From positions 288,001 through 352,000 of the forward strand of contig JBMNLI010000017.1 of the NCBI GenBank assembly GCA_050952645.1: a DNA stretch of 64,000 nt, in the 5' to 3' direction. The stretch comes from Bdellovibrionota bacterium. Its GTDB lineage: Bacteria; Bdellovibrionota_C; UBA2361; CAKMMH01. This document shows, in pieces, positions 1-64,000 of the stretch. The notes beneath the pieces were generated by a model. That model searched no databases and was not told where the DNA came from. It worked only from the letters and a program-made list of their open reading frames with translations. The first letter of the stretch is position 1, and each line of letters starts with the position of its first letter. The translations under genes were made by a program, and so were the position numbers.

Positions 1-150
1 TTAATGATGCATTTCTCGTCGTCATTATATACCTTATTTTAATTTTATTTATTTTAAAATTTTATTAAATTTATTTAATAAAAAAATTTAATGAAGACTT
101 AAAAAGTAAATTTAAGAAATCTTCAAGTCTCCATTAACTGATAATAATTT

Positions 151-258
151 TAGTTCTTTGACGTTTTAAAATGGTTTAAGATCTCAAAATTAGCATCACT
201 AGTTCCACGATGCCTAAAAAAACAATTTTTCTAACCCATCTAAAACGTAAAGAACCAT
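151..258. repeat. Intergenic inverted-repeat element, family A (MITE/REP-like)
   Basis: Left arm gttctttgacgttttaaaatgg pairs with right arm ccatctaaaacgtaaagaac; related copies at 2051, 21050, 22824 and 42400. Confidence 0.6.
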
Positions 259-263
259 AATTT

Positions 264-506
264 TTAAGCTTTCTTTGATTCTATGTAAGCTATAACATCA
301 TCAACTTTTTGCATTTTCTCAGCTTCCTCATCTGGGATTTCAAGTTGATACTCTTCTTCTAAAGCCATAATCAACTCAACAATATCTAATGAATCTGCTC
401 CTAAATCTTCAACGAATGAAGCCTCAGGAACAACATCCTCAGCTGCAACACCTAATTGCTCAACTATTATCTCTTTTACTCTTGATGTAATCTCTTCTGA
501 TGCCAT
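264..506 (-). CDS. acpP: Acyl carrier protein
   Basis: 80-aa acidic protein with the [19 protein letters not shown] phosphopantetheine motif. Confidence 0.97.
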
Positions 507-1090
507 CTTATAATTATCTCCTAATATTAAATTACTTTTTACACTCGATAAATAAAACCACTTAAAACTAAATAAAACTTTTGCTTTTGTTCATATAGTA
601 AAAATGGGATTCTAGAAAAATATCTGTATAAAAATAATTTGTTGGTTTATAAATAAAATAAAAAACTTTAAAAACAAAACTTAAAATTAAGATAATGCTT
701 TAAAGTTTGCTAAAAAAAATTTAAAATAAAGATTTCTATAAAGCGTCTACTAAAGTGCCTACTATAAAATGTCTACTATAAAATGTCTATCTTAAAAGCC
801 ACTTAAGCGAACTTATAAAATATATTCTTATAAATATAAATTTAAGTATAAATAAAAAATCAAATGTTTTAAAATTTAAGAAATCTATTTTAAGTAGGAT
901 AAAATCAACACTTAGATTTTGCAATTAAGAAACATTGTTTAAAAAACAATTTTTCATTAAAAACCATATAACTATTTGTTTTTGTTATACAATACGGGCT
1001 TTGTCTTTAGAATACACATTCTACACTAATTCTTCTACACTAATTCTTCTACATTAGCTCTTCTACTCTAGCTCTTTTACATTAGCTCTT

Positions 1091-1459
1091 TTACACTAGT
1101 TCTATCTCATCTATTATCGCGAGGACATCTTTAGTATCTATAATTCTTAAGTTATCGTCCCAAGGAACTTTTACTCCTACACCTTTAGGAATTAAAACAA
1201 TCGCATTAAGAGGAATACCACTTATGTTTTGTGTAGTATCACTATCTTTATCGATAGCACTCGCTACTTCAATAACTTCAGCAAGAAGGCTATCTTGCAT
1301 TCTTTCTTTGCTACCCTCGGGGAGATATAAACCACCGTCGGTCATATCGTTATCTTTAATTAAGCTAACTACTACTCTTAACCCAATAGGATTAATTTTT
1401 CTTATACTTTTCCCCTTTCTCCAATTAGCGTATTCTTGAGACTCTTTTTTCTTTTCCAA
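1091..1459 (-). CDS. GroES/Cpn10-like co-chaperonin (divergent, no adjacent groEL)
   Basis: INPIGLRVVV...TDGGLYLPEGSKE...AEVIEV...IIDTKDVLAII matches the GroES pattern. Confidence 0.75.
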   Translation of the reverse strand: MEKKKESQEYANWRKGKSIRKINPIGLRVVVSLIKDNDMTDGGLYLPEGSKERMQDSLLAEVIEVASAIDKDSDTTQNISGIPLNAIVLIPKGVGVKVPWDDNLRIIDTKDVLAIIDEIELV

Positions 1460-1688
1460 TTTTCCTTATACCTATTTAAAAAAGATTTAAAAAATTTGTA
1501 TTGATACATTATAGCAAAATATTGTAATATGCTAAAGTAATATGTCATTTGAAAAACAAAAGATTTTTTACAAGTTTATGTTTTAATAAATTTATATTAT
1601 GATAGTTTTGTATAGAGTTATTTTATATAGAGAACTACTTAGTTTTTTTATTAAAATTTTTTATTAAAGTTTTTAAGGGAAAAAACAC

Positions 1689-2000
1689 ATGAGAAAATTA
1701 TTATTAGTGCTTATACTTATTATAACTAGCTTTTTAACTGGCTGTGCTTCTTCAACTCCTGTAGGCGTTGTATACTCGGAGCTAAAACTACCAGTAAACG
1801 TTACGTCTAACGGTCAGGCTTATGCTAGAACTGGTGTAGCTGAATGTAAGAGCGTTTTAGGGTTGGTAGCTTTTGGTGATTGTAGCATTGAGTCGGCTAA
1901 AAAACAGGGCGGAGTTTCTAGGGTATACCATGTAGATTGGGAAGCTAGAAATATTCTTGGCATCTTAGGCGAATATCGTCTAGTTGTTTATGGAGAATAA
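1689..2000 (+). CDS. TRL-like family lipoprotein
   Basis: Lipobox LTGC; GVAECKSVLGLVAFGDCSIESAKKQGG...VYHVD...VYGE is typical of TRL-like proteins. Confidence 0.8.
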   Translation: MRKLLLVLILIITSFLTGCASSTPVGVVYSELKLPVNVTSNGQAYARTGVAECKSVLGLVAFGDCSIESAKKQGGVSRVYHVDWEARNILGILGEYRLVVYGE

Positions 2001-2050
2001 GCCTTAAATTAAGGTCTTTAAATTTAAAGTCTTCACAAAATAAAGATTTT

Positions 2051-2298
2051 TAGCTCTTCACGTTTTAAGTATGCCTCTAGAAAATTCGTTTTAAGGTAGC
2101 TTAAAAAAAATTGGCTTTAGTGTTCGACTCGGTAAGGATTTTTTTAAAAATTATAGCTATTATATAAAGTAATTTCTTTTATGTAATTTCTTTTATGTAA
2201 TTTCTTTGAAGTAATTTCTTTGAAGTCAATTTTTTTTGGGCTTCTTGAAGGAATGGAACTAATTTTGAAAATTTAAAACCACCTTAGAACGTGAAGAA
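2051..2298. repeat. Intergenic inverted-repeat element, family A
   Basis: tagctcttcacgttttaag ... cttagaacgtgaagaac terminal inverted repeats between convergent genes. Confidence 0.6.
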
Positions 2299-2394
2299 CG
2301 AAATTTTTAGCTCACAAAGATTTAAAATCTTTACTTTGTGAAGAATTGTATATTTGTTTTTATTATTTACCATTCCTTAAAAGCTTCTTACAAG

Positions 2395-3663
2395 CTACCT
2401 AATCATCGCAATAGTATTTTCTATCAATGTTCCTGCAACGTTAAAAACTTGAGAATTAGCTTGGTAGCCTCTTTGGTATAAGATCATATCTACAAACTCA
2501 TCTGCTAAGTCGACATTTGAATACTCGAGTGAAGAAGATTTTAAACCGCCAAGACCTTTAGTGCCAGATGCCTCAACTCTAACGTTTCCGCTATCTCCTT
2601 TATACAAATATAAAGAGCTTCCCACTCTTTCAAATGATTGCTTATCTATCGCATCGGCTAACGGAATATTTGCTACATGCACTCTCGTATCATCGTCCAT
2701 AATGGCATAAAAATTTCCATCATTAGAAAACTCATAATCTTTTACACTCGATGCTGAATAACCATCTTGATTAGCTAATGATAAATGAGAAAGAGAGGCA
2801 TATTGCGTAAAGTTTGATAAATCAACAGTAAACTTTCCTGCACTCGCTCCATTAGTATAATTAATATTTAAATTCATCGTAGCATTCGCCTTAGACTCAT
2901 CTGTAAGCGTGCCATCTTCATTAAATTTTAACGAGATAGCATCTCCTATTTTTTCAGGAACTCCACTAAGCTTACCGATCTCACTTCCATCAATGTAAGC
3001 TTGCGCTTTATATTCATTAACGCCCGTTTTAAAAAATGCTACTACCATCCCATGCCTTGCACCTAAGCTATCATAAACATTTATATCGCCAGCTATAAAG
3101 GAAGAAGCTTCACTTATATCTTTAAACGATTGAGGATTATCGGGAATACTTGCTATAGGCATATTTGAGGTAACGTTGCCGTTTAAAAACATTTGTGTAG
3201 TTTCTTTTCCGCCTGTCGATAATAAATTAGCTACTGAGATATTACTTAATCCTGTAGAGTCGCCTTGATAACCTTGCAAAGCGAGACCATCGCTATTTCT
3301 TAAAAGACCGTCCTTGTCCATTTCAAAATTTCCTGCTCTTGAATAATACAAGCTAGTTCCGTCTGATAATATAAAAAAACCATTTCCATCTATGGCGGTA
3401 TCTAAAGCTCGTCCCGTATATTCGATAGTCCCTCCGTGGAACATTATTTTTACATCGCTAATATAAGAACCATTACCACTAGAACCAAGAACGCTAGATT
3501 GCGTCAACTCTTCACCTTGTGGTATTAAGTCCTCAAAATCTGTGCGTGATGATTTAAAACCCGTAGTGCTAGCGTTTGAAATATTATCACCTACTACTGA
3601 AATTGCATTCCCATGAGTATACAAACCTTGTGAACTTGAATAAAGAGCAGTTTCTAATCTCAT
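2395..3663 (-). CDS. flgE: Flagellar hook protein FlgE family
   Basis: N-terminal GDNISNASTTGFK, TGRALDTAIDGNGFF, YSRAGNF; C-terminal LEYSNVDLADEFVDMILYQRGYQAN; 422 aa. Confidence 0.9.
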   Translation of the reverse strand: MRLETALYSSSQGLYTHGNAISVVGDNISNASTTGFKSSRTDFEDLIPQGEELTQSSVLGSSGNGSYISDVKIMFHGGTIEYTGRALDTAIDGNGFFILSDGTSLYYSRAGNFEMDKDGLLRNSDGLALQGYQGDSTGLSNISVANLLSTGGKETTQMFLNGNVTSNMPIASIPDNPQSFKDISEASSFIAGDINVYDSLGARHGMVVAFFKTGVNEYKAQAYIDGSEIGKLSGVPEKIGDAISLKFNEDGTLTDESKANATMNLNINYTNGASAGKFTVDLSNFTQYASLSHLSLANQDGYSASSVKDYEFSNDGNFYAIMDDDTRVHVANIPLADAIDKQSFERVGSSLYLYKGDSGNVRVEASGTKGLGGLKSSSLEYSNVDLADEFVDMILYQRGYQANSQVFNVAGTLIENTIAMIR

Positions 3664-3820
3664 AAAGTTTTTTCCTTGATAAAATTTTTATAAAAATCGA
3701 GAAATTTTTTCCTAAAAAGCGAAAACTTTTCACTAAAAAACTTCCTTAAAATATTAAAAGCAAAAAACTTGCCAAGATAAGGAAGTTTAAGTTAAGATTT
3801 TACCTTCAATTAATTTGCCT

Positions 3821-4714
3821 TCAATTAAAATGTATAACGTGATTGGGCTTTTGAGCAATCCACACCTTTGTTTCCCAAGCTATAGTATCACAAAATTTCT
3901 TAAATTTTTTAAAATCAGAGAAAGCGGTTATATAGATTTTTCTAGACATTACGTTTTTTGCCATCTCTTGAATTTCTTTTATTCTCTTTGGCTCCATAAC
4001 ACTAGATGAAACAACAACTTCTATAAAGTATATTAAATCATTAACTTTATTATATAAAATAACATCAGGCATTTTATTATTAATTGAAATTTCAAAGCCA
4101 AGTTCTTCTAATTTTTCATAGTTTAGTCATAAGTCTTTTTTAGCTGTATCTCCTAAATATAAACATTCTGCATTAGGTGTAAATCTAGGGGCAAATTCTT
4201 CTACCACTTGCTTTTGCAATTCACTATGTTTTCCTATCGATAAAATTAACTCTGTTCCATTTACGTTAACAGGAATTTTTTGAAACTTTCTTTTTTTTGA
4301 ATACAAATCTATCAAAGTGCTATGGTTTGACAAAAAACTTTTTTTACTTATCTCCCAGTTTTTAGTCTTAAAATTTTTTAACAAAATTAAAAATTCATCC
4401 GTAATTCTATATTTATAATTAGGACTATTGGTCGATTGCCCATTATCCTTTATAAAAGCGGCATTCCGAAAATGGTCGATTGCTTGCTTTCTAAAAAGCT
4501 CCCTACTATTCTCTGCATAAGATACATTATAGTAATTTTTTATTATTTGAATGATATCATGAATTCGCTTCCAATTATTTGTCGAACTTCCCCAATTATC
4601 TTTTTCCTTTATTTCTGCTAGAGCAAGCAATGTATATCCACACGCATCACTTTGTTGCTTATGTGATACTTTTAACTCTTTTAAAATAAATTTAGCTTCG
4701 TCTAATTTACTCAT
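3821..4714 (-). pseudogene. BsuBI/PstI-family type II restriction endonuclease, interrupted
   Basis: YAENSRELFRKQAI, TNSPNYKY, VEEFAPRF, LYLGDT, KMPDVILY, IAWETKVWIA motifs; in-frame TGA at 4127-4129 and a shortened C-terminus. Confidence 0.85.
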
Positions 4715-6215
4715 ATATATCTCTCCAAAATCTGATCGCAATTCTCTACAGACATATTTCGAGTATTTATTAGATCTTTTCCCATATTTTCTATTAATTT
4801 TGCAGAGGGCATTGGCATAGAGTTTATTTCAGTCGAGTTAACTTGTGTAGACCCATTGAGAATTCTATAAAATCTATCATATAACGTAGAGTTCAATATA
4901 ACGTATAAGCCAAATACAATACATTCAGATAAGCATTTTAGCCCAGTTATAAAATTTAATTTATCTTGAGTGCTTATCGCATCAAACTTAGAATATTTCT
5001 TAGCAATATAAACGGCATACTGTAATCTTCTTTCTTCTTCCTTCGAGGTAAATCTCTTTACAAATAAATAATTATCGTTCTTTTGTAATAAACTAACCTT
5101 ACTTTTCGATACGAATTTCTCGTCTTTATCTATTGGAAATTGTACTTTTCCATTTTTTATATGTTTAGGATAAAACAACGGAACGGCACCATCTTTATAA
5201 TCATTTACAATAAAATCTTTATTTCTAAAATTTATAGTAAGACCCGTTTTCATTTTGAGCCCCATATCAAGTAGAGTATTATCAAATGTAGCCACTTTTT
5301 GTAATATCTTCAACTCATTTTGATTAGTAACTAAATAAACATATTTATCTTCTCCTGCTACAATAGTGTCATATGGCACATTCATTTCACTTATCTCATT
5401 AAATAAATAACTGTTTTTTGATGTTGAAATGGTAATTTTCTTAGATTTTTTTAAAGATTTTTTTACTTTTAAATCATAGTTTCTTGTAATACATTTTCCT
5501 TAGTGAAAACTTTATTTCGACTTTCAAATAAATGTATATACTCAAGAGAGCCTTCGGATAAAAATTTTTTTCTAAACTTTGTAAAATAAGCCCCAGAAGT
5601 CCAAGACCTAGGAACGATATAAACCATCTCACCATTATCTAACAAATTAAACAGAGACATCTGCATGAAAAGAAAATACAAATTTGGTGCTCCAAAACAA
5701 ATATCTTTCATAGCTATCGCCTGAATATCATTTTTCCTTATTTTTAGATATGGCGGATTCCCTATAATTAAATCATACTTTTGCACGCCTTTACATGCGC
5801 TTAAATTCTCATTATATTCTCAACTCTGACTAGTAATATAATTTTCATTTATTATCGAATAATTAATTTTTTTACCGATTTCATTTTTAATAAAAGATAA
5901 ATTATCATTTAAAGCTTCTATAATTTCTTTATCCATTTCATAACAAATTAAATTTACTTTTTCTATATTAGAAAATTTATTTATCCTTTCTATTAAAGAA
6001 GCACTTAGTATTCCAGTTCCAGCTCCTGGGTCAAGAATGTATATCTCTTTTTTAGATGGTAGCGTAAACAAGCTTGCCATAAAAACTGCGACTTCTTTGC
6101 TCGTAAAAAATTGGCAATAAGGTTTTCTACTCTCTTTTGATTTTGATTGAATATATTTATTTGTCTTGTCTATTACGTAATCAACAATATTCATATTTTC
6201 AAAACTTATCTCCAA
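4711..6215 (-). pseudogene. Eco57I/BsuBI-type N6-adenine methyltransferase, interrupted
   Basis: ILDPGAGTGIL (motif I), IIGNPPY (motif IV), LNGSTQVNSTEIN; in-frame TGA at 5820-5822 and a frameshift near 5470; ATGA overlap with the REase. Confidence 0.88.
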
Positions 6216-6231
6216 TTAATAATCTTTTTTA

Positions 6232-8196
6232 CTAATAGTCTTTAATATTAAAACTAATACTTTCTATGCATGCTCCTAACGCTCTAAAATCATTAGCACT
6301 TTTTAGTTCTTTTTTAGATGTAGTATCAACTAATTTAATCTTTAAATTAACTATATCTTTTTTAGGATAAAATATAAATGAAATTTGCTCTTTCCCCTTA
6401 ACTACAGTTTCTTTTACCTTTTCTTTATTTACTAAGATTTTCATTCTTTGCTTGTCGCCACGTATCCTAAAAATATTTATCCTACCCTCTACTAATTTAT
6501 TTTTAGAATCATCTATCCTAAATCTTAATACAGCCACTTTTCCATCGATTGGAGAACAATTAGCCCTTGCTTTAGGAAGCCCTTTTATAATGTATCTCTT
6601 TGCATTATATTTTTTCTTTCCTAAATAAATAGTATTCTCTTCTTTAAGTTTAGGTATCATTTTTATTTTTATACTTTTCGGAATAGAAATATAACTTTCT
6701 TTATCCGTTAATTTAGAAAGCTTATTATAAAACCACTTAGTATCTTCCTTGTTTTCAAAATACGCCTCTTGCCTAAGCCTAGCCTTATCTTTAGCGGTAG
6801 CTAAAATTTTTCTTACATACCCTCTTTTAGCACTATATATTAAAGGTGTTTGATAATTATAGCCTCCATCTACATGCGTTACACGAGAAGAAAATGTGCT
6901 ATGTAAAGGATTATATAAATAAGGAGCATTATTTAATACATACTTTGCTATAGGTGTAAAATAAACATAGCTCGTATTTGTAGCCATCACTAACCCATAA
7001 CATTGAAGTATTATTGCAGAAATTATAGGAGAAATCGCTAATAGTAAAACGACAAAGCGCTTTAACCATTTACTAGAAATTAGTTTATCAAAATAGATGC
7101 ACACTGCAAATACGATAATAACACTTCCCCAAGCGTTGTATCTTGCAATGCCTGCCATTCCAGAATTTATATGTACCATTAACGAATATGAATACACCAT
7201 TCCTAACCACACTAAACATATAAACACGTATCTAAATTGTTTTTTAAATATTGCTATTACAAAAAGAATAATCGCTAAACTTAAAATTATTGGAAAATAC
7301 GGAAGCACTCCATAGTTTAAATCAAACATATACGCTACTAATCTTCTTAACGTAGTATTATATGGACGATTTAAAGTAAAACCGCTATACGATGCCGTTA
7401 AATTTATATGATTTACATGATAATAATTATATGCTAACGGAACTAAAAAAATTAAAAAACTACTGCCCAATAAAAATATATCTTTTAATTTATTTTTAAA
7501 TCGTAAGATATAACTTTCTCCATTTTGCTTATCGCTTAAAATATTTATAAAATAATCTACTACAATTCCCATACCTATAACTATAACAGTCGGATTCATA
7601 GTCCCAGCAATCGAAATAAATATCGCAGCTCTTTTATACTCCCTGTTATACCAAAAAACTAACGCCATACCTATAAATGCAAAAATAAAAGTTTCAGCAG
7701 ATGGCCAAACGTAATAAAATAAAATAGGATTTATCGTTAATAAAATAATTAACGCAAGTTTCCTAATATCACTTATCTTCATATGCTCCCAAATCAGTAT
7801 CATTAAAAGATAGATGCACGTTAGATTAGTAAGTGTAAAAGCATAAGTAGCAGAAATATTAAAAAATTTTAATAGTAAAATATAGGGCACTGCAAATAAT
7901 GAATACGTAGCAAAATACCATGCCATTTCCTCTCCCGACCTAGTTTTTTTTCCAGAAAGTCTATACTTAGGTAAACTTTCTTCCCAAGCTGGAAAATATT
8001 TTTTTGCCAACTCTACATCACTTTTAGATACGCTTATATTTTGTTCGTTAATAATGGAAATAGCAGGAAGTATATAATCATCGGCCTCTCCAAACGTTTC
8101 TTGCTTACTAGATATACAAAAAACAAGCATCAAGCCCATATAGATACTAAAATATGCTTTAATTATCGCACTTACACTAATTTTAACTCTTGTCAT
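6232..8196 (-). CDS. Polytopic membrane protein, probable GT-C-like glycosyltransferase or glycan-modifying protein
   Basis: About 10-11 hydrophobic segments, acidic GEADDY in the first loop, soluble C-terminal domain. Confidence 0.55.
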   Translation of the reverse strand: MTRVKISVSAIIKAYFSIYMGLMLVFCISSKQETFGEADDYILPAISIINEQNISVSKSDVELAKKYFPAWEESLPKYRLSGKKTRSGEEMAWYFATYSLFAVPYILLLKFFNISATYAFTLTNLTCIYLLMILIWEHMKISDIRKLALIILLTINPILFYYVWPSAETFIFAFIGMALVFWYNREYKRAAIFISIAGTMNPTVIVIGMGIVVDYFINILSDKQNGESYILRFKNKLKDIFLLGSSFLIFLVPLAYNYYHVNHINLTASYSGFTLNRPYNTTLRRLVAYMFDLNYGVLPYFPIILSLAIILFVIAIFKKQFRYVFICLVWLGMVYSYSLMVHINSGMAGIARYNAWGSVIIVFAVCIYFDKLISSKWLKRFVVLLLAISPIISAIILQCYGLVMATNTSYVYFTPIAKYVLNNAPYLYNPLHSTFSSRVTHVDGGYNYQTPLIYSAKRGYVRKILATAKDKARLRQEAYFENKEDTKWFYNKLSKLTDKESYISIPKSIKIKMIPKLKEENTIYLGKKKYNAKRYIIKGLPKARANCSPIDGKVAVLRFRIDDSKNKLVEGRINIFRIRGDKQRMKILVNKEKVKETVVKGKEQISFIFYPKKDIVNLKIKLVDTTSKKELKSANDFRALGACIESISFNIKDY

Positions 8197-8265
8197 TTTT
8201 TAAAATTTCATAACTAAAAAACAAAACTCTTAACTTATATGATATAACTTATATAATAGAGAACC

Positions 8266-8376
8266 TTAGTCTTTTAGGCAACCCATAGGAATAACTAATA
8301 CACCGTCATCACGTCTATAACCATAACGAGTAGCAGTAATAAGTATTTTCAAATCTGGTAAACGAAGAGAACTTCC
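8266..8376 (-). pseudogene. C-terminal remnant of an AAA-14/DUF4143 ATPase gene
   Basis: Own translation LRLPDLKILITATRYGYRRDDGVLVIPMGCLKD* resembles the DUF4143 C-terminus; stop codon immediately upstream and no start. Confidence 0.65.
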
Positions 8377-8402
8377 TTAATGCCTTACTATTATCGTCTA
8401 TC

Positions 8403-8540
8403 AAACCCAAACTTTCCCTTGTTTTACGTATACAATTTTAATTTTAATTACATAACTCATTGAAATCATTTAAAAAAAGTTTTCAAAAGTGCTTGCACAA
8501 AATGCTAAAATAGCATTTGTAAAACAAGAGAAAGTTTAAT
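8403..8540. repeat. Intergenic inverted-repeat element, family B (MITE-like)
   Basis: aaactttcccttgttttac ... gtaaaacaagagaaagttt; ~100 bp nearly identical to 53072-53178. Confidence 0.65.
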
Positions 8541-8752
8541 ATCAAAGGTAAGAATACCACGAGGCAAAGGCTTTTACGAGATATACTTGACAGATTTGAA
8601 GCTTTTTACTTGACACTTTTGATATAAGTTTTAACCAAAAAAAAACTAAAACTTTTAGTTCTTTAACGTTTTAAAAAGGGGGCAAGCCCTCTCAAATAAC
8701 ACCACAAACCACAAGCAAACGAAGCTTAAAAAGAAAATTTTAGGGGTAGATA

Positions 8753-10075
8753 TCAACTTAAAACACTCCTATATACCTTATAAATTTCTTTTGCAGATTT
8801 ATCCCAACTAAGAGAAGCTAGCTCTTTTTTAGATTCTTCTATAAGCTCTTTTCTAGCTTCATTATTATTTAATAAATAAATTATATGCTCTCCTAGTTTA
8901 TCAGAATCCCAATAATCACACTTTAGAGCCGACCTTATAACCTCCGAACAACCAGACTGCTTTGATATAACGATAGCAGAACCATAATATATCGCTTCTA
9001 GTGCCACAATACCAAAAGGCTCTGAAAACGACGGCATTACAAAAACATCTGAAATAGAAAACACTCTTTCTACTTCTTTCTTTTTTAAAAATCCAGTAAA
9101 AATAAAATGGTCATGCACCTGAAGCTCTATAGTTTTCTTAACCATCATTGGCGCTAAGTCTCCATCTCCTGCTACTATAAATTTTACATTCCTTACTTTC
9201 TCTAAAACTTTTTTACTAGCTTCAACAAAAAACTCAGGACCTTTTTGCCACGTAATACGCCCTAAAAAAAGGACTATCTTATACTTTTTTAATTCCTTAG
9301 GTAGTTCATACTTATTTATCTTATTAAACATCATCGCATTATATACAACGGAAATTTTCTCCTTGCAAACGCCATGCTCTCTTACTATCACATTTTTCGT
9401 ATACTCACTTACCGCAATAATGCGATGTGCATAAGTAGTGCCTAACTTTTCAATTAGATTTACAAAATAATCATTACATACTCCCGACCTATCGTATTCT
9501 AAACTATGAATATGCAAAACTAGAGGCTTACTAGTTAGCTTTGAAAGCGCCACAGCTGGAAGCACGGTCATCCAATCGTGAGCATGGATAATATCAAAAT
9601 CATCATCTGAAAAAAAATCGACTACATTAGATGCATATTTTACGACTTGCCTGCCTAGCTTGTTTGTCTTTATGAAATTTTTAAAATCAAAATCTATACA
9701 ACTTCTTAATAATTTAAAACCACTTTTATTTATCTCATTTAATGTTTTTATTTTATAATCTTCTAAAAACTTTTCATATTCCTCGCTAGTCCAATACGGG
9801 TTTAATATCTCAGGGAAAGTAAACTTTTTTATACGCTCTCTAAATTTTAAACTTATTACATCTTTTCTTATCTTGTTTTTTTTATTTTTTTTATTTTTTT
9901 TTGGCTCTACTAAAGTCATATGATGCGCATTTTCATCTCCGTAAACTTTAGGAAGTGCAAAAGTTAAATCTATACTACGAATTTTAGATAATGCTGTGGT
10001 TATGCCTAAACAAGCCGTCCCTAAACCTCCGTTGATATGTGGTGGATATTCCCAACCAAGCATTAGTACTTTCAT
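8753..10075 (-). CDS. GT4 glycosyltransferase (glycogen synthase-like)
   Basis: MKVLMLGWEYPPHINGGLGTAC, IIHAHDWMT, FLGRITWQKG, PSFSEPFGIVALEA. Confidence 0.9.
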   Translation of the reverse strand: MKVLMLGWEYPPHINGGLGTACLGITTALSKIRSIDLTFALPKVYGDENAHHMTLVEPKKNKKNKKNKIRKDVISLKFRERIKKFTFPEILNPYWTSEEYEKFLEDYKIKTLNEINKSGFKLLRSCIDFDFKNFIKTNKLGRQVVKYASNVVDFFSDDDFDIIHAHDWMTVLPAVALSKLTSKPLVLHIHSLEYDRSGVCNDYFVNLIEKLGTTYAHRIIAVSEYTKNVIVREHGVCKEKISVVYNAMMFNKINKYELPKELKKYKIVLFLGRITWQKGPEFFVEASKKVLEKVRNVKFIVAGDGDLAPMMVKKTIELQVHDHFIFTGFLKKKEVERVFSISDVFVMPSFSEPFGIVALEAIYYGSAIVISKQSGCSEVIRSALKCDYWDSDKLGEHIIYLLNNNEARKELIEESKKELASLSWDKSAKEIYKVYRSVLS

Positions 10076-10131
10076 AAAAATTCTAAAACTATAAAAACAT
10101 TCTAGCTTACATATAGCTAGTTTATATAAAA

Positions 10132-11625
10132 CTAATTTAAACAGAGCTTAAGTTTATCTAAATTATCTTTCTTGATAAAAACTGAAAATCCGCTCTCTCT
10201 TTTATCTTCAAAAACTTTACACCAATTTTCTTTATCGAGTTCTAAAATACGAACTAACGGGCTTACGTTTGGCCAGAGAATAGTTTTAGGATTTACGTAT
10301 TTTATATACTCTTGCCAATCTGCTTTACCCTCAAAAGCGTTTTGCATAAGCTTAAATACTTTTTTGGAGTTTACGCTAAGTCTTCCATCGACTATCACTT
10401 TTGTTAAAGGCTCTCCTTTTTTATTTGAAAAATTATAAATAAGGTATCCTCCTTCTCTAAAAGCATTTAATATCGGATACTCTAATTTATTATCTTTTAT
10501 AAACTCTACCGCCGCTATCGGAGTGATAACATCATCTATCTTATTTGCTTCCTTTTTTAAAAGTGAATTAACACAAACTATTATTAAACATAAAAGCAAA
10601 AAAGCTCCCCCTTCTCCTGAAAAATATAATAGAAAATTTTTTAATTTTTTAAGAGCCTCATTTAAATGTAGCGCCTCCTTTCCATAATCGACGCTCCATA
10701 ATACGCAGATTGCAAAAGATAAAAGAACTAAAGCATAAGGCATCATAGTTTCAAAAACTAACCCAAGTAAAAGAAAAACAACTAATACACATACTTTTAA
10801 TTTTGTTATAGATTTTGAAGAAAAATAGTGTAGCATTAAGAAAAATAAGCCTAAAATCGATAAGAAACCTACTCCATAACTAACTATATATTTTACTTTA
10901 TAATTAATCCCATATTTTAAAATATCTATAACATAAGACTCTCCTGCCCCTATTTGACTAAACACATAGCTTATGTTTGAACAAAATGATAACCACTCTC
11001 CCCCAAAATAAGGCGTAAATAAAGTGCCTAAAAAAGGAATTAAAAATAGCTTATAAGTATGTTTGTCAAATGTTTTAAACCCCAAAAGACAGAAAACAAA
11101 AACTCCTAAAACTGAACTTAGATGAGAGTTTGCCCAAAAAGCAAAGGTTAAAAATACTTTAATATACAGTTTTTTATTCCAACCTTTTTTATATACCTCA
11201 TCTGCAAAATAAATAGACAAAGCAAAAAACGGTAGAGAAAACATTTTAGGAGAAAGCGTAAAGTGTTCTGCAAAAGACGCTAGCACGATAACTCCTAGCA
11301 ATGCACCAAAAAAATTATCTTTCGATATTTTTTGAAAAATTTTGACTAGTACATACCCAAGGACTACGCCTAAAATAATTTTAAAAAATAATAAACCTAT
11401 GCTGCCAAAATACTTATCTATAAGAGCATAAAAAACTTCGGGGAGCCAAGAAGTAGCTCTAAAAATTCCACTTGAATACGCATTCCAATGGTCTGTAAGT
11501 GGAAACCCGTGTGCTAAGATCCATCTTCCTGCCACCATATGTCCCCATAAATTAGGCTCCTCTACAACTCCCGTAATATGGATAGAGGATAAAAGGATAA
11601 TAAAAAAAGTAATCAATTTATTCAT
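10132..11625 (-). CDS. Polytopic membrane protein (GT-C-like)
   Basis: EPNLWGHMVAGRWIL, SWLPEV, FWANSH, EGGYLIY, VIVDGR pattern with many TM segments. Confidence 0.6.
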   Translation of the reverse strand: MNKLITFFIILLSSIHITGVVEEPNLWGHMVAGRWILAHGFPLTDHWNAYSSGIFRATSWLPEVFYALIDKYFGSIGLLFFKIILGVVLGYVLVKIFQKISKDNFFGALLGVIVLASFAEHFTLSPKMFSLPFFALSIYFADEVYKKGWNKKLYIKVFLTFAFWANSHLSSVLGVFVFCLLGFKTFDKHTYKLFLIPFLGTLFTPYFGGEWLSFCSNISYVFSQIGAGESYVIDILKYGINYKVKYIVSYGVGFLSILGLFFLMLHYFSSKSITKLKVCVLVVFLLLGLVFETMMPYALVLLSFAICVLWSVDYGKEALHLNEALKKLKNFLLYFSGEGGAFLLLCLIIVCVNSLLKKEANKIDDVITPIAAVEFIKDNKLEYPILNAFREGGYLIYNFSNKKGEPLTKVIVDGRLSVNSKKVFKLMQNAFEGKADWQEYIKYVNPKTILWPNVSPLVRILELDKENWCKVFEDKRESGFSVFIKKDNLDKLKLCLN

Positions 11626-12076
11626 AATAAAAAACTTTTAAATTTAAAGAATAATCTTTTTTAGCTCTCTAGAAAATATATAAGCTATAATTTATAGCCT
11701 ATACTAGCACATTTTTAAAACTTCAAGTAGTAAAATTTCTTAAACAAGCACTAACCCTTTTCTATTAGCTTTTATAAATATCTTTTAGTATTTTGTTTAC
11801 TCTTTTTTATTTATTTCTAGTTTATTTATTTCTAGTTTATTTATCTCTATTTTGCTTATTCTATTTTATTTACTAATGATTATTTACTAATGACTTTAAG
11901 TTTAAAGGAATTTAAGGTAAAATTATTTTATAATATTTTTGTTTAAATTTACCCTAGAAAAAACAATTAAAGAGAATACGTGTAAAAAAATATATTTAAA
12001 CTTATAAACCTATTTATTAAAAGTTATAACAAAGCTACTTGTAAAATTTTGTAAAGTATATAGATTAGTCTACATT

Positions 12077-12736
12077 ATGTTTGATCTTGATTTTTTTCTA
12101 TCACAAGACGGTTGGAATATTTATATATTCCTATTTCTTAGCCTACTAGCTGGCGCATTCGGATTGCCACTTCCTGAGGATATTCCACTTATAGCCGCAG
12201 GAGTATTGATACAAGGAAAGCAAGCAAAACTTTTGCCTACTTTTCTTATATGCTACATTGGGATTTTATTAGGCGATATCATTATATACTTTATAGGTCG
12301 ACTTTTCGGGCCTACTCTTTATAAGAGAAAATGGTTTCAAAAGAAAATTAAAAAACATGGATTTAAAATGAAAAATATGCGTTCAAAGCTTGAAAATAAA
12401 AGTCTTTTAACGATTTTTATAGCTCGCCACTTATTTTGGATACGAACCGCAACTTTCTTGCTTTGTGGAATAGTAAGAATAAAACCTATTAAATTTATAG
12501 TCGCCGATGTGATAGCAGCAACTATAAGCGTGCCTCTGATGATGTCTTTAGGATACTTCTTTTCTGCTAATTTAGAAAATATCTTCGGCAAGATTAGACA
12601 CGCTGAAAACACTATTTTTCTAGGGATCTTGTTAATAGTTTTAGGATATATCGCTTATAGATTATTTATTAAAAAAACTTTTTTTAAAATAAACGACTCT
12701 ACCTTAAAAACCTTAGAAAACAACGAACAAGAATAA
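12077..12736 (+). CDS. dedA: DedA family membrane protein
   Basis: GLPLPEDIPLIAAG, GDIIIYFIGRLFG, IFIARHLFWIR. Confidence 0.88.
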   Translation: MFDLDFFLSQDGWNIYIFLFLSLLAGAFGLPLPEDIPLIAAGVLIQGKQAKLLPTFLICYIGILLGDIIIYFIGRLFGPTLYKRKWFQKKIKKHGFKMKNMRSKLENKSLLTIFIARHLFWIRTATFLLCGIVRIKPIKFIVADVIAATISVPLMMSLGYFFSANLENIFGKIRHAENTIFLGILLIVLGYIAYRLFIKKTFFKINDSTLKTLENNEQE

Positions 12737-12900
12737 AAAAATAAGAATAAAGAAAAGAAAGAAAGAATTAGAAAAGAAAAGAGAGAAAAGAGAGAAAAGA
12801 AAGAAAAGAAAGAAAAGAAAGAGAAAGAAAGAAAAGAAAGAGAAAGAAATAAAGATTAGAAAAAAAAGAAAAATAAGATTTAGAAAAGAAAGGAAGAAAC
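12735..12900. repeat. Purine-rich (GA) low-complexity tract
   Basis: About 160 nt of aagaaaagaaag-type units. Confidence 0.8.
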
Positions 12901-13201
12901 TAAAAAATACCTAAATTTACCTATTTTCCATCTACTACAATTTACAAAAATATTATATAATACAGAAAAATTTTTATAGTTTTTTCCCTTTACAAATGCA
13001 TAAGATTTAAAAAAACTTCTCCGATTTGTAATAAATTTGTAATAAAAGAAAATTTATATTTTTATACGCAACTAAAGAAAATCTTTTGCATCTTTCTTAT
13101 AAACACACTTGTAAATATAAGAAATATAAAAGAAAAATTATTAAATAACTCTGTTAAATTTAATAATTTCTCAAATAAAAAAATAGGGGAGATGAATTAA
13201 A

Positions 13202-15751
13202 GTGAGTATAACGGAAAATTCAAAGGAACAATTTTTAGGAAAACAAGACGACAGTTTACTAATTAGCGATGAAGCCGCTAAAGATGTCGTAATCGAAAAA
13301 GAAATTAGTAAAGAACTTTCTAAAATAGTAGAGCCTAATTTACAAGCTAATTTTAAAAAAGACACCACTATTTATGATATTAATTTACAATCAGAGTTAA
13401 GATTTATATCGAAGCCTTACGTAAATATAAATGGAAATGAAGTTAATTTATATATTACTTTTTCCCTTAATGAAAAATATTTAACTAACACCTCTTTTTT
13501 CATACACTACGGAAGCTATGATGACGTTCCAGAAAATTGGGAATCTATACAAATTTCAAAAAATGATATCATCAAAAATGATGAGCAAAATTACACTATT
13601 CAAACTAAATGGATAATTCCTTGTAAAGGAAATTTTGGTGCAACCGTTTATGCTACTTATCCTAATAATGAAAAACCTGTATGGCAAGGCACTCAAAATG
13701 ATGATGCAAAAATTAAAATAGATAATGACTGTTTTTTTACTATTGAAAAAATTTTAAAAAGTAGAACTAGTTTTCAAAAAGAAACGAAAGAACTATTAAA
13801 AAACGGCATAAAAACTTATTCATCATTTAAAGATTTAATAGTAAAACTAAAAAAAGAAAGCAATCAAAAATATTTATCAGAGATTATTTATAATGAGACT
13901 AAAGGAAATAAGGATTTAAGAGACACTCTTACTAAGTACTATAAAGATGCTAAAAAAGAGTACTACTCAAAAAATAACTATCAGACGATTTCTTCAGCAA
14001 AAGAACTTATCGACACTCTCGACACTCTCGGATTAAGAGAGACCGCATTCGTTGCCCCAGAAGGCCCTCACGCTTCAGGTGGTGGGCTAGCAGAGGTAAT
14101 GAAAGGGCTTTTAAAAGCGCTCTCACAAAAAGGTATGAAAGTTTCTTTAATTTCTCCTTTATATGAATACGACCAAGGTGGCAAACATTCATCGGCAGAA
14201 CATACTTTAAAAGCTGGTATAAAATTTGGCAATTACATATTAAAACCTAAATATGCAGGGGAAGTGCTTATTCCATTTGGAAAAACTACGCACGTTCAAC
14301 ACGGCGGCACTATCGATAATGCTTTTCATCAAAGAGCAACCGTGCATATCGCAAAACAAGGAAATTTTACACTCGTGCTATTAAGATGTAAAAGATTTGC
14401 AGATTATTTATACGCTCGCATCAATGCTGATGAGCAATTAAGAAGAGCCATCTTCTTATCTAGGGGGGCCTTAGAAGTAATAAATAATCCACTCTTTGAT
14501 ATTAACCCACAAATTATAGTATCAAACGATTGGCAAGCAGGTCTAATCCCTCCACTTTTAAAGCTCGATGGGCGTTATGCAAACTCACTAGCGTTTTGTA
14601 ATTGCAAAACGGTTCATATGATTCATAACTGTGGGCGTGACTACCATGGGAATATTCCTGTAAACTGTGGCGGCAAAAATTTATACAGCATGCTAGAACT
14701 AGACTCTTGTCATATATATGGGCTAACCCATCCTAGCAACAATGGAATATTAAATTTAACGGCAGGAGCGATTAGACATTTAAACGGCGTCCTATCGACC
14801 GTAAGCAAGCCTTATTCTCAAGAATTATTAGATTGGAATAAAGGTGAAGGGCTAACAGATTTAATTAAAGCTAAACCAGGGGCGCTAGTCGGCATAAGCA
14901 ATGGAATAGATCAAAACGCAATTAGAAGAAAAGTTATATCTCTTGGAACTAATGAGTTTGAAGATATGATTTCCCCTGAGGATGATAACGCATACTATTC
15001 AAAAATAATTTCTTTTAAAAGCAGAATAAAAGAAAAATTGCAAAAAGATTTCAATTTACAAGTAAACCAAGATGCTAAACTATTTTCTTTTATAGGAAGA
15101 ATAGCAGAGCAAAAAGGCATCGAGCTTATGTATAATAGACCTGCTGGCGAAAACGTTTCAGTGATAGAGGCTATTTTAATGCACTACCCTGAGTCGCAAT
15201 TTATTTTTGCTGGACCTTATACAGATGGCGATATCCATGCAAGAAATTTAAGAAATTGTGTTGAATATTTATCTCAAAAATATCCAAATAGAATAAAAGG
15301 TATTTATGAGTTTGTTTCTCACGATTTTGCGATAGAAATTCACGCTGGAAGTGATTTCTTTATGATGCCTTCTAGATACGAGCCAGGCGGCATAGTTCAA
15401 CTAGAAGCTATCGCTTGCGGAACGTTAGTAATCGGGCGTAATGTTGGTGGCATATCGGCTACTCTTAGGAATTATGGCGATTTATCGAAAGAAAGCAACG
15501 CTTTTATGTTTGATACTTATACATCAGATGCATTTTATAGAGCGTGTTGCTACGCCTTAAATACTGTAAAAGACAGTAAGCTAAACAAGACTCTAATTTT
15601 ACAAGCAACTAGAGCAAAACACGATTGGGGTCATAGAGTTAGCAATTATATTTCACTATTTCAGTATATTTTAGGCGTTTTAAATCCGTATGAGTTTTAT
15701 GATTATTTAGAAAATCACCGTAAACTTATAGAGGAAAGCAGGACTTATTAA
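13202..15751 (+). CDS. glgA: Glycogen/starch synthase (GT5) with a ~280-aa N-terminal extension
   Basis: GGGLAEV, SNDWQAGLIP, TVSKPYSQE, GISNGID, GRIAEQKG, MPSRYEPGGIVQLEA. Confidence 0.8.
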   Translation: MSITENSKEQFLGKQDDSLLISDEAAKDVVIEKEISKELSKIVEPNLQANFKKDTTIYDINLQSELRFISKPYVNINGNEVNLYITFSLNEKYLTNTSFFIHYGSYDDVPENWESIQISKNDIIKNDEQNYTIQTKWIIPCKGNFGATVYATYPNNEKPVWQGTQNDDAKIKIDNDCFFTIEKILKSRTSFQKETKELLKNGIKTYSSFKDLIVKLKKESNQKYLSEIIYNETKGNKDLRDTLTKYYKDAKKEYYSKNNYQTISSAKELIDTLDTLGLRETAFVAPEGPHASGGGLAEVMKGLLKALSQKGMKVSLISPLYEYDQGGKHSSAEHTLKAGIKFGNYILKPKYAGEVLIPFGKTTHVQHGGTIDNAFHQRATVHIAKQGNFTLVLLRCKRFADYLYARINADEQLRRAIFLSRGALEVINNPLFDINPQIIVSNDWQAGLIPPLLKLDGRYANSLAFCNCKTVHMIHNCGRDYHGNIPVNCGGKNLYSMLELDSCHIYGLTHPSNNGILNLTAGAIRHLNGVLSTVSKPYSQELLDWNKGEGLTDLIKAKPGALVGISNGIDQNAIRRKVISLGTNEFEDMISPEDDNAYYSKIISFKSRIKEKLQKDFNLQVNQDAKLFSFIGRIAEQKGIELMYNRPAGENVSVIEAILMHYPESQFIFAGPYTDGDIHARNLRNCVEYLSQKYPNRIKGIYEFVSHDFAIEIHAGSDFFMMPSRYEPGGIVQLEAIACGTLVIGRNVGGISATLRNYGDLSKESNAFMFDTYTSDAFYRACCYALNTVKDSKLNKTLILQATRAKHDWGHRVSNYISLFQYILGVLNPYEFYDYLENHRKLIEESRTY

Positions 15752-15983
15752 GATTTTAAATTTTTTATTTTACTCCTATACGTTAGTTCATTCTTTATGA
15801 AAAATATTTTTATTTTTCATAAAATATGACATCGGGAATCTCCCATTTTTTTTAGGGTTTGTAAAAGGTATTTAAATCTTTTACAGACCCTTTTTCTTTC
15901 TCCTTATCTTTACTTTTGCGAACTTTATTTTACTTATAAATACAAATAGACAACTAAGCTTCTTTCTTATAAAATATATTCTT

Positions 15984-16811
15984 ATGAGTGAAAATAAAAA
16001 ACGCCTAGAACCTTTCGTAAAGTGGGCAGGTGGAAAAAGAGTTATCATAGATAAATTAAAAGAAAGAGTGCCTAAAAGCTTTGACCGCTATATCGAGCCA
16101 CTAGTTGGAGGTGGCGCACTGTTTTTTGCATTAAAACCGTATATATCGATCATATTCGACGCAAATGAAGAGCTAATAAACGCCTATCAAGTTATAAAAA
16201 CTAATGTAGACGGCCTTATAGACGATCTAAAAAAACATAAAAACACAGAAGAATATTTTTTATATTTAAGAGGATTAGATAGAGAGCAAAATTATAAAAA
16301 TCTTTCTAATGTTAAGAGAGCTAGTAGACTTATTTTTTTAAACCACACTTGTTATAATGGACTATATAGAGTGAACTTAAAAAACCAATTCAACGTTCCA
16401 TATGGCCATTATAAAAACCCTAGCATTTTTTCTGAAGAAAATTTACGAAATGTTTCGGACTTATTAAAAGGCACTATAATTATTTGTGATGATTTTTCAA
16501 GAGTTTTAGAGTTTGCAAAAAAAGGCGATTTTATTTATTTCGACCCTCCTTATTTACCGCTTAATAAGACCTCATCTTTTACATCGTATACGAAAGATAA
16601 ATTTGATTTAGAAACGCATATAAGATTAAAAGAAGTGTGCGACGAACTAGATAAAAAAGAAGTTAATTTTATGGTTTCTAATTCTAATACGGCAGAAATT
16701 CACGACTTATACAAAGCTTACAATATTGAACAAATTTATTCATCTAGATATATAGGTTCAAAGGGCGATAGCAGAGGTAAAATTAGAGAAATTATTATAA
16801 GAAATTATTAA
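15984..16811 (+). CDS. dam: Dam-family (D12 class) DNA adenine methyltransferase, orphan
   Basis: PFVKWAGGK, YIEPLVGGGA, YNGLYRVN, FIYFDPPY. Confidence 0.9.
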   Translation: MSENKKRLEPFVKWAGGKRVIIDKLKERVPKSFDRYIEPLVGGGALFFALKPYISIIFDANEELINAYQVIKTNVDGLIDDLKKHKNTEEYFLYLRGLDREQNYKNLSNVKRASRLIFLNHTCYNGLYRVNLKNQFNVPYGHYKNPSIFSEENLRNVSDLLKGTIIICDDFSRVLEFAKKGDFIYFDPPYLPLNKTSSFTSYTKDKFDLETHIRLKEVCDELDKKEVNFMVSNSNTAEIHDLYKAYNIEQIYSSRYIGSKGDSRGKIREIIIRNY

Positions 16812-16854
16812 CAAAATTTTTTTTAAATTTCTTTTTCTAGGAATTTCACTATTA

Positions 16855-17098
16855 AAACCCAAACTTTCCCCTGTTTTACGTATATTACACCTTTTTAAAG
16901 AACTTAAAACTTAAGCTTAAAGATTTATTATTTGTCGTTTCCTAAAGAGTGCGTATTTACGTATGCTATTTGTATGCTAATTTAACAATTTATGTGAATG
17001 TTTCTTAACTTTTCTTAAATTATTTTGAGTAAATTATTTTGAGTAAGCTATAGAGTTAAAATTAAACTTTATACGTAAAGCAAGGGAAAGTTTAGGTT
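16855..17098. repeat. Intergenic inverted-repeat element, family B
   Basis: TIRs aacccaaactttcccctgttttacgtata ... tatacgtaaagcaagggaaagtttaggtt; internal segment is a reverse-complement match to 53170-53212. Confidence 0.65.
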
Positions 17099-17114
17099 AA
17101 AATGCTTAAGTCCT

Positions 17115-17240
17115 CTATTTAACTATTACTATTTTAGCTTTTTTAGCTAATGCTTTTTGTGCATCCTTTTTACGTTTTTCAGCTATTTTTAAATCTCTTG
17201 CATCTCTTTTTGCTTTCGTTTTTTTTCTTAATGATGCCAT
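17115..17240 (-). CDS. Small, very basic protein (41 aa), not in the ORF track
   Basis: MASLRKKTKAKRDARDLKIAEKRKKDAQKALAKKAKIVIVK*, preceded by an aaaggag SD. Confidence 0.65.
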   Translation of the reverse strand: MASLRKKTKAKRDARDLKIAEKRKKDAQKALAKKAKIVIVK

Positions 17241-17377
17241 AATTTTATCTCCTTTTTTTCAAATATACACAAAGAATGTATATAATAATATTTAATTTAG
17301 AAAAAATCAAATCTCACCTTAAAAATTTTTTTAAAAAAATTTTTTTCAAAGCAAAATTTTAAGGCGTAAATGTTTTT

Positions 17378-19447
17378 TTAAGTTAGCTTATCGCCATTTT
17401 TTGCGGCCTCTATTTTATCGGGAGTTACTACCGAAATAAACTCGCCTGTGCCCGACGCTAAAATCATACCATCTGAAATGCCGAACTTCATTTTTCTAGG
17501 CTCTAAGTTTGCTACCATTATAATTTTTTTTCCGATTAACGTTTTAGGGTCGTAAGAAGATTTTATGCCAGCAAAAACCTGTCTTTTTTCTACGCCTATA
17601 TCGAGGGTAATTTTTAAAAGTTTATTTGAATCTTCTTGAATTTCAGCATCTAACACGGTCGCTATTCTTAAATCGATTTTAGCAAAATCATCATAAGTAA
17701 TTCTAGGTAAAATTGGCTCTACGCTATTATTACTATTATCTGTATTATTATCTATATTATTTTTTATATTATTTTCTTTAGCATTATCTAGTTTTACCTT
17801 ATTTATTTCTTCTAATTCTTTTTTAGTATCTTCTACCATTTTTTCAACGTCTTTAATATCTATTCTTTCCATTAATCTTTCAAACTCATTTAATTTTATA
17901 TTTTCAAGAGTTTTGTTTAGATCTTTAAAAGTCCAATCGCTTTCATTAAACAAACCTTCCACTTTTTTTGCAAGAGCAGGTAAAATTGGTTTTAAATATA
18001 TTATTAAACATCTCGCTACGTTTAACCCAGCAGTAAGAACTTCGCAAGCTTTTTCCTTATCTTCTTTTACTAATACCCAAGGCTGGTAAGTTTGGTAAAA
18101 TTTATTTATCTCATCTGCGCATTGCAAAACTTCTTTTACGACATTCATATATTTACACTCTAGATATGCTTCTTTTATCACATCTAGTTTTGCACGAGTA
18201 TTATTTAAAAGCTCCTTGCCCTCTATATTTAGAGTAGAAATGGTATTATCGAAATGTTTTCCTAAAATTCCAGCACTTCTACTTATAATATTTACTAAGT
18301 TGCCAACTAAGTCGCTATTAACTTTAGCTACAAAATCTTCAAAATTTAAATCTATATCTTCAACTTTTCCATTTATTTTTGAAGCGTAATAATACCTTAA
18401 ATATTCAGGATTTAAATTATTTAAGTAAGTTCTAGCGCTTATAAAAGTCCCACGACTTTTACTCATCTTTTGTCCATTAACGGTAATAAATCCATGAATA
18501 AATATGCGCTTTGGAGTATTAAACTCGACTCCCATTAGTGCAGCTTGCCAAAATAGAGTATGAAAGTATGCGATATCTTTACCTATAAAATGGTACACCT
18601 CGGCTGTATCTCCGGTCCAATATTTTTTATAATCTATATTTCTTTTATCACAATAATTTTTAAGCGATGCTATATAGCCAATTGGAGCATCGAGCCATAC
18701 ATAAAAATATTTATCTTCTTCATTCGGGATTTTAAAACCAAAGTATGGAGCATCTCTAGAAATATCCCAATCTTTAAGTCCGTCTTTAAACCATTCTTTC
18801 ATTTTATTTACGGTCTGTTCATCTACAAACCCACTTTTTAACAATTCTTTTAAATCATCTTCAAAGTCTGTTATTTTAAAAAAGTAATGCATAGATAGTT
18901 TTTTTACCGGTTTTTTTCCACTTATCACGCTTACGGCATCTTTCATATCTAGTGGAGAATAAGTCGCTCCGCACGCCTCGCAGGAATCGCCGTATTGCTC
19001 TAGTGCATTACATTTAGGGCAAGTTCCTTTTATAAACCTATCTGGTAGAAACATTTTTTCTTGTTCATCGTAGGCTTGCTCGATTTCTCTTTTTTCGATA
19101 TGTCCTTTTTTATTTAATGTATTGTAAAATAGCTCGACTAGTTCTTTATTTTCAGGGGAATGCGTCGAGTGGTAATTATCAAACTCTATTAAAAAATCGC
19201 TAAAATCTTTTTGATGTTCCACTGAAACTTTTGCTATAAGTTCTTCAGGGCTTATATTTTTCTCTTTAGCTTTTAACATTATCGGCGTTCCATGAGTATC
19301 GTCTGCACAACAATAAAGACAATTATTCAGAGCCATTTTTTGGAATCTCACCCAAATATCTGCTTGTATATATTCTAAAATATGCCCAATATGAATCGCC
19401 CCATTCGCATAAGGCAATGCTGCAGTTACTAAAATATCTTTTTTCAC
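17378..19447 (-). CDS. metG: Methionyl-tRNA synthetase with C-terminal tRNA-binding domain
   Basis: ALPYANGAIHIGH, CPKC..CEAC zinc knuckle, KMSKS, C-terminal EMAP/Trbp111 domain. Confidence 0.98.
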   Translation of the reverse strand: MKKDILVTAALPYANGAIHIGHILEYIQADIWVRFQKMALNNCLYCCADDTHGTPIMLKAKEKNISPEELIAKVSVEHQKDFSDFLIEFDNYHSTHSPENKELVELFYNTLNKKGHIEKREIEQAYDEQEKMFLPDRFIKGTCPKCNALEQYGDSCEACGATYSPLDMKDAVSVISGKKPVKKLSMHYFFKITDFEDDLKELLKSGFVDEQTVNKMKEWFKDGLKDWDISRDAPYFGFKIPNEEDKYFYVWLDAPIGYIASLKNYCDKRNIDYKKYWTGDTAEVYHFIGKDIAYFHTLFWQAALMGVEFNTPKRIFIHGFITVNGQKMSKSRGTFISARTYLNNLNPEYLRYYYASKINGKVEDIDLNFEDFVAKVNSDLVGNLVNIISRSAGILGKHFDNTISTLNIEGKELLNNTRAKLDVIKEAYLECKYMNVVKEVLQCADEINKFYQTYQPWVLVKEDKEKACEVLTAGLNVARCLIIYLKPILPALAKKVEGLFNESDWTFKDLNKTLENIKLNEFERLMERIDIKDVEKMVEDTKKELEEINKVKLDNAKENNIKNNIDNNTDNSNNSVEPILPRITYDDFAKIDLRIATVLDAEIQEDSNKLLKITLDIGVEKRQVFAGIKSSYDPKTLIGKKIIMVANLEPRKMKFGISDGMILASGTGEFISVVTPDKIEAAKNGDKLT

Positions 19448-19613
19448 GATTTACCACCTTTTCTTTTGTAATGTTATTAAAAATTAACTATTTAATAATT
19501 CTTTAATCCATAGACGTTTCTAAGATAACATTTTTAGACAAAATCTGAAACTAGTAGTTAAATGAGAGCCTACAAACTAATAACTTGCGATTTACAACGT
19601 AACCTGCCCCTTT

Positions 19614-20351
19614 TTAGTTTCCACTCCATAAAATTCTAAAAGACGTTAAATCTTCATTAGTTTTTTTATTTTTTATATTATGGAGAGTTATATTGTTATC
19701 TTTAAACTCGGTTTCTACAATTATTATATCATCAATCTTTACTTCTTTCTTGTAATTGATTTCTATTTCTTTTATAGAGGTTTTTAATAAAAAATCGAAA
19801 GAAAGAGTATTTAAAACGAATTTTAAATAGTTTGAATTATTAACATGTCTGTTTAAGTCTATATCATCAAAACCAATTTCTATATCTTTTTGTATATCGA
19901 CTTTTTCTAGTGGTGGTATTTTAGGAAAAGAGGTTTCAAGTGCATATTTTTCTTCAAGCTCTGGAAAACTTAACTCTTTATAAGGATTTAAGATTTTTTT
20001 CGTTTCCAAATCTACTAAAACCCAAAGAGAGCTAGCCGCTCCTATATTTTTATAATTTTCATCTTGCACATTAAACTCACGCCTACAATAAATCCCTTTA
20101 GATTTTATTGCCCAAGTTTTTATGTAAATAGTATCTAGAGAGTCAGGGAATTTTTCAAATTTTAAGTGATACTTAATTAGAAACCAACCTACATTTAACG
20201 TTTGAGTTTTAGAATACCCTACTCCTAATTTTTTAGCATTAGTAGAGGCTACATCTTCTAAATCGTGTAAAAGTGCATAAGGCTTCATTTTATTATTTGC
20301 GTCTACCTCGTAGCTTTTTACTTCATATTTTTTAGTAGTTGAAAAATTCAT
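19614..20351 (-). CDS. Acyl-ACP thioesterase (FatA-like double hotdog)
   Basis: YEVDANNKMK, DIDLNRHVNNSNY, INYKKE. Confidence 0.9.
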   Translation of the reverse strand: MNFSTTKKYEVKSYEVDANNKMKPYALLHDLEDVASTNAKKLGVGYSKTQTLNVGWFLIKYHLKFEKFPDSLDTIYIKTWAIKSKGIYCRREFNVQDENYKNIGAASSLWVLVDLETKKILNPYKELSFPELEEKYALETSFPKIPPLEKVDIQKDIEIGFDDIDLNRHVNNSNYLKFVLNTLSFDFLLKTSIKEIEINYKKEVKIDDIIIVETEFKDNNITLHNIKNKKTNEDLTSFRILWSGN

Positions 20352-20359
20352 AAGTTATA

Positions 20360-20965
20360 CTATTTAAGAAAAAATTGCTCTGAAATACCTTGCATAATCA
20401 TTTGTGAAGCTAGAGCTGCTAGGTAAATTCCCGTTATCTTACTTAGCACTATAATTCGCTTCTTTCCAAAAGATTTTTCTATCGATACAGATAAATATAA
20501 AAGCAACCAAACTAAAACTGATGTAACAAGTAATGCTATAATATGCACTAATCTTTGCTCAATACTTCCTGCTGTATCGGTTCCTGCGACTAGTAGCGTT
20601 CCTATCATCGCAGGCCCTATAATTATGGGTATAGTCATTGGAACTAATACTATTTCCTGCTCCTTATCTTCATTTTTAGGAGCAGACACTCTTCCTTTCA
20701 CTAAACCTATACCATCTAAAAGCAGTATCGTTCCGACCCCCACTCTAAACGCATTTACTGTAATTCCAAGGATTGAAAAAATTTGCGAGCCTAAGAATAT
20801 CATTATAACACAAACTACAAATGATGTTATCATAATTTTTGTTGCGTCCTTTTTTCGTCTTTCTTCGTCGAAGTTTTTTGTTAAATATAAAAACATCATA
20901 AGTGCAAAAAAAGGCGTAAATAAGAAAAAATACCTTAATGTTAAAGAAAAAATATCTACATACAT
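20360..20965 (-). CDS. marC: MarC family membrane protein
   Basis: LGITVNAFRVGVG, VPMTIPIIIGPA, LSKITGIYLAALASQMI. Confidence 0.9.
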   Translation of the reverse strand: MYVDIFSLTLRYFFLFTPFFALMMFLYLTKNFDEERRKKDATKIMITSFVVCVIMIFLGSQIFSILGITVNAFRVGVGTILLLDGIGLVKGRVSAPKNEDKEQEIVLVPMTIPIIIGPAMIGTLLVAGTDTAGSIEQRLVHIIALLVTSVLVWLLLYLSVSIEKSFGKKRIIVLSKITGIYLAALASQMIMQGISEQFFLK

Positions 20966-21323
20966 TTATAACCTAAACTCCATTACAGAATACCATCTTT
21001 AGAATATAATCTTTAGAATATAATTTTTATTTTTAAAGGCTCCTACACGTATCGCTTAAAGTAGGTTAGAAAAATTGTTTTCTTTTAGGCGTATGCCGAA
21101 GTAATACTAATTTGTCAAAGTAATGCTAATTTAAAGAGCATAAAACCTCTTTTGAACGTGAATAACTTTTTTAAAAATATAATTTTATTTTTTAAAAACA
21201 GAGACACTACTAACTTTAAATTTAGTTTAAAATTTTAGTTTAAAAAGTTTTTCGCTCTTTGCCGTATTTTGCAAGCCTATTGATTACTAACATTTGCTGC
21301 CATTAACAAGGAAAAAAGGATTT

Positions 21324-22802
21324 TTAATTTATCCAAGTAGTACTTTTTGTAATTTCACTAAATCTATTATCCCAATTCTTTTCAAAATCTTCAAATGTAG
21401 GTGCAAATGCGATATCGATTTCAATATAATCTTTAAGCGATAATTTTGATGTATCGACGCCGACACGCTCAAGCCACCTTTTATTTCTATTACTATATAA
21501 CTCTAAAGCAGTTTCTATGCTATCTACACCAGTCATGTTTTTTATAGGTGAAAACTCATCTTCTCTACTAATTTCTAAACCTATCTGTTTTTTAGCTAAA
21601 GGTAGTAAATCAAAAATAAATTTTTCATGCTTATAAGCTTCGGTATCTTGAACTTTACCGTCTACATATGCTTTAACAATTTTCTTGCTTCTATGAAATG
21701 GAAGATGAACGTTTTCATTTTTTAATTTTCTAAAAAAATCTACTGAAAAAGCGTGCATCGCTGGGCTTCCCCAATTAAATATAATCTCTCCGTTTTCATC
21801 TTTTAGCTCTAGTTGTTCTTTCGACACATCTACGTATTCAACTATATGATCTTTTCCATGTATAGAAACTAAATGACCTACTTTTTCTTGAGGCGAAGCT
21901 TTCTTTAAAACTTTGGTAACTATATCTGCATTTTCACTACGTGCCAACCCTACTAAAACTGCATCATCTATCGGCGCTAAAATATTATCTACTTGAATAT
22001 ATACTAAAGTTTTTATACCTCTTTTCTCTAAGTATTCCATTGCACCGCTTCGCATAAAAGCCGTATAACATCCGCCGTGGCCGTCGGGATTTTTTAGCAA
22101 TTGACCACTAGATGCTAAAAGAGCCCTTCCCATTAAATCGCAAGTAGCAGTCATAGATTGGCAAAAGAAAAACACATCATTTTTATTCATACCGAAATAA
22201 TTATTTTCTTTAAAAAACTCTCTCGTTAAAGCGTCGGTATCTGGGCTAGTCATAATTAAAAAAGGGATAATTTTCCCATATTTTTTTGAGGCGTAAATAA
22301 TTTTTTCTGCGTGGATTTGGTATAAAGTTTTTTTACTAATACTTAAACTTTCAAAGCATCCTTTTGGCCCATCATATCCTAACCTTGTTCCTTGCCCTCC
22401 TGCAACTAGAAGAACTCCTACTTCACCATTTTTATAAGCCTCTTTACCGATTTTTTCTAATTTTTTTGATATATTTTTTCTTTCTTCTAAGCTTATAACC
22501 TTACTCATTTCTATTTTTGCATCAGACATATCTACTGGCGTGAATACATTTTTCAGCGAACTCCAATCTATGGAGTTTATTTCTTCTACAAAATCTTTTC
22601 TTTTTTCTTCGGGACAATTTTTTATCGCTTCTAATAAGTGAGTTTGACCATTTATCGTTAAAAGTTCTACTAACGTTCTTGGGGGTAGTTTTGAGACATC
22701 TATCTCAACGACTTTTTCAGATTTTGTTTTTTTGCTAGCATCTAAAATAGAATCAACATTTAGGTTATTAAAACTTTCAATATTTTCATTTTTTTGCTTC
22801 AT
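21324..22802 (-). CDS. UDPGP-family nucleotidyltransferase (eukaryote-type UDP-GlcNAc pyrophosphorylase-like)
   Basis: LVAGGQGTRLGYDGPKG, PDGHGG, QVDNIL, EKVG, VEY, KHEKFIFD, EFSPIKN. Confidence 0.88.
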   Translation of the reverse strand: MKQKNENIESFNNLNVDSILDASKKTKSEKVVEIDVSKLPPRTLVELLTINGQTHLLEAIKNCPEEKRKDFVEEINSIDWSSLKNVFTPVDMSDAKIEMSKVISLEERKNISKKLEKIGKEAYKNGEVGVLLVAGGQGTRLGYDGPKGCFESLSISKKTLYQIHAEKIIYASKKYGKIIPFLIMTSPDTDALTREFFKENNYFGMNKNDVFFFCQSMTATCDLMGRALLASSGQLLKNPDGHGGCYTAFMRSGAMEYLEKRGIKTLVYIQVDNILAPIDDAVLVGLARSENADIVTKVLKKASPQEKVGHLVSIHGKDHIVEYVDVSKEQLELKDENGEIIFNWGSPAMHAFSVDFFRKLKNENVHLPFHRSKKIVKAYVDGKVQDTEAYKHEKFIFDLLPLAKKQIGLEISREDEFSPIKNMTGVDSIETALELYSNRNKRWLERVGVDTSKLSLKDYIEIDIAFAPTFEDFEKNWDNRFSEITKSTTWIN

Positions 22803-22823
22803 ATATCACCTTATTAAAATAAA

Positions 22824-22991
22824 AGTTCTTCACTTTTAAAAGTGGTTTTAAATTCTCAAAAAATTAGCATCACACAGGGCATCACAGATAGCACCACACT
22901 TTAAGAAGCACTTTTAAAAAAAAATTTCACAAACCTTTCTAATCCACTTTCGTAATCCGCTTTTCTAATCCACTTAAAGCGTGAAGAACTA
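22824..22991. repeat. Intergenic inverted-repeat element, family A
   Basis: agttcttcacttttaaaagtgg ... ccacttaaagcgtgaagaact; inner ctcaaaa..ttagcatcac shared with the 151-258 copy. Confidence 0.65.
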
Positions 22992-23020
22992 AAATAAATA
23001 TTACTAAACTATTTACTACT

Positions 23021-23518
23021 TTACAAATAAACAAGCTCTAAGCTATCTAGTTTTGCATCTAAAAGAGCAAAACTTCGCTCATTAGTTCTAAAGCATAGAG
23101 CCCCTGGGTTGATAACTCGTGTGTTAAATATTTTTTCATCTCTTATTTTATGTGTATGTCCACACAATACGTAATCGTAAACTTGGCTATTAAGAAGTTT
23201 TTGTGCGACTTCACCCATAATATCATGAATTACTAAAAATCTTTTATCTTCGTGCGTAAAATCATGAAATGGAGCAGGTGGAGTTTCAAAACCTAGCATT
23301 TTTGCTTTATATGTAAGCCCGATTATCTCTCCATCATTATTACCATACACGAACTTTAAAGGGAAGCCTTTAAGAATTTCTAAAATTGATGGAGCTATTA
23401 AATCACCGCAATGAACTACTAAATCGATATCTTTTCTTTTTCTTATAATGTCTGCTACGCGTTCTAGCAAAGGGTAATGATCGTGCGTATCTGATATTAT
23501 AGCTATCATAAAAAACAA
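23021..23518 (-). CDS. YfcE/MJ0936-type metallophosphoesterase
   Basis: ISDTHD, HCGD, YGNND, CGHTH, INPG. Confidence 0.92.
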   Translation of the reverse strand: MFFMIAIISDTHDHYPLLERVADIIRKRKDIDLVVHCGDLIAPSILEILKGFPLKFVYGNNDGEIIGLTYKAKMLGFETPPAPFHDFTHEDKRFLVIHDIMGEVAQKLLNSQVYDYVLCGHTHKIRDEKIFNTRVINPGALCFRTNERSFALLDAKLDSLELVYL

Positions 23519-23596
23519 ATCCTTTTTATATTATTTTACTATACACTTTTTACTATACACTAATATTTAAATTAAATAAAAAATCACTATAATAAA

Positions 23597-24196
23597 TTAT
23601 TTAGGTGCGATTTTAGTTAATATTTCTCTTATTTGGTGTAATTTATCTATTCCTACGAACCTTTCTTTATTGATAACGAAAGTTGGGGTATCGAAAATTC
23701 CTAAATTTTTACCTCTAGTATAAATCCCTTTAACTCGTTCTCTAATATCTGGGGAAGAAAGCTTAGATACGAACTCTCCCATCTCGACATCCATCTCATC
23801 GCATAGTTCACGCCAGAATTCTTCAGTATTAGGATTTCTTTCTTGTGTCCAGCAGTAGTCAAAAACTTTAAAATTATATTCCATTAAAAAATCCATATCT
23901 TTTGCTACCATAGCACCACGAGTGATTCTAACGGGGTCGAACTCTTCTTCGGGCCAATTAGTGGGGATAGTTAATGGGATATTATGCATTTTAGCGTATC
24001 TTTTAGCATCTTCTATTATATAAGATATTTTATCGGGATTAATATTTGCTAGTGGCACTGACTGCCCTGCGGCTTTTGCAGAAAAAGGCTGCCACAAAAG
24101 CTCTACATCGTAATCTTTGTTAAGGGCGTAAATCTCATCTAGCGCCAAATGACAAAATATATTTTGAAATGAATAAAAAACTTCTATCGTTACCAT
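23597..24196 (-). CDS. DsbA-like thioredoxin fold / HCCA isomerase family protein
   Basis: IEVFYSF..FCHLA and GIFDTPTFVINKERFVGIDKL. Confidence 0.8.
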   Translation of the reverse strand: MVTIEVFYSFQNIFCHLALDEIYALNKDYDVELLWQPFSAKAAGQSVPLANINPDKISYIIEDAKRYAKMHNIPLTIPTNWPEEEFDPVRITRGAMVAKDMDFLMEYNFKVFDYCWTQERNPNTEEFWRELCDEMDVEMGEFVSKLSSPDIRERVKGIYTRGKNLGIFDTPTFVINKERFVGIDKLHQIREILTKIAPK

Positions 24197-24339
24197 AATA
24201 ATACCTTTAAAACTATAACTTAAACAATCATTTAAAGAGTTTAGCAGATCTTTCTAAATGTTAAAATATAAAAAACATTTAATTACGTTTTAAGGTGGAG
24301 GGGGTGCTCTAAGTTTTAAATATAATTTTTAAAACATAA

Positions 24340-24368
24340 TTGACTAAAAATTGCTATTTTGAGAGAAT
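24340..24368 (+). promoter_or_regulatory. Putative sigma70-type promoter repeated upstream of the lipoprotein genes
   Basis: TTGACT-N17-GAGAAT; same at ~27018, ~29912 and ~34725; variant TTGACT-N17-GAAAAT at ~31158. Confidence 0.4.
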
Positions 24369-24444
24369 GAAAAGACTAGATGCTTTTTAAAAAGCACGAC
24401 GAAAGGTTATTTTTGTGTATTAAATCTTTGCATAGATTGTCTTT

Positions 24445-25347
24445 ATGTTAAAGAATAAGCTAAAAAGCTTTGCACAAAAAGGATTTAACTTTTTACATAA
24501 AAGGTACAGAACAATGAACCGAAAATTGTATGCATTGTATGCGATTATTCTTTCGTTTGGGATTATCGGCTCTACTATCTTAACTACAGGATGCAACAAC
24601 GGCGATAAGGGAGACACTATTTCCTCCACTCCAGCAGTTCGTGAGGATAATGGAGTAGTTGAAACTACACCTCCTCAAATTCCAAACTCGGAAGAAAAGG
24701 AAAGCGACTCTCTTCAACAAAAAGAGACTAATGAAGTTGCTACCACCGATGAGCAAAACGATGAAGCGACTCCTAACATTGCTAAAAGCGAGGAAACCGC
24801 TTCGGAAGTTAGCACCAATGAGCCTATTAGCGCGGAACTTGCAGAGATTGTAAAGGCCGTAGAAGAGCAAGGCTATTGGTTTAACACCAACGCTACTAAA
24901 TTAGAAGGCTATTGGACCTACGATGGAACTAAGCCTAAAATAATAGAAAGCGATGACAGCAGGTTAGCAGTCATACTCGACTCGGAAGATGGAATTTTTG
25001 GAAGGTTCGACAACTCATTTAGGATTAACGAAGAAGAAACCTATGCTAGTATTTTCGTATGGATAAACACGAACGACAAATCATTAGCAAGGGGAGCTTC
25101 AATACTTGAGGAATTAGCGAATAGTCCTAGGAAAAAAGCATTATATTCCATTGACGCTTGCTCACTTTATAAAAAAGTGGCATACGAACAATATGAACTT
25201 AAAAGTGGAATAACGTTTTGGAATATAAATACGTATTGCTCAGATCCAACTAAGGAATGTTTCTACGCAAAATATCCGATCGTTGTATATTTGCTTGATC
25301 GGCAGGGTGAACATAAACGATGCTTTGCCATGCTTGACTTAAAATAA
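24445..25347 (+). CDS. Lipoprotein, locus family copy L1 (likely start ATG 24514)
   Basis: Signal peptide with lipobox LTTGC, acidic linker, domain with GYW / FVWINTN motifs. Confidence 0.8.
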   Translation: MLKNKLKSFAQKGFNFLHKRYRTMNRKLYALYAIILSFGIIGSTILTTGCNNGDKGDTISSTPAVREDNGVVETTPPQIPNSEEKESDSLQQKETNEVATTDEQNDEATPNIAKSEETASEVSTNEPISAELAEIVKAVEEQGYWFNTNATKLEGYWTYDGTKPKIIESDDSRLAVILDSEDGIFGRFDNSFRINEEETYASIFVWINTNDKSLARGASILEELANSPRKKALYSIDACSLYKKVAYEQYELKSGITFWNINTYCSDPTKECFYAKYPIVVYLLDRQGEHKRCFAMLDLK

Positions 25348-25353
25348 GCGCTT

Positions 25354-25404
25354 AAGATAGAGACACAGGCGTAAAGAGACACGCCTTCCGTCTCTATCTT
25401 TTTT
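25354..25404. terminator. Hairpin terminator between convergent lipoprotein and Cys-rich genes
   Basis: aagatagagac..aggcgt/acgcct..gtctctatctt followed by a T-tract; repeated at ~28070-28120 and ~35777-35827. Confidence 0.75.
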
Positions 25405-25410
25405 ATTTTA

Positions 25411-26997
25411 TCAACTAAAACTATTAGTGCTATAATCTGATGTATTAGTGCTTTCATTACTTTCAAAACTTTGCGATGAAAATAAGGAAGTTGATGAAAC
25501 GCTTTCTGTTAAAGATGAACTGCTACTACTAGCTCCACATACCCAATATCTCGTATTAGGATCTTGCCTCCATAAATCTTCCTTACAACACATATAAACA
25601 GCATGAGGCTGATGACTTTCTCGTATAAAACCTATTTGTCCCATAGTTTCTCCATTATTTCGACACTGAGCTGGGTAATAACACCATAAATCGCCTTGGG
25701 CATTCGTATAAGTTGAACCCTGCGGACAACAACGAGTTATTTGATTTCCATAAGCATCGCTTCTAATAATAGGTATCTCTCTTGAATCGCAACAATCATT
25801 GCACGGCTCTTCACATCCCCCATTAAAAGGCACTTTCCCATCTTCGCAACAACGACTTATATCAGGATTGGCACATTTGCCATTATCACAGCACGGCTCA
25901 TCTCCACACGGCACAGGATCTTCGTTAGGGCAACAAGTATTTAATTTGCATTTACCCATTTCGCAACATTCGATTTCACCACAAGGACTACCACCATTTG
26001 GACAAGAAGTAGGTGTAGGTGTTAGAGTTTTAGTAGGCGTATTTGTTGGCACCGTCGGCGTATTAGTAGGAGTATTCGTTGGCACCGTTGGTGTATTAGT
26101 AGGAGTTACGGTAGGCGTATCCGTTGGTATCAACGTTGCTGTGTTTGTAAGTGTGGCTGTAGGCGTATCCGTTGGTATCGGCGTTGCTGTATTGGTAGGT
26201 GTATTGATTACAACACTCTCTTTTATGCAATTATATACGATATAAATATCCTCTCCTTCTTCTTGTACTTCTATACTACACGTTTCGCCATCCTCGCAAC
26301 ATAAATGCCCACACTGCCTATCAGAAGGACACGCTAAAGAAGCACTAGATAAACTTTCACTGCTAAACGTCTCAGAAGAAAAACTAAACGAGCTTTTACT
26401 CACTTTCTCACAACTAGGAATCGGGATAATCTCACCGTCTGCATTTTCTTGTAAATACGTTTTACACTCCCTCCCCTCTTCACAACAAAGATAACCACAC
26501 TGCCTCTCAGGAGGACACGCTGAAGAAAAACTAAAAGAGCTTTCACTAGATAAACTACTCTCCGAAGAGCTTTCACTTTCCGATGAGCTTTCACTTGAAA
26601 AAGAAGAAAAACTTTCACTTATAATAACTGGCGGTAAAGATGATGCTGAAGAACTTTGAGTATCACACCACCAAGCAACAACATTTCCAAGCCCATCGGT
26701 CATATAACGACACATTCCTTTCTTACAACATAAGCCAAAACAAAAATCTTCATCTGGTTTACAACCCCCAACTGGCACGCTCGAAGTGGAATCTTCACTT
26801 TCACTAGAAAAACTACTACTAGATGGATTTACTGGCGGTAGTGGTGGCTTCTTACTACTACTACTAGACGAACTACTAGAATAAGAACTAGTGCTAGGCG
26901 ACGTAATAGGAGGCTCTGGTGGCAAGCTACTTAAACTACTACTAGAAGACGAACTCTTACTAGAGCTAATTGCTAAAAATAATCGCTTCACAAACAT
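25411..26997 (-). CDS. 5'-truncated Ser/Cys-rich cassette C1 (copy of the C-terminal half of 35835-39158), with a Thr-Pro linker
   Basis: Near-identical blocks to the full gene from SSLPPEPPITSPST onward; no prepilin or signal N-terminus; no clear SD. Confidence 0.75.
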   Translation of the reverse strand: MFVKRLFLAISSSKSSSSSSSLSSLPPEPPITSPSTSSYSSSSSSSSSKKPPLPPVNPSSSSFSSESEDSTSSVPVGGCKPDEDFCFGLCCKKGMCRYMTDGLGNVVAWWCDTQSSSASSLPPVIISESFSSFSSESSSESESSSESSLSSESSFSFSSACPPERQCGYLCCEEGRECKTYLQENADGEIIPIPSCEKVSKSSFSFSSETFSSESLSSASLACPSDRQCGHLCCEDGETCSIEVQEEGEDIYIVYNCIKESVVINTPTNTATPIPTDTPTATLTNTATLIPTDTPTVTPTNTPTVPTNTPTNTPTVPTNTPTKTLTPTPTSCPNGGSPCGEIECCEMGKCKLNTCCPNEDPVPCGDEPCCDNGKCANPDISRCCEDGKVPFNGGCEEPCNDCCDSREIPIIRSDAYGNQITRCCPQGSTYTNAQGDLWCYYPAQCRNNGETMGQIGFIRESHQPHAVYMCCKEDLWRQDPNTRYWVCGASSSSSSLTESVSSTSLFSSQSFESNESTNTSDYSTNSFS

Positions 26998-27122
26998 CGA
27001 ATAATTTTTAAATATAATTGACTAAAAATTGCTATTTTGAGAGAATGAAAAGACTAGATGCTTTTTAAAAAGCACGACGAAAGGTTATTTTTGTGTATTA
27101 AATCTTTGCATAGATTGTCTTT

Positions 27123-28061
27123 ATGTTAAAGAATAAGCTAAAAAGCTTTGCACAAAAAGGATTTAACTTTTTACATAAAAGGTACAGAACAATGAACCGA
27201 AAATTGTATGCATTGTATGCGATTATTCTTTCGTTTGGGATTATCGGCTCTACTATCTTAACTACAGGATGCAACAACGGCGATAAGGGAGACACTATTT
27301 CCTCCACTCCAGCAGTTCGTGAGGATAATGGAGTAGTTGAAACTACACCTCCTCAAATTCCAAACTCGGAAGAAAAGGAAAGCGACTCTCTTCAACAAAA
27401 AGAGACTAATGAAGTTGCTACCACCGATGAGCAAAACGATGAAGCGACTCCTAACATTGCTAAAAGCGAGGAAACCGCTTCGGAAGTTAGCACCAATGAG
27501 CCTATTAGCGCGGAACTTGCAGAGATTGTAAAGGCCGTAGAAGAGCAAGGCTATTGGTTTAACACCAACGCTACTAAATTAGAAGGCTATTGGACCTACG
27601 ATGGAACTAAGCCTAAAATAATAGAAAGCGATGACAGCAGGTTAGCAGTCATACTCGACTCGGAAGATGGGATTTTTGGAAGGTTTTCCAACCGATTTAG
27701 GATTAACGAAGAAAAAACCTATCCTGATGTTTTTGTATGGATAAACACGAACAATAAACCATTAGCAAGGGGAGCTTCAATACTCGAGGAATTAGCGAAT
27801 AGTCCTTGGAACGAAGTATTATATCCCATCGACGCTTGCTCACTTTATAAAAAAGTGGCATACGAACAGTATGAACTTAAAAACGGAATAACGTTTTGGA
27901 ATATAAATACGTATTGCTCAGACCCAACCAAGGAATGTTTTTATTCAAAATATCCAATCATTGTATATTTTCATGATTGGAAGAAGAAGAAAAAGCAAAC
28001 AAAACAAACAGGACAAACAAACTGCTTTGGCATGTTAAACTTAGTTAGCTTAGAAGAATAA
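27123..28061 (+). CDS. Lipoprotein, locus family copy L2
   Basis: First ~185 aa identical to L1, C-terminal part divergent. Confidence 0.8.
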   Translation: MLKNKLKSFAQKGFNFLHKRYRTMNRKLYALYAIILSFGIIGSTILTTGCNNGDKGDTISSTPAVREDNGVVETTPPQIPNSEEKESDSLQQKETNEVATTDEQNDEATPNIAKSEETASEVSTNEPISAELAEIVKAVEEQGYWFNTNATKLEGYWTYDGTKPKIIESDDSRLAVILDSEDGIFGRFSNRFRINEEKTYPDVFVWINTNNKPLARGASILEELANSPWNEVLYPIDACSLYKKVAYEQYELKNGITFWNINTYCSDPTKECFYSKYPIIVYFHDWKKKKKQTKQTGQTNCFGMLNLVSLEE

Positions 28062-28127
28062 GCGCTTTATAGATAGAGACACAGGCGTAAAAAGACACGC
28101 CTGCCCGTCTCTATCTTTTTTATTTTA

Positions 28128-29891
28128 TCAACTAAAACTACTAGTGCTATAATCTGATGTATTAGTGCTTTTATTACTTTCAAAACTTTGCGATGAAAAT
28201 AAGGAAGTCGAAGAAACGCTTTCTGCTAAAGATGAACTGCTACTACTAGCTCCACATACCCAATATCTCGTATTAGGATCTTGCCTCCATAAATCTTCCT
28301 TACAACACATATAAACAGCATGAGGCTGATGACTTTCTCGTATAAAACCTATTTGTCCCATAGTTTCTCCATTATTTCGACACGTAGCTGGGTTATCACA
28401 CCATAAATCGCCTTGGGCATTCGTATAAGTTGAACCCTGCGGACAACAACGAGTTATTTGATTTCCATAAGCATCTCTTCTAATAATAGATATCTCTCTT
28501 GAATCGCAACAATCATTGCACGGCTCTTCACATCCCCCATTAAAAGGCACTTGCCAATCTTGGCAACAGAGACTTTCATCAGGATTAGCGCATTTACCAT
28601 TATCACAACACGGTTTATCTCCACACGGCACAGGATCTTCATTAGGGCAGCAAGTATCAGAATTACATTTATTTGGGTCGCAACAAACGTCTCCACACAT
28701 TTCTGTACCTTCACTGCATGAAGAAGAACTGCTACTACTAAAACTAGATGACGAGCTAGAAGAACTGCTTGAACTACTTGGAGATGATGAACTAGAAGAA
28801 GAGCTACTTAAACTAGATGAACTAGGTGAGCTACTCTTACTCGAACTAGAACTTAAAGAGCTAGAAGAATTGCTTTTACTAGAACTACTAGAAGAACTAG
28901 ACGAACTGCTACTACTAGGTGATAATGAACTAGAAGAAGAGCTACTTAAACTAGATGAACTAGGTGAGCTACTCTTACTCGAACTAGAACTTAAAGAGCT
29001 AGAAGAATTGCTTAAACTACTACTTTCTAAGCTTTCGCTCGAAGCTACACTTTCTAAAGAACTCTCACTAGAACTTACACTCTCTTTTATACAATTATAT
29101 ACGATATAAATATCTTCTCCTTCTTCTTGTACTTCTATACTACACGTTTCGCCATCCTCGCAACATAAATGCCCACACTGCCTTTCGGTAGGACACGCTA
29201 AAGAAGCACTAGACAAACTTTCACTGCTTAACGTCTCAGAAGAAAAACTAGATGAGCTTTCACTCACTTTCTCACAACTAGGAATCGGAATAATCTCGCC
29301 GTCTGCATTTTCTTGTAAATACGTTTTACACTCCTCCCCCTCTTCACAACAAAGATAATCACACTGCCTCTCAGGAGGACACGCCGAAGAAAAACTAAAA
29401 GAGCTTTCACTTTCACTCGATAAAACACTTTCAGACGAACTTTCCGAAGAACTCTCACTAGATAAACTACTTTCTGATGAGCTTTCACTCGAGAAAGAAG
29501 AAAAACTTTCACTTATAATAACTGGTGGCAAAGATGATGCTGAAGAACTTTGAGTATCACACCACCAAGCAATAACATTTCCAAGCCCATCGGTCATATA
29601 ACGACACATTCCTTTCTTACAACATAAGCCAAAACAAAAATCTTCATCTGGTTTACAACCCCCAACTGGCACGCTCGAAGTGGAATCTTCACTTTCACTA
29701 GAAAAACTACTACTAGATGGATTTACTGGCGGTAGTGGTGGCTTCTTACTACTACTACTAGACGAACTACTAGAATAAGAACTAGTGCTAGGCGACGTAA
29801 TAGGAGGCTCTGGTGGCAAGCTACTTAAACTACTACTAGAAGACGAACTCTTACTAGAGCTAATTGCTAAAAATAATCGCTTCACAAACAT
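28128..29891 (-). CDS. 5'-truncated Ser/Cys-rich cassette C2
   Basis: Same 5' junction (MFVKRLFLAISSSK) as C1 and C3; Ser linker and Cys blocks shared with the full gene. Confidence 0.75.
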   Translation of the reverse strand: MFVKRLFLAISSSKSSSSSSSLSSLPPEPPITSPSTSSYSSSSSSSSSKKPPLPPVNPSSSSFSSESEDSTSSVPVGGCKPDEDFCFGLCCKKGMCRYMTDGLGNVIAWWCDTQSSSASSLPPVIISESFSSFSSESSSESSLSSESSSESSSESVLSSESESSFSFSSACPPERQCDYLCCEEGEECKTYLQENADGEIIPIPSCEKVSESSSSFSSETLSSESLSSASLACPTERQCGHLCCEDGETCSIEVQEEGEDIYIVYNCIKESVSSSESSLESVASSESLESSSLSNSSSSLSSSSSKSSSPSSSSLSSSSSSSLSPSSSSSSSSSSSSSKSNSSSSLSSSSSKSSSPSSSSLSSSSSSSSSPSSSSSSSSSSSSFSSSSSSSCSEGTEMCGDVCCDPNKCNSDTCCPNEDPVPCGDKPCCDNGKCANPDESLCCQDWQVPFNGGCEEPCNDCCDSREISIIRRDAYGNQITRCCPQGSTYTNAQGDLWCDNPATCRNNGETMGQIGFIRESHQPHAVYMCCKEDLWRQDPNTRYWVCGASSSSSSLAESVSSTSLFSSQSFESNKSTNTSDYSTSSFS

Positions 29892-30190
29892 CGAATAATT
29901 TTTAAATATAATTGACTAAAAATTGCTATTTTGAGAGAATGAAAAGAAGTGTCTTAGAAAAGTTTCTTTAAGGCACACTAATTGTTTGAAATCGAAGTTT
30001 TTAAATTTTTAGAAGCTTTGATACGTATTTTTGCGTAGGATTTGCAATATATTTAAAAATAATCTTAAAAAATATTATTGTAATCTAACGCAAAACCTTA
30101 TATAGAACGGTTTTGTATAAGGTTTATATAGAGCGTTCCAAAGATATTCTTAAATATGTTTTACATGTTTGATAACTAGAAAGAAAGAAA

Positions 30191-30904
30191 ATGAATAAGT
30201 TCTCTGTCGTGTCAGCCTTGTTTGTCGTTTCCCTTTGCTTGCTTCTTGGAGGTTGCAAAGAAAAATCACCTAATGATACGAACAAGGAAGCACAGCAAAG
30301 TGTACCTACTGCTTCTGCTCCTGAAGTCAAGAAGCCTCTTTTTAACGAAGGCGATAAGGGAAAAACTGGCGACCCTGAACTCGATAGGATTATCGATGCG
30401 GTTGTAAGTAATGGCTACTACTTTGATATTGAGGCTATCCCCGAGCTTCATGGTCGTGAAAAACCATCAAAAATAACTAGTGGTAGCTCAGCTTTTCGAA
30501 TACTTGATGAAAAGCCAGAAGATTTGGGAGTTTTTTGTGAAACCTCTTGCGCTTTTCAGTTCGATGGTGAATATCGTTTAAGTGGCGTTTGGACCTTCGT
30601 CTGGGCTAATACTAATCAAATACCCTTAATTGAAGGACTAGAAGAAGCTTTACTGCTTCCTAAATTTTTGCATGAAAGGATGCAAAGATTTAGTTATAGA
30701 GATAGGGGAGGCAATCCTGGCGATTTCATCAACAATCACGTCGAAATTCCGCTAGAAGGTGGAATGACCATTGAAAACACTTGGGGAGGGGCTGGCGAAG
30801 CGAAAGAATCTTACCCCCACAAGGAAGTTGTGCGAGTTTTTGTGATTTATAATCACAAATTAAGAAAGATTGTCGGCGTATTTATCGCAAGAGAAGGGAG
30901 CTGA
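30191..30904 (+). CDS. Lipoprotein, divergent family member L3
   Basis: Lipobox LLGGC; ELDRIIDAVVSNGYYF, KPSKIT, LGVF, FVWANTNQIPL align with L1/L2 motifs. Confidence 0.75.
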   Translation: MNKFSVVSALFVVSLCLLLGGCKEKSPNDTNKEAQQSVPTASAPEVKKPLFNEGDKGKTGDPELDRIIDAVVSNGYYFDIEAIPELHGREKPSKITSGSSAFRILDEKPEDLGVFCETSCAFQFDGEYRLSGVWTFVWANTNQIPLIEGLEEALLLPKFLHERMQRFSYRDRGGNPGDFINNHVEIPLEGGMTIENTWGGAGEAKESYPHKEVVRVFVIYNHKLRKIVGVFIAREGS

Positions 30905-30991
30905 TACGCTCAAAAGCTCCTAGCGCTAATTAACGGCAAATGCTGACACCGATAACGCTTTATTAGTTTTAGTCTGTTAACAGACGCTATT

Positions 30992-31030
30992 TAAGAGAGG
31001 TCGAAAAACATCGATCTCTCTTTTATTTTT
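30992..31030 (+). terminator. Intrinsic terminator after L3
   Basis: aagagaggtcga..tcgatctctctt followed by a T-rich tail. Confidence 0.6.
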
Positions 31031-31352
31031 TCTTTACATCTTAAAAAAACTACCCTCTTAAGTCCTTATCAATTATCCAAAAAACACTTTTACAAATTAT
31101 TTATATATTTTCATTAAAAAAATACTACAGTTTTTACCTTAGAACTCGCAAAATAAATTGACTAATAATTATTATTTTGAGAAAATATTTATAAGTCTTT
31201 AGGTTGTATAATTAGGTTGTATAACTTTAAGGATTTTGGTTTTAAGGCGTATGTTTATGATGCAAAAAATAAACTTTTGCAAAGAAAGAATTTTCTATAT
31301 AGACTATGCCTGTTTTAACACTAAATTAACCTGTAAATCGAGGGATAATAAG

Positions 31353-32165
31353 ATGAAAAAAAGGTTTAACAATCTCACTATGTGCGTGATGATTATTGCT
31401 CTGGTTGCCATCAGCTTGGTAGGATGTGATGGCAAAAAACAAGGCGATGTTAATGGCGAACCTAAAGGAGACGCAATCGTTGCTACCAAAAATGCTCTAG
31501 ATATTGTGCCTCAAGAAAACGAGACGTTGCCTTCCGTTGCTTCTCCTAAAGAAGAAACTTCTAATGTGGCAAATGTTGAGACGCCGATTGCCGAAGCTAA
31601 CGTGGTACAGGATACTCAGCCACAAGCAGGCCAGCAAATTGAGCTTAAGGAAGAGCCAAAAGAAGATGCTTCTGCCGACGATAAACTTCTTACCGAGATT
31701 ATCGATGCGCTTGAAAGCAAAGGCTACTGGCTTAAGGAAGGAATTGAAAAGCCTAAGCGGATAACGTGTTCTACATCAGAAGTCGGTATTATCAAATCTC
31801 CAGAAGGTCTCGGCATCTTTGGTGAACATTATGGAGGCTTTAACTTTGATGGGGAAGCTGTAAAAACAACAGCACCATTTGTTTGGCTAAATAATAATAA
31901 ACAGCCACTTAAAGTTGGTTTTGCCAAACTTTACGATTATGCGACTAACGGTGGTGAAGAGATTGACAAAATCGACGCAACTCTATTTATGCCACTTGGT
32001 TTGGAAGTTACGCTAAAAGGAAATATAACTTATTTAGATTTTAGAGAAAGCTTTAAGCCATTTACGCCCAAATATGAAGAAGACTTTTATAGTAATCAAA
32101 GAGTTTTTCTTTGCGTAAATTGGAAGGAAGGCAATCAGCCAGTTGCTGCGTTTATGACTAAGTAA
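31353..32165 (+). CDS. Lipoprotein, divergent family member L4 (ORF track starts at 31236)
   Basis: MKKRFNNLTMC..LVGC lipobox after a gaggga SD; LTEIIDALESKGYWL, KPKRIT, LGIFG, FVWLNNNKQPL. Confidence 0.75.
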   Translation: MKKRFNNLTMCVMIIALVAISLVGCDGKKQGDVNGEPKGDAIVATKNALDIVPQENETLPSVASPKEETSNVANVETPIAEANVVQDTQPQAGQQIELKEEPKEDASADDKLLTEIIDALESKGYWLKEGIEKPKRITCSTSEVGIIKSPEGLGIFGEHYGGFNFDGEAVKTTAPFVWLNNNKQPLKVGFAKLYDYATNGGEEIDKIDATLFMPLGLEVTLKGNITYLDFRESFKPFTPKYEEDFYSNQRVFLCVNWKEGNQPVAAFMTK

Positions 32166-32319
32166 AGAAAAATAACTTAACAAATTAAGAACGCACGTAT
32201 ATAAGAGCATCTCATATTCTAAATAGAATATTTTATAAGCGAAGAAAATAATCTCAAGTATTGCTTTCTTCGCTTTTTCTTTATAAAAAGCCTTAAAAAG
32301 TAAAGAACACTACTTTTAT

Positions 32320-34704
32320 TTATCCATTTGAAGAAGGAACGCACATCATTACTGGTTTACATTCTCCATTTCCGTGTTCTCTGTGATAGCAACTATCTTT
32401 TAGGCAATTTGTGCTACAATGCTCAGCATCGTATGGTCGTCTCTGTAATATTTTTCCCTCTTTGCAAGTTGTAACACAACGATAGTTAATAAGATCAACT
32501 TCCGCATCGTCGCCATTAGGCTTGCAGCAAATATATTTTCCATTTTGAAATGACACTTCTTCAGTATAGTAATTATTACAACAACCATTAGTACAACCTT
32601 TTGGTTTACAACTCCAGCCTCCTTCAATTTGAATCGGTTCTTCCCCTTCTGACTTATTACAACACCTTTGACCATCACCAGTACAATATCCATCATCACA
32701 ACACCCCTTGCCACAAGCAGAACTGCCTTCATCGCAACACGTTGTTCCATCACCAGATAGTCGTTCATCTGGGCAACAAAAAGTGCCATTGTTTGTAGGA
32801 GTAGTGCCAAGCGCGCAACAAGATTGAACTCCTTCCACAGTTATAATTTGACTATTTTCACAACATTCTTTAGTTTCAGTGCCAATGCAAGTAGAAGTTT
32901 CTGTATTACAACACTCATTTTGGCAAAAAGTTTGATTAGCTTCGCAACAAGCTTTAGTATTTGGATTATAATCTAATCCTTCACAGCAAACTTTAACACT
33001 GTCTCCATGACAATCATTTTCATTGCAGCAAGTTTCACCACACGGTTTTTTACCATCTTCGCAACATTTATCATTTATACAATTTGTGCTTTCGCAACAT
33101 TTACCGTCACAAAAAGTTTCATTAGATTCGCAACAAGCTTTAGTATTTGGATTATAATCTAACCCTTCACAGCAAACTTTAACACTGCCACCATGACAAT
33201 CATTTTCATTGCAACAAGTTTCGCCACACGGCTTTTTACCATCTTCGCAGCATTTACCATTTATACAATTTGCGCTTTCGCAACATTTACCGTCACAAAA
33301 AGTTTGATTAGCTTCGCAACAAGCTTGAGTATTCGGATTATAATCTACTCCATTACAGCAAAGTTTATTATCGTTATGACAATTTGATGCATCACAACAA
33401 ATTCCCCCACATATATTTTGATCAGTCTCGCAACATTTCTTTTCCTTAGAACTATACTCTACCAAAAGGCTACAGCAAGTTTTCCCATCATGGCAAGCAG
33501 ATGTTTCGGTATTGCAACATGTGCTTCCGCATACAATATCTTTTTCTCCAGAGCAACACGTGCCTTCTGCGCATTTTGTTTCATCACAACATTCTTCTCC
33601 GCAAAGTATTTGCCCCGTGTCATCACAACATTCAGTATTATTTAGACACTGACCTTCTGGGCAACACCACTCTCCACATAGTGTGCCATCTCTATCTTCG
33701 CAACAGCCAAATGTATCAGCACCACTTGCGCAGCATCTAGTTTCGAGAATAGTTTCATCAACATTTTTATTATCACAACATGCTCCATCTATCAAAGTAG
33801 TGCCTTCAGAACAAGATAAAGTAGAAGAAGCAGATTCTTCACTGCTCTTACTTTCTAAACTACTACTTTCTAAGCTTTCGCTCGAAGCTACACTTTCTAA
33901 AGAGCTCTCACTAGCACTTACACTCTCTTTTATGCAATTATATACGATATAAATATCCTCTCCTTCTTCTTGTACTTCTATACTACACGTTTCGCTATCC
34001 TCGCAACATAAATGCCCACACTGCCTATCAGAAGGACACGCTAAAGAAGCACTAGATAAACTTTCACTGCTAAACGTCTCAGAAGAAAAACTAAACGAGC
34101 TTTTACTCACTTTCTCACAACTAGGAATCGGGATAATCTCACCGTCTGCATTTTCTTGTAAATACGTTTTACACTCCCTCCCCTCTTCACAACAAAGATA
34201 ACCACACTGCCTCTCAGGAGGACACGCTGAAGAAAAACTAAAAGAGCTTTCACTAGATAAACTACTCTCCGAAGAGCTTTCACTTTCCGATGAGCTTTCA
34301 CTTGAAAAAGAAGAAAAACTTTCACTTATAATAACTGGCGGTAAAGATGATGCTGAAGAACTTTGAGTATCACACCACCAAGCAACAACATTTCCAAGCC
34401 CATCGGTCATATAACGACACATTCCTTTCTTACAACATAAGCCAAAACAAAAATCTTCATCTGGTTTACAACCCCCAACTGGCACGCTCGAAGTGGAATC
34501 TTCACTTTCACTAGAAAAACTACTACTAGATGGATTTACTGGCGGTAGTGGTGGCTTCTTACTACTACTAGACGAAAAACTACTATAATAAGAACTAGTG
34601 CTAGGCGACGTAATAGGAGGCTCTGGTGGCAAGCTACTTAAATTACTACTAGAAGACGAACTCTTACTAGAGCTAATTGCTAAAAATAATCGCTTCACAA
34701 ACAT
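32320..34704 (-). CDS. 5'-truncated Ser/Cys-rich cassette C3 with a long, distinct CC-repeat tip
   Basis: First ~280 aa shared with C1, C2 and the full gene, then many CC-x-C repeats including a 186-bp internal tandem repeat; unique C-terminus. Confidence 0.75.
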   Translation of the reverse strand: MFVKRLFLAISSSKSSSSSSNLSSLPPEPPITSPSTSSYYSSFSSSSSKKPPLPPVNPSSSSFSSESEDSTSSVPVGGCKPDEDFCFGLCCKKGMCRYMTDGLGNVVAWWCDTQSSSASSLPPVIISESFSSFSSESSSESESSSESSLSSESSFSFSSACPPERQCGYLCCEEGRECKTYLQENADGEIIPIPSCEKVSKSSFSFSSETFSSESLSSASLACPSDRQCGHLCCEDSETCSIEVQEEGEDIYIVYNCIKESVSASESSLESVASSESLESSSLESKSSEESASSTLSCSEGTTLIDGACCDNKNVDETILETRCCASGADTFGCCEDRDGTLCGEWCCPEGQCLNNTECCDDTGQILCGEECCDETKCAEGTCCSGEKDIVCGSTCCNTETSACHDGKTCCSLLVEYSSKEKKCCETDQNICGGICCDASNCHNDNKLCCNGVDYNPNTQACCEANQTFCDGKCCESANCINGKCCEDGKKPCGETCCNENDCHGGSVKVCCEGLDYNPNTKACCESNETFCDGKCCESTNCINDKCCEDGKKPCGETCCNENDCHGDSVKVCCEGLDYNPNTKACCEANQTFCQNECCNTETSTCIGTETKECCENSQIITVEGVQSCCALGTTPTNNGTFCCPDERLSGDGTTCCDEGSSACGKGCCDDGYCTGDGQRCCNKSEGEEPIQIEGGWSCKPKGCTNGCCNNYYTEEVSFQNGKYICCKPNGDDAEVDLINYRCVTTCKEGKILQRRPYDAEHCSTNCLKDSCYHREHGNGECKPVMMCVPSSNG

Positions 34705-34829
34705 CGAATAATTTTTAAATATAATTGACTAAAAATTGCTATTTTGAGAGAATGAAAAGACTAGATGCTTTTTAAAAAGCACGACGAAAGGTTATTTTTG
34801 TGTATTAAATCTTTGCATAGATTGTCTTT

Positions 34830-35768
34830 ATGTTAAAGAATAAGCTAAAAAGCTTTGCACAAAAAGGATTTAACTTTTTACATAAAAGGTACAGAACAAT
34901 GAACCGACAATTGTATGCATTGTATGCGATTATTCTTTCGTTTGGGATTATCGGCTCTACTATCTTAACTACAGGATGCAACAACGGCGATAAGGGAGAC
35001 ACTATTTCCTCCACTCGAGCAGTTCGTGAGGATAATGGAGTAGTTGAAACTACACCTCCTCAAATTCCAAACTCGGAAGAAAAGGAAAGCGACTCTCTTC
35101 AACAAAAAGAGACTAATGAAGTTGCTACCACCGATGAGCAAAACGATGAAGCGACTCCTAACATTGCTAAAAGCGAGGAAACCGCTTCGGAAGTTAGCAC
35201 CAATGAGCCTATTAGCGCGGAACTTGCAGAGATTGTAAAGGCCGTAGAAGAGCAAGGCTATTGGTTTAACACCAACGCTACTAAATTAGAAGGCTATTGG
35301 ACCTACGATGGAACTAAGCCTAAAATAATAGAAAGCGATGACAGCAGGTTAGCAGTCATACTCGACTCGGAAGATGGGATTTTTGGAAGGTTTTCCAACC
35401 GATTTAGGATTAACGAAGAAAAAACCTATCCTGATGTTTTTGTATGGATAAACACGAACAATAAACCATTAGCAAGGGGAGCTTCAATACTCGAGGAATT
35501 AGCGAATAGTCCTTGGAACGAAGTATTATATCCCATCGACGCTTGCTCACTTTATAAAAAAGTGGCATACGAACAGTATGAACTTAAAAACGGAATAACG
35601 TTTTGGAATATAAATACGTATTGCTCAGACCCAACCAAGGAATGTTTTTATTCAAAATATCCAATCATTGTATATTTTCATGATTGGAAGAAGAAGAAAA
35701 AGCAAACAAAACAAACAGGACAAACAAACTGCTTTGGCATGTTAAACTTAGTTAGCTTAGAAGAATAA
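34830..35768 (+). CDS. Lipoprotein, locus family copy L5 (nearly identical to L2)
   Basis: Differs from L2 by K->Q and P->R only in the translations provided. Confidence 0.8.
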   Translation: MLKNKLKSFAQKGFNFLHKRYRTMNRQLYALYAIILSFGIIGSTILTTGCNNGDKGDTISSTRAVREDNGVVETTPPQIPNSEEKESDSLQQKETNEVATTDEQNDEATPNIAKSEETASEVSTNEPISAELAEIVKAVEEQGYWFNTNATKLEGYWTYDGTKPKIIESDDSRLAVILDSEDGIFGRFSNRFRINEEKTYPDVFVWINTNNKPLARGASILEELANSPWNEVLYPIDACSLYKKVAYEQYELKNGITFWNINTYCSDPTKECFYSKYPIIVYFHDWKKKKKQTKQTGQTNCFGMLNLVSLEE

Positions 35769-35834
35769 GCGCTTTATAGATAGAGACACAGGCGTAAAAA
35801 GACACGCCTGCCCGTCTCTATCTTTTTTATTTTA

Positions 35835-38800
35835 TCAACTAAAACTACTAGTGCTATAATCTGATGTATTAGTGCTTTTATTACTTTCAAAACTTTGCGA
35901 TGAAAATAAGGAAGTCGAAGAAACGCTTTCTGCTAAAGATGAACTGCTACTACTAGCTCCACATACCCAATATCCCGAACTAAGATCTTGCCACCATAAA
36001 TCTTCCTTACAACACATATAAACCTTATGTGGAGAATGGCTTTCTTGTATAAAACCTATTTGTCTCATAGTTTCTCCATTATTTTGACACTTAGCTGGGT
36101 TATCACACCATAAATTACCTTGAGCATTGGTATAAGTTGAACCCTGTGGACAACAACGAGTTATTTGATTTCCATAAGCATCTCTTCTAATAATAGATAT
36201 CTCTCTTGAATCGCAACAATCATTGCACGGCTCTTCACATCCCCCATTAAAAGGCACTTGCCAATCTTGGCAACAGAGACTTTCATCAGGATTAGCGCAT
36301 TTACCATTATCACAACACGGTTTATCTCCACACGGCACAGGATCTTCATTAGGGCAGCAAGTATCAGAATTACATTTATTTGGGTCGCAACAAACGTCTC
36401 CACACATTTCTGTACCTTCACTGCATGAAGAAGAACTGCTACTACTAAAACTAGATGACGAGCTAGAAGAACTGCTTGAACTACTTGGAGATGATGAACT
36501 AGAAGAAGAGCTACTTAAACTAGATGAACTAGGTGAGCTACTCTTACTCGAACTAGAACTTAAAGAGCTAGAAGAATTGCTTAAACTACTACTTTCTAAG
36601 CTTTCGCTCGAAGCTACACTTTCTAAAGAACTCTCACTAGAACTTACACTCTCTTTTATACAATTATATACGATATAAATATCCTCGCCTTCTTCTTGTA
36701 CTTCTATACTACACGTTTCGCTATCCTCGCAACATAAATGCCCACACTGCCTATCAGAAGGACACGCTAAAGAAGCACTAGATAAACTTTCACTGCTAAA
36801 CGTCTCAGAAGAAAAACTAGACGAGCTTTTACTCACTTTCTCACAACTAGGAATCGGGATAATCTCACCGTCTGCATTTTCTTGTAAATACGTTTTACAC
36901 TCCTCCCCCTCTTCACAACAAAGATAATCACACTGCCTCCAAGGAGGACACGCTGAAGAAAAACTAAAAGAGCTTTCACTTTCTGATGAGCTTTCACTCG
37001 AGAAAGAAGAAAAACTTTCACTTATAATTACTGGCGGTAAAGATGATGCTGAAGAACTTTGAGTATCACACCACCTTGCAGTAACAGAACCATTGACAAT
37101 GGTAAAGCGACAAGTCCCTATCGGACAACATAACCCCTCAAAACAAACTTCCGTATTTGGAGGGCAAACTTCTTGAGGCGTGCTCGAAGTGGAATCTTCA
37201 CTTTCACTAGAAAAACTACTACTAGATGGATTTACTGGCGGTAGTGGTGGCTTCTTACTACTACTAGACGAACTACTAGAATAAGAACTAGTGCTAGGCG
37301 ACGTAATAGGAGGCTCTGGTGGCAAGCTACTTAAATTACTAGAAGAAGAACTACTACTAGGCGACAAACTGCTTTTACTTGATGCACTTGGCAAGCTACT
37401 CTTACTACTTAAAGAACTAGAAGAACTGCTACTTGGCGAACTACTCTTGCTCGAACTGCTTTTGCTAAATGATGATGAACTCTTACTTGATGAACTACTA
37501 CTAGGTGATAAGCTTGAACTTAGAGAACTAGAAAAGCTAGATAAAGAACTCTTACTAAAACTACTACTACTTAATGAACTCCTCGAACTGCTACTTAGCG
37601 AAGAACTAGAACTTAAAAAACTAGAAGAACTGCTTTTACTAGATGAACGTGATAAGCTACTTTTACTTGAACTCGAACTGCTAATACTTGGTGATGAACT
37701 TGAACTTAAAGAACTGCTAAAACTACTTGTTGATGCACTGCTGCTACTACTAGACGAGGAACTCTCGCTAGATGAGCTACTACTTGGTGAAGAACTCTTG
37801 CTTGAAGATGAACTCTTACTAGAAGAGCTTGATGAGCTACTACTTGGTGAAGAACTCTTGTTTGAAGATGAACTCTTACTAGAAGAGCTTGATGAACTAC
37901 TACTACTAGGCGATAAGCTTGAACTTAGAAAACTAGAAGAACTACTACTAGATGAAGAACTAGAACTACTAGACGAACTAGACAAACTGCTACTACTTGG
38001 CGATAAGTTTGAACTTACAGAACTAGAAGAACTTGGCGAACTACTCTTGCTAGAGCTTTTGCTACTAGATGATGAACTTGAAGGTGAACTTAAAGATGAG
38101 CTAGAACTACTAAAACTACTACTACTTAATGAACTAGACGAACTGTTCTTACTACTAGAAGAAGAACTAGAACTTAAAGATGAGCTAGAACTACTTAAAC
38201 TGCTACTGCTAGAAGAACTTAGAGATGAGCTGCTACTAATAGATGCACTGCTACTAGATAAACTACTGCTACTACTAGACGATGAACTGCTAGATGATGA
38301 ACTACTACTAGACGAACTCCCCTTAGGTGAACTAGATGTATCGAAAATTTGCGCAGTCCTAAAAAAACCTACATGAAACGAATCTGCTATGAGAGGCTCA
38401 TCATCTAACAACTTAAATATATCTAATATTATACCAGACTTAATAAAAATCTTCCCTCCCTTCATTGTCCTAAGTTTTATCGTCTCACTTTCTTTATCAA
38501 CGGGAGCAAAATCTAAATATTCTTCCTTCTTCCACAAACTCCCTGGAAGTTTAGTAGTCTTTATACTATCATTATCTAATTTTATACCAGGAATTAAAAT
38601 AGCATACTTAGCTATACACGGCTCCCCTTTTAACTCAAAATATTTAAAGCCTAGTTGCTTAGGTGTCGCCACCTTTTTCGATAATGCTAAATTATAAGCC
38701 GTAATCCAAAATTTACATATAGTAGGACAATCTTTAGATAGAGCTTGCACCTCTGGCACTTCGCATACTTCATCTATTTCACTTCGAGTTTTCCCCCTTA

Positions 38801-39158
38801 TAGACTCACAATTAGGAACGTCTGTATCTCTTAAACCGTCTAGGCAATACTCTCTTAAAGCTACCATAAAATGAGGTGAAACATCGACTACAAATTGCAC
38901 TGGCCTATTTTCTACAGCTATTAACAAGTCTAGATTTCTCTCATTTAAACATACCATATGAAAAACAAATACGAAAACATTCGTCACTACCCATGTAAGT
39001 GCAAAATAATAAAAACAAACTATAGCCATCTCTGTTAAAATACTACCACGACTCGAATGAGACTTTTTATATTTATTTTTCATCAAATTTTTATTTTGAA
39101 AGAAATTTTTAAAGAAATCTTTCAATCGACTGTTTGAGGTTAAAAAAAACTTTAACAT
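35835..39158 (-). CDS. TadE-like prepilin with a long poly-Ser stalk and Cys-rich C-terminal tip (likely start 39083)
   Basis: MKNKYKKSHSSRG|SILTEMAIV plus hydrophobic helix is a class III signal peptide (G-1, E+5); ~330-aa Ser tract; Cys-rich modules. Confidence 0.75.
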   Translation of the reverse strand: MLKFFLTSNSRLKDFFKNFFQNKNLMKNKYKKSHSSRGSILTEMAIVCFYYFALTWVVTNVFVFVFHMVCLNERNLDLLIAVENRPVQFVVDVSPHFMVALREYCLDGLRDTDVPNCESIRGKTRSEIDEVCEVPEVQALSKDCPTICKFWITAYNLALSKKVATPKQLGFKYFELKGEPCIAKYAILIPGIKLDNDSIKTTKLPGSLWKKEEYLDFAPVDKESETIKLRTMKGGKIFIKSGIILDIFKLLDDEPLIADSFHVGFFRTAQIFDTSSSPKGSSSSSSSSSSSSSSSSSSSLSSSSASISSSSSLSSSSSSSLSSSSSSLSSSSSSSSKNSSSSSLSSSSFSSSSSSLSSPSSSSSSSKSSSKSSSPSSSSSVSSNLSPSSSSLSSSSSSSSSSSSSSSSSFLSSSLSPSSSSSSSSSSKSSSSNKSSSPSSSSSSSSSKSSSSSKSSSPSSSSSSESSSSSSSSSASTSSFSSSLSSSSSPSISSSSSSKSSLSRSSSKSSSSSFLSSSSSLSSSSRSSLSSSSFSKSSLSSFSSSLSSSLSPSSSSSSKSSSSFSKSSSSKSSSPSSSSSSSLSSKSSLPSASSKSSLSPSSSSSSSNLSSLPPEPPITSPSTSSYSSSSSSSSKKPPLPPVNPSSSSFSSESEDSTSSTPQEVCPPNTEVCFEGLCCPIGTCRFTIVNGSVTARWCDTQSSSASSLPPVIISESFSSFSSESSSESESSFSFSSACPPWRQCDYLCCEEGEECKTYLQENADGEIIPIPSCEKVSKSSSSFSSETFSSESLSSASLACPSDRQCGHLCCEDSETCSIEVQEEGEDIYIVYNCIKESVSSSESSLESVASSESLESSSLSNSSSSLSSSSSKSSSPSSSSLSSSSSSSSSPSSSSSSSSSSSSFSSSSSSSCSEGTEMCGDVCCDPNKCNSDTCCPNEDPVPCGDKPCCDNGKCANPDESLCCQDWQVPFNGGCEEPCNDCCDSREISIIRRDAYGNQITRCCPQGSTYTNAQGNLWCDNPAKCQNNGETMRQIGFIQESHSPHKVYMCCKEDLWWQDLSSGYWVCGASSSSSSLAESVSSTSLFSSQSFESNKSTNTSDYSTSSFS

Positions 39159-39787
39159 AAGAAGATTTTTTACTTTTTTTATATATTATATTAAATTTAT
39201 AACCTTTCACTTTTTAAGGTGAGCAAATTATGTACTATACGACAACTACACGATATAAGTCTAAAATCAAGCCTCGCAAAAATTTTTATTTTCGCTAGCA
39301 AAATTTTTTACTCTTTACGTTTTAAGGTGGCTTTAAAACTCCACTAAATAGTATAAATTTTATAACACTTACATACAAATAACAAGATTAAAAATCTTTA
39401 GTCTCTAAAAATTGTAATGATAAATTATAAGACTAAATGCAACACTTTTTTGAACTTAAACTTTCCCTTTTTTTACCAACAAAATTAACTATTATTTTAA
39501 TAAAACAACAACGGTTTTATAAAATAATTTTGTCAATTTACATTAAAAGATAGACTCTAACCCACTCAAAACATGAAGAGCCAAATAATTTTTAAAAAAG
39601 TTCAGAAACGACAAATAACAAGTCTTTAAGCTTAAGTTTTGAGCTATTAAAAAACATAGTATACTTAAAAACAAGAAAAAGTTAGGGTTTGAAATAAAAA
39701 TCCACATATAAAATCCACGCATAAAAATCCACACATAAAAAAAAGAGATGCCCAAATTAAAAGACATCTCTTTTCTTTTATAGTTTT

Positions 39788-40534
39788 TTATAGCTTTCCT
39801 TTAGCTTTTAGGAAACGCACAAATCTCCCTCTCAACATTAAGAGAAGCCTGTTATTAGAAGGACGGCTTGAAACTAAAAACCAAACACGACTCTTAAGGT
39901 TCATTAACTTCCCTCCTCTAGGGAGAAAAAGCCACGAGAACGCCATTGCAATAGAACTTCGAGCAACAAGCTTTACTGTAACATTTTCGTTTCTCTGCAA
40001 ACGACCAAGAGCGTCTGTATTTCGATTTTCATCGATATTGATTATAGCAAAAGATGGAACTTTGCCACTTAAAGAGCCTGGATCAATAATAAGAGTGCCA
40101 GTGTCTTTATCTTTTGTTACGTATTTGAGGTTAGATCTAAGCAAGGCAATATCCCCATCCCTTAAATTGCCTCTAGCAAGCTCATTCCCATTAAGAAGAA
40201 CTGCCACAATATCTTTCACTATCTCTCCGTTTGAACCTAACAAGCCTATGCACAACTTTTCTTGCATAGGTCTAACCCCACTCTTTTCACTACAGCAATC
40301 TAGCCACTCCTTTTGCAATAATTTGTTAAGTTTTTTATATTCGACATTAGTTACGATATACACCTTAAAATTTTTAAACTTATTTATAACTTTTGCTAAA
40401 ACTTTCTCTTCACGTTCGCCATTACAAAAAATAAATACGTATTCAACGCCACGATCCCTTAAGTAGTTAGCAACTTGTCCTGCGATTCTTCCACTTCTTC
40501 CATTTCCCACACCAGCTAGCACTGCAAATCTCAT
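39788..40534 (-). CDS. Hypothetical protein
   Basis: 248-aa ORF followed by a hairpin and T-tract at ~39740-39775; no recognisable motif. Confidence 0.55.
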   Translation of the reverse strand: MRFAVLAGVGNGRSGRIAGQVANYLRDRGVEYVFIFCNGEREEKVLAKVINKFKNFKVYIVTNVEYKKLNKLLQKEWLDCCSEKSGVRPMQEKLCIGLLGSNGEIVKDIVAVLLNGNELARGNLRDGDIALLRSNLKYVTKDKDTGTLIIDPGSLSGKVPSFAIINIDENRNTDALGRLQRNENVTVKLVARSSIAMAFSWLFLPRGGKLMNLKSRVWFLVSSRPSNNRLLLMLRGRFVRFLKAKGKL

Positions 40535-40809
40535 GGCTATAAACCTTTACTATAAACCTTTCTAACATTATAATTCTAACACTATATTTCTAACATTTTA
40601 ATAATGCTAAAATATTGTTTTCACTTCTACAACCTTTAAACTTATAGCGCTTTCGCACCATTGTTTTACACCCTTAGAAGAATAGATATTTTTAAGTTAT
40701 TAGTCAAATAATATAATCGATAAAATGCAGAAAATAATTTTAAAAAATCTTTATCTTAACCTTTATCTTAACCCTAATCTTAACCTTAAGTAAAAAGCAA
40801 AAATTCCCC

Positions 40810-42225
40810 CTACTTTCCTATGCAAAACTTTGAAAATATTTTTCCTAAGATATCCTCAGTATAAGTCTTTCCTATAATTTCTTCTAACGCACTTAAGGCA
40901 AGTCTTAACTCTGCACTTACTATTTCTATAGGTAAGTTTTTATCTATCGCATCTATTGAAGAAGATAAGCTAACGTAAGCTCTTTCTAAACAAGACTTAT
41001 GTCTTTCATTCGTAACTACTACCGAGCTTTCATTAGGGGAATATTTAGCCCTGACTTCTCTTTCAAGTTCTTTTAACAATACATCTATATTTATATTTTT
41101 TAACGCTGAAATTTTTACTATTTTTTTATCTTTTATAAGTTCTATTTTTTTATCCGATATATCAATTTTATTTTGAATAATCCAAAAATTCTTATTCTCA
41201 CTTTCTAAAAAATCGTAAAGCTCTTTACTTTCATCTATATTATCAAAATTTACTACGAGTAAAATTAAATTTGCCCAGTTGATTTTATTCTTTGCTAAAT
41301 CGATCCCTATTTTTTCTACTCGGCTATCGGTTTTGCAAATGCCAGCAGTATCGCAAAATATATACTCTAACCCATTAATAGTAGCGTGTTCTTCGATTAA
41401 ATCTCTAGTAGTTCCCGATATATCCGTGACTATCGCTCTTTCTTTATTAAGCAATCTATTAAGTAAACTACTTTTCCCAGCATTAGGAGTGCCTAAAATT
41501 AAGACTCTAAAGCCGTCCTTTACACATTGTCCATAATTAAACGAAGCTATATACTTTTTTATTATTTGATTAGCTGAAAATAAGCTATCCTTTATTTTTT
41601 CTAAGGAACTTGGGGCTATGTCTTCTTCAGGAAAATCTATGTTAGCTTCGAGCTGCACTAAAATATCTCTTAGTGGCGTTCCTATATCACTTACAGCTTT
41701 TGAAAACCTACCATCTAAATTTTCTTTAGAAAGCTTTAACGCTTCATTGGCATTAGATAAAATCACATCATTAACCGCTTCTGCTTGAACTAAATCTAAC
41801 TTGCCATTTAAAAAAGCTCTCTTTGTAAACTCCCCTGGCTCGGCAGGCTCTACGCCTAAACTATAAAGCATATTTAATATTTTTTCGACTATTAATGGAT
41901 TGCCATGAACGTGAAGCTCTGCGACATCTTCTCCTGTGTAGCTAAAAGGCGCTTTAAAATATATAACCACTCCACTATCTATTATATCGCTCGTGTTAGG
42001 ATGCACTATATCACCAAAATAGGCTACTCTAGGCTTTAGTAAACTAGACTTTGATAAACTATGCTTTGATGAACTAGAGTTTAATGATTTCGATGCTTTC
42101 GACAATTTAGAAATAAAAATTTTTTCTAATATGTCCTTAGTTTCATCACCACTAATTCTAATAATACAAATCCCTGCTTGAATAACTGGCGTTGCTGGTG
42201 CTGTTATAGTTTTAAAATCATTCAT
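40810..42225 (-). CDS. mnmE: tRNA modification GTPase MnmE/TrmE
   Basis: SYTGEDVAELHVHG, GEFTKRAFLNGK, GTPNAGKSS, GTTRD, DTAG, terminal FCIGK. Confidence 0.97.
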   Translation of the reverse strand: MNDFKTITAPATPVIQAGICIIRISGDETKDILEKIFISKLSKASKSLNSSSSKHSLSKSSLLKPRVAYFGDIVHPNTSDIIDSGVVIYFKAPFSYTGEDVAELHVHGNPLIVEKILNMLYSLGVEPAEPGEFTKRAFLNGKLDLVQAEAVNDVILSNANEALKLSKENLDGRFSKAVSDIGTPLRDILVQLEANIDFPEEDIAPSSLEKIKDSLFSANQIIKKYIASFNYGQCVKDGFRVLILGTPNAGKSSLLNRLLNKERAIVTDISGTTRDLIEEHATINGLEYIFCDTAGICKTDSRVEKIGIDLAKNKINWANLILLVVNFDNIDESKELYDFLESENKNFWIIQNKIDISDKKIELIKDKKIVKISALKNINIDVLLKELEREVRAKYSPNESSVVVTNERHKSCLERAYVSLSSSIDAIDKNLPIEIVSAELRLALSALEEIIGKTYTEDILGKIFSKFCIGK

Positions 42226-42478
42226 ATAATTTAAATATAATAATTAAAGATTTTTTTCACATTTTAAAGAAATTTTAAGCTCTTTATTAGCCCCTTCCCT
42301 TTCTTTTCTTTTTTCTTGCTCTCTTTTTTTTTATTGTTTCTTTATTGTTTCTTTGCTTCTTATTTTTCTTTTCTTTTTCCTCGTTTCCTAGCAGAGTCTA
42401 AAAGAAACAATTTTTCTAACCCGCCTAAAACGTGAAAGAACTAGAAATTTGCATAAAATAAATTACTTTAATATAGCT

Positions 42479-44299
42479 TTAAAATAACGTTAAAATATAA
42501 CCTAATCCATAAATTACAGCACTTCCAATCAAAGTTCCTTTTAATGGAGAAACTTTATTTCCTTCAGATTTTAAAATTTGTTGCTGAATAATAGAAATTA
42601 AGTTATTAGTAAGCCAATACAAAACTAGCCCTGATGGAAATGGACTTACTATAAAAATAACCGTAAAAATAATAGGCGTTAAAAGCATAGCTTTTCTTTG
42701 CGCTGGGTCTGCAGCCGATGGGGTGCTAAGCTGCTGAACGAACATGCTCACTCCCATAAGCAAAATCATTACAGGAACGCCTACACTTCCAATATACAAT
42801 TTTTCAGGTGCAGATAAATCTGTAATCCATAAGGCAAACGAAGAATGTCTTAAACTAATAGAGTTTAAAAGCGCTGAATAAAGTCCAAAAAACACTGGTA
42901 TTTGTATAAGTATCGGGAGACAACCACTAAGAGGATTGATATTATGTTTTTTATATAGCTCCATCACTTCTTGATTCAATTTATTTGGCTCTTTTATCCT
43001 CTCTTTTAACTCTTGCATCTTAGGTTGAAGCTCTGCCATTTTGCTCATCGACCGCATGCTAGTAGATGTCAAAGGTAAAAATAATAATTTAATAAAAAGC
43101 GTTAATAAAATTATCGCTAATCCATAATTTTTACTAACAAAATAGAAAAATTTTAAAAGGTATAATAAGGGCACTGAAACTATACTAAAAGTGCCTAAAT
43201 CAACACTTCTTTCTAACTCAAAACTTAAATTTTTTAATATATCTCTATCTTTAGGGCCTACGTATAGTTTAATATTTTTATTTAATGAGTCTAATTTTCC
43301 TTGAATTATAAAATTATTATTATCTACGCCAAAGCGTGTATTATTGCCAACGGTTTGTGGAATTAAAATACTAGTAAAATATTTATACCCCGTGCTTATC
43401 CAAATATTATCTCCCATATCTTGAACTAGAGCATGTTTTTCTTTTAAACCTACTTTTTTAACTTTTTTATCATCTTTTCTAAAATATAAAATTGAATACT
43501 CATTATACCTATCTTTATTATCATCATCTCTTTTATGTTGCCACTCTAACCAAGCATTATCATTTTCACTAAGTAGCGGAAAAGAAACATCGAAAAGATA
43601 CGAATCTGCATTTAATGAAATCACTTTTTTTATCATTGAAGCGTCTGAATTATTAGCATTATTAGCATTATTAGCATTATTGACATTATTAGTATTATTA
43701 GTTTCATCAATGCTAGTTAAGACGATTTTTGCGTCTCCTTTAATTTTAAAAGTATCATTATTTATTTTCTCTACATCACCGCTTTCAATACTAAAATTAT
43801 ATTTTACGAAATCATCTCTTTTACCGTTATATATAAGTGCTAATGGATAAAAGGTGCCTTTTGGAATATCGATAAGCTCTACTAACTCTTTAGATTCTAA
43901 ACTTACTGGATATTTTTTTAATTTATAAGAAATAAGTTTTCCACCAAGACTAGAAATTTCAAACTCTGCAACATTTGTTATAAATTTTTTAGCACCACGT
44001 TGTAAAGTTTCTTTAGTTGGAACAGCTACATTAGTGTTTGCTACATTGTTTATTACTACTTGATTTTGATTTATATTTTGCGGAGCATTATTTAAGGTAT
44101 TATTTAACGCATCGTTTTTCGCATATTGGTTTTGCGATATTTGATTTTGAGCTATTTGATTTTGTGCTATCTGCTGATTTGCTATCTGCTGATTTATAGC
44201 GTTAACATCTGGCTTTGGCACGACCATGTTCATATACATAACTATAACTAGCACACTTAAAACGATAGCAGTTGCCATTCTTTTTGAATTATTATTCAT
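42479..44299 (-). CDS. yidC: Membrane protein insertase YidC
   Basis: NYGLAIILLT, LQPKMQELKE, NPLSGCLPILIQIPVF, LWITDLS, GLVLYWLTNN. Confidence 0.96.
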   Translation of the reverse strand: MNNNSKRMATAIVLSVLVIVMYMNMVVPKPDVNAINQQIANQQIAQNQIAQNQISQNQYAKNDALNNTLNNAPQNINQNQVVINNVANTNVAVPTKETLQRGAKKFITNVAEFEISSLGGKLISYKLKKYPVSLESKELVELIDIPKGTFYPLALIYNGKRDDFVKYNFSIESGDVEKINNDTFKIKGDAKIVLTSIDETNNTNNVNNANNANNANNSDASMIKKVISLNADSYLFDVSFPLLSENDNAWLEWQHKRDDDNKDRYNEYSILYFRKDDKKVKKVGLKEKHALVQDMGDNIWISTGYKYFTSILIPQTVGNNTRFGVDNNNFIIQGKLDSLNKNIKLYVGPKDRDILKNLSFELERSVDLGTFSIVSVPLLYLLKFFYFVSKNYGLAIILLTLFIKLLFLPLTSTSMRSMSKMAELQPKMQELKERIKEPNKLNQEVMELYKKHNINPLSGCLPILIQIPVFFGLYSALLNSISLRHSSFALWITDLSAPEKLYIGSVGVPVMILLMGVSMFVQQLSTPSAADPAQRKAMLLTPIIFTVIFIVSPFPSGLVLYWLTNNLISIIQQQILKSEGNKVSPLKGTLIGSAVIYGLGYILTLF

Positions 44300-44443
44300 A
44301 ATAAAAAAATCCTTCGGAAAAAAATTTACTAATATTTAAATATTTAACTTTAAGACGATACCATAAACTAAAATTATCTTCCATAGCGTTATATTTTATA
44401 CTTATATTTTATACTTATATTTTATATTTATATTTATACTTTA

Positions 44444-45094
44444 TCACATTAACTTAGCTACAAAATTTAAAACTGGGGTTAAAATTTTAGAAAATGCTTC
44501 ACTAAAGACTACTAATAAAAGTATTATAAAACCGTATTTTTCAGTTTTAGCAAAATAGTAAGCTTGCTTTTTAGGAAGCAAAGCGTGGAGCACTCTTCCT
44601 CCATCTAATGGAAGTATTGGTATTAAATTAAAAAGCATTAAGACTACATTTACAATAACTGATGCTTGGAAATATGGAATTAAAAAAATTGAAACTCGTT
44701 CTAACAAGAAAAAATCCCAAAGAGAATTTATTAAAATGATACCATATATCGTAAAAAGTGAGATAATCGCCAAGCATAAGTTTGTTAAAGGTCCTGCAAG
44801 AGCTACTACTCCCATGCCTTTAATGGGACGCTTAAAATGCAAAGGATTTACGGGAACTGGCTTTGCACCACCTATTATAAAAGGAGATCCCATAAGTATT
44901 AGTGCTAGTGGAAAAAGAATAGTCATATATAAATCTATATGCACTAGTGGATTTAAGCTTAGACGCCCTAAGTTTTTAGCCGTAGGGTCGCCTAGTTTAA
45001 AAGCCGTGTAGCCGTGTGCTATTTCATGTAATATAACACTAATAAATAATGGCACTAAATAAATTGACAATTCATAAATCTTAATTAAACTCAT
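44444..45094 (-). CDS. Site-2 protease (peptidase M50)
   Basis: HEIAH, GRLSLNPL, FNLIPILPLDGG. Confidence 0.93.
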   Translation of the reverse strand: MSLIKIYELSIYLVPLFISVILHEIAHGYTAFKLGDPTAKNLGRLSLNPLVHIDLYMTILFPLALILMGSPFIIGGAKPVPVNPLHFKRPIKGMGVVALAGPLTNLCLAIISLFTIYGIILINSLWDFFLLERVSIFLIPYFQASVIVNVVLMLFNLIPILPLDGGRVLHALLPKKQAYYFAKTEKYGFIILLLVVFSEAFSKILTPVLNFVAKLM

Positions 45095-45134
45095 AAGTTA
45101 GAAGTTTATTTTATATTTTTTAATAATGCAATAA

Positions 45135-47186
45135 TTGGAATGTAGGTTTACTTTTAAGTTTTTTTATAGGAAACCTTATAGCTTTAAAAAGTTTTTTTAT
45201 ATGAATATAAATCGCAATTTATTTTTTTCGTCTATATCTATTTTAATAGTGACTGTCGTTTCTTTCTTTACTTACTTTTATAATAGAGATTCTTATAATA
45301 AATTTATTTGGGATGAGCATTACCACGTAGCTAGTGCGCAAAAGTATATAAACCATGTTCATTTTATGGAACCACACCCACCTTTTGGAAAAATGATTAT
45401 CGCTTGGGGAGAGCAATTATTAAAATATAATAAAAAAAACGATCAACTTATAAACAAGATGAAATCAGAGGGGCAAGATTTACCTGAAGATTTTTCTTTC
45501 TCTGGATATAGATTTTTTCCCATGCTTCTTGCTTGGCTTTTAGCTCCGCTCTTATTTTTAATAGTAAAAAATTTAACTAAAAGCAATATTATAGCGCTTG
45601 GTTTTTCGCTGTTTTACGCCCTAGACAATGCGATGCTCGTTCATTTTAGAACCGCCATGTTAGATGCAACGCTTCTTTTTTTTATGACTCTAAATTTTTA
45701 TCTATTTTTACTTATTAGAAAGAGAATTTTAAATTCAAAAGACGCTACTTTTTTATCTATTCTTTTTGGTATTAGTTTTGCGCTTACGATGACGACTAAA
45801 GTCACGGGGCTTATAAATATAATTTTTCCTATTTGGCTACTATATTTAGCGTTTGTAAATTTTGCAAATAAGGCAAAAATATTAAAACTTCTTTTCGCTA
45901 TGATTATACCTTTTTTTATAACTTACTTTGCGGTTTGGGAATACCATTTTGCGCATGGCACAAAGGTTATTTCTTCGTTAGATGCTAAGGGATATTTTAT
46001 TAAGAACGATGATAAATTAAAAGAGATATTAGATAACAAGCAGGGAGCAAACCCTTTAAATTACTTTACGATGTTAAAATACAATGCTTTTCAATTTGTT
46101 AAGCAGTATGAAAAGGGAGTTCCGCATCTTAATTTATGCAATGAGGCGGAAAATGGAAGCCCATTTTTTATGTGGCCTATCGGAGCTCGTGCTATTCAGT
46201 ATGTTCAGCACACGAAAAACAATATTACTAAATATTTATATCTGCAAGTTAACCCCATAGTTTGGCTAGTAGGGCTTATAGGAATTATCGTTGGGCTTAG
46301 TGTTTTTGTAGTTTCATTATTTTGCGATGTTCCCATTATAAAAGATGAAGATAAAGATAAAGATAAAAACAAAGACAAAGATATTTTTTATATTCTTATA
46401 TTGTCGTATCTAGGCTATATGGCAGCCATTGGGCTTATAGATAGGGTTATGTATTTATATCATTATTTTCCAGCATTGATTTTTTCTTTATTGATAGCTG
46501 CAATGCTTTTTAAAAATACCGATAAACTTTTTAATTTTAATATTTCAAAAATGTTTAAGGTGTTTTTTATAGCATTTTTAAGTATTTTATCTATTATAGC
46601 TTTTTATATTTATACGCCTTTAACTTATTTTAAGCCTATCCCGCAAGATTATATAAAAAAGCTATCACTAAATTCTATGTGGGATTTAAAGTGTCCTAAT
46701 TGTGAAAGGACTAATCATTTTGCTAAACCAATAGAAAAGAAAGGTAGTAATAGAACCTTTGAAACTAATTTAGCTTTAGGGGATGTCGATTCTTTTTACG
46801 TCCAACAAGATTGGGGCGAACCGCAGATTGGGCAGAGTGTTATTAAAAAAGAAGTGTTAGTAAACGATAAAAAGTATAATTATATTTTTGGCTTGCATGC
46901 TAATTCTAAAATTAAGTATAGATTAAAGGGACGATTTAACACTTTTTCAAGTTTTGTAGGACTTCCAGATTATTTAATAAACGATGATGGGCAAGGGAGT
47001 ATAATTTTTAAAGTTATAGGTGATGGCAAAGTTTTATGGCAATCTTCTAAGATGCAAGCAGGAAAACGTGCTGAAATGGCGCACGTTAATGTTAAGGGCA
47101 TTAATATATTAGAGCTAGTAATGGACGGCACAGGGGATGCCATAGATTACGACCACGGAGTTTGGCTAGAGCCTAGATTAAACTAG
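45135..47186 (+). CDS. Protein O-mannosyltransferase-like (PMT/GT39) fused to a C-terminal NPCBM carbohydrate-binding domain
   Basis: WDEHYH, HPPFGK, RTAMLD, RVMYLYHYFPA; C-terminal QQDWG..GLHANS..FKVIGDGKVLWQS..DHGVWLEPRL. Confidence 0.85.
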   Translation: MECRFTFKFFYRKPYSFKKFFYMNINRNLFFSSISILIVTVVSFFTYFYNRDSYNKFIWDEHYHVASAQKYINHVHFMEPHPPFGKMIIAWGEQLLKYNKKNDQLINKMKSEGQDLPEDFSFSGYRFFPMLLAWLLAPLLFLIVKNLTKSNIIALGFSLFYALDNAMLVHFRTAMLDATLLFFMTLNFYLFLLIRKRILNSKDATFLSILFGISFALTMTTKVTGLINIIFPIWLLYLAFVNFANKAKILKLLFAMIIPFFITYFAVWEYHFAHGTKVISSLDAKGYFIKNDDKLKEILDNKQGANPLNYFTMLKYNAFQFVKQYEKGVPHLNLCNEAENGSPFFMWPIGARAIQYVQHTKNNITKYLYLQVNPIVWLVGLIGIIVGLSVFVVSLFCDVPIIKDEDKDKDKNKDKDIFYILILSYLGYMAAIGLIDRVMYLYHYFPALIFSLLIAAMLFKNTDKLFNFNISKMFKVFFIAFLSILSIIAFYIYTPLTYFKPIPQDYIKKLSLNSMWDLKCPNCERTNHFAKPIEKKGSNRTFETNLALGDVDSFYVQQDWGEPQIGQSVIKKEVLVNDKKYNYIFGLHANSKIKYRLKGRFNTFSSFVGLPDYLINDDGQGSIIFKVIGDGKVLWQSSKMQAGKRAEMAHVNVKGINILELVMDGTGDAIDYDHGVWLEPRLN

Positions 47187-47252
47187 AAATTAGACTAGAA
47201 AAAAAATATTTGCATTCTTTTTTATGCAATTAAATAAGGCTTTTCTAAAAAA

Positions 47253-48095
47253 CTATACTTTCTTTTTTTCTAGGAATTTTTGATGCTCATCTTTAACTAT
47301 TTCCATCGCCTCGGCTGGAGTATCGACTAAATGAACGAAATCAAAATCTTTATCACTTATAAGCTTTCTTCTATTTGGCTCCGCATGCATCCAATCTAAC
47401 AATCCCTGCCAATAAGATTTATCTAATAGTATTATAGGACGCATCGCAATATGCTTTACCTGAACTAATTGCCAAGAGAAAAATAACTCTAAAAGAGTGC
47501 CTATCCCACCAGGGGTGCAAATAACTATATTAGAAAGTCTCATAAAATCATCTAGCCTATGCGAGAAACGATAGTGATGCCTCCTAACATCTAAATGAAT
47601 ATTAGGGTCAGGCTCAAACTCTAATTGTATCGGCAAACCAAAAGATAAACTTCTAGTATTATTCTCTTGTTGCCCTATCTCCGCTCCATAGTTTCCGGCC
47701 TCCATAAGCCCTGGGCCTCCACCCGTTAAAACATCTATGCCCTCTCTTGCTAAAAGCCTTGCTAGCTCAAACACCATATCATAAACTGGATCTCCTGCCT
47801 TTATTCTAGCACTTCCAAAAACACACGCCCTAAAAAATCTTCCCTCATCTAACTTGAGCATCTTATCTTCTATAATCATCGCTCTTTGATGTAGAAATCT
47901 TAGCCTCTCATCTAAATGTTTTTTAATATCACTATTAGTTATCTTTCCATCATCTTCTTTAGACTGTTTCCTAAATTTTTTATAAGCGCTAGATGGATTT
48001 CTTTCCGCTACCCTAAAACCATTCTTACTATTTTCATCAATATTGCTATTATTATTATTGCTATTATTACTACTATTATTACTACTATCGACCAT
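47253..48095 (-). CDS. LOG family (TIGR00730-like) nucleotide phosphoribohydrolase
   Basis: VFGSAR, TGGGPGLMEAGN, PGGIGTLLELF. Confidence 0.9.
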   Translation of the reverse strand: MVDSSNNSSNNSNNNNSNIDENSKNGFRVAERNPSSAYKKFRKQSKEDDGKITNSDIKKHLDERLRFLHQRAMIIEDKMLKLDEGRFFRACVFGSARIKAGDPVYDMVFELARLLAREGIDVLTGGGPGLMEAGNYGAEIGQQENNTRSLSFGLPIQLEFEPDPNIHLDVRRHHYRFSHRLDDFMRLSNIVICTPGGIGTLLELFFSWQLVQVKHIAMRPIILLDKSYWQGLLDWMHAEPNRRKLISDKDFDFVHLVDTPAEAMEIVKDEHQKFLEKKKV

Positions 48096-48345
48096 TACTA
48101 AAACTCCTAATTTACAAAACTTTATTAAAACTTTACTTAAATTTTTCTTTACTTAAATTTTTAAAGAATACCTTTATAACAAATATTAAACAAAAACTCT
48201 ACTCTGTATTTTATATCGGAAAAAATATAAAATAACTATAATGAAAATAATAATGAAAAAACAAATAAAATAACAAATAAAAAATAAGTAAAACAAAAAA
48301 TAAAATAAAAAGTAAAACAAGAAGTAAAACAAGAAGTAAAATAAA

Positions 48346-49017
48346 ATGATAAATAAAGAGTTAATAGCAGGAATAGATGAGGTTGGACGTGGTCCCCTGA
48401 TAGGTCCCGTAACTATCGGAGCCGTAATACTAGGGAACTACACTAATAAAGACCTTACGGATTCAAAGAAACTTTCTCGAAAAAAACGCGAATTATTATC
48501 TAATGAAATAAAAGAAAACGCATTCTCTTGGATTATCGTAAATATCGGGCCAGATATTATAGAAGAAAAAAATATCTTAAATGCCACTCTTTACGGAATG
48601 AAAATAGCTAGTGAAAAAATAAACGCAGATAGCTATTTAATAGATGGAAATAAAAAAATCGATATAATTAAACCACAAAAAACAATTATAAAAGGAGACT
48701 TATTATGCAAGGAAATTTCCGCAGCTTCTATTATCGCAAAAGTATGGCGCGACAACTATATGCTACTACTATCAAAAGATTTTCCTCAATATGGATTTGA
48801 AAAAAATGCAGGATACCCAACTAAACAACATAAAGAAGCTATTAGTAAATTTTACCCGACACCTTTTCATAGGCAATCCTTTAGAGGCGTCAAAGAGTTT
48901 GCACATTACCAACCCTTTTTTAAAAATTACTCTAAAAATATTAAAATATACAAAGAAAAAACGCCTAATATTCACTTTGGCATTTATTGGGAAATGGGGG
49001 GAACGCAAAGCTTGTAA
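48346..49017 (+). CDS. rnhB: Ribonuclease HII
   Basis: GIDEVGRGPLIGPV, DSKKLS, IDGN, ISAASIIAKV, GYPTKQH, HRQSF. Confidence 0.96.
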   Translation: MINKELIAGIDEVGRGPLIGPVTIGAVILGNYTNKDLTDSKKLSRKKRELLSNEIKENAFSWIIVNIGPDIIEEKNILNATLYGMKIASEKINADSYLIDGNKKIDIIKPQKTIIKGDLLCKEISAASIIAKVWRDNYMLLLSKDFPQYGFEKNAGYPTKQHKEAISKFYPTPFHRQSFRGVKEFAHYQPFFKNYSKNIKIYKEKTPNIHFGIYWEMGGTQSL

Positions 49018-49366
49018 ATACTTAAAGCGTAAAGGTTTTTTTATTGAAGATACGAATATTAAAAATAAAGTCTCTGAAATAGATATTATAGCATTTAATA
49101 AAAATACTTTAGTATTCGCTGAGGTAAAAACTCGCCATATTAAAAGCGCCGTAAGATTTCCAATATTTGAAACTATTACGGAGCATAAATTAAAACATAT
49201 CGCTCGTGGTATTAGAATTTATAAAAATAATAATTACGCTACACTAAAACGAAGACGTATAAAATATATAAGAAACGACTTTATTTTTATTCACTACAAA
49301 AATTCTTTTTTAGGATTTCCAAAAGTAGTCGAGATTATGGAAACCTCTTACGATAAACTTTCTTAG
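48899..49366 (+). CDS. yraN: YraN/UPF0102 family protein (start uncertain; overlaps rnhB)
   Basis: GKWGERKACKYLKRKGF, EIDIIA, LVFAEVKTR. Confidence 0.8.
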   Translation: MHITNPFLKITLKILKYTKKKRLIFTLAFIGKWGERKACKYLKRKGFFIEDTNIKNKVSEIDIIAFNKNTLVFAEVKTRHIKSAVRFPIFETITEHKLKHIARGIRIYKNNNYATLKRRRIKYIRNDFIFIHYKNSFLGFPKVVEIMETSYDKLS

Positions 49367-49459
49367 CAATAAAAAAAAGACCTCATAGAGGCACACGCAT
49401 TCTGCGTAAATGCTCTATAAGGTCCTAACTAAAATTTATAACGAAAGTAAAGAAGAAGC

Positions 49460-50347
49460 TTAAAGAAATGCTTGATAGCTTTCCACACCTTCATAAGTTT
49501 TGCGTCCATTTGCTTTCGCTAGTAAAGCATAATGCTCCTTAAGTTGCCGCTTCAACTTTTTCACCTCAGATGAACTTAACTTTTTAGCTATCTCTTTACA
49601 GTACTCGACAAGCCAGCCATCACCATTAGGGGCATTTCTTGCTTGAATTCTTCGCACTCTATACTCTACCAAAAGACCGTCTAAATTTTCTAAGTTTAAA
49701 TCCGCTTGGGGTTCAATGCTCCACTTATCTAATCTTATTTCACCCTCTTTTTCATCGAACAGATACATAGGAACCCTATCATATCTTTCGTTAGAAAAAT
49801 AAACGGTACCATACTTTCGCTCCCCGAGCGGTTCAGGAGTAAAAGTTTGCGAGTTTGTTTGAAATACTACATAATTATTATTTGGCATCTCAACAAGCTC
49901 ACATAGAGACTTAATTCTTTGCTTAGTAGCTTTGCTGTATTCTGCCTTGCTTGCTTGCTTATGAACTAAGCCCCCATACTCTTCTAAAATTTTAGAAATC
50001 AAGGTTTCAAGCTCTGTTTCCCTATCACGCTCTAGCTTAGCGAACAATTCTACATCTTTAAAATTATAAAAGTAGAAGCTTAAAACAAACTCAGCGATAT
50101 GCAAAAAAACGATCTTATACCGCAGTTGCTCGCACAGTTGCCCGTCAAGCTTATCTAAACTTTGTAAACTAGGAATGTTCAAAGTTTCAACTTTCGTTAA
50201 CATATCGAATGCGCCTGCTCTTACTAATTCTTCATCTAGTTTTGATTTTTGTTTAAAAAAATCGGGAAAAAATTTAAGCAGGTCATCAAAAACCTGTTCG
50301 GGACGTTTTTTATCAAAACTCCCATCATTAACACCAGAAATCATCAC
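49460..50347 (-). CDS. Hypothetical protein
   Basis: 295-aa ORF; hairpin at ~49378-49425 between it and yraN. Confidence 0.6.
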   Translation of the reverse strand: MMISGVNDGSFDKKRPEQVFDDLLKFFPDFFKQKSKLDEELVRAGAFDMLTKVETLNIPSLQSLDKLDGQLCEQLRYKIVFLHIAEFVLSFYFYNFKDVELFAKLERDRETELETLISKILEEYGGLVHKQASKAEYSKATKQRIKSLCELVEMPNNNYVVFQTNSQTFTPEPLGERKYGTVYFSNERYDRVPMYLFDEKEGEIRLDKWSIEPQADLNLENLDGLLVEYRVRRIQARNAPNGDGWLVEYCKEIAKKLSSSEVKKLKRQLKEHYALLAKANGRKTYEGVESYQAFL

Positions 50348-50675
50348 AACCTTAGCTTTCTATATCTTAATTTTGTTTCTTTTATCTATTTATTTATATT
50401 TTTAAAAGGCTTTTAAATAAGCCTTTTTTAAACAAAATAATTTTATATTATAATATATTAAAACTATTAAAACAATTTTATTTTTCATAAAAATTTTTAA
50501 AACTAATAGAGATACTTTTTTTATTAAAAATTTTATTACAAATAAGATTACTTACCGATAATCCATTAAAGTTTTTATAAATTTAATTCCGATAATATCT
50601 TAAGATAAGATTTACAAATAATTTTTTTTTATTAGCAGATATAAAATAAAAAAAACATAAAACATAAAATATAAA

Positions 50676-51320
50676 ATGAGTAATGATATAAATAACAACA
50701 ACCAAATAAAATGTAGCAAAAAAGAAAAACAAAAGAGCAACTATCGGAGACATAACGAGGATGTAAAGCAAGCTAGATTAGAAAATGCAAAAGAAATAGT
50801 AAAAAGCATTAATAAAAAAGAAAAAAAAATAAGCGATAAATCGAAGCGTTTTATCTTAGCTAGTTTTAGTATTTTATTATTTATTATCATATTATTAGCA
50901 GTTATTTTAAAGCTTTTTCTTTATTCTCCTTTAAGCGTTCAATTTTTTTATAGTCTTTTATTTTTTTCTTCATTTATGTATTTGGGAACCGTTTTCTATA
51001 TTACCATAGAAACTTTTATTGAAGCTAAAGCTTACTCACTTCTTTCACTGTTTATCCCACTATTTTTTATTTTTGGATATTTTAGTAAAAAAATTAGAAA
51101 GCTTGTAGGCGTAGCTATTACGTTTCGTGTATTATTCTATATTTTAAATGCGATCTCAATTTTTATGCTATGCAAACTTCAAGATTTGTCTGCTAAGCAA
51201 TTAATGGAAATAATTAGCGATAATTTAAGTTTTGCAAACGATATATTAAATAATGTATTAGATAAGACGGATAAACTATTTGATTTTCTTTTTAATCCTA
51301 ATGACCCTAGATATAATTAA
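50676..51320 (+). CDS. Hypothetical membrane protein
   Basis: Basic N-terminus followed by about 4 hydrophobic segments. Confidence 0.6.
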   Translation: MSNDINNNNQIKCSKKEKQKSNYRRHNEDVKQARLENAKEIVKSINKKEKKISDKSKRFILASFSILLFIIILLAVILKLFLYSPLSVQFFYSLLFFSSFMYLGTVFYITIETFIEAKAYSLLSLFIPLFFIFGYFSKKIRKLVGVAITFRVLFYILNAISIFMLCKLQDLSAKQLMEIISDNLSFANDILNNVLDKTDKLFDFLFNPNDPRYN

Positions 51321-51380
51321 GGAAAATCCTAAAAAAACTCTCTTTCTTTAAAAAACCTACTATCAACTTTACTAAAAGTT

Positions 51381-51775
51381 AAATAAAAAAAGACGAGGCT
51401 CTTGAAGATAATATCTCTACTGAGATAATAAAAGAACCCTCGTCTTTGAAATAAATAATATTTTTATAATATAAGTGATGCTTCTTTTTAAAAGCATAAC
51501 TACTGTTATCACGCTAAAATAGCACACTTAAAAACGAGAAGCTAGTCTAAAATGAACTAACCCTATATAACCTCCTAGCTTTCTACAGAGTAGGTTGGAA
51601 AATATTTCTACTTCCCGCCCTTTCTCTGTAGAAAGCCTAGAAATTCCGTTTAGCCAACTTTGCTAGCGCTTTTTTGCGAAGTAGCAAATACATTAAGAAA
51701 GGATCACTCCATAGGCTACCTCCTTTCGTAAGCTAGGCAACTAGATAATTGTCGATAACGGAAATTACAAATTGT
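51381..51775 (-). ncRNA. Candidate structured non-coding RNA 1
   Basis: Promoter TTGATT-N17-TAAAAT (51806-51778), several GC-richer hairpins, terminator aaagacgagg/cctcgtcttt plus U-tract; no ORF. Confidence 0.5.
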
Positions 51776-52215
51776 AAATTTTACTATATATAAAAAAATA
51801 AATCAAGCTATTTTTTATTAAATTTAAAATTCACGAAATTTAGTGTCTAAGATATTTAAGTGTAGTTTAAATGTTGTTGTTAATATCAATATAAATAATC
51901 CTCCCCCGAAAAAACTTAAAGATAAGACTACTTAAAAAACGTGAAGATAACTTTACCTACTTTTAGTAAAATTCTTTAAAGATTATTTTTAAGCTTTGTA
52001 TGAAATATAGTTTTTTTTGGCTCTTCACGTTTTAGGTGGGTTTGCACGAATTAAACGTCATTCTAATTTAATGATAATAACTAGAGAAAAAAAAGAAGAT
52101 TATTAAGATAATTGGTTTAAAATATTTTTGAAATTGGGGTAAAACAGGACATGATATCATAATATTTATGATATTTGTTATTTATTCCCCCCACCCTTTT
52201 TGAAAGGAGTAAACC

Positions 52216-52320
52216 ATGTTCTGCAAAGAGTATAGTAAACTTTTTGATTATTTTATTCAAGCTAAAAATTATAAATATATAGATATTATTATAGAGAAAA
52301 ACAATTTTTTTGTATTTTAG
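52216..52320 (+). CDS. Putative 34-aa small protein
   Basis: gaaaggag SD, then MFCKEYSKLFDYFIQAKNYKYIDIIIEKNNFFVF*. Confidence 0.35.
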   Translation: MFCKEYSKLFDYFIQAKNYKYIDIIIEKNNFFVF

Positions 52321-52377
52321 AATTTGCTAGATGCTTAAAATAGATGCTTAAGAGTATCTTATTAAAATAGGAAAGAT

Positions 52378-52910
52378 AAAAAAAAGGTAGGGCGGTGGTT
52401 AAATGCCACGCAATCCCTACCAAGTTGTTCTTTTTACATAGCGGATTGTCAAATTAAACTAGACAAACCTAAAAACGCCAAGATGCGTATCGACTTTTAC
52501 TTACGACGAGTCCATAAACGCCTCCTTTCTGTAGGCTAAAAAACTGCGATACTCTGCGATACTTTTTTAAATGCTTTCAGAGGCTCTCTAGAGAGAAGAG
52601 TTGTTCCGCGACGTGGCGAAAAAGCGGTATAAAAAAAATATTAACTACACACCACGCGTGGCTCTTCTCTTAGAGAACCTCTACCCCTTTCCTATTGCTA
52701 CCTCCTTTGTCTTAAAGTTAGGACTAGGAAAGTCAAATGTTTTTCTTATTAGAATCTTTTTTAAAATCCCTAGCTAAGCTATCTCACCTCCTGCTAGTGC
52801 TAGGGGAAAGTTAACAAAAATTGTTCTCATAAAAAAATATATTGTAAAAAAGCTCTTAAGAGCCTTTGTTTTTTGCCTATCTGAACCTTCTATCAAAACA
52901 TTCTAGAGTG
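52378..52910 (-). ncRNA. Candidate structured non-coding RNA 2
   Basis: Promoter TTGACT-N18-TATAAT (52943-52914), ~100-nt hairpin 52580-52681, terminator ggtaggg/ccctacc plus U8; no ORF. Confidence 0.5.
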
Positions 52911-53067
52911 TCCATTATATTACTATAAAAAACGCTTAGTCAAATTTATTTTGACTATTCGTTTCGTATATATACACATCCTTACGACTTTCAAAAATGC
53001 TTCTAAAAAAATTAAAATTTTTATAACCATGCGAGTTTGCAGCGTTTTTTATAAGCCTCTTATTAAA

Positions 53068-53266
53068 ATTTAAACTTTCCTTGTTTTACGTATACAATTT
53101 TAATTTTAATTGTATAACTCATCGAAATCATTAAAAAAAGTTTTTTAAATGTGCTTGCACAAAATACTAAAATAGCATACGTATATACGTATACCCTTAA
53201 GAAACGACAGATACTAGCCTTAGGCTAAATTTTGAACTCTTAAAAAACATAGTATAAGTAAAACAA
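53068..53266. repeat. Intergenic element, family B
   Basis: Near-identical to 8409-8517 over ~100 bp; continues with similarity to the 16855-17098 copy. Confidence 0.65.
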
Positions 53267-53347
53267 ATTACTTTAAATATTATTATATTTTAAAGAATCT
53301 CTTTATTTAGTCTTTTTTACCTAATCTTTTTTACCTAATCTTCCGCC

Positions 53348-55183
53348 CTAAAACTCTCTTACGAAAAGCTCTTGCCTTAGATACACAAACCTAGGTGAAA
53401 GTGGAGGAAGATTATTACCATCATTAAAATCCGTATCATAATTCCAATTTCTAGAAGGAGCCGTATAATAAGGATTTCCATAAACCCATTTTCCTCTTAC
53501 ATGCTTAGGAGTGCTTAAACTTACGAAAGACCCATTATAAGTTAAAGTCTTTCCGTTCCATTGCTCGTGAAGTCTTGGATAATTTTCAAGCCCTCCATTA
53601 TAACTTCCCCCTTGCCCCGCCGTTCCTTCAGCGCCTCCTGTGCTATCAGTGCCAGATAAAATTGCAGTGTTAATAGTCGTATTGCTAGCTATTTTTTGCG
53701 ACCAAGAAGACCAAGAGTCTTGCCACGAATTAGATAAAATATTAAAAGAGTCAGACATTACCGCAGCAGGTTTTTTTGCAACCGTGTTATAGTCGCCCTG
53801 CAAATATAAAGCTTGATTAGTTACGATAGTTAATCCCTTTATACTTGGAGCCCTAGATATGCTCGAACCTAAAAACGATGCCTTGCTAATACGAACGCCA
53901 TAAGGATTAGATGATTTCTCTGCATCTGGCCCCGATAAACTAAAATTAAAAACTATCCCTCCCTTGTCGGTAAGTCCTAAACTTTTACTCGTATCCCCTA
54001 GCCAATTAGTATTTTGTAGACAATTAAAAAGCGAACTTAAATCGACCTCAAACATTCTTATTTTTCTCTTCTCTCTTTCATTGTATAAAGATAACGTCGA
54101 GCCGACAGCTTTGCCGTTAATGTTTCCAGTGCAACCGTTTAATTTTGCAGTTTGCGACGTATTAACACTTTTATCAACATTTAACACTACCACCCCAGTT
54201 GAAGAATATGAATTATTAGGCTTATTCTCATTATTTAATTTTAGCTGAAGCCTTAAATCTGCCATAGAAAAATAATTAGAGCTAGGCTCAGGATTTAAAA
54301 TATCGGGGCTTGGCACCGTAACTTTCTCTACACCACTTTCTACCATTCCTTTCCAAGGGGTAAGATTAGTAATTTTCGTTCTTCTGCTACACCCATCATT
54401 CATAGCTAAAAGCGACACTGGGGCTATAATACGCACAGAACTATTGCAATTTGTATTATTTTTTTTTCCCCTATAAATATCCCCTGCAGCAGTTACTTGA
54501 CCATAAATGCTAAGAGTCCCTTCGGCATTTAAATATAGATCGCCATTAGTGTGAATAGGTCCCCTTAAAGTCATAGTTGCCCCTGGGGCTATCTCTAAAT
54601 CTTTATCGTAAAACACTGCGAATTGAAAAAGCGGAACTAGCCTATTTTTAAATTTTAATTGTAGCACACTTTCAGTTTGTCCTTGCAACCCTTTTGCTAA
54701 TGAAAAAACGGAATATCTATATTCTAATACGTTTAAATTCTGGTATCTTTCCCCTAAAGGAACGGTAGTGTTTATGGGATTTCCGTCGGCTTCCTTAACA
54801 TAAGTTAGAACCTTATTATTTTTAAAATTATATTCTTTACAAACAAAGTCCCCACTTCCTTTATTGCTCCCCTCGCAAGGATTATTATCCGTAGGAGAAG
54901 TGCCACTAGGCATATTATACCCAAGGAAAATATTTCTAATATCTTCCGCTCTAATATTTAGCCCAGCCTCTCCAGCAGCAAAGCCACTAACGGTATCTTT
55001 AGCATATTTTGTAGCGCCTAACTCTAAATGCGTAATTTTAAAATATGCCCCTAAAAGAGCTATTATAATAACAATAAAAAAAAGAACTACTATTAAAGCA
55101 AAGGCCTTCTCGCCCTTGTTTTTATTATATTTATCTTTGTTATATTTATTTTTATTATTCTCTTTCTTATTATGTTCTTTCAT
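53348..55183 (-). CDS. PilX-like type IV pilus minor pilin / large assembly protein
   Basis: A|FALIVVLFFIVIIIALLG, GFAAGEAGLN, GPIHTNGDLY, beta-rich C-terminus. Confidence 0.75.
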   Translation of the reverse strand: MKEHNKKENNKNKYNKDKYNKNKGEKAFALIVVLFFIVIIIALLGAYFKITHLELGATKYAKDTVSGFAAGEAGLNIRAEDIRNIFLGYNMPSGTSPTDNNPCEGSNKGSGDFVCKEYNFKNNKVLTYVKEADGNPINTTVPLGERYQNLNVLEYRYSVFSLAKGLQGQTESVLQLKFKNRLVPLFQFAVFYDKDLEIAPGATMTLRGPIHTNGDLYLNAEGTLSIYGQVTAAGDIYRGKKNNTNCNSSVRIIAPVSLLAMNDGCSRRTKITNLTPWKGMVESGVEKVTVPSPDILNPEPSSNYFSMADLRLQLKLNNENKPNNSYSSTGVVVLNVDKSVNTSQTAKLNGCTGNINGKAVGSTLSLYNEREKRKIRMFEVDLSSLFNCLQNTNWLGDTSKSLGLTDKGGIVFNFSLSGPDAEKSSNPYGVRISKASFLGSSISRAPSIKGLTIVTNQALYLQGDYNTVAKKPAAVMSDSFNILSNSWQDSWSSWSQKIASNTTINTAILSGTDSTGGAEGTAGQGGSYNGGLENYPRLHEQWNGKTLTYNGSFVSLSTPKHVRGKWVYGNPYYTAPSRNWNYDTDFNDGNNLPPLSPRFVYLRQELFVREF

Positions 55184-55264
55184 AGCTTAAGCCTTTTAAA
55201 TAAAATTTTTTAACCCCTCGCAAAAATAAACTACTTAATGAAGCAAAATATTTCAGCAAAATAT

Positions 55265-56155
55265 TTAATGCGATAAAATATTTCGTGGATAGAAACTAGC
55301 ACTTAATTCTTTTTCTACCATTTTTTTCATAAAACTTTTTTCATTTCCTATCGTGATATGAATAGTAGCTATATCTGACCACATATCGCCACTTTCTGGT
55401 AAAAAAGTATCATGAACCACACCATCTTCAGTTTCTATATTAACTAGAAATTTTTTTACATTATTTATTATTTTTTTCGGATTGTGCGTCTGCCCATTCT
55501 CAATTAAAACTAAAAAGCCATCTTGAAGAAAAAATTGCCACTCCTCTACCATATACATAGCAGAAGCTCCTACATTATAATCATTAGATGCTGAAAAACT
55601 ATTTACTATTAGCGAATGCTCGGCAGACGTATCACTTTCCCCCTTATAAGTGAAAAACTCTCCCTTATTTTCTGCCATATCGTAAATAAAGGGATAAGCG
55701 ATGTTTCCATGTTGAAGTCTATACTGTTTCCAAACATCGAAGTTATAAATATTGTCTGAATATATACATCCAGAGGTAGTGCCTGCTAATGAAAATTTAA
55801 TTTCAGAAACCGTGCTTCCCTTAGCTATAGGCTCACATACTTTTAATATTTCATCTAACATATTTCTTCTTATAGTTAATATTGATGTGCCTAAAGTGGC
55901 ATCTTGCCTTAACTCAACGGCTGGAAAATTTTTTGCTAAATTTTCACCAGCCTCTTTTACATCTGCCGATATTATGGCCATAGCATTTTTTAGGTCTTGA
56001 TTTAAACTAGTTCTAACTATATCTGCACTATAAAGATTATTATTTACGATTATCGTTTGACAAAGAAGCGCTACTATCAGCATGCTTAAAAACAAGCATA
56101 CTAATAGCTCAACTAGCGTAAAACCTTTTTGATTTAAATTTTTAATTTTTCTCAT
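55265..56155 (-). CDS. PilW-like minor pilin
   Basis: KG|FTLVELLV prepilin motif; ISADVKEAG. Confidence 0.85.
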   Translation of the reverse strand: MRKIKNLNQKGFTLVELLVCLFLSMLIVALLCQTIIVNNNLYSADIVRTSLNQDLKNAMAIISADVKEAGENLAKNFPAVELRQDATLGTSILTIRRNMLDEILKVCEPIAKGSTVSEIKFSLAGTTSGCIYSDNIYNFDVWKQYRLQHGNIAYPFIYDMAENKGEFFTYKGESDTSAEHSLIVNSFSASNDYNVGASAMYMVEEWQFFLQDGFLVLIENGQTHNPKKIINNVKKFLVNIETEDGVVHDTFLPESGDMWSDIATIHITIGNEKSFMKKMVEKELSASFYPRNILSH

Positions 56156-56213
56156 AAATTAAAAAATATTTTTTATACTTTTATATTTATATTTATATTT
56201 ATATTTATATTTT

Positions 56214-56594
56214 TTATTTTAACTGTGTATAAACCGTTTCAACACTATAAACTATTTCATTATTATGGGCTATATCTATAGTAATATGGCGACTTGCCGT
56301 CTTGCAATATTCATTCTTTTTACAAAAAGAGATAGTTGAAAGTAATTTTCTAGAACCTATATTATATTCCTTAGTTTCAGAACCACTTTTAGGATACGAC
56401 GTTATATCCTCTTTTCTTATATGATTTAAAATCTTATCTGCTAAATTAATCGCAACCGTTTTAGTTTCCGAAGCCGCATTAAACTTTGCTTGGTTCATAA
56501 ATGCAGGAGCCGTAGAAGCACATACCGTAAGAAAAATAAATAGTGCTATAACCACCTCTATTAGTGTAAATCCCCTACTAGAGCTTTTCTTCAT
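56214..56594 (-). CDS. PilV-like minor pilin
   Basis: RG|FTLIEVVIAL. Confidence 0.85.
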   Translation of the reverse strand: MKKSSSRGFTLIEVVIALFIFLTVCASTAPAFMNQAKFNAASETKTVAINLADKILNHIRKEDITSYPKSGSETKEYNIGSRKLLSTISFCKKNEYCKTASRHITIDIAHNNEIVYSVETVYTQLK

Positions 56595-57045
56595 ATATAG
56601 CCCCTCCTAACATTACACTAATTTTTCTCACCTTTCCTTTATTATCACCAAGCTCAAAATCTATTACATCACTAAGAAACCCACGTGAATTAAAACAAGT
56701 GTTAAAACCAGTTTTTAAAAACTCGACTTCTTTAGATAATTTAAAGCCTTCACTAGGTTCTAAATTCCATACAGTGCTTTCACAATTTTTAGCAGAATAT
56801 ACTTTTAATTCCTTTGAAGAATCACAAACTACTTTGTACGATTTCGTATGCGACATAGACTTTAATTTTATCTTACCTATAAAACCTTTAAGGCTTGCTA
56901 CATCGTTTTTTAATGGGTCATCAAACTCTTTAAAATTAACTGCACCTATGCTAGCTACAATCGTAGCCAAGAGCATTACTACGAGAAGTTCTAGAAAAGT
57001 AAAACCAAAAGAATTATTTTTTTTAAAAAAGATGCGACCTTTCAC
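56578..57045 (-). CDS. FimT/GspH-like minor pilin
   Basis: FG|FTFLELLVV; FNSRG; C-terminal ISVMLGG. Confidence 0.82.
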   Translation of the reverse strand: MKGRIFFKKNNSFGFTFLELLVVMLLATIVASIGAVNFKEFDDPLKNDVASLKGFIGKIKLKSMSHTKSYKVVCDSSKELKVYSAKNCESTVWNLEPSEGFKLSKEVEFLKTGFNTCFNSRGFLSDVIDFELGDNKGKVRKISVMLGGAIYEEKL

Positions 57046-57311
57046 GAGATAGAATTTCGGAACTTAACGAATTTACTTTATAATTTGAAGCTTTTTAGTT
57101 TAAGTTTTTTAGTTCTTATTTGATGGTTTTACTACTTTTTTTTAGCTCTTTTTTTAGCTCTTTGCACTTAAAACGTGGCTTTTAAAAAAAACAAATTTTC
57201 CTGCCACACCTAAAAATGTGAAAAATTTTTTTTAGTTCTAAACGTTTTATGGAGCTTAAGCTCTTAAAATTAAAATTAAAAATCACAGCAAACGAGGCAA
57301 GAAAAGGTTTT

Positions 57312-58178
57312 TCACATTCTATTTTTCATTATACCTATAAAATATTTTAAATTATCGAAAGTTAGCAAGTTATCTAGAGACCTCAACTTTTCTATTAAAC
57401 TATAAATCTTATTTTCACTATTTTTTAAAGCCTCTAACCCCTTTTCTTTGCTTGCAACATTAAAGATAGTAAATTTTTCATTTTTTTCATCGCTACTTTG
57501 CGGTTTTCCCCTACTTTCTTTAGTTCCAAAAATATCTATATAATCATCTATTATTTGAAAATATACACCTATCTTAGCACCTAATTTTAATGCGATTTGA
57601 GTAAAATCTTCGTTTTTTTCTCCTATTATACTAGCAAACCCGAGAATGGCTTTGAAAAGCCCCCCAGTCTTTAACTCATAAATCTTTAACAGTGAAGCTT
57701 TTTTTTGCTCATTTTCTAAAATATCTAATTGTTGACCGTTGCATAGCTCTAAAAAGGCGTTAGATAAAACGGCACTTAACTTAACTTTAATATCATCACT
57801 ATAAGAGCTTTTAGCAATAGTTTTAAGCGCAAACATAGGCAAAAAATCTCCTGCTAATATTGCAGAAGCTTCCCCATAAGCTTTATGACAAGACGGGCTC
57901 CCTCTCCTAAAATCATCATCGTCAAAAGCTGGTAAATCATCATGAATAAGCGAAGCGCAATGTAAAAACTCTATCGCAATACTAGCTCTTAACGCTATAT
58001 TAGGGTCTTTTTTTAAATCTTCCATTAGTGCTAACACCATTAAAGGCCTTATTCTTTTACCAGCAGGAAATATAGAGTAATAAACGGCGCCTTTCATAGG
58101 TTCTTCTATTGCTTGCGCATCTAAGACGCTTTTTAACTCTTCTTCAATTTTTTCTAAATAAAAATTATTGTTAAACAT
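57312..58178 (-). CDS. ispA: Polyprenyl (farnesyl/geranyl) diphosphate synthase
   Basis: GKRIRP, SLIHDDLPAFDDDDFRRG, GQQLDI, KT, FQIIDDYID. Confidence 0.93.
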   Translation of the reverse strand: MFNNNFYLEKIEEELKSVLDAQAIEEPMKGAVYYSIFPAGKRIRPLMVLALMEDLKKDPNIALRASIAIEFLHCASLIHDDLPAFDDDDFRRGSPSCHKAYGEASAILAGDFLPMFALKTIAKSSYSDDIKVKLSAVLSNAFLELCNGQQLDILENEQKKASLLKIYELKTGGLFKAILGFASIIGEKNEDFTQIALKLGAKIGVYFQIIDDYIDIFGTKESRGKPQSSDEKNEKFTIFNVASKEKGLEALKNSENKIYSLIEKLRSLDNLLTFDNLKYFIGIMKNRM

Positions 58179-58265
58179 ATAAACTATATTACATAATACT
58201 TAATTTTTTTACAATGATTAAAATAACGTGCGTATTAGCAAGCGTAAAATAAAGCAAAGTTTATT

Positions 58266-58445
58266 TTATATCATTTCACGATAATAATTTATGTCGTTTC
58301 ACGAGCATTACTTATCTCATTTCACTATAAAATATCGCCATTAAAAACTAACGTGAAACGACATAAGAATAATACTTAAAAACCTAAAACCAACTATCGT
58401 GAAATGAGATAAAAATTAAAAATAGACTAACGTGAAATGAGATAA
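58266..58445. repeat. Iteron-like cluster A: 3 reverse and 3 forward 16-bp repeats (nCGTGAAAYGAnATAA)
   Basis: Reverse copies at 58266, 58289, 58312 (23-bp period); forward copies at 58351, 58397, 58430. Confidence 0.8.
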
Positions 58446-58752
58446 AAGAATATATAAAATTATAAGCTCTTATCTTACAAATATTTTACTTAAAGTTTGT
58501 ACAAAAAAAACCATGTCTTTAAAAACTATGTCTTTAAAAAAATGTCGTTAAAAAAATATCGATATTTTTTTTAAATTTCTTATCAAAGCATATTCTACTT
58601 TTTATTTAAATATATCAATATATATATGTACAAAAAATAAAAGACTAAACTCTAAACTGCACAAAAGGAAAACGATTTAGGGACAAAGAAAATAAGGAAT
58701 GGGACATATTAAAGAAAAAAAATACATAACAAAATCAAGGCATTATGCCGAC

Positions 58753-58769
58753 TGTCCCACGGCGGGACA
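58753..58769. promoter_or_regulatory. Candidate parS-like palindrome TGTCCCACGGCGGGACA
   Basis: GC-rich imperfect palindrome in AT-rich DNA downstream of parB; second copy at 59248. Confidence 0.55.
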
Positions 58770-59247
58770 ACCTGCAAAGGGGAAGATCTTTACCCTACTT
58801 TCCTTGCTTAATGATCAAAGAGAGCCTTTTCTTTATTTTAAAAACAAAAGAGATGTTTTATTTAAAAAAATTAAGCAGCCACTAAAGAAAAAATGCCTAC
58901 TTAGCATTATTAGACTAAATGCTACTAACTAGCACGATTACCTTAAAAATTAGCTTAAGTAGATATCTTGTCTTTACATAAACTAAAAACGAAACTAAAA
59001 ACGACATGAAAAACCTTGCTAATATTCCATATAAATTTAGCTTTTTACAACCAAAGGTGTTTATAAAAATACTAGAAAGACGCTAAAAAGACGCCTGTTT
59101 TTAGTAAAATTAACTTTAAAAATCTCGCACTAGTTTCTAGCAAACTAGAGCTACAAAACTAGCTTAATAATAGAAGAAAAACCTAAGTCAAAAACCCCAT
59201 AAAAATCCTCTAGTTAGTCCTTTAAAACCCGTTTGGCAATGCGCAGA

Positions 59248-59264
59248 CGTCCCCCCGTGGGACA
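59248..59264. promoter_or_regulatory. Candidate parS-like palindrome (reverse complement TGTCCCACGGGGGGACG)
   Basis: 15/17 match to 58753-58769. Confidence 0.55.
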
Positions 59265-59749
59265 AGCAAGCGAAAGTAAATAAATAAAACTCCATGAATC
59301 TTCACTTTTAAAATAGCTAATTAAAATAGCAAGAAATGTTTTTTTTAAAGATGAAATTAAAAAGAAATTAGCTTAAGATTAAAAGAATTGCTTAAAATTA
59401 TGGTTATATTAAAGTATTTTATATTTAGCAAAACCTTTTAAAGATCAATTTTCTTTACTACCTTTTTATTGTTTGTTCTTTATTGTTTGTCCTTTATTGT
59501 TTGTCCTTTATTGCTTGTTCTTTATTATTTATTCTTTATTGCTTATTATTTGCTACCTTATAGCAGATAATGCTAATTTTAAGAGCTAAAACTACTTTTA
59601 AAGGTTTAAAAACCATTTTTTATGGCGATTTTTTGGCGATTTTCTTTTAGTTAGAGAAAATATTAGAAGAAAAAAACGAATCTTATGCACCTAGAAACAC
59701 CTAGCAGCGTAAAAATAACTCGCATTTTGGTGTTTATATTAGTGAGGCA

Positions 59750-60622
59750 TTACACTTCAGACATAAGCTTTCTGTAAACTATTTGAAGATCATCGGTCCG
59801 TATAGAACTCTACGACTAGCTTTCCACTATCACTATTAGGCGTGCGGTTTACTTTTACCTTTAATCCTAGTGCAGAGCGAAGTTCGTTTTCTAATCTTTG
59901 CGTGCTTCTGCTCTAAATGCCTTACTTCTTTTACTCTTTTTTGCCCATTATAGCCGTTTTTAGTATAGCCTGGTTCTAAGTGAATCTCTTGAAATTGTGT
60001 TTATTTCGCTTAAGTAAACTGCTCCTCTCTTCTTTAGTTGGAATATTAGCTAAAAGCAACACTTTAGACTCTGAATGACCTTTTTCTTAATGCTTCTATA
60101 AGGTCATCTGGTAAATTTAATATATCTAAAGATCTTTGAACGGAACTCTTAGAGATACTTAGCTTACTAGCGATATCACGAACGCTTTAAATTGTAAGCA
60201 TCTCGAAGAGATGCTATAGCAATAGCTTTTTCATAAGAATTTAAATCTACTCTCTGTAAGTTCTCAACTAGTTGAACTTGCAAGATTTCTTCATTATCTG
60301 TTGATTGGTACTACGACTACTGGAACTTTTGCAAGACCTGCTAATTTTGCCGCCCTTAATCTTCTTTCTCCTGCTACTAACACGAAACCGTTTTTTGCTT
60401 CTCTAACGGTTAAAGGTTTGTAAAATTCCATAATGATTTTATAGATTCTGCACAGTTTCATTTAACTTTTTCTTCATCGAAATCTTTTCTAGGTTGAGTT
60501 TTATCTAATTGTATTAAATCGACTAGAATTTCCTTGTAAGGTGTTGAAATCTCTTGCCTTTCTTTTAACGCTGGTCCTGCAAAAAGAGGATTATTTGCTA
60601 GATTAATTTTCTTTGCTGCCAT
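59750..60622 (-). pseudogene. parB: ParB/Spo0J partition protein, multiply frameshifted (decay or sequencing error)
   Basis: Own translation MAAKKINLANNPLFAG..QPRKDFDEEK..LVAGERRLRAAKLAGL..LVENLQRVDLN; broken frames. Confidence 0.85.
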
Positions 60623-60692
60623 TAAATTTTACTCCTATTATCAATTAGTTATCATCAATTATTTATTATCAATTTATTTATTATCATTATTA

Positions 60693-61490
60693 TTAATTAT
60701 TATTATTATCGCTATCAACTTCGTTAGCTAAATCTCTATAATCGTCTGCCCCTCTTTCTTTTGGAGCATATTCAAAGATCGTTTGTCCATTAGATGGCGC
60801 TTCAGCGAGTGCAACATTAGTTTTTATTACAGTTTCAAAAAACCAAATCTCCAAAATACGATCTAATAGTATCTGAAATGGCTCTAGCTAATTTTCTTCT
60901 ATTATCGTGTAAGCAAATAAGCACCCCTCTAACCTTAAGCACTGGATTAAACACGCTTCTTACTTGGTCTATAGTATCTAAAAGCTGGCGAACGCCGTGA
61001 AGTGCTAAATATTCGCTTTGAACTGGTATTATAACGCTATCTGCTGATGCTAAAGCGTTAAGCGATAAAAGCCCTAAAGCTGGCGGACAATCTATAATAA
61101 CGTAATCGTAATTACTTTTAATTTTTTCTAATGCTCTTCTTAAAATAAGCTCTCTACCTACGATGCCCCCAAGTTCTAAGTCTGCCGCACTTAATGATAA
61201 ACTAGAGGGGATAACATCTAAGTTTTGAGACCTATGAACGACACATCTTCTACAGTCCTTAGTCCCCCTTAATATATCGTAGCTTGAAGGTATTCTATAT
61301 CCTCTATGCCCTCTTGAAAGTCGCCCTCTTGCACCCCAACACCTAAATGCGTCGTCATATTACTTTGTGCGTCCATATCAAAAAGCAATACTTTTCTGCC
61401 TTTTTCTGCTAAAGCTGCACCTAAATTTACGGTAGTTGTAGTCTTTCCAACCCCACCTTTTTGATTGATTATTGCGATAGTCGTAGTCAC
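60693..61490 (-). pseudogene. parA: ParA/Soj partition ATPase, frameshifted (GTG start at 61490)
   Basis: [67 protein letters not shown]. Confidence 0.9.
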
Positions 61491-61699
61491 TATTATCCTC
61501 CTAAAGGGAAATGAAATTAAGCTAGTATTAGTAAGCAATATTTTTGATATATTACTAATATTTATCACTAATATTCACACTAATATTAAAGCTAATTATC
61601 GAGTGAATAAAATAAAATAACTAAAGATTTTAGCTAGTTATATATAATTTATATATAAAAAACTTGTGCTAATATTTACTTTAATATTTAATTTAATAT

Positions 61700-62056
61700 T
61701 TATGTCAATGCACGTCTTATATTATATATCAAAACACGATAAAAAAACAACAAAATAAGTTATTTAAACTTGAAATATCCCCGCATAATATACTTTAATT
61801 ATAATTTTATCAAACTTAAATTATCGTGCATTGACATAAAGATTGTATCGTGAATTGAAAGAAAATCTAGCTAAAATTACATCTTATTGTGATCTCAAAT
61901 AAACAATCGTGTTTTGAAAGAAGTTAGATGCGTGATTTGAAATAAGTTTATTCGGGATTTGAAATAAGAATGTTAGTGAATTGAAATAACAAAAATCGTG
62001 AATTCAACATAAAAATAACGTGAATCGAAAGAAATTTTATAGTGAACTGAAATAAA
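61700..62056. repeat. Iteron array B (putative replication origin) upstream of rep
   Basis: About 10 direct nCGTGAnTTGAAATAA-like repeats; six with exact 22-bp period (61931, 61953, 61975, 61997, 62019, 62041); two inverted copies at 61700 and 61724. Confidence 0.85.
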
Positions 62057-62187
62057 TAATCTTAATTAACCTATTGAATATATTGCAAAAAATTTTCGCT
62101 TACTAAATAACTAGTAAACTATAATAAACTTGATAAACTTACAAAAAGTTAGTATGTTTATTAAAGATTTAATTTATAATTTTTTTT

Positions 62188-63725
62188 ATGAAAGAAAAAA
62201 AGCAGACCTAAAACAATTACGATCTCTAGAGATGAAATGAACTTAGCAGAATTTCCATTAGCAGTTCTTTCAACGAGAGTTAATCCTAATATTAAAACTT
62301 TAGAGTTTCAGGATACCATATACACGAAAGATAAAAAACCTATTACTAGAAAATGGATAATAACTGGAGCAGATAAATTTGGACTTCCTACATCTTCAGA
62401 CGATGAGGTTTTAATGGACTTTTAAAACTTACTGCCGATCAAGATTTTAAAAGTCAAAAATAGAGTTTACTAGATATGAACTTTTGAAAGTTTTAAATTG
62501 GACGACTGAGGGAAGAAGCTACACAAGATTACAAAAATCGCTAGATAGGCTAAGTGGTGTAAAATAAAAGCGGCTAATGCATTTTTTGATAATAAAACTA
62601 AAGAGAACTGCACAAAGCTTTTTGGATAATCGATGCTTATGAAATAAACAGTGGGAGAGGAGATCAAACTCAACCTAGTTATTTTATTTGGGGAGAAACT
62701 ATTTTCGATTCATTTCAAAAAGGAAATATAAAAAGATTAGACTTAGATTTTTATTTAAGTTTTAAAAGTGCTATCTCAAAAAGATTGTATCGATATTTAG
62801 ATAAACATTTTTGGCAAACAAATAGAATAGAAATAGATTTATTTAGGTTAGCGTACGAAAAAATAGGGATTAGTAGAAATTTTAAGTATGCAAGTTCCTT
62901 AAAGCAACAATTAGAGCCTGCCATAATGGAATTGCAAGAAAAGAATTTTATAAAAAATTTGAGTTTACAGGAAAGGGGGCCCTTTTCGAAAGTTATATTT
63001 TACAAGACTGGCACTACACAAACTTGTTTAGGGCAGACTTGTTTAAGTGGGGGCTTCTTCAGCGTTAAACAATTTGCAATCTAACGATTCGCAATTGCAA
63101 GAGGTAGAGGCAAGAGTAATCGATATTACGCCTTATGATGCAAACTCTTTTGAGGGAGATAATTTAATTCGGATATAACGCAAAGGCTTCTTTTAAGGGG
63201 GATAAAAGAGGGGCAAATAAAAAAATTATTACGTGGCAAATCTCATAAAAATTTAGTAAAGATATCGAATATAATTTTATATTTTGATGATTTACTAGCT
63301 AGAAAGAGTGTCTTAGTAAGTAGGAGCCCAGTAGGGTTTTTATATAGAGCGGTTGAAAAGGAAGAGCAGTTTTATTTACCTAAAGAATATACTCAAGAGA
63401 AAGGGAAAAAGAAGAATCAAGAAACTAAAGAAAGCAAAAATATCAAGAAAACAAAAAGCGAAGATATTGAAAAATTAAAAAGCATATATCTTGCCGAAAG
63501 AAATAATCAAATAGAAGAAATTAGAACTGAGATGGAGAATAGTGTTTTACAGTCCATAGAAAAAGAGGGCTAGAGAATCTTTAAGTAATATGAAAGGGGG
63601 TTATATCTTCTAAGCATTTTGAAAAGGCTATAATTGACAAGGTAAATGATAAGATTGCTTCTCTTTTTGCATTAGCAGATTTTGATGAATGGCTTCAGGA
63701 AAGAAAAAGTGCAAAAGCGGTTTAG
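62188..63725 (+). pseudogene. Plasmid-type replication initiator protein (RepA-like), frameshifted
   Basis: SRDEMNLAEFPL..RKWIITGADKFGLPTSSDDEVL..LDLDFYLSFKSAISKRLYRYLDKHF..LEPAIMELQEKNFI resembles plasmid Rep proteins; frames broken several times. Confidence 0.75.
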
Positions 63726-63882
63726 CATTTTTTTAAAAATCCCGATAAAAAATGTGATTGACATATAACTGTAAGTGATACAAAATGGTAAGTGTTTTTT
63801 TCTCGTGTAAAAATATAAAAAAAATTTTTAGTTTCAACTTAAAGGTATATGTTTTTAAAAAGATTTTTAAATTGGATAATTT

Positions 63883-64000
63883 ATGTCTGTTTATAAATTG
63901 AATAAAGATTTTACTGCTAAAGAAGTGCAAGCTATTTTAAGAAAACTATCTAAAGGAAAAGAGAAGATAGGTTTAGCGCTTCTTAATTACTATGCTAGGA
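63883..64000 (+). CDS. Partial hypothetical protein running off the window
   Basis: MSVYKLNKDFTAKEVQAILRKLSKGKEKIGLALLNYYAR, open to the window end. Confidence 0.45.
   Translation, partial: MSVYKLNKDFTAKEVQAILRKLSKGKEKIGLALLNYYAR

Follow-up and report, generated by a model that had tools for sequence, protein, structure and literature searches.

Architecture of Gene E

The window, a stretch of 64,000 nucleotides from an uncultured bacterium, carries at 24320–39158 a minus-strand gene, referred to here as gene E (35835–39158), followed on the same strand by three truncated relatives, the cassettes C3, C2, and C1, and accompanied by a set of plus-strand lipoprotein genes. The E protein of 1107 amino acids consists of a leader, an N-domain, a poly-Ser stalk, a shared block, the Cys modules M1–M3, a second Ser linker, tip A, and a Ser-rich tail, in that order. 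The original prediction gave this gene a prepilin-type N-terminus, and its coordinates, leader, and helix are all borne out by reading of the open reading frame. The leader (39045–39158, minus strand, residues 1–38) contains an alternative start at M26 and reads ...SSRG|SILTE at the cleavage site; its last residue, G38, does not vary when E is aligned with four homologues. The mature protein begins with SILTE, with E at +5. The hydrophobic pilin helix and the conserved N-domain, about 250 residues in length, form the family signature (38301–39044, minus strand, residues 39–286), within which codons 43–44 are encoded by the in-frame patch GAGATG (39027–39032, minus strand). The poly-Ser stalk of about 320 residues (37332–38300, minus strand, residues 287–609) leads to the shared block SSLPPEPPITSPST (37290–37331, minus strand), the modules M1–M3 (36660–37202, minus strand), and tip A (35958–36425, minus strand). 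Tip A comprises 156 residues with 28 invariant columns, 16 of which are Cys. An antisense open reading frame at 37291–38376 was rejected as an artefact of the stalk composition. Two short dispersed repeats of MITE-like character (39468–39697) lie just upstream of the E promoter region, and partial copies of them occur at more than 20 places genome-wide. Within these repeats, the summed depth of public-run contigs is high at 39513/39546.

The N-terminus had been described as TadE-like, which holds at the family level and not for E itself. E has no match to the Pfam family TadE (PF07811) at E ≤ 1 or E ≤ 10, but its homologues in two related genomes, G001 (26.7 bits) and G002 (23.2 bits), pass the cut-off of 22.9 bits; both share the N-domain, which is followed by Thr-rich repeats. 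In a protein-atlas feature search, 19 of 30 matches fall in TadE-named clusters (score 0.91), a result that serves as a lead only. No tad operon surrounds E, which sits outside any tad cluster. Flp pilin genes, TadB/C-type genes, and an A24 prepilin peptidase, for which a search had been suggested, are found elsewhere in the genome. The E product would be displayed on a Tad-type pilus.

Truncated Cassettes and Partner Genes

C3 (32320–34704, minus strand) is a 5'-truncated copy of 794 amino acids with 112 Cys, while C2 (28128–29891, minus strand) and C1 (25411–26997, minus strand) are 5'-truncated copies of 587 and 528 amino acids, respectively, both with tip A. Each begins with MFVKRLFLAISSSK as codons 1–14 (C1 26956–26997, C2 29850–29891, C3 34663–34704, minus strand) and reaches SSLPPEPPITSPST at residue 23 in all three (C3 34597–34638, C2 29784–29825, C1 26890–26931, minus strand). 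The abrupt common start ahead of the block was thus predicted correctly and is one junction. Because the junction DNA is identical in the three cassettes, a single truncation event is implied, after which the unit was amplified. Unlike the partner proteins, the cassette start has no lipobox, and its hydrophobic run of just five residues makes it unlike an export signal. The cassettes had also been credited with alternative tips, which is correct for C3, whose tip B (32323–33813, minus strand, 497 amino acids, with three 186-nt tandem repeats at 32892–33367) is unrelated to tip A, but not for C2 and C1, whose tips are 92% and 78% identical to that of E. Of these two local cassettes, C1 contributes little tip diversity and C2 almost none. 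Over the last 60 codons of tip A, 15 non-synonymous and 6 synonymous changes separate E from C2.

All the lipoprotein genes belong to a single family, in whose products the G-C lipobox is invariant and roughly 170 C-terminal amino acids make up a conserved domain. LpE (34830–35768, plus strand, likely start M24 at 34899) is convergent with E. Lp2 (27123–28061, plus strand) has two non-synonymous differences from LpE, and Lp1 (24445–25347, plus strand) is 90% identical to it; Lp3a (31236–32165, plus strand, convergent with C3) and Lp3b (30191–30904, plus strand) are divergent members with 27% and 22% identity to LpE. Every Cys-rich open reading frame is convergent with a gene of this family, in agreement with the original prediction, and C3 is paired with two. 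The lipoprotein may be the cognate partner of the tip.

Repeats at the locus are far in excess of chance: the segments 26213–28875 and 33920–36582 form a 2663-nt repeat of 98.8% identity, and several 300-nt repeat families have 3–4 copies each. Such repeats raise the question of whether the tandem units, and a tract of E nearly identical to a copy on contig C14, are artefacts of metagenome assembly, produced by strain variants or by repeats that were collapsed or joined into chimeras. The genome is indeed a metagenome-type assembly of 17 contigs, 93.75% complete, so that the placement of its repeats is provisional; strains of the organism with 3–5% divergence are present in the public-run contigs (runs X1 and X3), and 2.6-kb repeats at 98.8–99.9% identity are hard to place. 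However, the units differ structurally: C1 has a Thr/Pro linker in place of the Ser linker (26005–26211, minus strand), C3 is distinguished by tip B and a different pair of lipoproteins, and the Ser linkers are of unequal length. Unique flanks are continuous on both sides. A contig of run X4 spans 26937–27670, from the C1 junction into Lp2, and a 2718-nt contig of run X2 covers 30236–32953, both with no differences, while the C14 copy has flanks of its own, formed by type II secretion pseudopilin genes and by the gene of a secreted protein. We regard an artefact as highly improbable.

A Dispersed Family of Disabled Copies

A search of the genome with the N-domain, combined with tblastn and reading of open reading frames, identifies 13 E-type copies at 10 loci, among which E alone is intact. 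The picture of one gene with three cassettes is accurate within the window, although overall it is merely the local part of a 13-copy, mostly dispersed family. The leader is absent in six copies (C1, C2, C3, and those at C7:37132, C14:19237, and C10:28257, where C7, C14, and C10 are contigs). In five of the seven leader-bearing copies, a +1 patch, GAAACAG, replaces GAGATG right after G|SILTE and places leader and body in different frames; both forms are present in public runs (places 39027/39028). The other in-frame leader-bearing copy, C17:120721–124562, is broken by further frame breaks. The copy at C10:333–336k retains 252 nt of the region upstream of E at 98.8%, so that some "silent" copies are not promoterless, and an intact distant paralogue at C12:32113–36108 (1331 amino acids, N-domain 24% identical) means that E is not the sole large TadE-type pilin of the genome.

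These observations bear on a reading in which a lineage-specific adhesin family, expanded by segmental and tandem duplication, is in the course of disappearing as truncation, frameshift, and mobile elements disable its members, with E as the last survivor and any mosaic tracts as a useless by-product of recombination between similar repeats. At least four kinds of defect account for the 12 copies out of 13 that are disabled. In C6, C12, and C10:28257, one and the same N-domain site is occupied by a MITE end or group II intron, as is the truncation point of the C14 copy, and such insertions, or extra frameshifts, in several disabled copies look like decay and not like a maintained archive. The junction common to C1–C3 is expected of simple tandem duplication starting inside a gene. 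The family is also tiny and young: of 124 genomes in the phylum, 3 were found to contain it, and among 1.84 billion representative proteins there are six matches, half of these six being fragments from the same species. Against decay, no in-frame stop occurs in the seven long disabled frames, or in E, over 528–1239 codons of a genome with 31% G+C, whereas the other two frames of those sequences contain 19–284 stops. Between C2 and C1/C3, the region from the block to M3 has a dN/dS of 0.16–0.22 at a dS of about 0.15, and by a rough estimate neutral change of that size would bring several stops; moreover, the same +1 patch recurs in five copies in place of a separate lesion in each. A dN/dS of 0.45–0.6 in tips, N-domains, and intact lipoprotein genes does not separate used from unused copies and weighs against an archive. 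On balance, we consider decay unlikely.

Beyond the window lie nine dispersed loci, several of which encode different types of tip along with a further family of partner genes, and the pairing of tips with partner genes suggests a further possibility, which we hold to be quite unlikely. The tips would be effector or kin-recognition domains of the polymorphic-toxin type, and the exported protein encoded alongside would serve each as its cognate receptor, chaperone, or immunity factor. Truncated tips behind E would represent relics of displacement, retained mainly for useful partner genes, and recombination would be occasional and not a switching device. Tips and partner genes do move as units: tip A types accompany one lipoprotein gene, the two tips at C7:37132 accompany two in nested order, the long tip B of C3 also has two, and a second tip group is always followed by a co-directional secreted-protein gene of another family. 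That family has seven full-length matches as well as fragments, among them a tandem series at C10:327970–331872. Tip and lipoprotein identities drop together (92/100, 78/85, 59/52, and 38/35%), but parallel divergence is expected of any co-duplicated gene pair and is no proof of binding. Orphans downstream of a full gene, in the same orientation and starting at a shared block, match CDI/Rhs orphans as far as these are covered by the source excerpt (PMC3150448). On the other hand, no toxin, enzyme, or other Pfam domain is detected at E ≤ 1 in six tip and two partner sequences, nor in eight whole open reading frames, and fold comparison of the lipoprotein gives no informative match. The tips are repetitive CC-rich modules with a structural or adhesive look, and the lipoprotein genes are convergent, not co-directional.

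Mosaicism and Recombination

Gene E is a mosaic of tracts that are 98–100% identical to three different disabled copies. The segment 39460–38400 is 98–99% identical to C10:333–336k. The segment 38560–36010 is about 100% identical to the C14 copy, with two differences between 38500 and 35938, and this tract ends inside the N-domain on one side and exactly at the Ser tail on the other. Apart from one patch, the segment 36610–34960 matches the C2 unit at about 100% identity. The M1 DNA of E shares 72–73% identity with C1–C3 and C7a, against about 100% with the C14 copy. At the informative sites of C1, C2, and E, the pattern changes five times or more within 2.9 kb: columns 800–1400 of the alignment contain 170 sites with C2=E and none of any other pattern, while in columns 1400–1600, C1=C2 holds at 16 sites, C2=E at 5, and C1=E at 1. 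At the sequence level, these patterns show that segments have been exchanged between copies by homologous recombination. This part of the proposed recombination stands, whereas movement of tips into E goes a step further; E could have been the donor instead of the recipient of the near-identical tracts, and no case of the E 5' half joined to another tip is seen in the assembled contigs of public runs. C3, with homology to E limited to the 5' side, could be installed solely by irreversible deletion. As predicted, recombinase, reverse transcriptase, and transposase domains are absent from the 12 scanned nested or antisense open reading frames and the eight main ones at the locus. RecA is encoded elsewhere in the genome.

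A Possible Archive of Spare Tips

The reading that we tentatively prefer, with confidence a little short of even, is that E is the sole expression-competent member of a recombining 13-copy pilin family, in which the disabled copies serve as a reservoir of tips that are moved into E. The E product would be a modular TadE-type minor pilin with a stalk of some 320 residues, then disulfide-rich modules in series, and a tip at the end. C3, C2, and C1 would be 5'-truncated units of modules, tip, and lipoprotein gene, tandemly amplified behind E after one truncation, and, together with the nine dispersed disabled copies, would constitute a silent reservoir. Modules and tips would be shuffled among copies and into E by homologous recombination of the RecA type, acting at the shared block, in the Ser-coding linkers, and in the lipoprotein gene. 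Gene conversion would be available to C1 and C2, whose two sides are both homologous to E; alternatively, a single crossover in the 5' block would delete 2.7 kb (C3), 7.5 kb (C2), or 10.4 kb (C1). The outcome would be an altered binding target of the Tad-type pilus tip, with a possible role in adhesion or in prey or partner recognition. The disabled yet readable copies beside E look like a stock of replacement tips with which pilus adhesion could be altered.

Comparison with Known Systems

Silent-cassette variation systems include Neisseria pilE/pilS, Borrelia vlsE/vls, and Mycoplasma synoviae vlhA. They combine one expressed gene with many 5'-truncated or unexpressed open copies, in which conserved blocks flank the variable parts. 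The E family resembles them in this arrangement, as far as its copies are unexpressed, in its near-identical mosaic tracts, which imply gene conversion, and in having no dedicated recombinase at the locus. In contrast to these systems, E is a TadE-type minor pilin with a 320-residue Ser stalk and Cys-knot-like modules, and not a major type IVa pilin or a lipoprotein; its cassettes bring their own intact partner genes; and many archive copies still have a leader and an upstream region, a common +1 patch being what shuts them off. Switching in the E family is, by comparison, putative.

The orphan CT/immunity modules of CDI/Rhs systems are, in the excerpted account, truncated C-terminal modules that lie behind a full gene in the same orientation, with a shared start motif and a small neighbour gene (PMC3150448). 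The layout is alike, and a tip swap at the shared block is possible in the same way. Relative to that account, no toxin domain can be recognised in the E-family tips, the partner gene lies convergently on the opposite strand and encodes an exported lipoprotein, and the carrier is a pilin and not a two-partner-secretion or YD-repeat protein.

The modular type IV pilins PilB and PilC of Streptococcus sanguinis, according to the abridged source, have a functional adhesion domain grafted C-terminally (PMC8179133). E shares the pilin module with a C-terminal graft, although its graft is a poly-Ser stalk with disulfide-rich repeats of no known family, and is multi-copy and mosaic.

A similar display principle is that of the Myxococcus xanthus Kil/Tad "Tips", minor pilins that equip Tad-type pili with exposed, variable C-terminal domains. 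These domains are proposed to determine prey range, and analogues are reported in Bdellovibrionales (PMC12075869, PMC12428579). There, four alternative three-gene clusters encode interchangeable tip complexes, and DNA rearrangement is not described in the excerpts of these sources. E would likewise be a minor pilin with a variable C-terminal domain, but a single gene encodes it, away from any tad cluster, and it has a putative DNA-level archive of spare modules. The claim of novelty is narrowed accordingly: interchangeable Tad minor-pilin tips are known from Myxococcus (PMC12075869), whereas, in comparison with the excerpted accounts, the cassette layout is new.

Organization of the array

The Cys-rich open reading frames (ORFs) occupy a 15-kb array block that is bounded by a DsbA-like gene (23597-24196) and by a 248-aa ORF that precedes mnmE and yidC, and its G+C content is 0.37-0.39 compared with 0.26-0.33 across most of the window. 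All of them lie on the minus strand: E, the intact pilin-like gene (35835-39158, 1107 aa), and its 5'-truncated copies C3 (32320-34704, 794 aa), C2 (28128-29891, 587 aa) and C1 (25411-26997, 528 aa). Five lipoprotein genes on the plus strand (LpE, Lp1, Lp2, Lp3a and Lp3b) are each convergent with a Cys-rich ORF, facing its 3' end. The ORF coordinates confirm the layout of the original prediction, in which one gene and three truncated copies on one strand face convergent lipoprotein genes. The pairing that it proposed holds insofar as every Cys-rich ORF has such a neighbor, but C3 has two rather than one.

From its N-terminal side, E is composed of a leader ending at G38, the motif SILTE with a hydrophobic helix, and a conserved N-domain that extends to residue 286. 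A poly-Ser stalk (residues 287-609) leads to the shared block, SSLPPEPPITSPST, at residues 610-623, which is followed by three Ser-spaced small Cys modules (M1-M3), a second Ser linker, a 156-aa tip, and a Ser-rich tail. The first 14 codons of C1-C3 are identical, the shared block is reached at residue 23, and upstream of their junction all three have identical DNA, which belongs to the upstream region of the next, divergently oriented lipoprotein gene. Because the three copies share one junction and its upstream DNA, a single truncation event followed by amplification of the unit is indicated. The tip of C3 (tip B, distinct from the tip A of E, C1, and C2) contains three tandem 186-nt (62-aa) repeats (32892-33367). 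None of the eight main ORFs of the block matched a Pfam family above threshold; the remaining ORFs, all antisense or nested, had no Pfam matches either, and the antisense Leu/Glu-rich ORFs were rejected as genes. A PMT-type protein O-mannosyltransferase fused to an NPCBM domain is encoded at 45135-47186 (+), 6 kb from E, and could glycosylate the Ser stalk.

A genome-wide family with one intact member

The genome (1.95 Mb in 17 contigs, with the window at C17:288001-352000; labels such as C6 or C10, when given with coordinates, denote contigs) was searched with residues 1-286 of E, which returned 24 matching pieces. Together with tblastn and ORF reading, this N-domain search identified nine further loci with E-type copies: C6:22740-25807, C7:37132-40599, C7:161444-162011, C10:26843-28257, C10:194421-198261, C10:332064-335725, C12:88722-90681, C14:19237-22557, and C17:120721-124562. 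The idea of one gene with three cassettes thus describes the local arrangement correctly, but it captures only the local part of a family of 13 copies at 10 loci. Only one of the 13 copies, E, is intact, a count to be read alongside an intact distant paralogue at C12:32113-36108 (locus L021, 8113-12108), which encodes 1331 aa with a canonical leader, a Ser stalk, and an N-domain 24% identical to that of E, its Cys-rich body belonging to the second tip group.

The leader is absent in six copies (C1, C2, C3, C7:37132, C14, and C10:26843) and kept in seven, five of which have GAAACAG in place of the GAGATG of E (39027-39032). This +1 patch lies directly behind the prepilin cleavage motif and is not a homopolymer slip, and its replacement of GAGATG puts leader and body out of frame in these five copies. 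The second copy with an in-frame leader, C17:120721, is broken further on. One N-domain site is interrupted by a short repeat in the C6, C12, and C10:26843 copies. In the C6 copy, a group II intron RT (C6:23862-25187, locus L026) lies within the short repeat, which is inserted after ...CIAKYGILI of the N-domain, and remnants of the same insertion interrupt two other copies (C12:89289-89572 and C10:28257). The end of this repeat also borders the C14 truncation and recurs just upstream of E. Two short dispersed MITE-like repeats adjoin E upstream, at 39468-39697, with more than 20 partial copies across contigs. A diversity-generating retroelement was rejected, since the only RT found in the family is of the group II intron type and is located on a different contig.

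Plain decay of a young family would account for disabled copies of this kind, and we regard it as somewhat unlikely. E and the seven long disabled frames checked contain no in-frame stops over 528-1239 codons, and the remaining two frames of these copies contain 19-284. From the shared block to M3, dN/dS is 0.16-0.22 when C2 is compared with C1 or C3 (dS about 0.15) and 0.4-0.5, driven by M1, when E is compared with the cassettes. For the tips, the N-domains, and the intact lipoprotein genes it is 0.44-0.62, a level that does not separate used from unused copies. The divergence could also have originated in functional genes, with its import into the cassettes a later event.

Exchange of segments between copies

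Binned identity along E, compared with the other copies, yields three different best partners. The tract 39460-38400, which takes in 252 nt ahead of the start, matches C10:333-336k at 98-99% identity, and the tract 38560-36010 is about 100% identical to C14, with only 2 differing positions across 38500-35938. The C14 tract ends within the N-domain and exactly at the Ser tail, past which C14 runs into further Ser repeats and a different tip. One patch aside, the tract 36610-34960, which comprises the 3' part of the tip, the tail, and LpE, matches the C2 unit at about 100% identity. The DNA of module M1 of E shares 72-73% identity with M1 of C1-C3 and C7:37132. The flanks of C1 and C2 are homologous to E on the 5' side (96-98%) and on the tail-plus-lipoprotein side (90-100%), and C3 is homologous on the 5' side only.

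Across 2.9 kb compared among C1, C2, and E, the pattern of informative sites changes at least five times. C1 equals C2 at 72 sites in columns 0-400, where other patterns occur at 3, and C2 equals E at all 170 sites in columns 800-1400 and at all 53 in columns 1800-2400; in columns 1400-1600, the counts are 16 for C1=C2, 5 for C2=E, and 1 for C1=E. A 2663-nt repeat (26213-28875, 98.8% identical to 33920-36582) unites the 5' half of a cassette, a lipoprotein gene, and the 3' half of a tip, and its ends fall in Ser-coding spacers. In the copy at C12:89551, the front of one tip type is joined to the end of another. At the level of sequence comparison, these mosaic tracts and pattern switches demonstrate exchange of segments between family copies, in tracts that do not tell donor from recipient. 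RecA is encoded elsewhere in the genome.

E as a probable TadE-type pilin

The leader of E reads ...SSRG/SILTE, with Glu at +5 of the mature end and a hydrophobic stretch next, and G38 is invariant among five aligned homologues. The N-domain model is poor (pLDDT 47.6) and places a helix over residues 38-83 at low confidence. In the related genomes G001 and G002, homologues 37% and 25% identical to E open with textbook TadE leaders and have the same N-domain, followed by Thr-rich repeats that extend past the contig ends. These homologues score 26.7 and 23.2 bits, respectively, against the TadE family PF07811, both above its gathering score of 22.9 bits, and the distant paralogue C12:32113 scores 16.7 bits. 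E itself gives no match to PF07811 at E <= 1 or E <= 10, and a search of its own genome (6 matches at E <= 10) misses the E locus. Leader, hydrophobic stretch, and homologues support the claim of a TadE-like pilin; the family profile does not match E. A feature search of a protein atlas found TadE-named clusters in 19 of 30 hits (score 0.91), which serves as a lead only. An 832-aa protein with a TadE-type leader, encoded at C3:49198-51696 (locus L020, 7198-9696), passes PF07811.

Tad machinery, for which the original prediction had proposed to look, is encoded elsewhere in the genome: a single A24 prepilin peptidase at C17:101578, Flp genes at C12:110011 and C9:54460, and TadB/C-type genes at C12:113-114k and C9:50-51k. 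A type-B leader ORF was rejected as a small Flp-like pilin because its hydrophobic run is only about 13 residues long. The E locus is flanked by housekeeping genes (DsbA-like, MnmE, and YidC) and does not lie within a tad operon. In our reading, E would work like a TadE-type minor pilin, although the protein lies outside formal Pfam membership and its locus outside any tad operon.

Tips and partner genes

The tip A types of E, C2, and C1 have one lipoprotein gene apiece, the long tip of C3 has two, and in C7:37132 two lipoprotein genes accompany two tips in nested order. Tip and lipoprotein identities drop in parallel (92/100, 78/85, 59/52, and 38/35%), which co-duplication alone would explain. 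Behind the tips of a second group (C10, C12, C14, and C17:120721) the next gene encodes a secreted protein of another family, about 200-225 aa long and always co-directional with the Cys-rich tip. Its members are found at C10:327970-331872 (a tandem run), C12:90824, C10:193534, C14:22806, C10:26081, and C17:119764.

Such pairs might instead be orphan effector and partner modules, which we consider unlikely. Six tip sequences matched no Pfam family at E <= 1, an absence compatible with a toxin; the lipoprotein genes in the window are convergent, and partners of the CDI/Rhs type are co-directional. Neither partner family has a Pfam match. The lipoprotein model is of intermediate quality (pLDDT 62, core 70-90); it gave no Foldseek match at E <= 0.001, and its best score in a wide VIA search, Z 6.3 to serpin sheets, falls within the stated noise range of the tool. 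A protein atlas gave no usable match to the lipoprotein. No described family includes the N-domain, the tips, the lipoprotein, or the second partner family.

Distribution in relatives and populations

Relatives were found only in 3 of 124 genomes of the phylum, the genome studied included, and as 6 hits among 1.84 billion representative proteins. Homologous-protein searches with residues 1-290 of E and with the tip of C3 scored nothing, the query proteins themselves included, and a search for lipoprotein homologues recovered the protein itself and one 81% variant only. Related loci were found neither in metagenome contigs (protein and alignment queries) nor in genome contigs, and the lipoprotein was found in none of the three related genomes G001-G003, which are 80-92% complete. 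The left flank (thioesterase, MarC, UDPGP, phosphoesterase, and DsbA) is conserved in all three. Beyond the DsbA orthologue, G001, a genome of the same genus (contig C72, locus L032), has a restriction-modification-type island, whose large ORFs appear helicase- and methylase-like by eye, where the genome studied has the array; hence, no orthologous array was available for comparison, and this spot is apparently a variable one.

Metagenome runs from at least four studies, with the labels anaerobic digester, wastewater, and bioreactor, contain the flank of the locus. Populations were compared through the assembled contigs of four public runs (X1-X4), which cannot bridge the repeats and whose coverage gaps are not readable as absence. 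These contigs show 0 differences from the assembly over unique parts and across one cassette junction, and they reveal strains that are 3-5% divergent; both leader forms (39027/39028) are seen across the four runs. All contig joints listed have sides of 21-38 letters within Ser-coding repeats, and the joint from 26962 to 37827 (X1 and X2, side 25) is most simply explained by the C7 copy aligning in two pieces. At 37626, contigs of X1, X2, and X4 exit the Ser stalk and run into AT-rich sequence without a counterpart in the assembly when as many as 2 mismatches are allowed, so an unassembled truncated copy or a structural variant exists. With a cassette junction recovered exactly, we consider it highly improbable that the array is an artefact of assembly. 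The seven C3 variants listed (5 non-synonymous and 2 synonymous) lie in internal repeats and are too few to use. None of the runs that contain the stretch is on record as RNA, and a promoter and terminator scan was at chance level (47 sites against 46.1 expected).

Interpretation and comparison with known systems

We tentatively interpret the truncated copies as a possible reservoir of spare modules and tips for the sole active gene of a recombining, modular pilin family of the TadE type. The interpretation originally offered for the locus is partly supported: it is borne out in the recombination among copies and is widened to a genome-wide family, and the Pfam TadE profile does not match E. 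A bolder version, which we hold to be doubtful, is programmed two-level variation of a Tad-pilus tip protein, by patch switching and by module and tip shuffling, in an uncultured and possibly predatory or epibiotic bacterium. At the first level, only one family member at a time would have the 6 nt after the prepilin cleavage motif in the in-frame form, and micro gene conversion of the patch would switch the expressed locus, for example, to the otherwise open 1239-codon copy at C10:194421-198137. At the second level, Ser-coding linkers and shared blocks would serve as recombination joints through which disulfide-rich modules and tips are shuffled into the active gene; the cognate exported partner genes would move along, and the pilus would be retuned in its specificity for prey, host, or kin. 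Even if only decay is at work, the locus is a clear natural example of a small genome in which a surface-protein family expands, undergoes gene conversion, and decays.

A literature search found no description of cassette variation in Tad or TadE proteins, though one may exist all the same. Display of variable domains on the tips of Tad pili is already known from Myxococcus, in which recent work suggests that these tips define prey range (PMC12075869); a DNA-level archive of cassettes on such a pilin was not found. The Kil-type Tip of Myxococcus is encoded by a cluster of three TadE/F/G-like minor pilin genes, whereas the E locus has a single pilin-like gene. If the reservoir is real, a Tad (type IVc) minor pilin would for the first time be known to vary by a cassette-type system, one that lies outside host-associated pathogens; low-complexity Ser-coding linkers would act as its recombination joints, and an archive of tips held in DNA would be a new way to diversify Tad-tip recognition.

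What the first reader, a model, noticed from the sequence alone, without database searches (positions are those of the whole stretch)
24445..35768. Five-member lipoprotein family interleaved tail-to-tail with the Cys-rich genes
Seen: L1, L2 and L5 are close copies. L3 (30191) and L4 (31353) are distant but share ordered motifs: E/R-I-I/V-x-A-V/L-xxxGYW/Y, KPxxI, GIFG/GVF and FVWxNxNxxPL. The cassette with a wholly different tip (C3) faces the divergent L4, while tips of the shared type face L1, L2 and L5. L3 has no partner. Inference: cognate partner proteins (immunity, chaperone or self-receptor), with L3 an orphan. Caveat: C2 and the full gene differ in tip residues yet have near-identical partners, so pairing is at family level, not residue level.
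Basis: partly seen in the sequence, partly recalled or inferred. Interest (0 to 1): 0.7.

Follow-up and report, generated by a model that had tools for sequence, protein, structure and literature searches.

The report
Lipoprotein partners of swappable pilus-like tips
An uncultured Bdellovibrionota bacterium carries a private family of lipoprotein genes, each sitting end-to-end with one interchangeable cysteine-rich tip of a giant pilin-like surface protein and predicted to bind it, probably as a protective or handling partner.

Summary
The five ORFs are true paralogues (BLASTP 9e-8 to 2e-14) with signal peptide and lipobox. The genome holds 9 members. The family is tiny: 15 of 1.84 billion cluster representatives, and 2 of 124 genomes of the phylum.

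Six of the 9 lie tail-to-tail, 63-154 nt apart, with a Ser/Cys-rich gene, cassette or remnant. Two more sit beside such a copy and one is alone. The single member in a sister genome also faces a Cys-rich ORF.

Each L gene looks autonomous. A 31-nt promoter-like box occurs 7 times in the genome, always upstream of L genes, and a strong hairpin plus U-run follows the three L genes I folded.

The facing genes form a mosaic family of 12 or more loci with a TadE-like N-terminus, shown in relatives. Only the window's copy looks intact. Other tip types are followed by a second, unrelated secreted family.

A complex model of L2 with its tip scored 0.61, against 0.00 for the best control.

Best reading: cognate tip-binding partners, probably protective. 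No function is shown. The kind is a new variant of cassette-plus-partner systems.

The parts
24338..24368 (+). L-box 1: 31-nt promoter-like box (TTGACT-17-GAGAAT) upstream of L1
   Evidence: exact copy, one of only 7 in the 1.95-Mb genome, all upstream of L genes
24445..25347 (+). L1 lipoprotein (probable start 24514; 277 aa from there)
   Evidence: hairpin plus U-run terminator in the gap 25348-25410
25411..26997 (-). C1: 5'-truncated Ser/Thr/Cys-rich cassette with tip A (84% identical to C2's tip)
   Evidence: its start MFVKRLFLAI lies 18 nt from the next L-box on the other strand (ATG 26997, box 27016-27046)
27016..27046 (+). L-box 2
27123..28061 (+). L2 lipoprotein (probable start 27192)
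   Evidence: AF2 model of the domain, pLDDT 81.5; complex model; terminator hairpin 28071-28115, z -5.8
28128..29891 (-). C2: 5'-truncated cassette; tip A at 28251-28718
29910..29940 (+). L-box 3, 250 nt upstream of L3
30191..30904 (+). L3 lipoprotein (237 aa), co-directional with L4; terminator-like hairpin at 30993-31022
31156..31186 (+). L-box 4 (4 mismatches)
31353..32165 (+). L4 lipoprotein (270 aa)
32320..34704 (-). C3: 5'-truncated cassette with the unique 498-aa tip B (32320-33813), including a 186-nt tandem repeat at 32909-33280
34723..34753 (+). L-box 5
34830..35768 (+). L5 lipoprotein (probable start 34899); domain identical to L2
35835..39158 (-). Full-length Ser/Cys-rich gene (1107 aa): N-terminal domain with G-x4-E motif, poly-Ser stalk, three small Cys knots, tip A (35958-36425), Ser-rich tail
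   Evidence: the only copy with the N-terminus in frame and the whole ORF open

Best explanation
The L proteins are lipid-anchored proteins made of a signal peptide with lipobox, a disordered tether of variable length (up to about 80 aa), and an alpha/beta domain of about 170 aa. I read them as cognate binding partners of the cysteine-rich C-terminal 'tip' modules of a polymorphic family of giant, TadE-like, pilin-type surface proteins.

The window holds the one apparently intact expression gene (35835-39158). Downstream of it lie three promoter-less, 5'-truncated tip cassettes. Each tip's 3' end abuts its own L gene.

Every L gene is an autonomous unit with a private promoter-like box. The three I folded (L1, L2, L4) also have an intrinsic terminator. 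All L's would therefore be made whichever tip is in use.

I think the most likely role is protective. The L protein would bind and neutralise the matching tip, either the cell's own in the envelope or a sibling's pilus tip. This is analogous to immunity proteins of polymorphic toxin cassettes and to the Tpf factor that binds the VirB5 pilus tip.

Shown: paralogy, lipoprotein signals, geometry, the private box and terminators, lineage restriction, mosaic recombination.
Predicted only: binding.
Inferred: the protective role, expression, and pilus display of the tips.
For: 1. Linkage survives deep divergence. Six of 9 L genes in G000 lie convergent, 63-154 nt from a Ser/Cys-rich 3' end. Two more are tandem neighbours of such a copy. 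L lineages only 17-33% identical keep the position, and so does the single member in sister genome G001. A strain with roughly 3-5% differences in another metagenome keeps L3-L4-C3 on one contig (X4 record 25).
2. Partner type tracks the terminal module. All 12 family loci with a 3' end that I inspected are followed at once by a secreted partner: 6 by L (convergent) and 6 by an unrelated family P (co-directional). The C14 copy carries an internal tip A but a terminal Z module, and it has P, not L.
3. The complex model of tip A (156 aa) with the L2 domain (182 aa) scored 0.38, 0.71 and 0.61 (median 0.61). The best of 3 controls scored 0.00. That mark was reached by 116 of 157 solved complexes and 2 of 215 mismatched pairs. 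The runs share at least 70% of contacts and partner pLDDT is at least 73. Neither protein has a known family, so a pass from memory is unlikely.
4. Autonomy favours protection over co-expression. The 31-nt box occurs exactly 7 times in 1.95 Mb, at up to 5 mismatches, always upstream of L genes. Hairpin plus U-run terminators follow L1, L2 and L4 (z -6.5, -5.8, -3.2).
5. L genes stay intact beside cassettes that have no room for a promoter and beside a remnant that has lost its tip (C6). dN/dS is 0.48-0.58.
6. Precedents from papers: immunity genes downstream on the opposite strand (PMC5358913, passage read); standalone cassettes in polymorphic toxin systems (PMC3482391, abstract in a search listing); Tpf binding the VirB5 tip to stop fratricide (bioRxiv 10.64898/2026.05.09.723464, abstract read); interchangeable disulfide-rich Tad minor-pilin tips in predation (PMC12075869, abstract and sections 8 and 16 read).
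Against: - No experiment and no expression data exist.
- Much of the adjacency among L1, L2, L5 and C6L is explained by co-duplication of a 2.7-kb unit.
- Fine-scale co-variation is absent. L2 and L5 are identical while their tips differ at 12 residues, 4 of them in the predicted interface.
- Paralogue differences are not enriched at the predicted interface (Fisher p 0.21-0.30).
- AlphaFold2 models the tip alone poorly (pLDDT 59.6, pTM 0.31), so the interface rests on one method and shallow alignments of 5 and 9 rows.
- One L (C10:145664-146302) has no Cys-rich neighbour. The C14 copy carries tip A without an L.
- No toxin or enzyme domain is recognisable in any tip.
- The window's own N-terminus fails Pfam TadE.
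- The +2 residue after the lipobox Cys varies (N, K, D, S), so localisation is open.
- Contexts of the nine outside relatives are unknown.
Confidence: 0.45

Rival explanations
1. Tip-specific assembly factor. The L protein is a periplasmic, lipid-tethered chaperone or holder. It binds the disulfide-rich tip while it folds, or before it is loaded on the pilus or secretion machine. This would resemble phage tail-fibre assembly proteins, which travel with fibre tips (recalled knowledge).
For: It shares the linkage and complex-model evidence of the main reading. The long disordered tether would let the domain reach across the periplasm. Different tip classes have different partner families, as fibre tips have different chaperones.
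Against: L genes are convergent, with their own box and terminator, rather than co-transcribed with the tip. They are kept intact next to promoter-less cassettes and next to a remnant without any tip. Five or more near-redundant chaperones for one expressed tip seem wasteful.
Confidence: 0.25
2. Passenger gene. L is an ordinary envelope lipoprotein of unrelated function. It happened to lie next to the ancestral gene and was copied along with the 3' part of that gene by segmental duplication. At most it also serves as 3' homology for recombination between units.
For: L1, L2, L5 and their facing tips form one 2.7-kb repeat with 87-100% identical blocks. There is no residue-level co-variation. 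One member stands alone.
Against: L lineages 17-33% identical still face Cys-rich 3' ends, in two genomes. The second tip class has its own partner family at the equivalent place. The complex model passed with controls at 0.00.
Confidence: 0.17
3. Serpin-like inhibitor. The L domain is a cut-down serpin-type fold that inhibits a protease or protects the Ser-rich stalk and tip from proteolysis.
For: In the fold search that aligns every representative chain, the top 21 rows are all serpins (Z 6.7-4.1, 138-152 residues aligned, rmsd 3.4-4.9). The next unrelated row has Z 3.1.
Against: Z stays under 8, which the tool says is common for unrelated models. Foldseek found nothing at E <= 0.001. There is no Pfam serpin hit. 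The domain is about 170-180 aa against 350-400 for the serpin chains matched. No reactive-centre loop is evident, though I did not look for one residue by residue.
Confidence: 0.04

Closest known systems
Polymorphic toxin systems with orphan toxin-immunity cassettes (CdiA-CT/CdiI, Rhs; PMC3482391, abstract seen in a search listing; the rest recalled)
   Same: A conserved N-terminal part, a long repetitive stalk and a variable C-terminal module. 5'-truncated standalone cassettes lie downstream of the full gene. A small partner gene comes right after each variable end and is kept even next to silent copies.
   Different: No toxin domain is recognisable. The tips are disulfide-rich all-beta modules. 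The L partner is a lipoprotein on the opposite strand with its own promoter box. The carrier has a TadE-like, pilin-type N-terminus, not a T5SS, T6SS or Rhs scaffold.
Immunity genes of modular bacteriocins, encoded downstream on the opposite strand (PMC5358913, Introduction passage read; the colicin details are recalled)
   Same: The partner is convergent, tail-to-tail and independently transcribed immediately after the variable killing end.
   Different: Those immunity proteins are integral membrane or cytoplasmic proteins of known families. L is a new lipoprotein family, and the facing gene is not a bacteriocin.
Tpf (XAC2611, DUF4189), which binds the VirB5 pilus-tip subunit and blocks X-T4SS fratricide (bioRxiv 10.64898/2026.05.09.723464, abstract read)
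   Same: An envelope protein encoded beside the weapon that binds the pilus tip and protects siblings. This is the role I favour for L.
   Different: There is no sequence relationship: no Pfam hit for L. Tpf is one conserved protein rather than a battery matched to swappable tips. It belongs to a T4SS, not a Tad-type system.
Interchangeable minor-pilin 'Tip' complexes of the Myxococcus Kil Tad pilus (PMC12075869; abstract and sections 8 and 16 read)
   Same: TadE/F/G-like proteins with a prepilin-type N-terminus, variable distal domains and many predicted disulfides. Several alternative tips occur per genome in predatory lineages.
   Different: Kil tips are heterotrimers encoded by kilLMN clusters. 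That paper's main text does not contain the words 'lipoprotein' or 'immunity' (0 hits each), and the parts I read (abstract, sections 8 and 16) describe no poly-Ser stalks or truncated cassettes. Here a single giant protein carries stalk and tip.
Neisseria pilE/pilS-type antigenic variation (recalled)
   Same: One intact expression gene plus several promoter-less partial copies that share flanking homology, with mosaic sequence blocks.
   Different: No pilS-like partner genes are known there. No recombinant joints were seen here.

Membership tests
Bacterial lipoprotein (SPase II substrate) | Basic n-region, hydrophobic h-region and a lipobox ending in Cys within about the first 40 residues | tested here: met
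   10 of 10 members of G000 and G001 fit, and 16 of 20 with outside relatives. The regex is recalled from the PROSITE lipobox rule. Of the 4 misses, P0010 looks N-terminally truncated, P0013 and P0015 have near-lipoboxes (CTSC, FVGC), and P0007 has none.
Bacterial lipoprotein (SPase II substrate) | Actual lipidation and final membrane (inner, outer or surface) | not testable with these tools
   The +2 residue varies (N, K, D, S). No localisation predictor or experiment was available.
Serpin (PF00079) | Sequence match to the serpin profile | tested here: not met
   Pfam scans of L proteins at E <= 1 to 10 gave no serpin hit.
Serpin (PF00079) | Full serpin fold of about 350-400 residues with a reactive-centre loop | tested here: inconclusive
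   The top 21 rows are serpins, but Z is only 6.7-4.1 and the domain is about 170-180 aa. Foldseek found nothing at E <= 0.001.
Polymorphic toxin / immunity with orphan cassettes | Shared N-terminal and stalk regions with alternative C-terminal modules | tested here: met
   terminal modules A, A2, B, X, Y and Z sit on a common N-terminal domain, stalk and knots.
Polymorphic toxin / immunity with orphan cassettes | 5'-truncated standalone cassettes downstream of a full-length gene | tested here: met
   C1-C3 share one truncation point (MFVKRLFLAISSSK) and lie downstream of the full gene on the - strand.
Polymorphic toxin / immunity with orphan cassettes | A small partner gene directly after every variable end | tested here: met
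   12 of 12 loci inspected have one: 6 L (convergent) and 6 P (co-directional). The convergent orientation is atypical.
Polymorphic toxin / immunity with orphan cassettes | The C-terminal module is a toxin and the partner neutralises it | not testable with these tools
   No toxin family was found in the tips. Binding is only modelled.
TadE-like pseudopilin / Tad minor pilin | Pfam TadE (PF07811) N-terminal match | tested here: not met
   The window's own gene gives no hit and is not among the 3 genome matches. Its homologues G001:C43 (E 2.5e-39 to the window's N-terminus) and G003:C14 do hit above the cut-off (26.3 and 23.1 bits against 22.9). The lineage is therefore TadE-like while this copy is degenerate.
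TadE-like pseudopilin / Tad minor pilin | Prepilin-type G-x4-E motif before a hydrophobic helix | tested here: met
   The sequence reads ...SRG/SILTEMAIVCFYYFALTWVV.... The motif definition is recalled.
TadE-like pseudopilin / Tad minor pilin | Tad machinery present in the genome | tested here: met
   Flp pilin x2, TadE x2 above cut-off, prepilin peptidase x1. The secretin, ATPase and platform proteins were not searched.
Tpf (DUF4189) protection factor | Homology to DUF4189 | tested here: not met
   No Pfam family at all for any L.
pilE/pilS-type cassette variation | Recombinants between cassettes and the expression locus seen in populations | tested here: inconclusive
   Mosaic identity blocks between units. 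Laid contigs of 4 runs gave only short-sided joints in Ser-rich repeats.

The most novel reading that the evidence does not exclude
A predatory-lineage bacterium displays swappable, disulfide-rich tips on a Tad-type pilus protein. It switches tips by recombination with silent cassettes. It also constitutively makes a battery of lipoproteins, one for each tip in its repertoire, that bind those tips and so mark 'self'. Clone-mates that have switched tips would then not attack or stick to each other. This would be a pilus-tip analogue of toxin-immunity pairing and a genetic basis for self/non-self discrimination in Bdellovibrionota.
Probability: 0.25. Interest if true: 0.85.

Novelty: new variant of a known kind. 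Interest (0 to 1): 0.68.

Why it matters
How contact-dependent predators and pilus-armed bacteria avoid harming their own kin is largely open. The first tip-binding protection factor (Tpf) was described only in a 2026 preprint.

This locus offers a compact, testable system. It has one expression gene, three silent tip cassettes and five autonomous partner genes of a new fold family, with a predicted interface to mutate. If the partners are protective, the cassette-plus-immunity logic of polymorphic toxins would extend to pilus tips. If they are chaperones, this would be a new class of tip-specific assembly factors for disulfide-rich adhesins.

Either way it adds two unnamed protein families (L and P) and a private promoter box.

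Tried and rejected
- Sequence family searches for L found nothing. Pfam gave only sub-threshold hits (Lipoprotein_16 at E about 0.05). NCBIfam matched only the signal peptide. The PDB sequence profile gave one hit at E 0.58. The ESM Atlas gave unnamed 'lipoprotein' clusters at scores of 0.79 or less (after two unanswered tries).
- Foldseek against the PDB gave 0 matches at E <= 0.001.
The narrower alignment A7 found only 2 true metagenome loci, on contigs of 2.4 and 2.8 kb that are too short to show the far side, plus the known G001 locus. The other hits (L024, L025, L027, L028) match 26 residues only, and I treat them as chance.
- The listing of cluster members gave no names for P0007-P0015.
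- The N-terminal domain searched against longer proteins found nothing (weak evidence, as the tool says).
- The AF2 model of the tip alone is too poor (pLDDT 59.6) for a fold search.
- The test for enrichment of paralogue differences at the predicted interface was negative (p 0.21-0.30). One charge swap looks compensatory: tip L50R and Q56K with L S59D, and tip E48I with L R61S. It is an anecdote, not evidence.
- No RNA holder was listed among 14 runs. Contigs of 4 runs gave no trustworthy recombinant joint.
- The DsbA-like neighbour (23597-24196) has no obvious signal peptide in its N-terminal sequence. I dropped it as a helper.
- Literature searches found no description of this family or arrangement.

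Full report
**What is there**

The window lies in a 1.95-Mb, 31% G+C draft genome (17 contigs, 93.75% complete). Its nearest held relative is titled 'MAG: Bdellovibrionota bacterium'.

Between a DsbA-like gene (23597-24196) and an unknown ORF upstream of mnmE and yidC, the region 24.3-39.2 kb is a repeat array. Five + strand ORFs (L1-L5) alternate with four - strand Ser/Cys-rich ORFs: C1 (528 aa), C2 (587 aa), C3 (794 aa) and a full-length gene of 1107 aa.

**The L family is real**

- L2 and L5 are identical in the globular domain, and L1 is 84% identical to them.
- L3 and L4 are 24-32% identical to the rest. They are still significantly related: BLASTP gives 2e-14, 1e-13 and 9e-8.
- Each protein has a basic n-region, a hydrophobic core and a lipobox cysteine. 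All 10 members of G000 and G001 pass the check.
- A low-complexity E/T/P/N/Q-rich tether of variable length follows, up to about 80 aa, and then a domain of about 170 aa.
- AlphaFold2 models that domain with mean pLDDT 81.5 and pTM 0.83, as an N-terminal helix, a beta-meander, a second helix and further strands.

**The family is larger in this genome and tiny elsewhere**

A profile of the five finds 9 copies in the genome (E 9.5e-91 to 9.7e-19). The four extra copies are C6:25876-26763, C7:40692-41525, C7:41837-42517 and C10:145664-146302.

Among reference genomes it occurs in:
- 2 of 41 relatives,
- 2 of 91 genomes of the order,
- 2 of 124 genomes of the phylum.

In each case the two are G000 and its congener G001.

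A 9-row profile read against 1,835,955,588 cluster representatives found only 15 proteins at E <= 0.001. Nine of them are outside relatives of 198-252 aa, and most have lipoboxes.

No Pfam, NCBIfam or PDB-sequence family matches. Foldseek finds nothing at E <= 0.001. The exhaustive aligner lists serpins in its top 21 rows, but only at Z 6.7-4.1 for a domain half a serpin's size. I take that as a shared sheet-and-helix arrangement, not membership.

**What the L genes face**

The - strand genes belong to a mosaic family. The full gene has five parts:
- an N-terminal domain of about 275 aa, with ...RG/SILTEMAIV... before a hydrophobic helix;
- a poly-Ser stalk of about 500 aa;
- three small Cys knots;
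- a Ser/Thr/Pro linker;
- a 156-aa Cys-rich tip A followed by a Ser-rich tail.

Pfam does not recognise the window's own N-terminus. Its homologues in G001 (E 2.5e-39) and G003 do hit TadE (PF07811) above the cut-off. The genome also encodes Flp pilins, TadE proteins and a prepilin peptidase. The N-terminal domain is itself confined to this bacterial family: 3 of 91 genomes of the order.

C1-C3 all begin at the same point inside the stalk (MFVKRLFLAISSSK). That is 18 nt from the next L gene's promoter-like box on the other strand (ATG 26997, box 27016-27046), so they have no evident promoter or secretion signal.

Across the genome the family has 12 or more loci. An alignment of seven 5' ends shows that five copies carry an extra base just after the G-x4-E motif. 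That throws the N-terminus out of frame. A sixth copy has several stops. The window's gene therefore appears to be the only intact one.

**Linkage**

The gaps between each L stop codon and the facing stop codon are:

| Pair | Gap (nt) |
|---|---|
| L1 / C1 | 63 |
| L2 / C2 | 66 |
| L4 / C3 | 154 |
| L5 / full gene | 66 |
| C6 L / remnant with only the Ser tail | 65 |
| C7aL / 1156-aa C7 gene | 89 |

L3 and C7bL are the upstream members of two-gene L tandems. The C10 copy is alone.

In G001 the single member (21% identical to L2) again faces a Cys/Thr-rich ORF, 544 nt away. The two metagenome relatives lie on contigs that end too soon to tell.

Tips of other types (X, Y, Z) are followed co-directionally by a second secreted family, P. 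Its members are related to each other (1e-6 to 1e-174) but do not match the L profile. P has 13 matches in G000 and none in G001-G003.

All 12 loci with a 3' end that I inspected have a partner gene of one family or the other. The C14 copy has an internal tip A but a terminal Z module, and it carries P. The partner therefore follows the terminal module.

**L genes are autonomous units**

A 31-nt box (TTGACT, 17 nt, GAGAAT, with TG) lies upstream of L1, L2, L3, L4 (4 mismatches), L5, C6L and C7bL. It occurs nowhere else in the genome at up to 5 mismatches: 7 of 7 hits. This box is better conserved than the coding sequences it precedes.

The L1/C1 and L2/C2 gaps fold into a 17-18-bp hairpin followed by a U-run (z -6.5 and -5.8). 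L4 is followed by a different hairpin plus U-run (z -3.2).

**Evolution**

The units are mosaics. U2 and U5 are 100% identical through L and into the tip, except for a block of about 180 nt at 87-90%. U1 differs in the 3' half of L and in the 5' part of the tip. dN/dS is 0.44-0.58 for both L genes and tips. That indicates constraint, not decay and not strong diversification.

**Binding**

A complex model of tip A of C2 (5-row alignment) with the L2 domain (9-row alignment) scored 0.38, 0.71 and 0.61. The three controls scored 0.00. That mark was reached by 116 of 157 solved complexes and 2 of 215 mismatches. The runs agree in at least 70% of contacts and partner pLDDT is at least 73.

This supports binding but does not show it, for two reasons:
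- AF2 models the tip alone poorly.
- Differences between paralogues are not enriched at the interface.

**Reading**

The most economical account is a cassette system. One expressed pilin-like protein has a tip that can be exchanged with stored alternatives, and each alternative travels with a gene for a protein that binds it.

The L genes have their own uniform promoter box. They sit on the opposite strand. They stay intact beside silent cassettes and beside a tipless remnant. For these reasons I favour a protective, immunity-like or anti-fratricide role (about 0.45 with the binding claim) over a co-expressed chaperone (0.25) or a mere passenger (0.17).

Four literature parallels:
- opposite-strand immunity genes of modular bacteriocins (PMC5358913, passage read);
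- standalone cassettes of polymorphic toxins (PMC3482391, abstract in a search listing);
- the VirB5-binding protection factor Tpf (bioRxiv 10.64898/2026.05.09.723464, abstract read);
- interchangeable, disulfide-rich Tad minor-pilin tips in Myxococcus predation (PMC12075869; abstract and sections 8 and 16 read; 'immunity' and 'lipoprotein' each occur 0 times).

**Other data**

The stretch 30000-34700 is held by 13 DNA runs from 12 studies, labelled anaerobic digester, bioreactor, wastewater or landfill metagenomes. I laid only X1-X4, so shares in the other runs are unchecked. In X4, a strain with roughly 3-5% differences keeps L3, L4 and the end of C3 on one contig.

**Limits**

- There are no expression, localisation or binding data.
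- The contexts of the outside relatives are missing.
- Kin genomes are few and not independent.
- The genome is a draft assembled across long repeats.

Noticed in passing
window 38950-39160 (-), and G000 C10:335722, C10:198258, C12:88725, C7:162008, C6:22743, C17:124553: Five of seven aligned 5' ends of the Ser/Cys-rich family carry one extra base just after the G-x4-E motif (ACAGAAACAGGCT against ACAGAGAT-GGCT). This puts the first ~51 codons out of frame. A sixth copy has several stops. Only the window's gene looks intact, which suggests one expression locus plus silent copies.
   Followed up: partly
G000 C10:193351-194274, C10:330961-331917, C10:329460-330326, C12:90851-91714, C17:119503-120375, C14:22830-23411, C10:25835-26641: A second unnamed secreted family ('P', 190-320 aa) follows the other tip types (X, Y, Z) co-directionally. 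It has no Pfam match, 13 matches in G000 and none in G001-G003.
   Followed up: partly
G000 C6:22743-25810: One family copy is split by an ORF of 433 aa that looks like a group II intron reverse transcriptase/maturase (judged from its sequence by recall, not scanned). It has lost all Cys-rich parts, yet its facing L gene is intact. An almost identical ORF lies at C17:116604-117824.
   Followed up: no
window 45135-47186 (+): A protein O-mannosyltransferase (PMT and PMT_4TMC) fused to an NPCBM/NEW2 domain lies 6 kb from the array. It is a candidate glycosylase for the poly-Ser stalks.
   Followed up: no
window 25411-25530, 28128-28250, 35835-35957 (-); G000 C6:25690-25810: A conserved C-terminal tail of about 40 aa (…SVSSTSLFSSQSFESN.STNTSDYST.SFS) ends every A-type copy and the tipless C6 remnant. 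It could be a sorting or recombination signal. C3 lacks it.
   Followed up: no
window 25799-26245, 28516-29109, 36223-36678, 37291-38376 (+): Long Leu/Glu-rich or Gly/Val-rich ORFs lie antisense to the Ser/Thr-rich repeats. They are mirror-frame artefacts of the repeat composition, not genes.
   Followed up: no
G000 C14:16098-18681 (-) and 19240-23500: A 5'-truncated family copy sits next to four ORFs with pseudopilin-like N-termini, resembling GspG to GspJ. The call rests on their N-terminal sequences by recall, not on a scan. The flank (fabV, nth, kpsF) is syntenic with the G001 L locus but carries a P gene where G001 has L. The fabV there appears split into two ORFs.
   Followed up: partly
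L022:1405-2208 (+): In one metagenome contig the L relative is followed co-directionally by another lipoprotein of 267 aa with a similar '...KEKGYYIDPK...' helix motif. It may be a very distant paralogue. I did not test this.
   Followed up: no
window 32909-33280: A 186-nt tandem duplication (90% identical) inside tip B of C3 encodes two 62-aa Cys-rich repeats.
   Followed up: no
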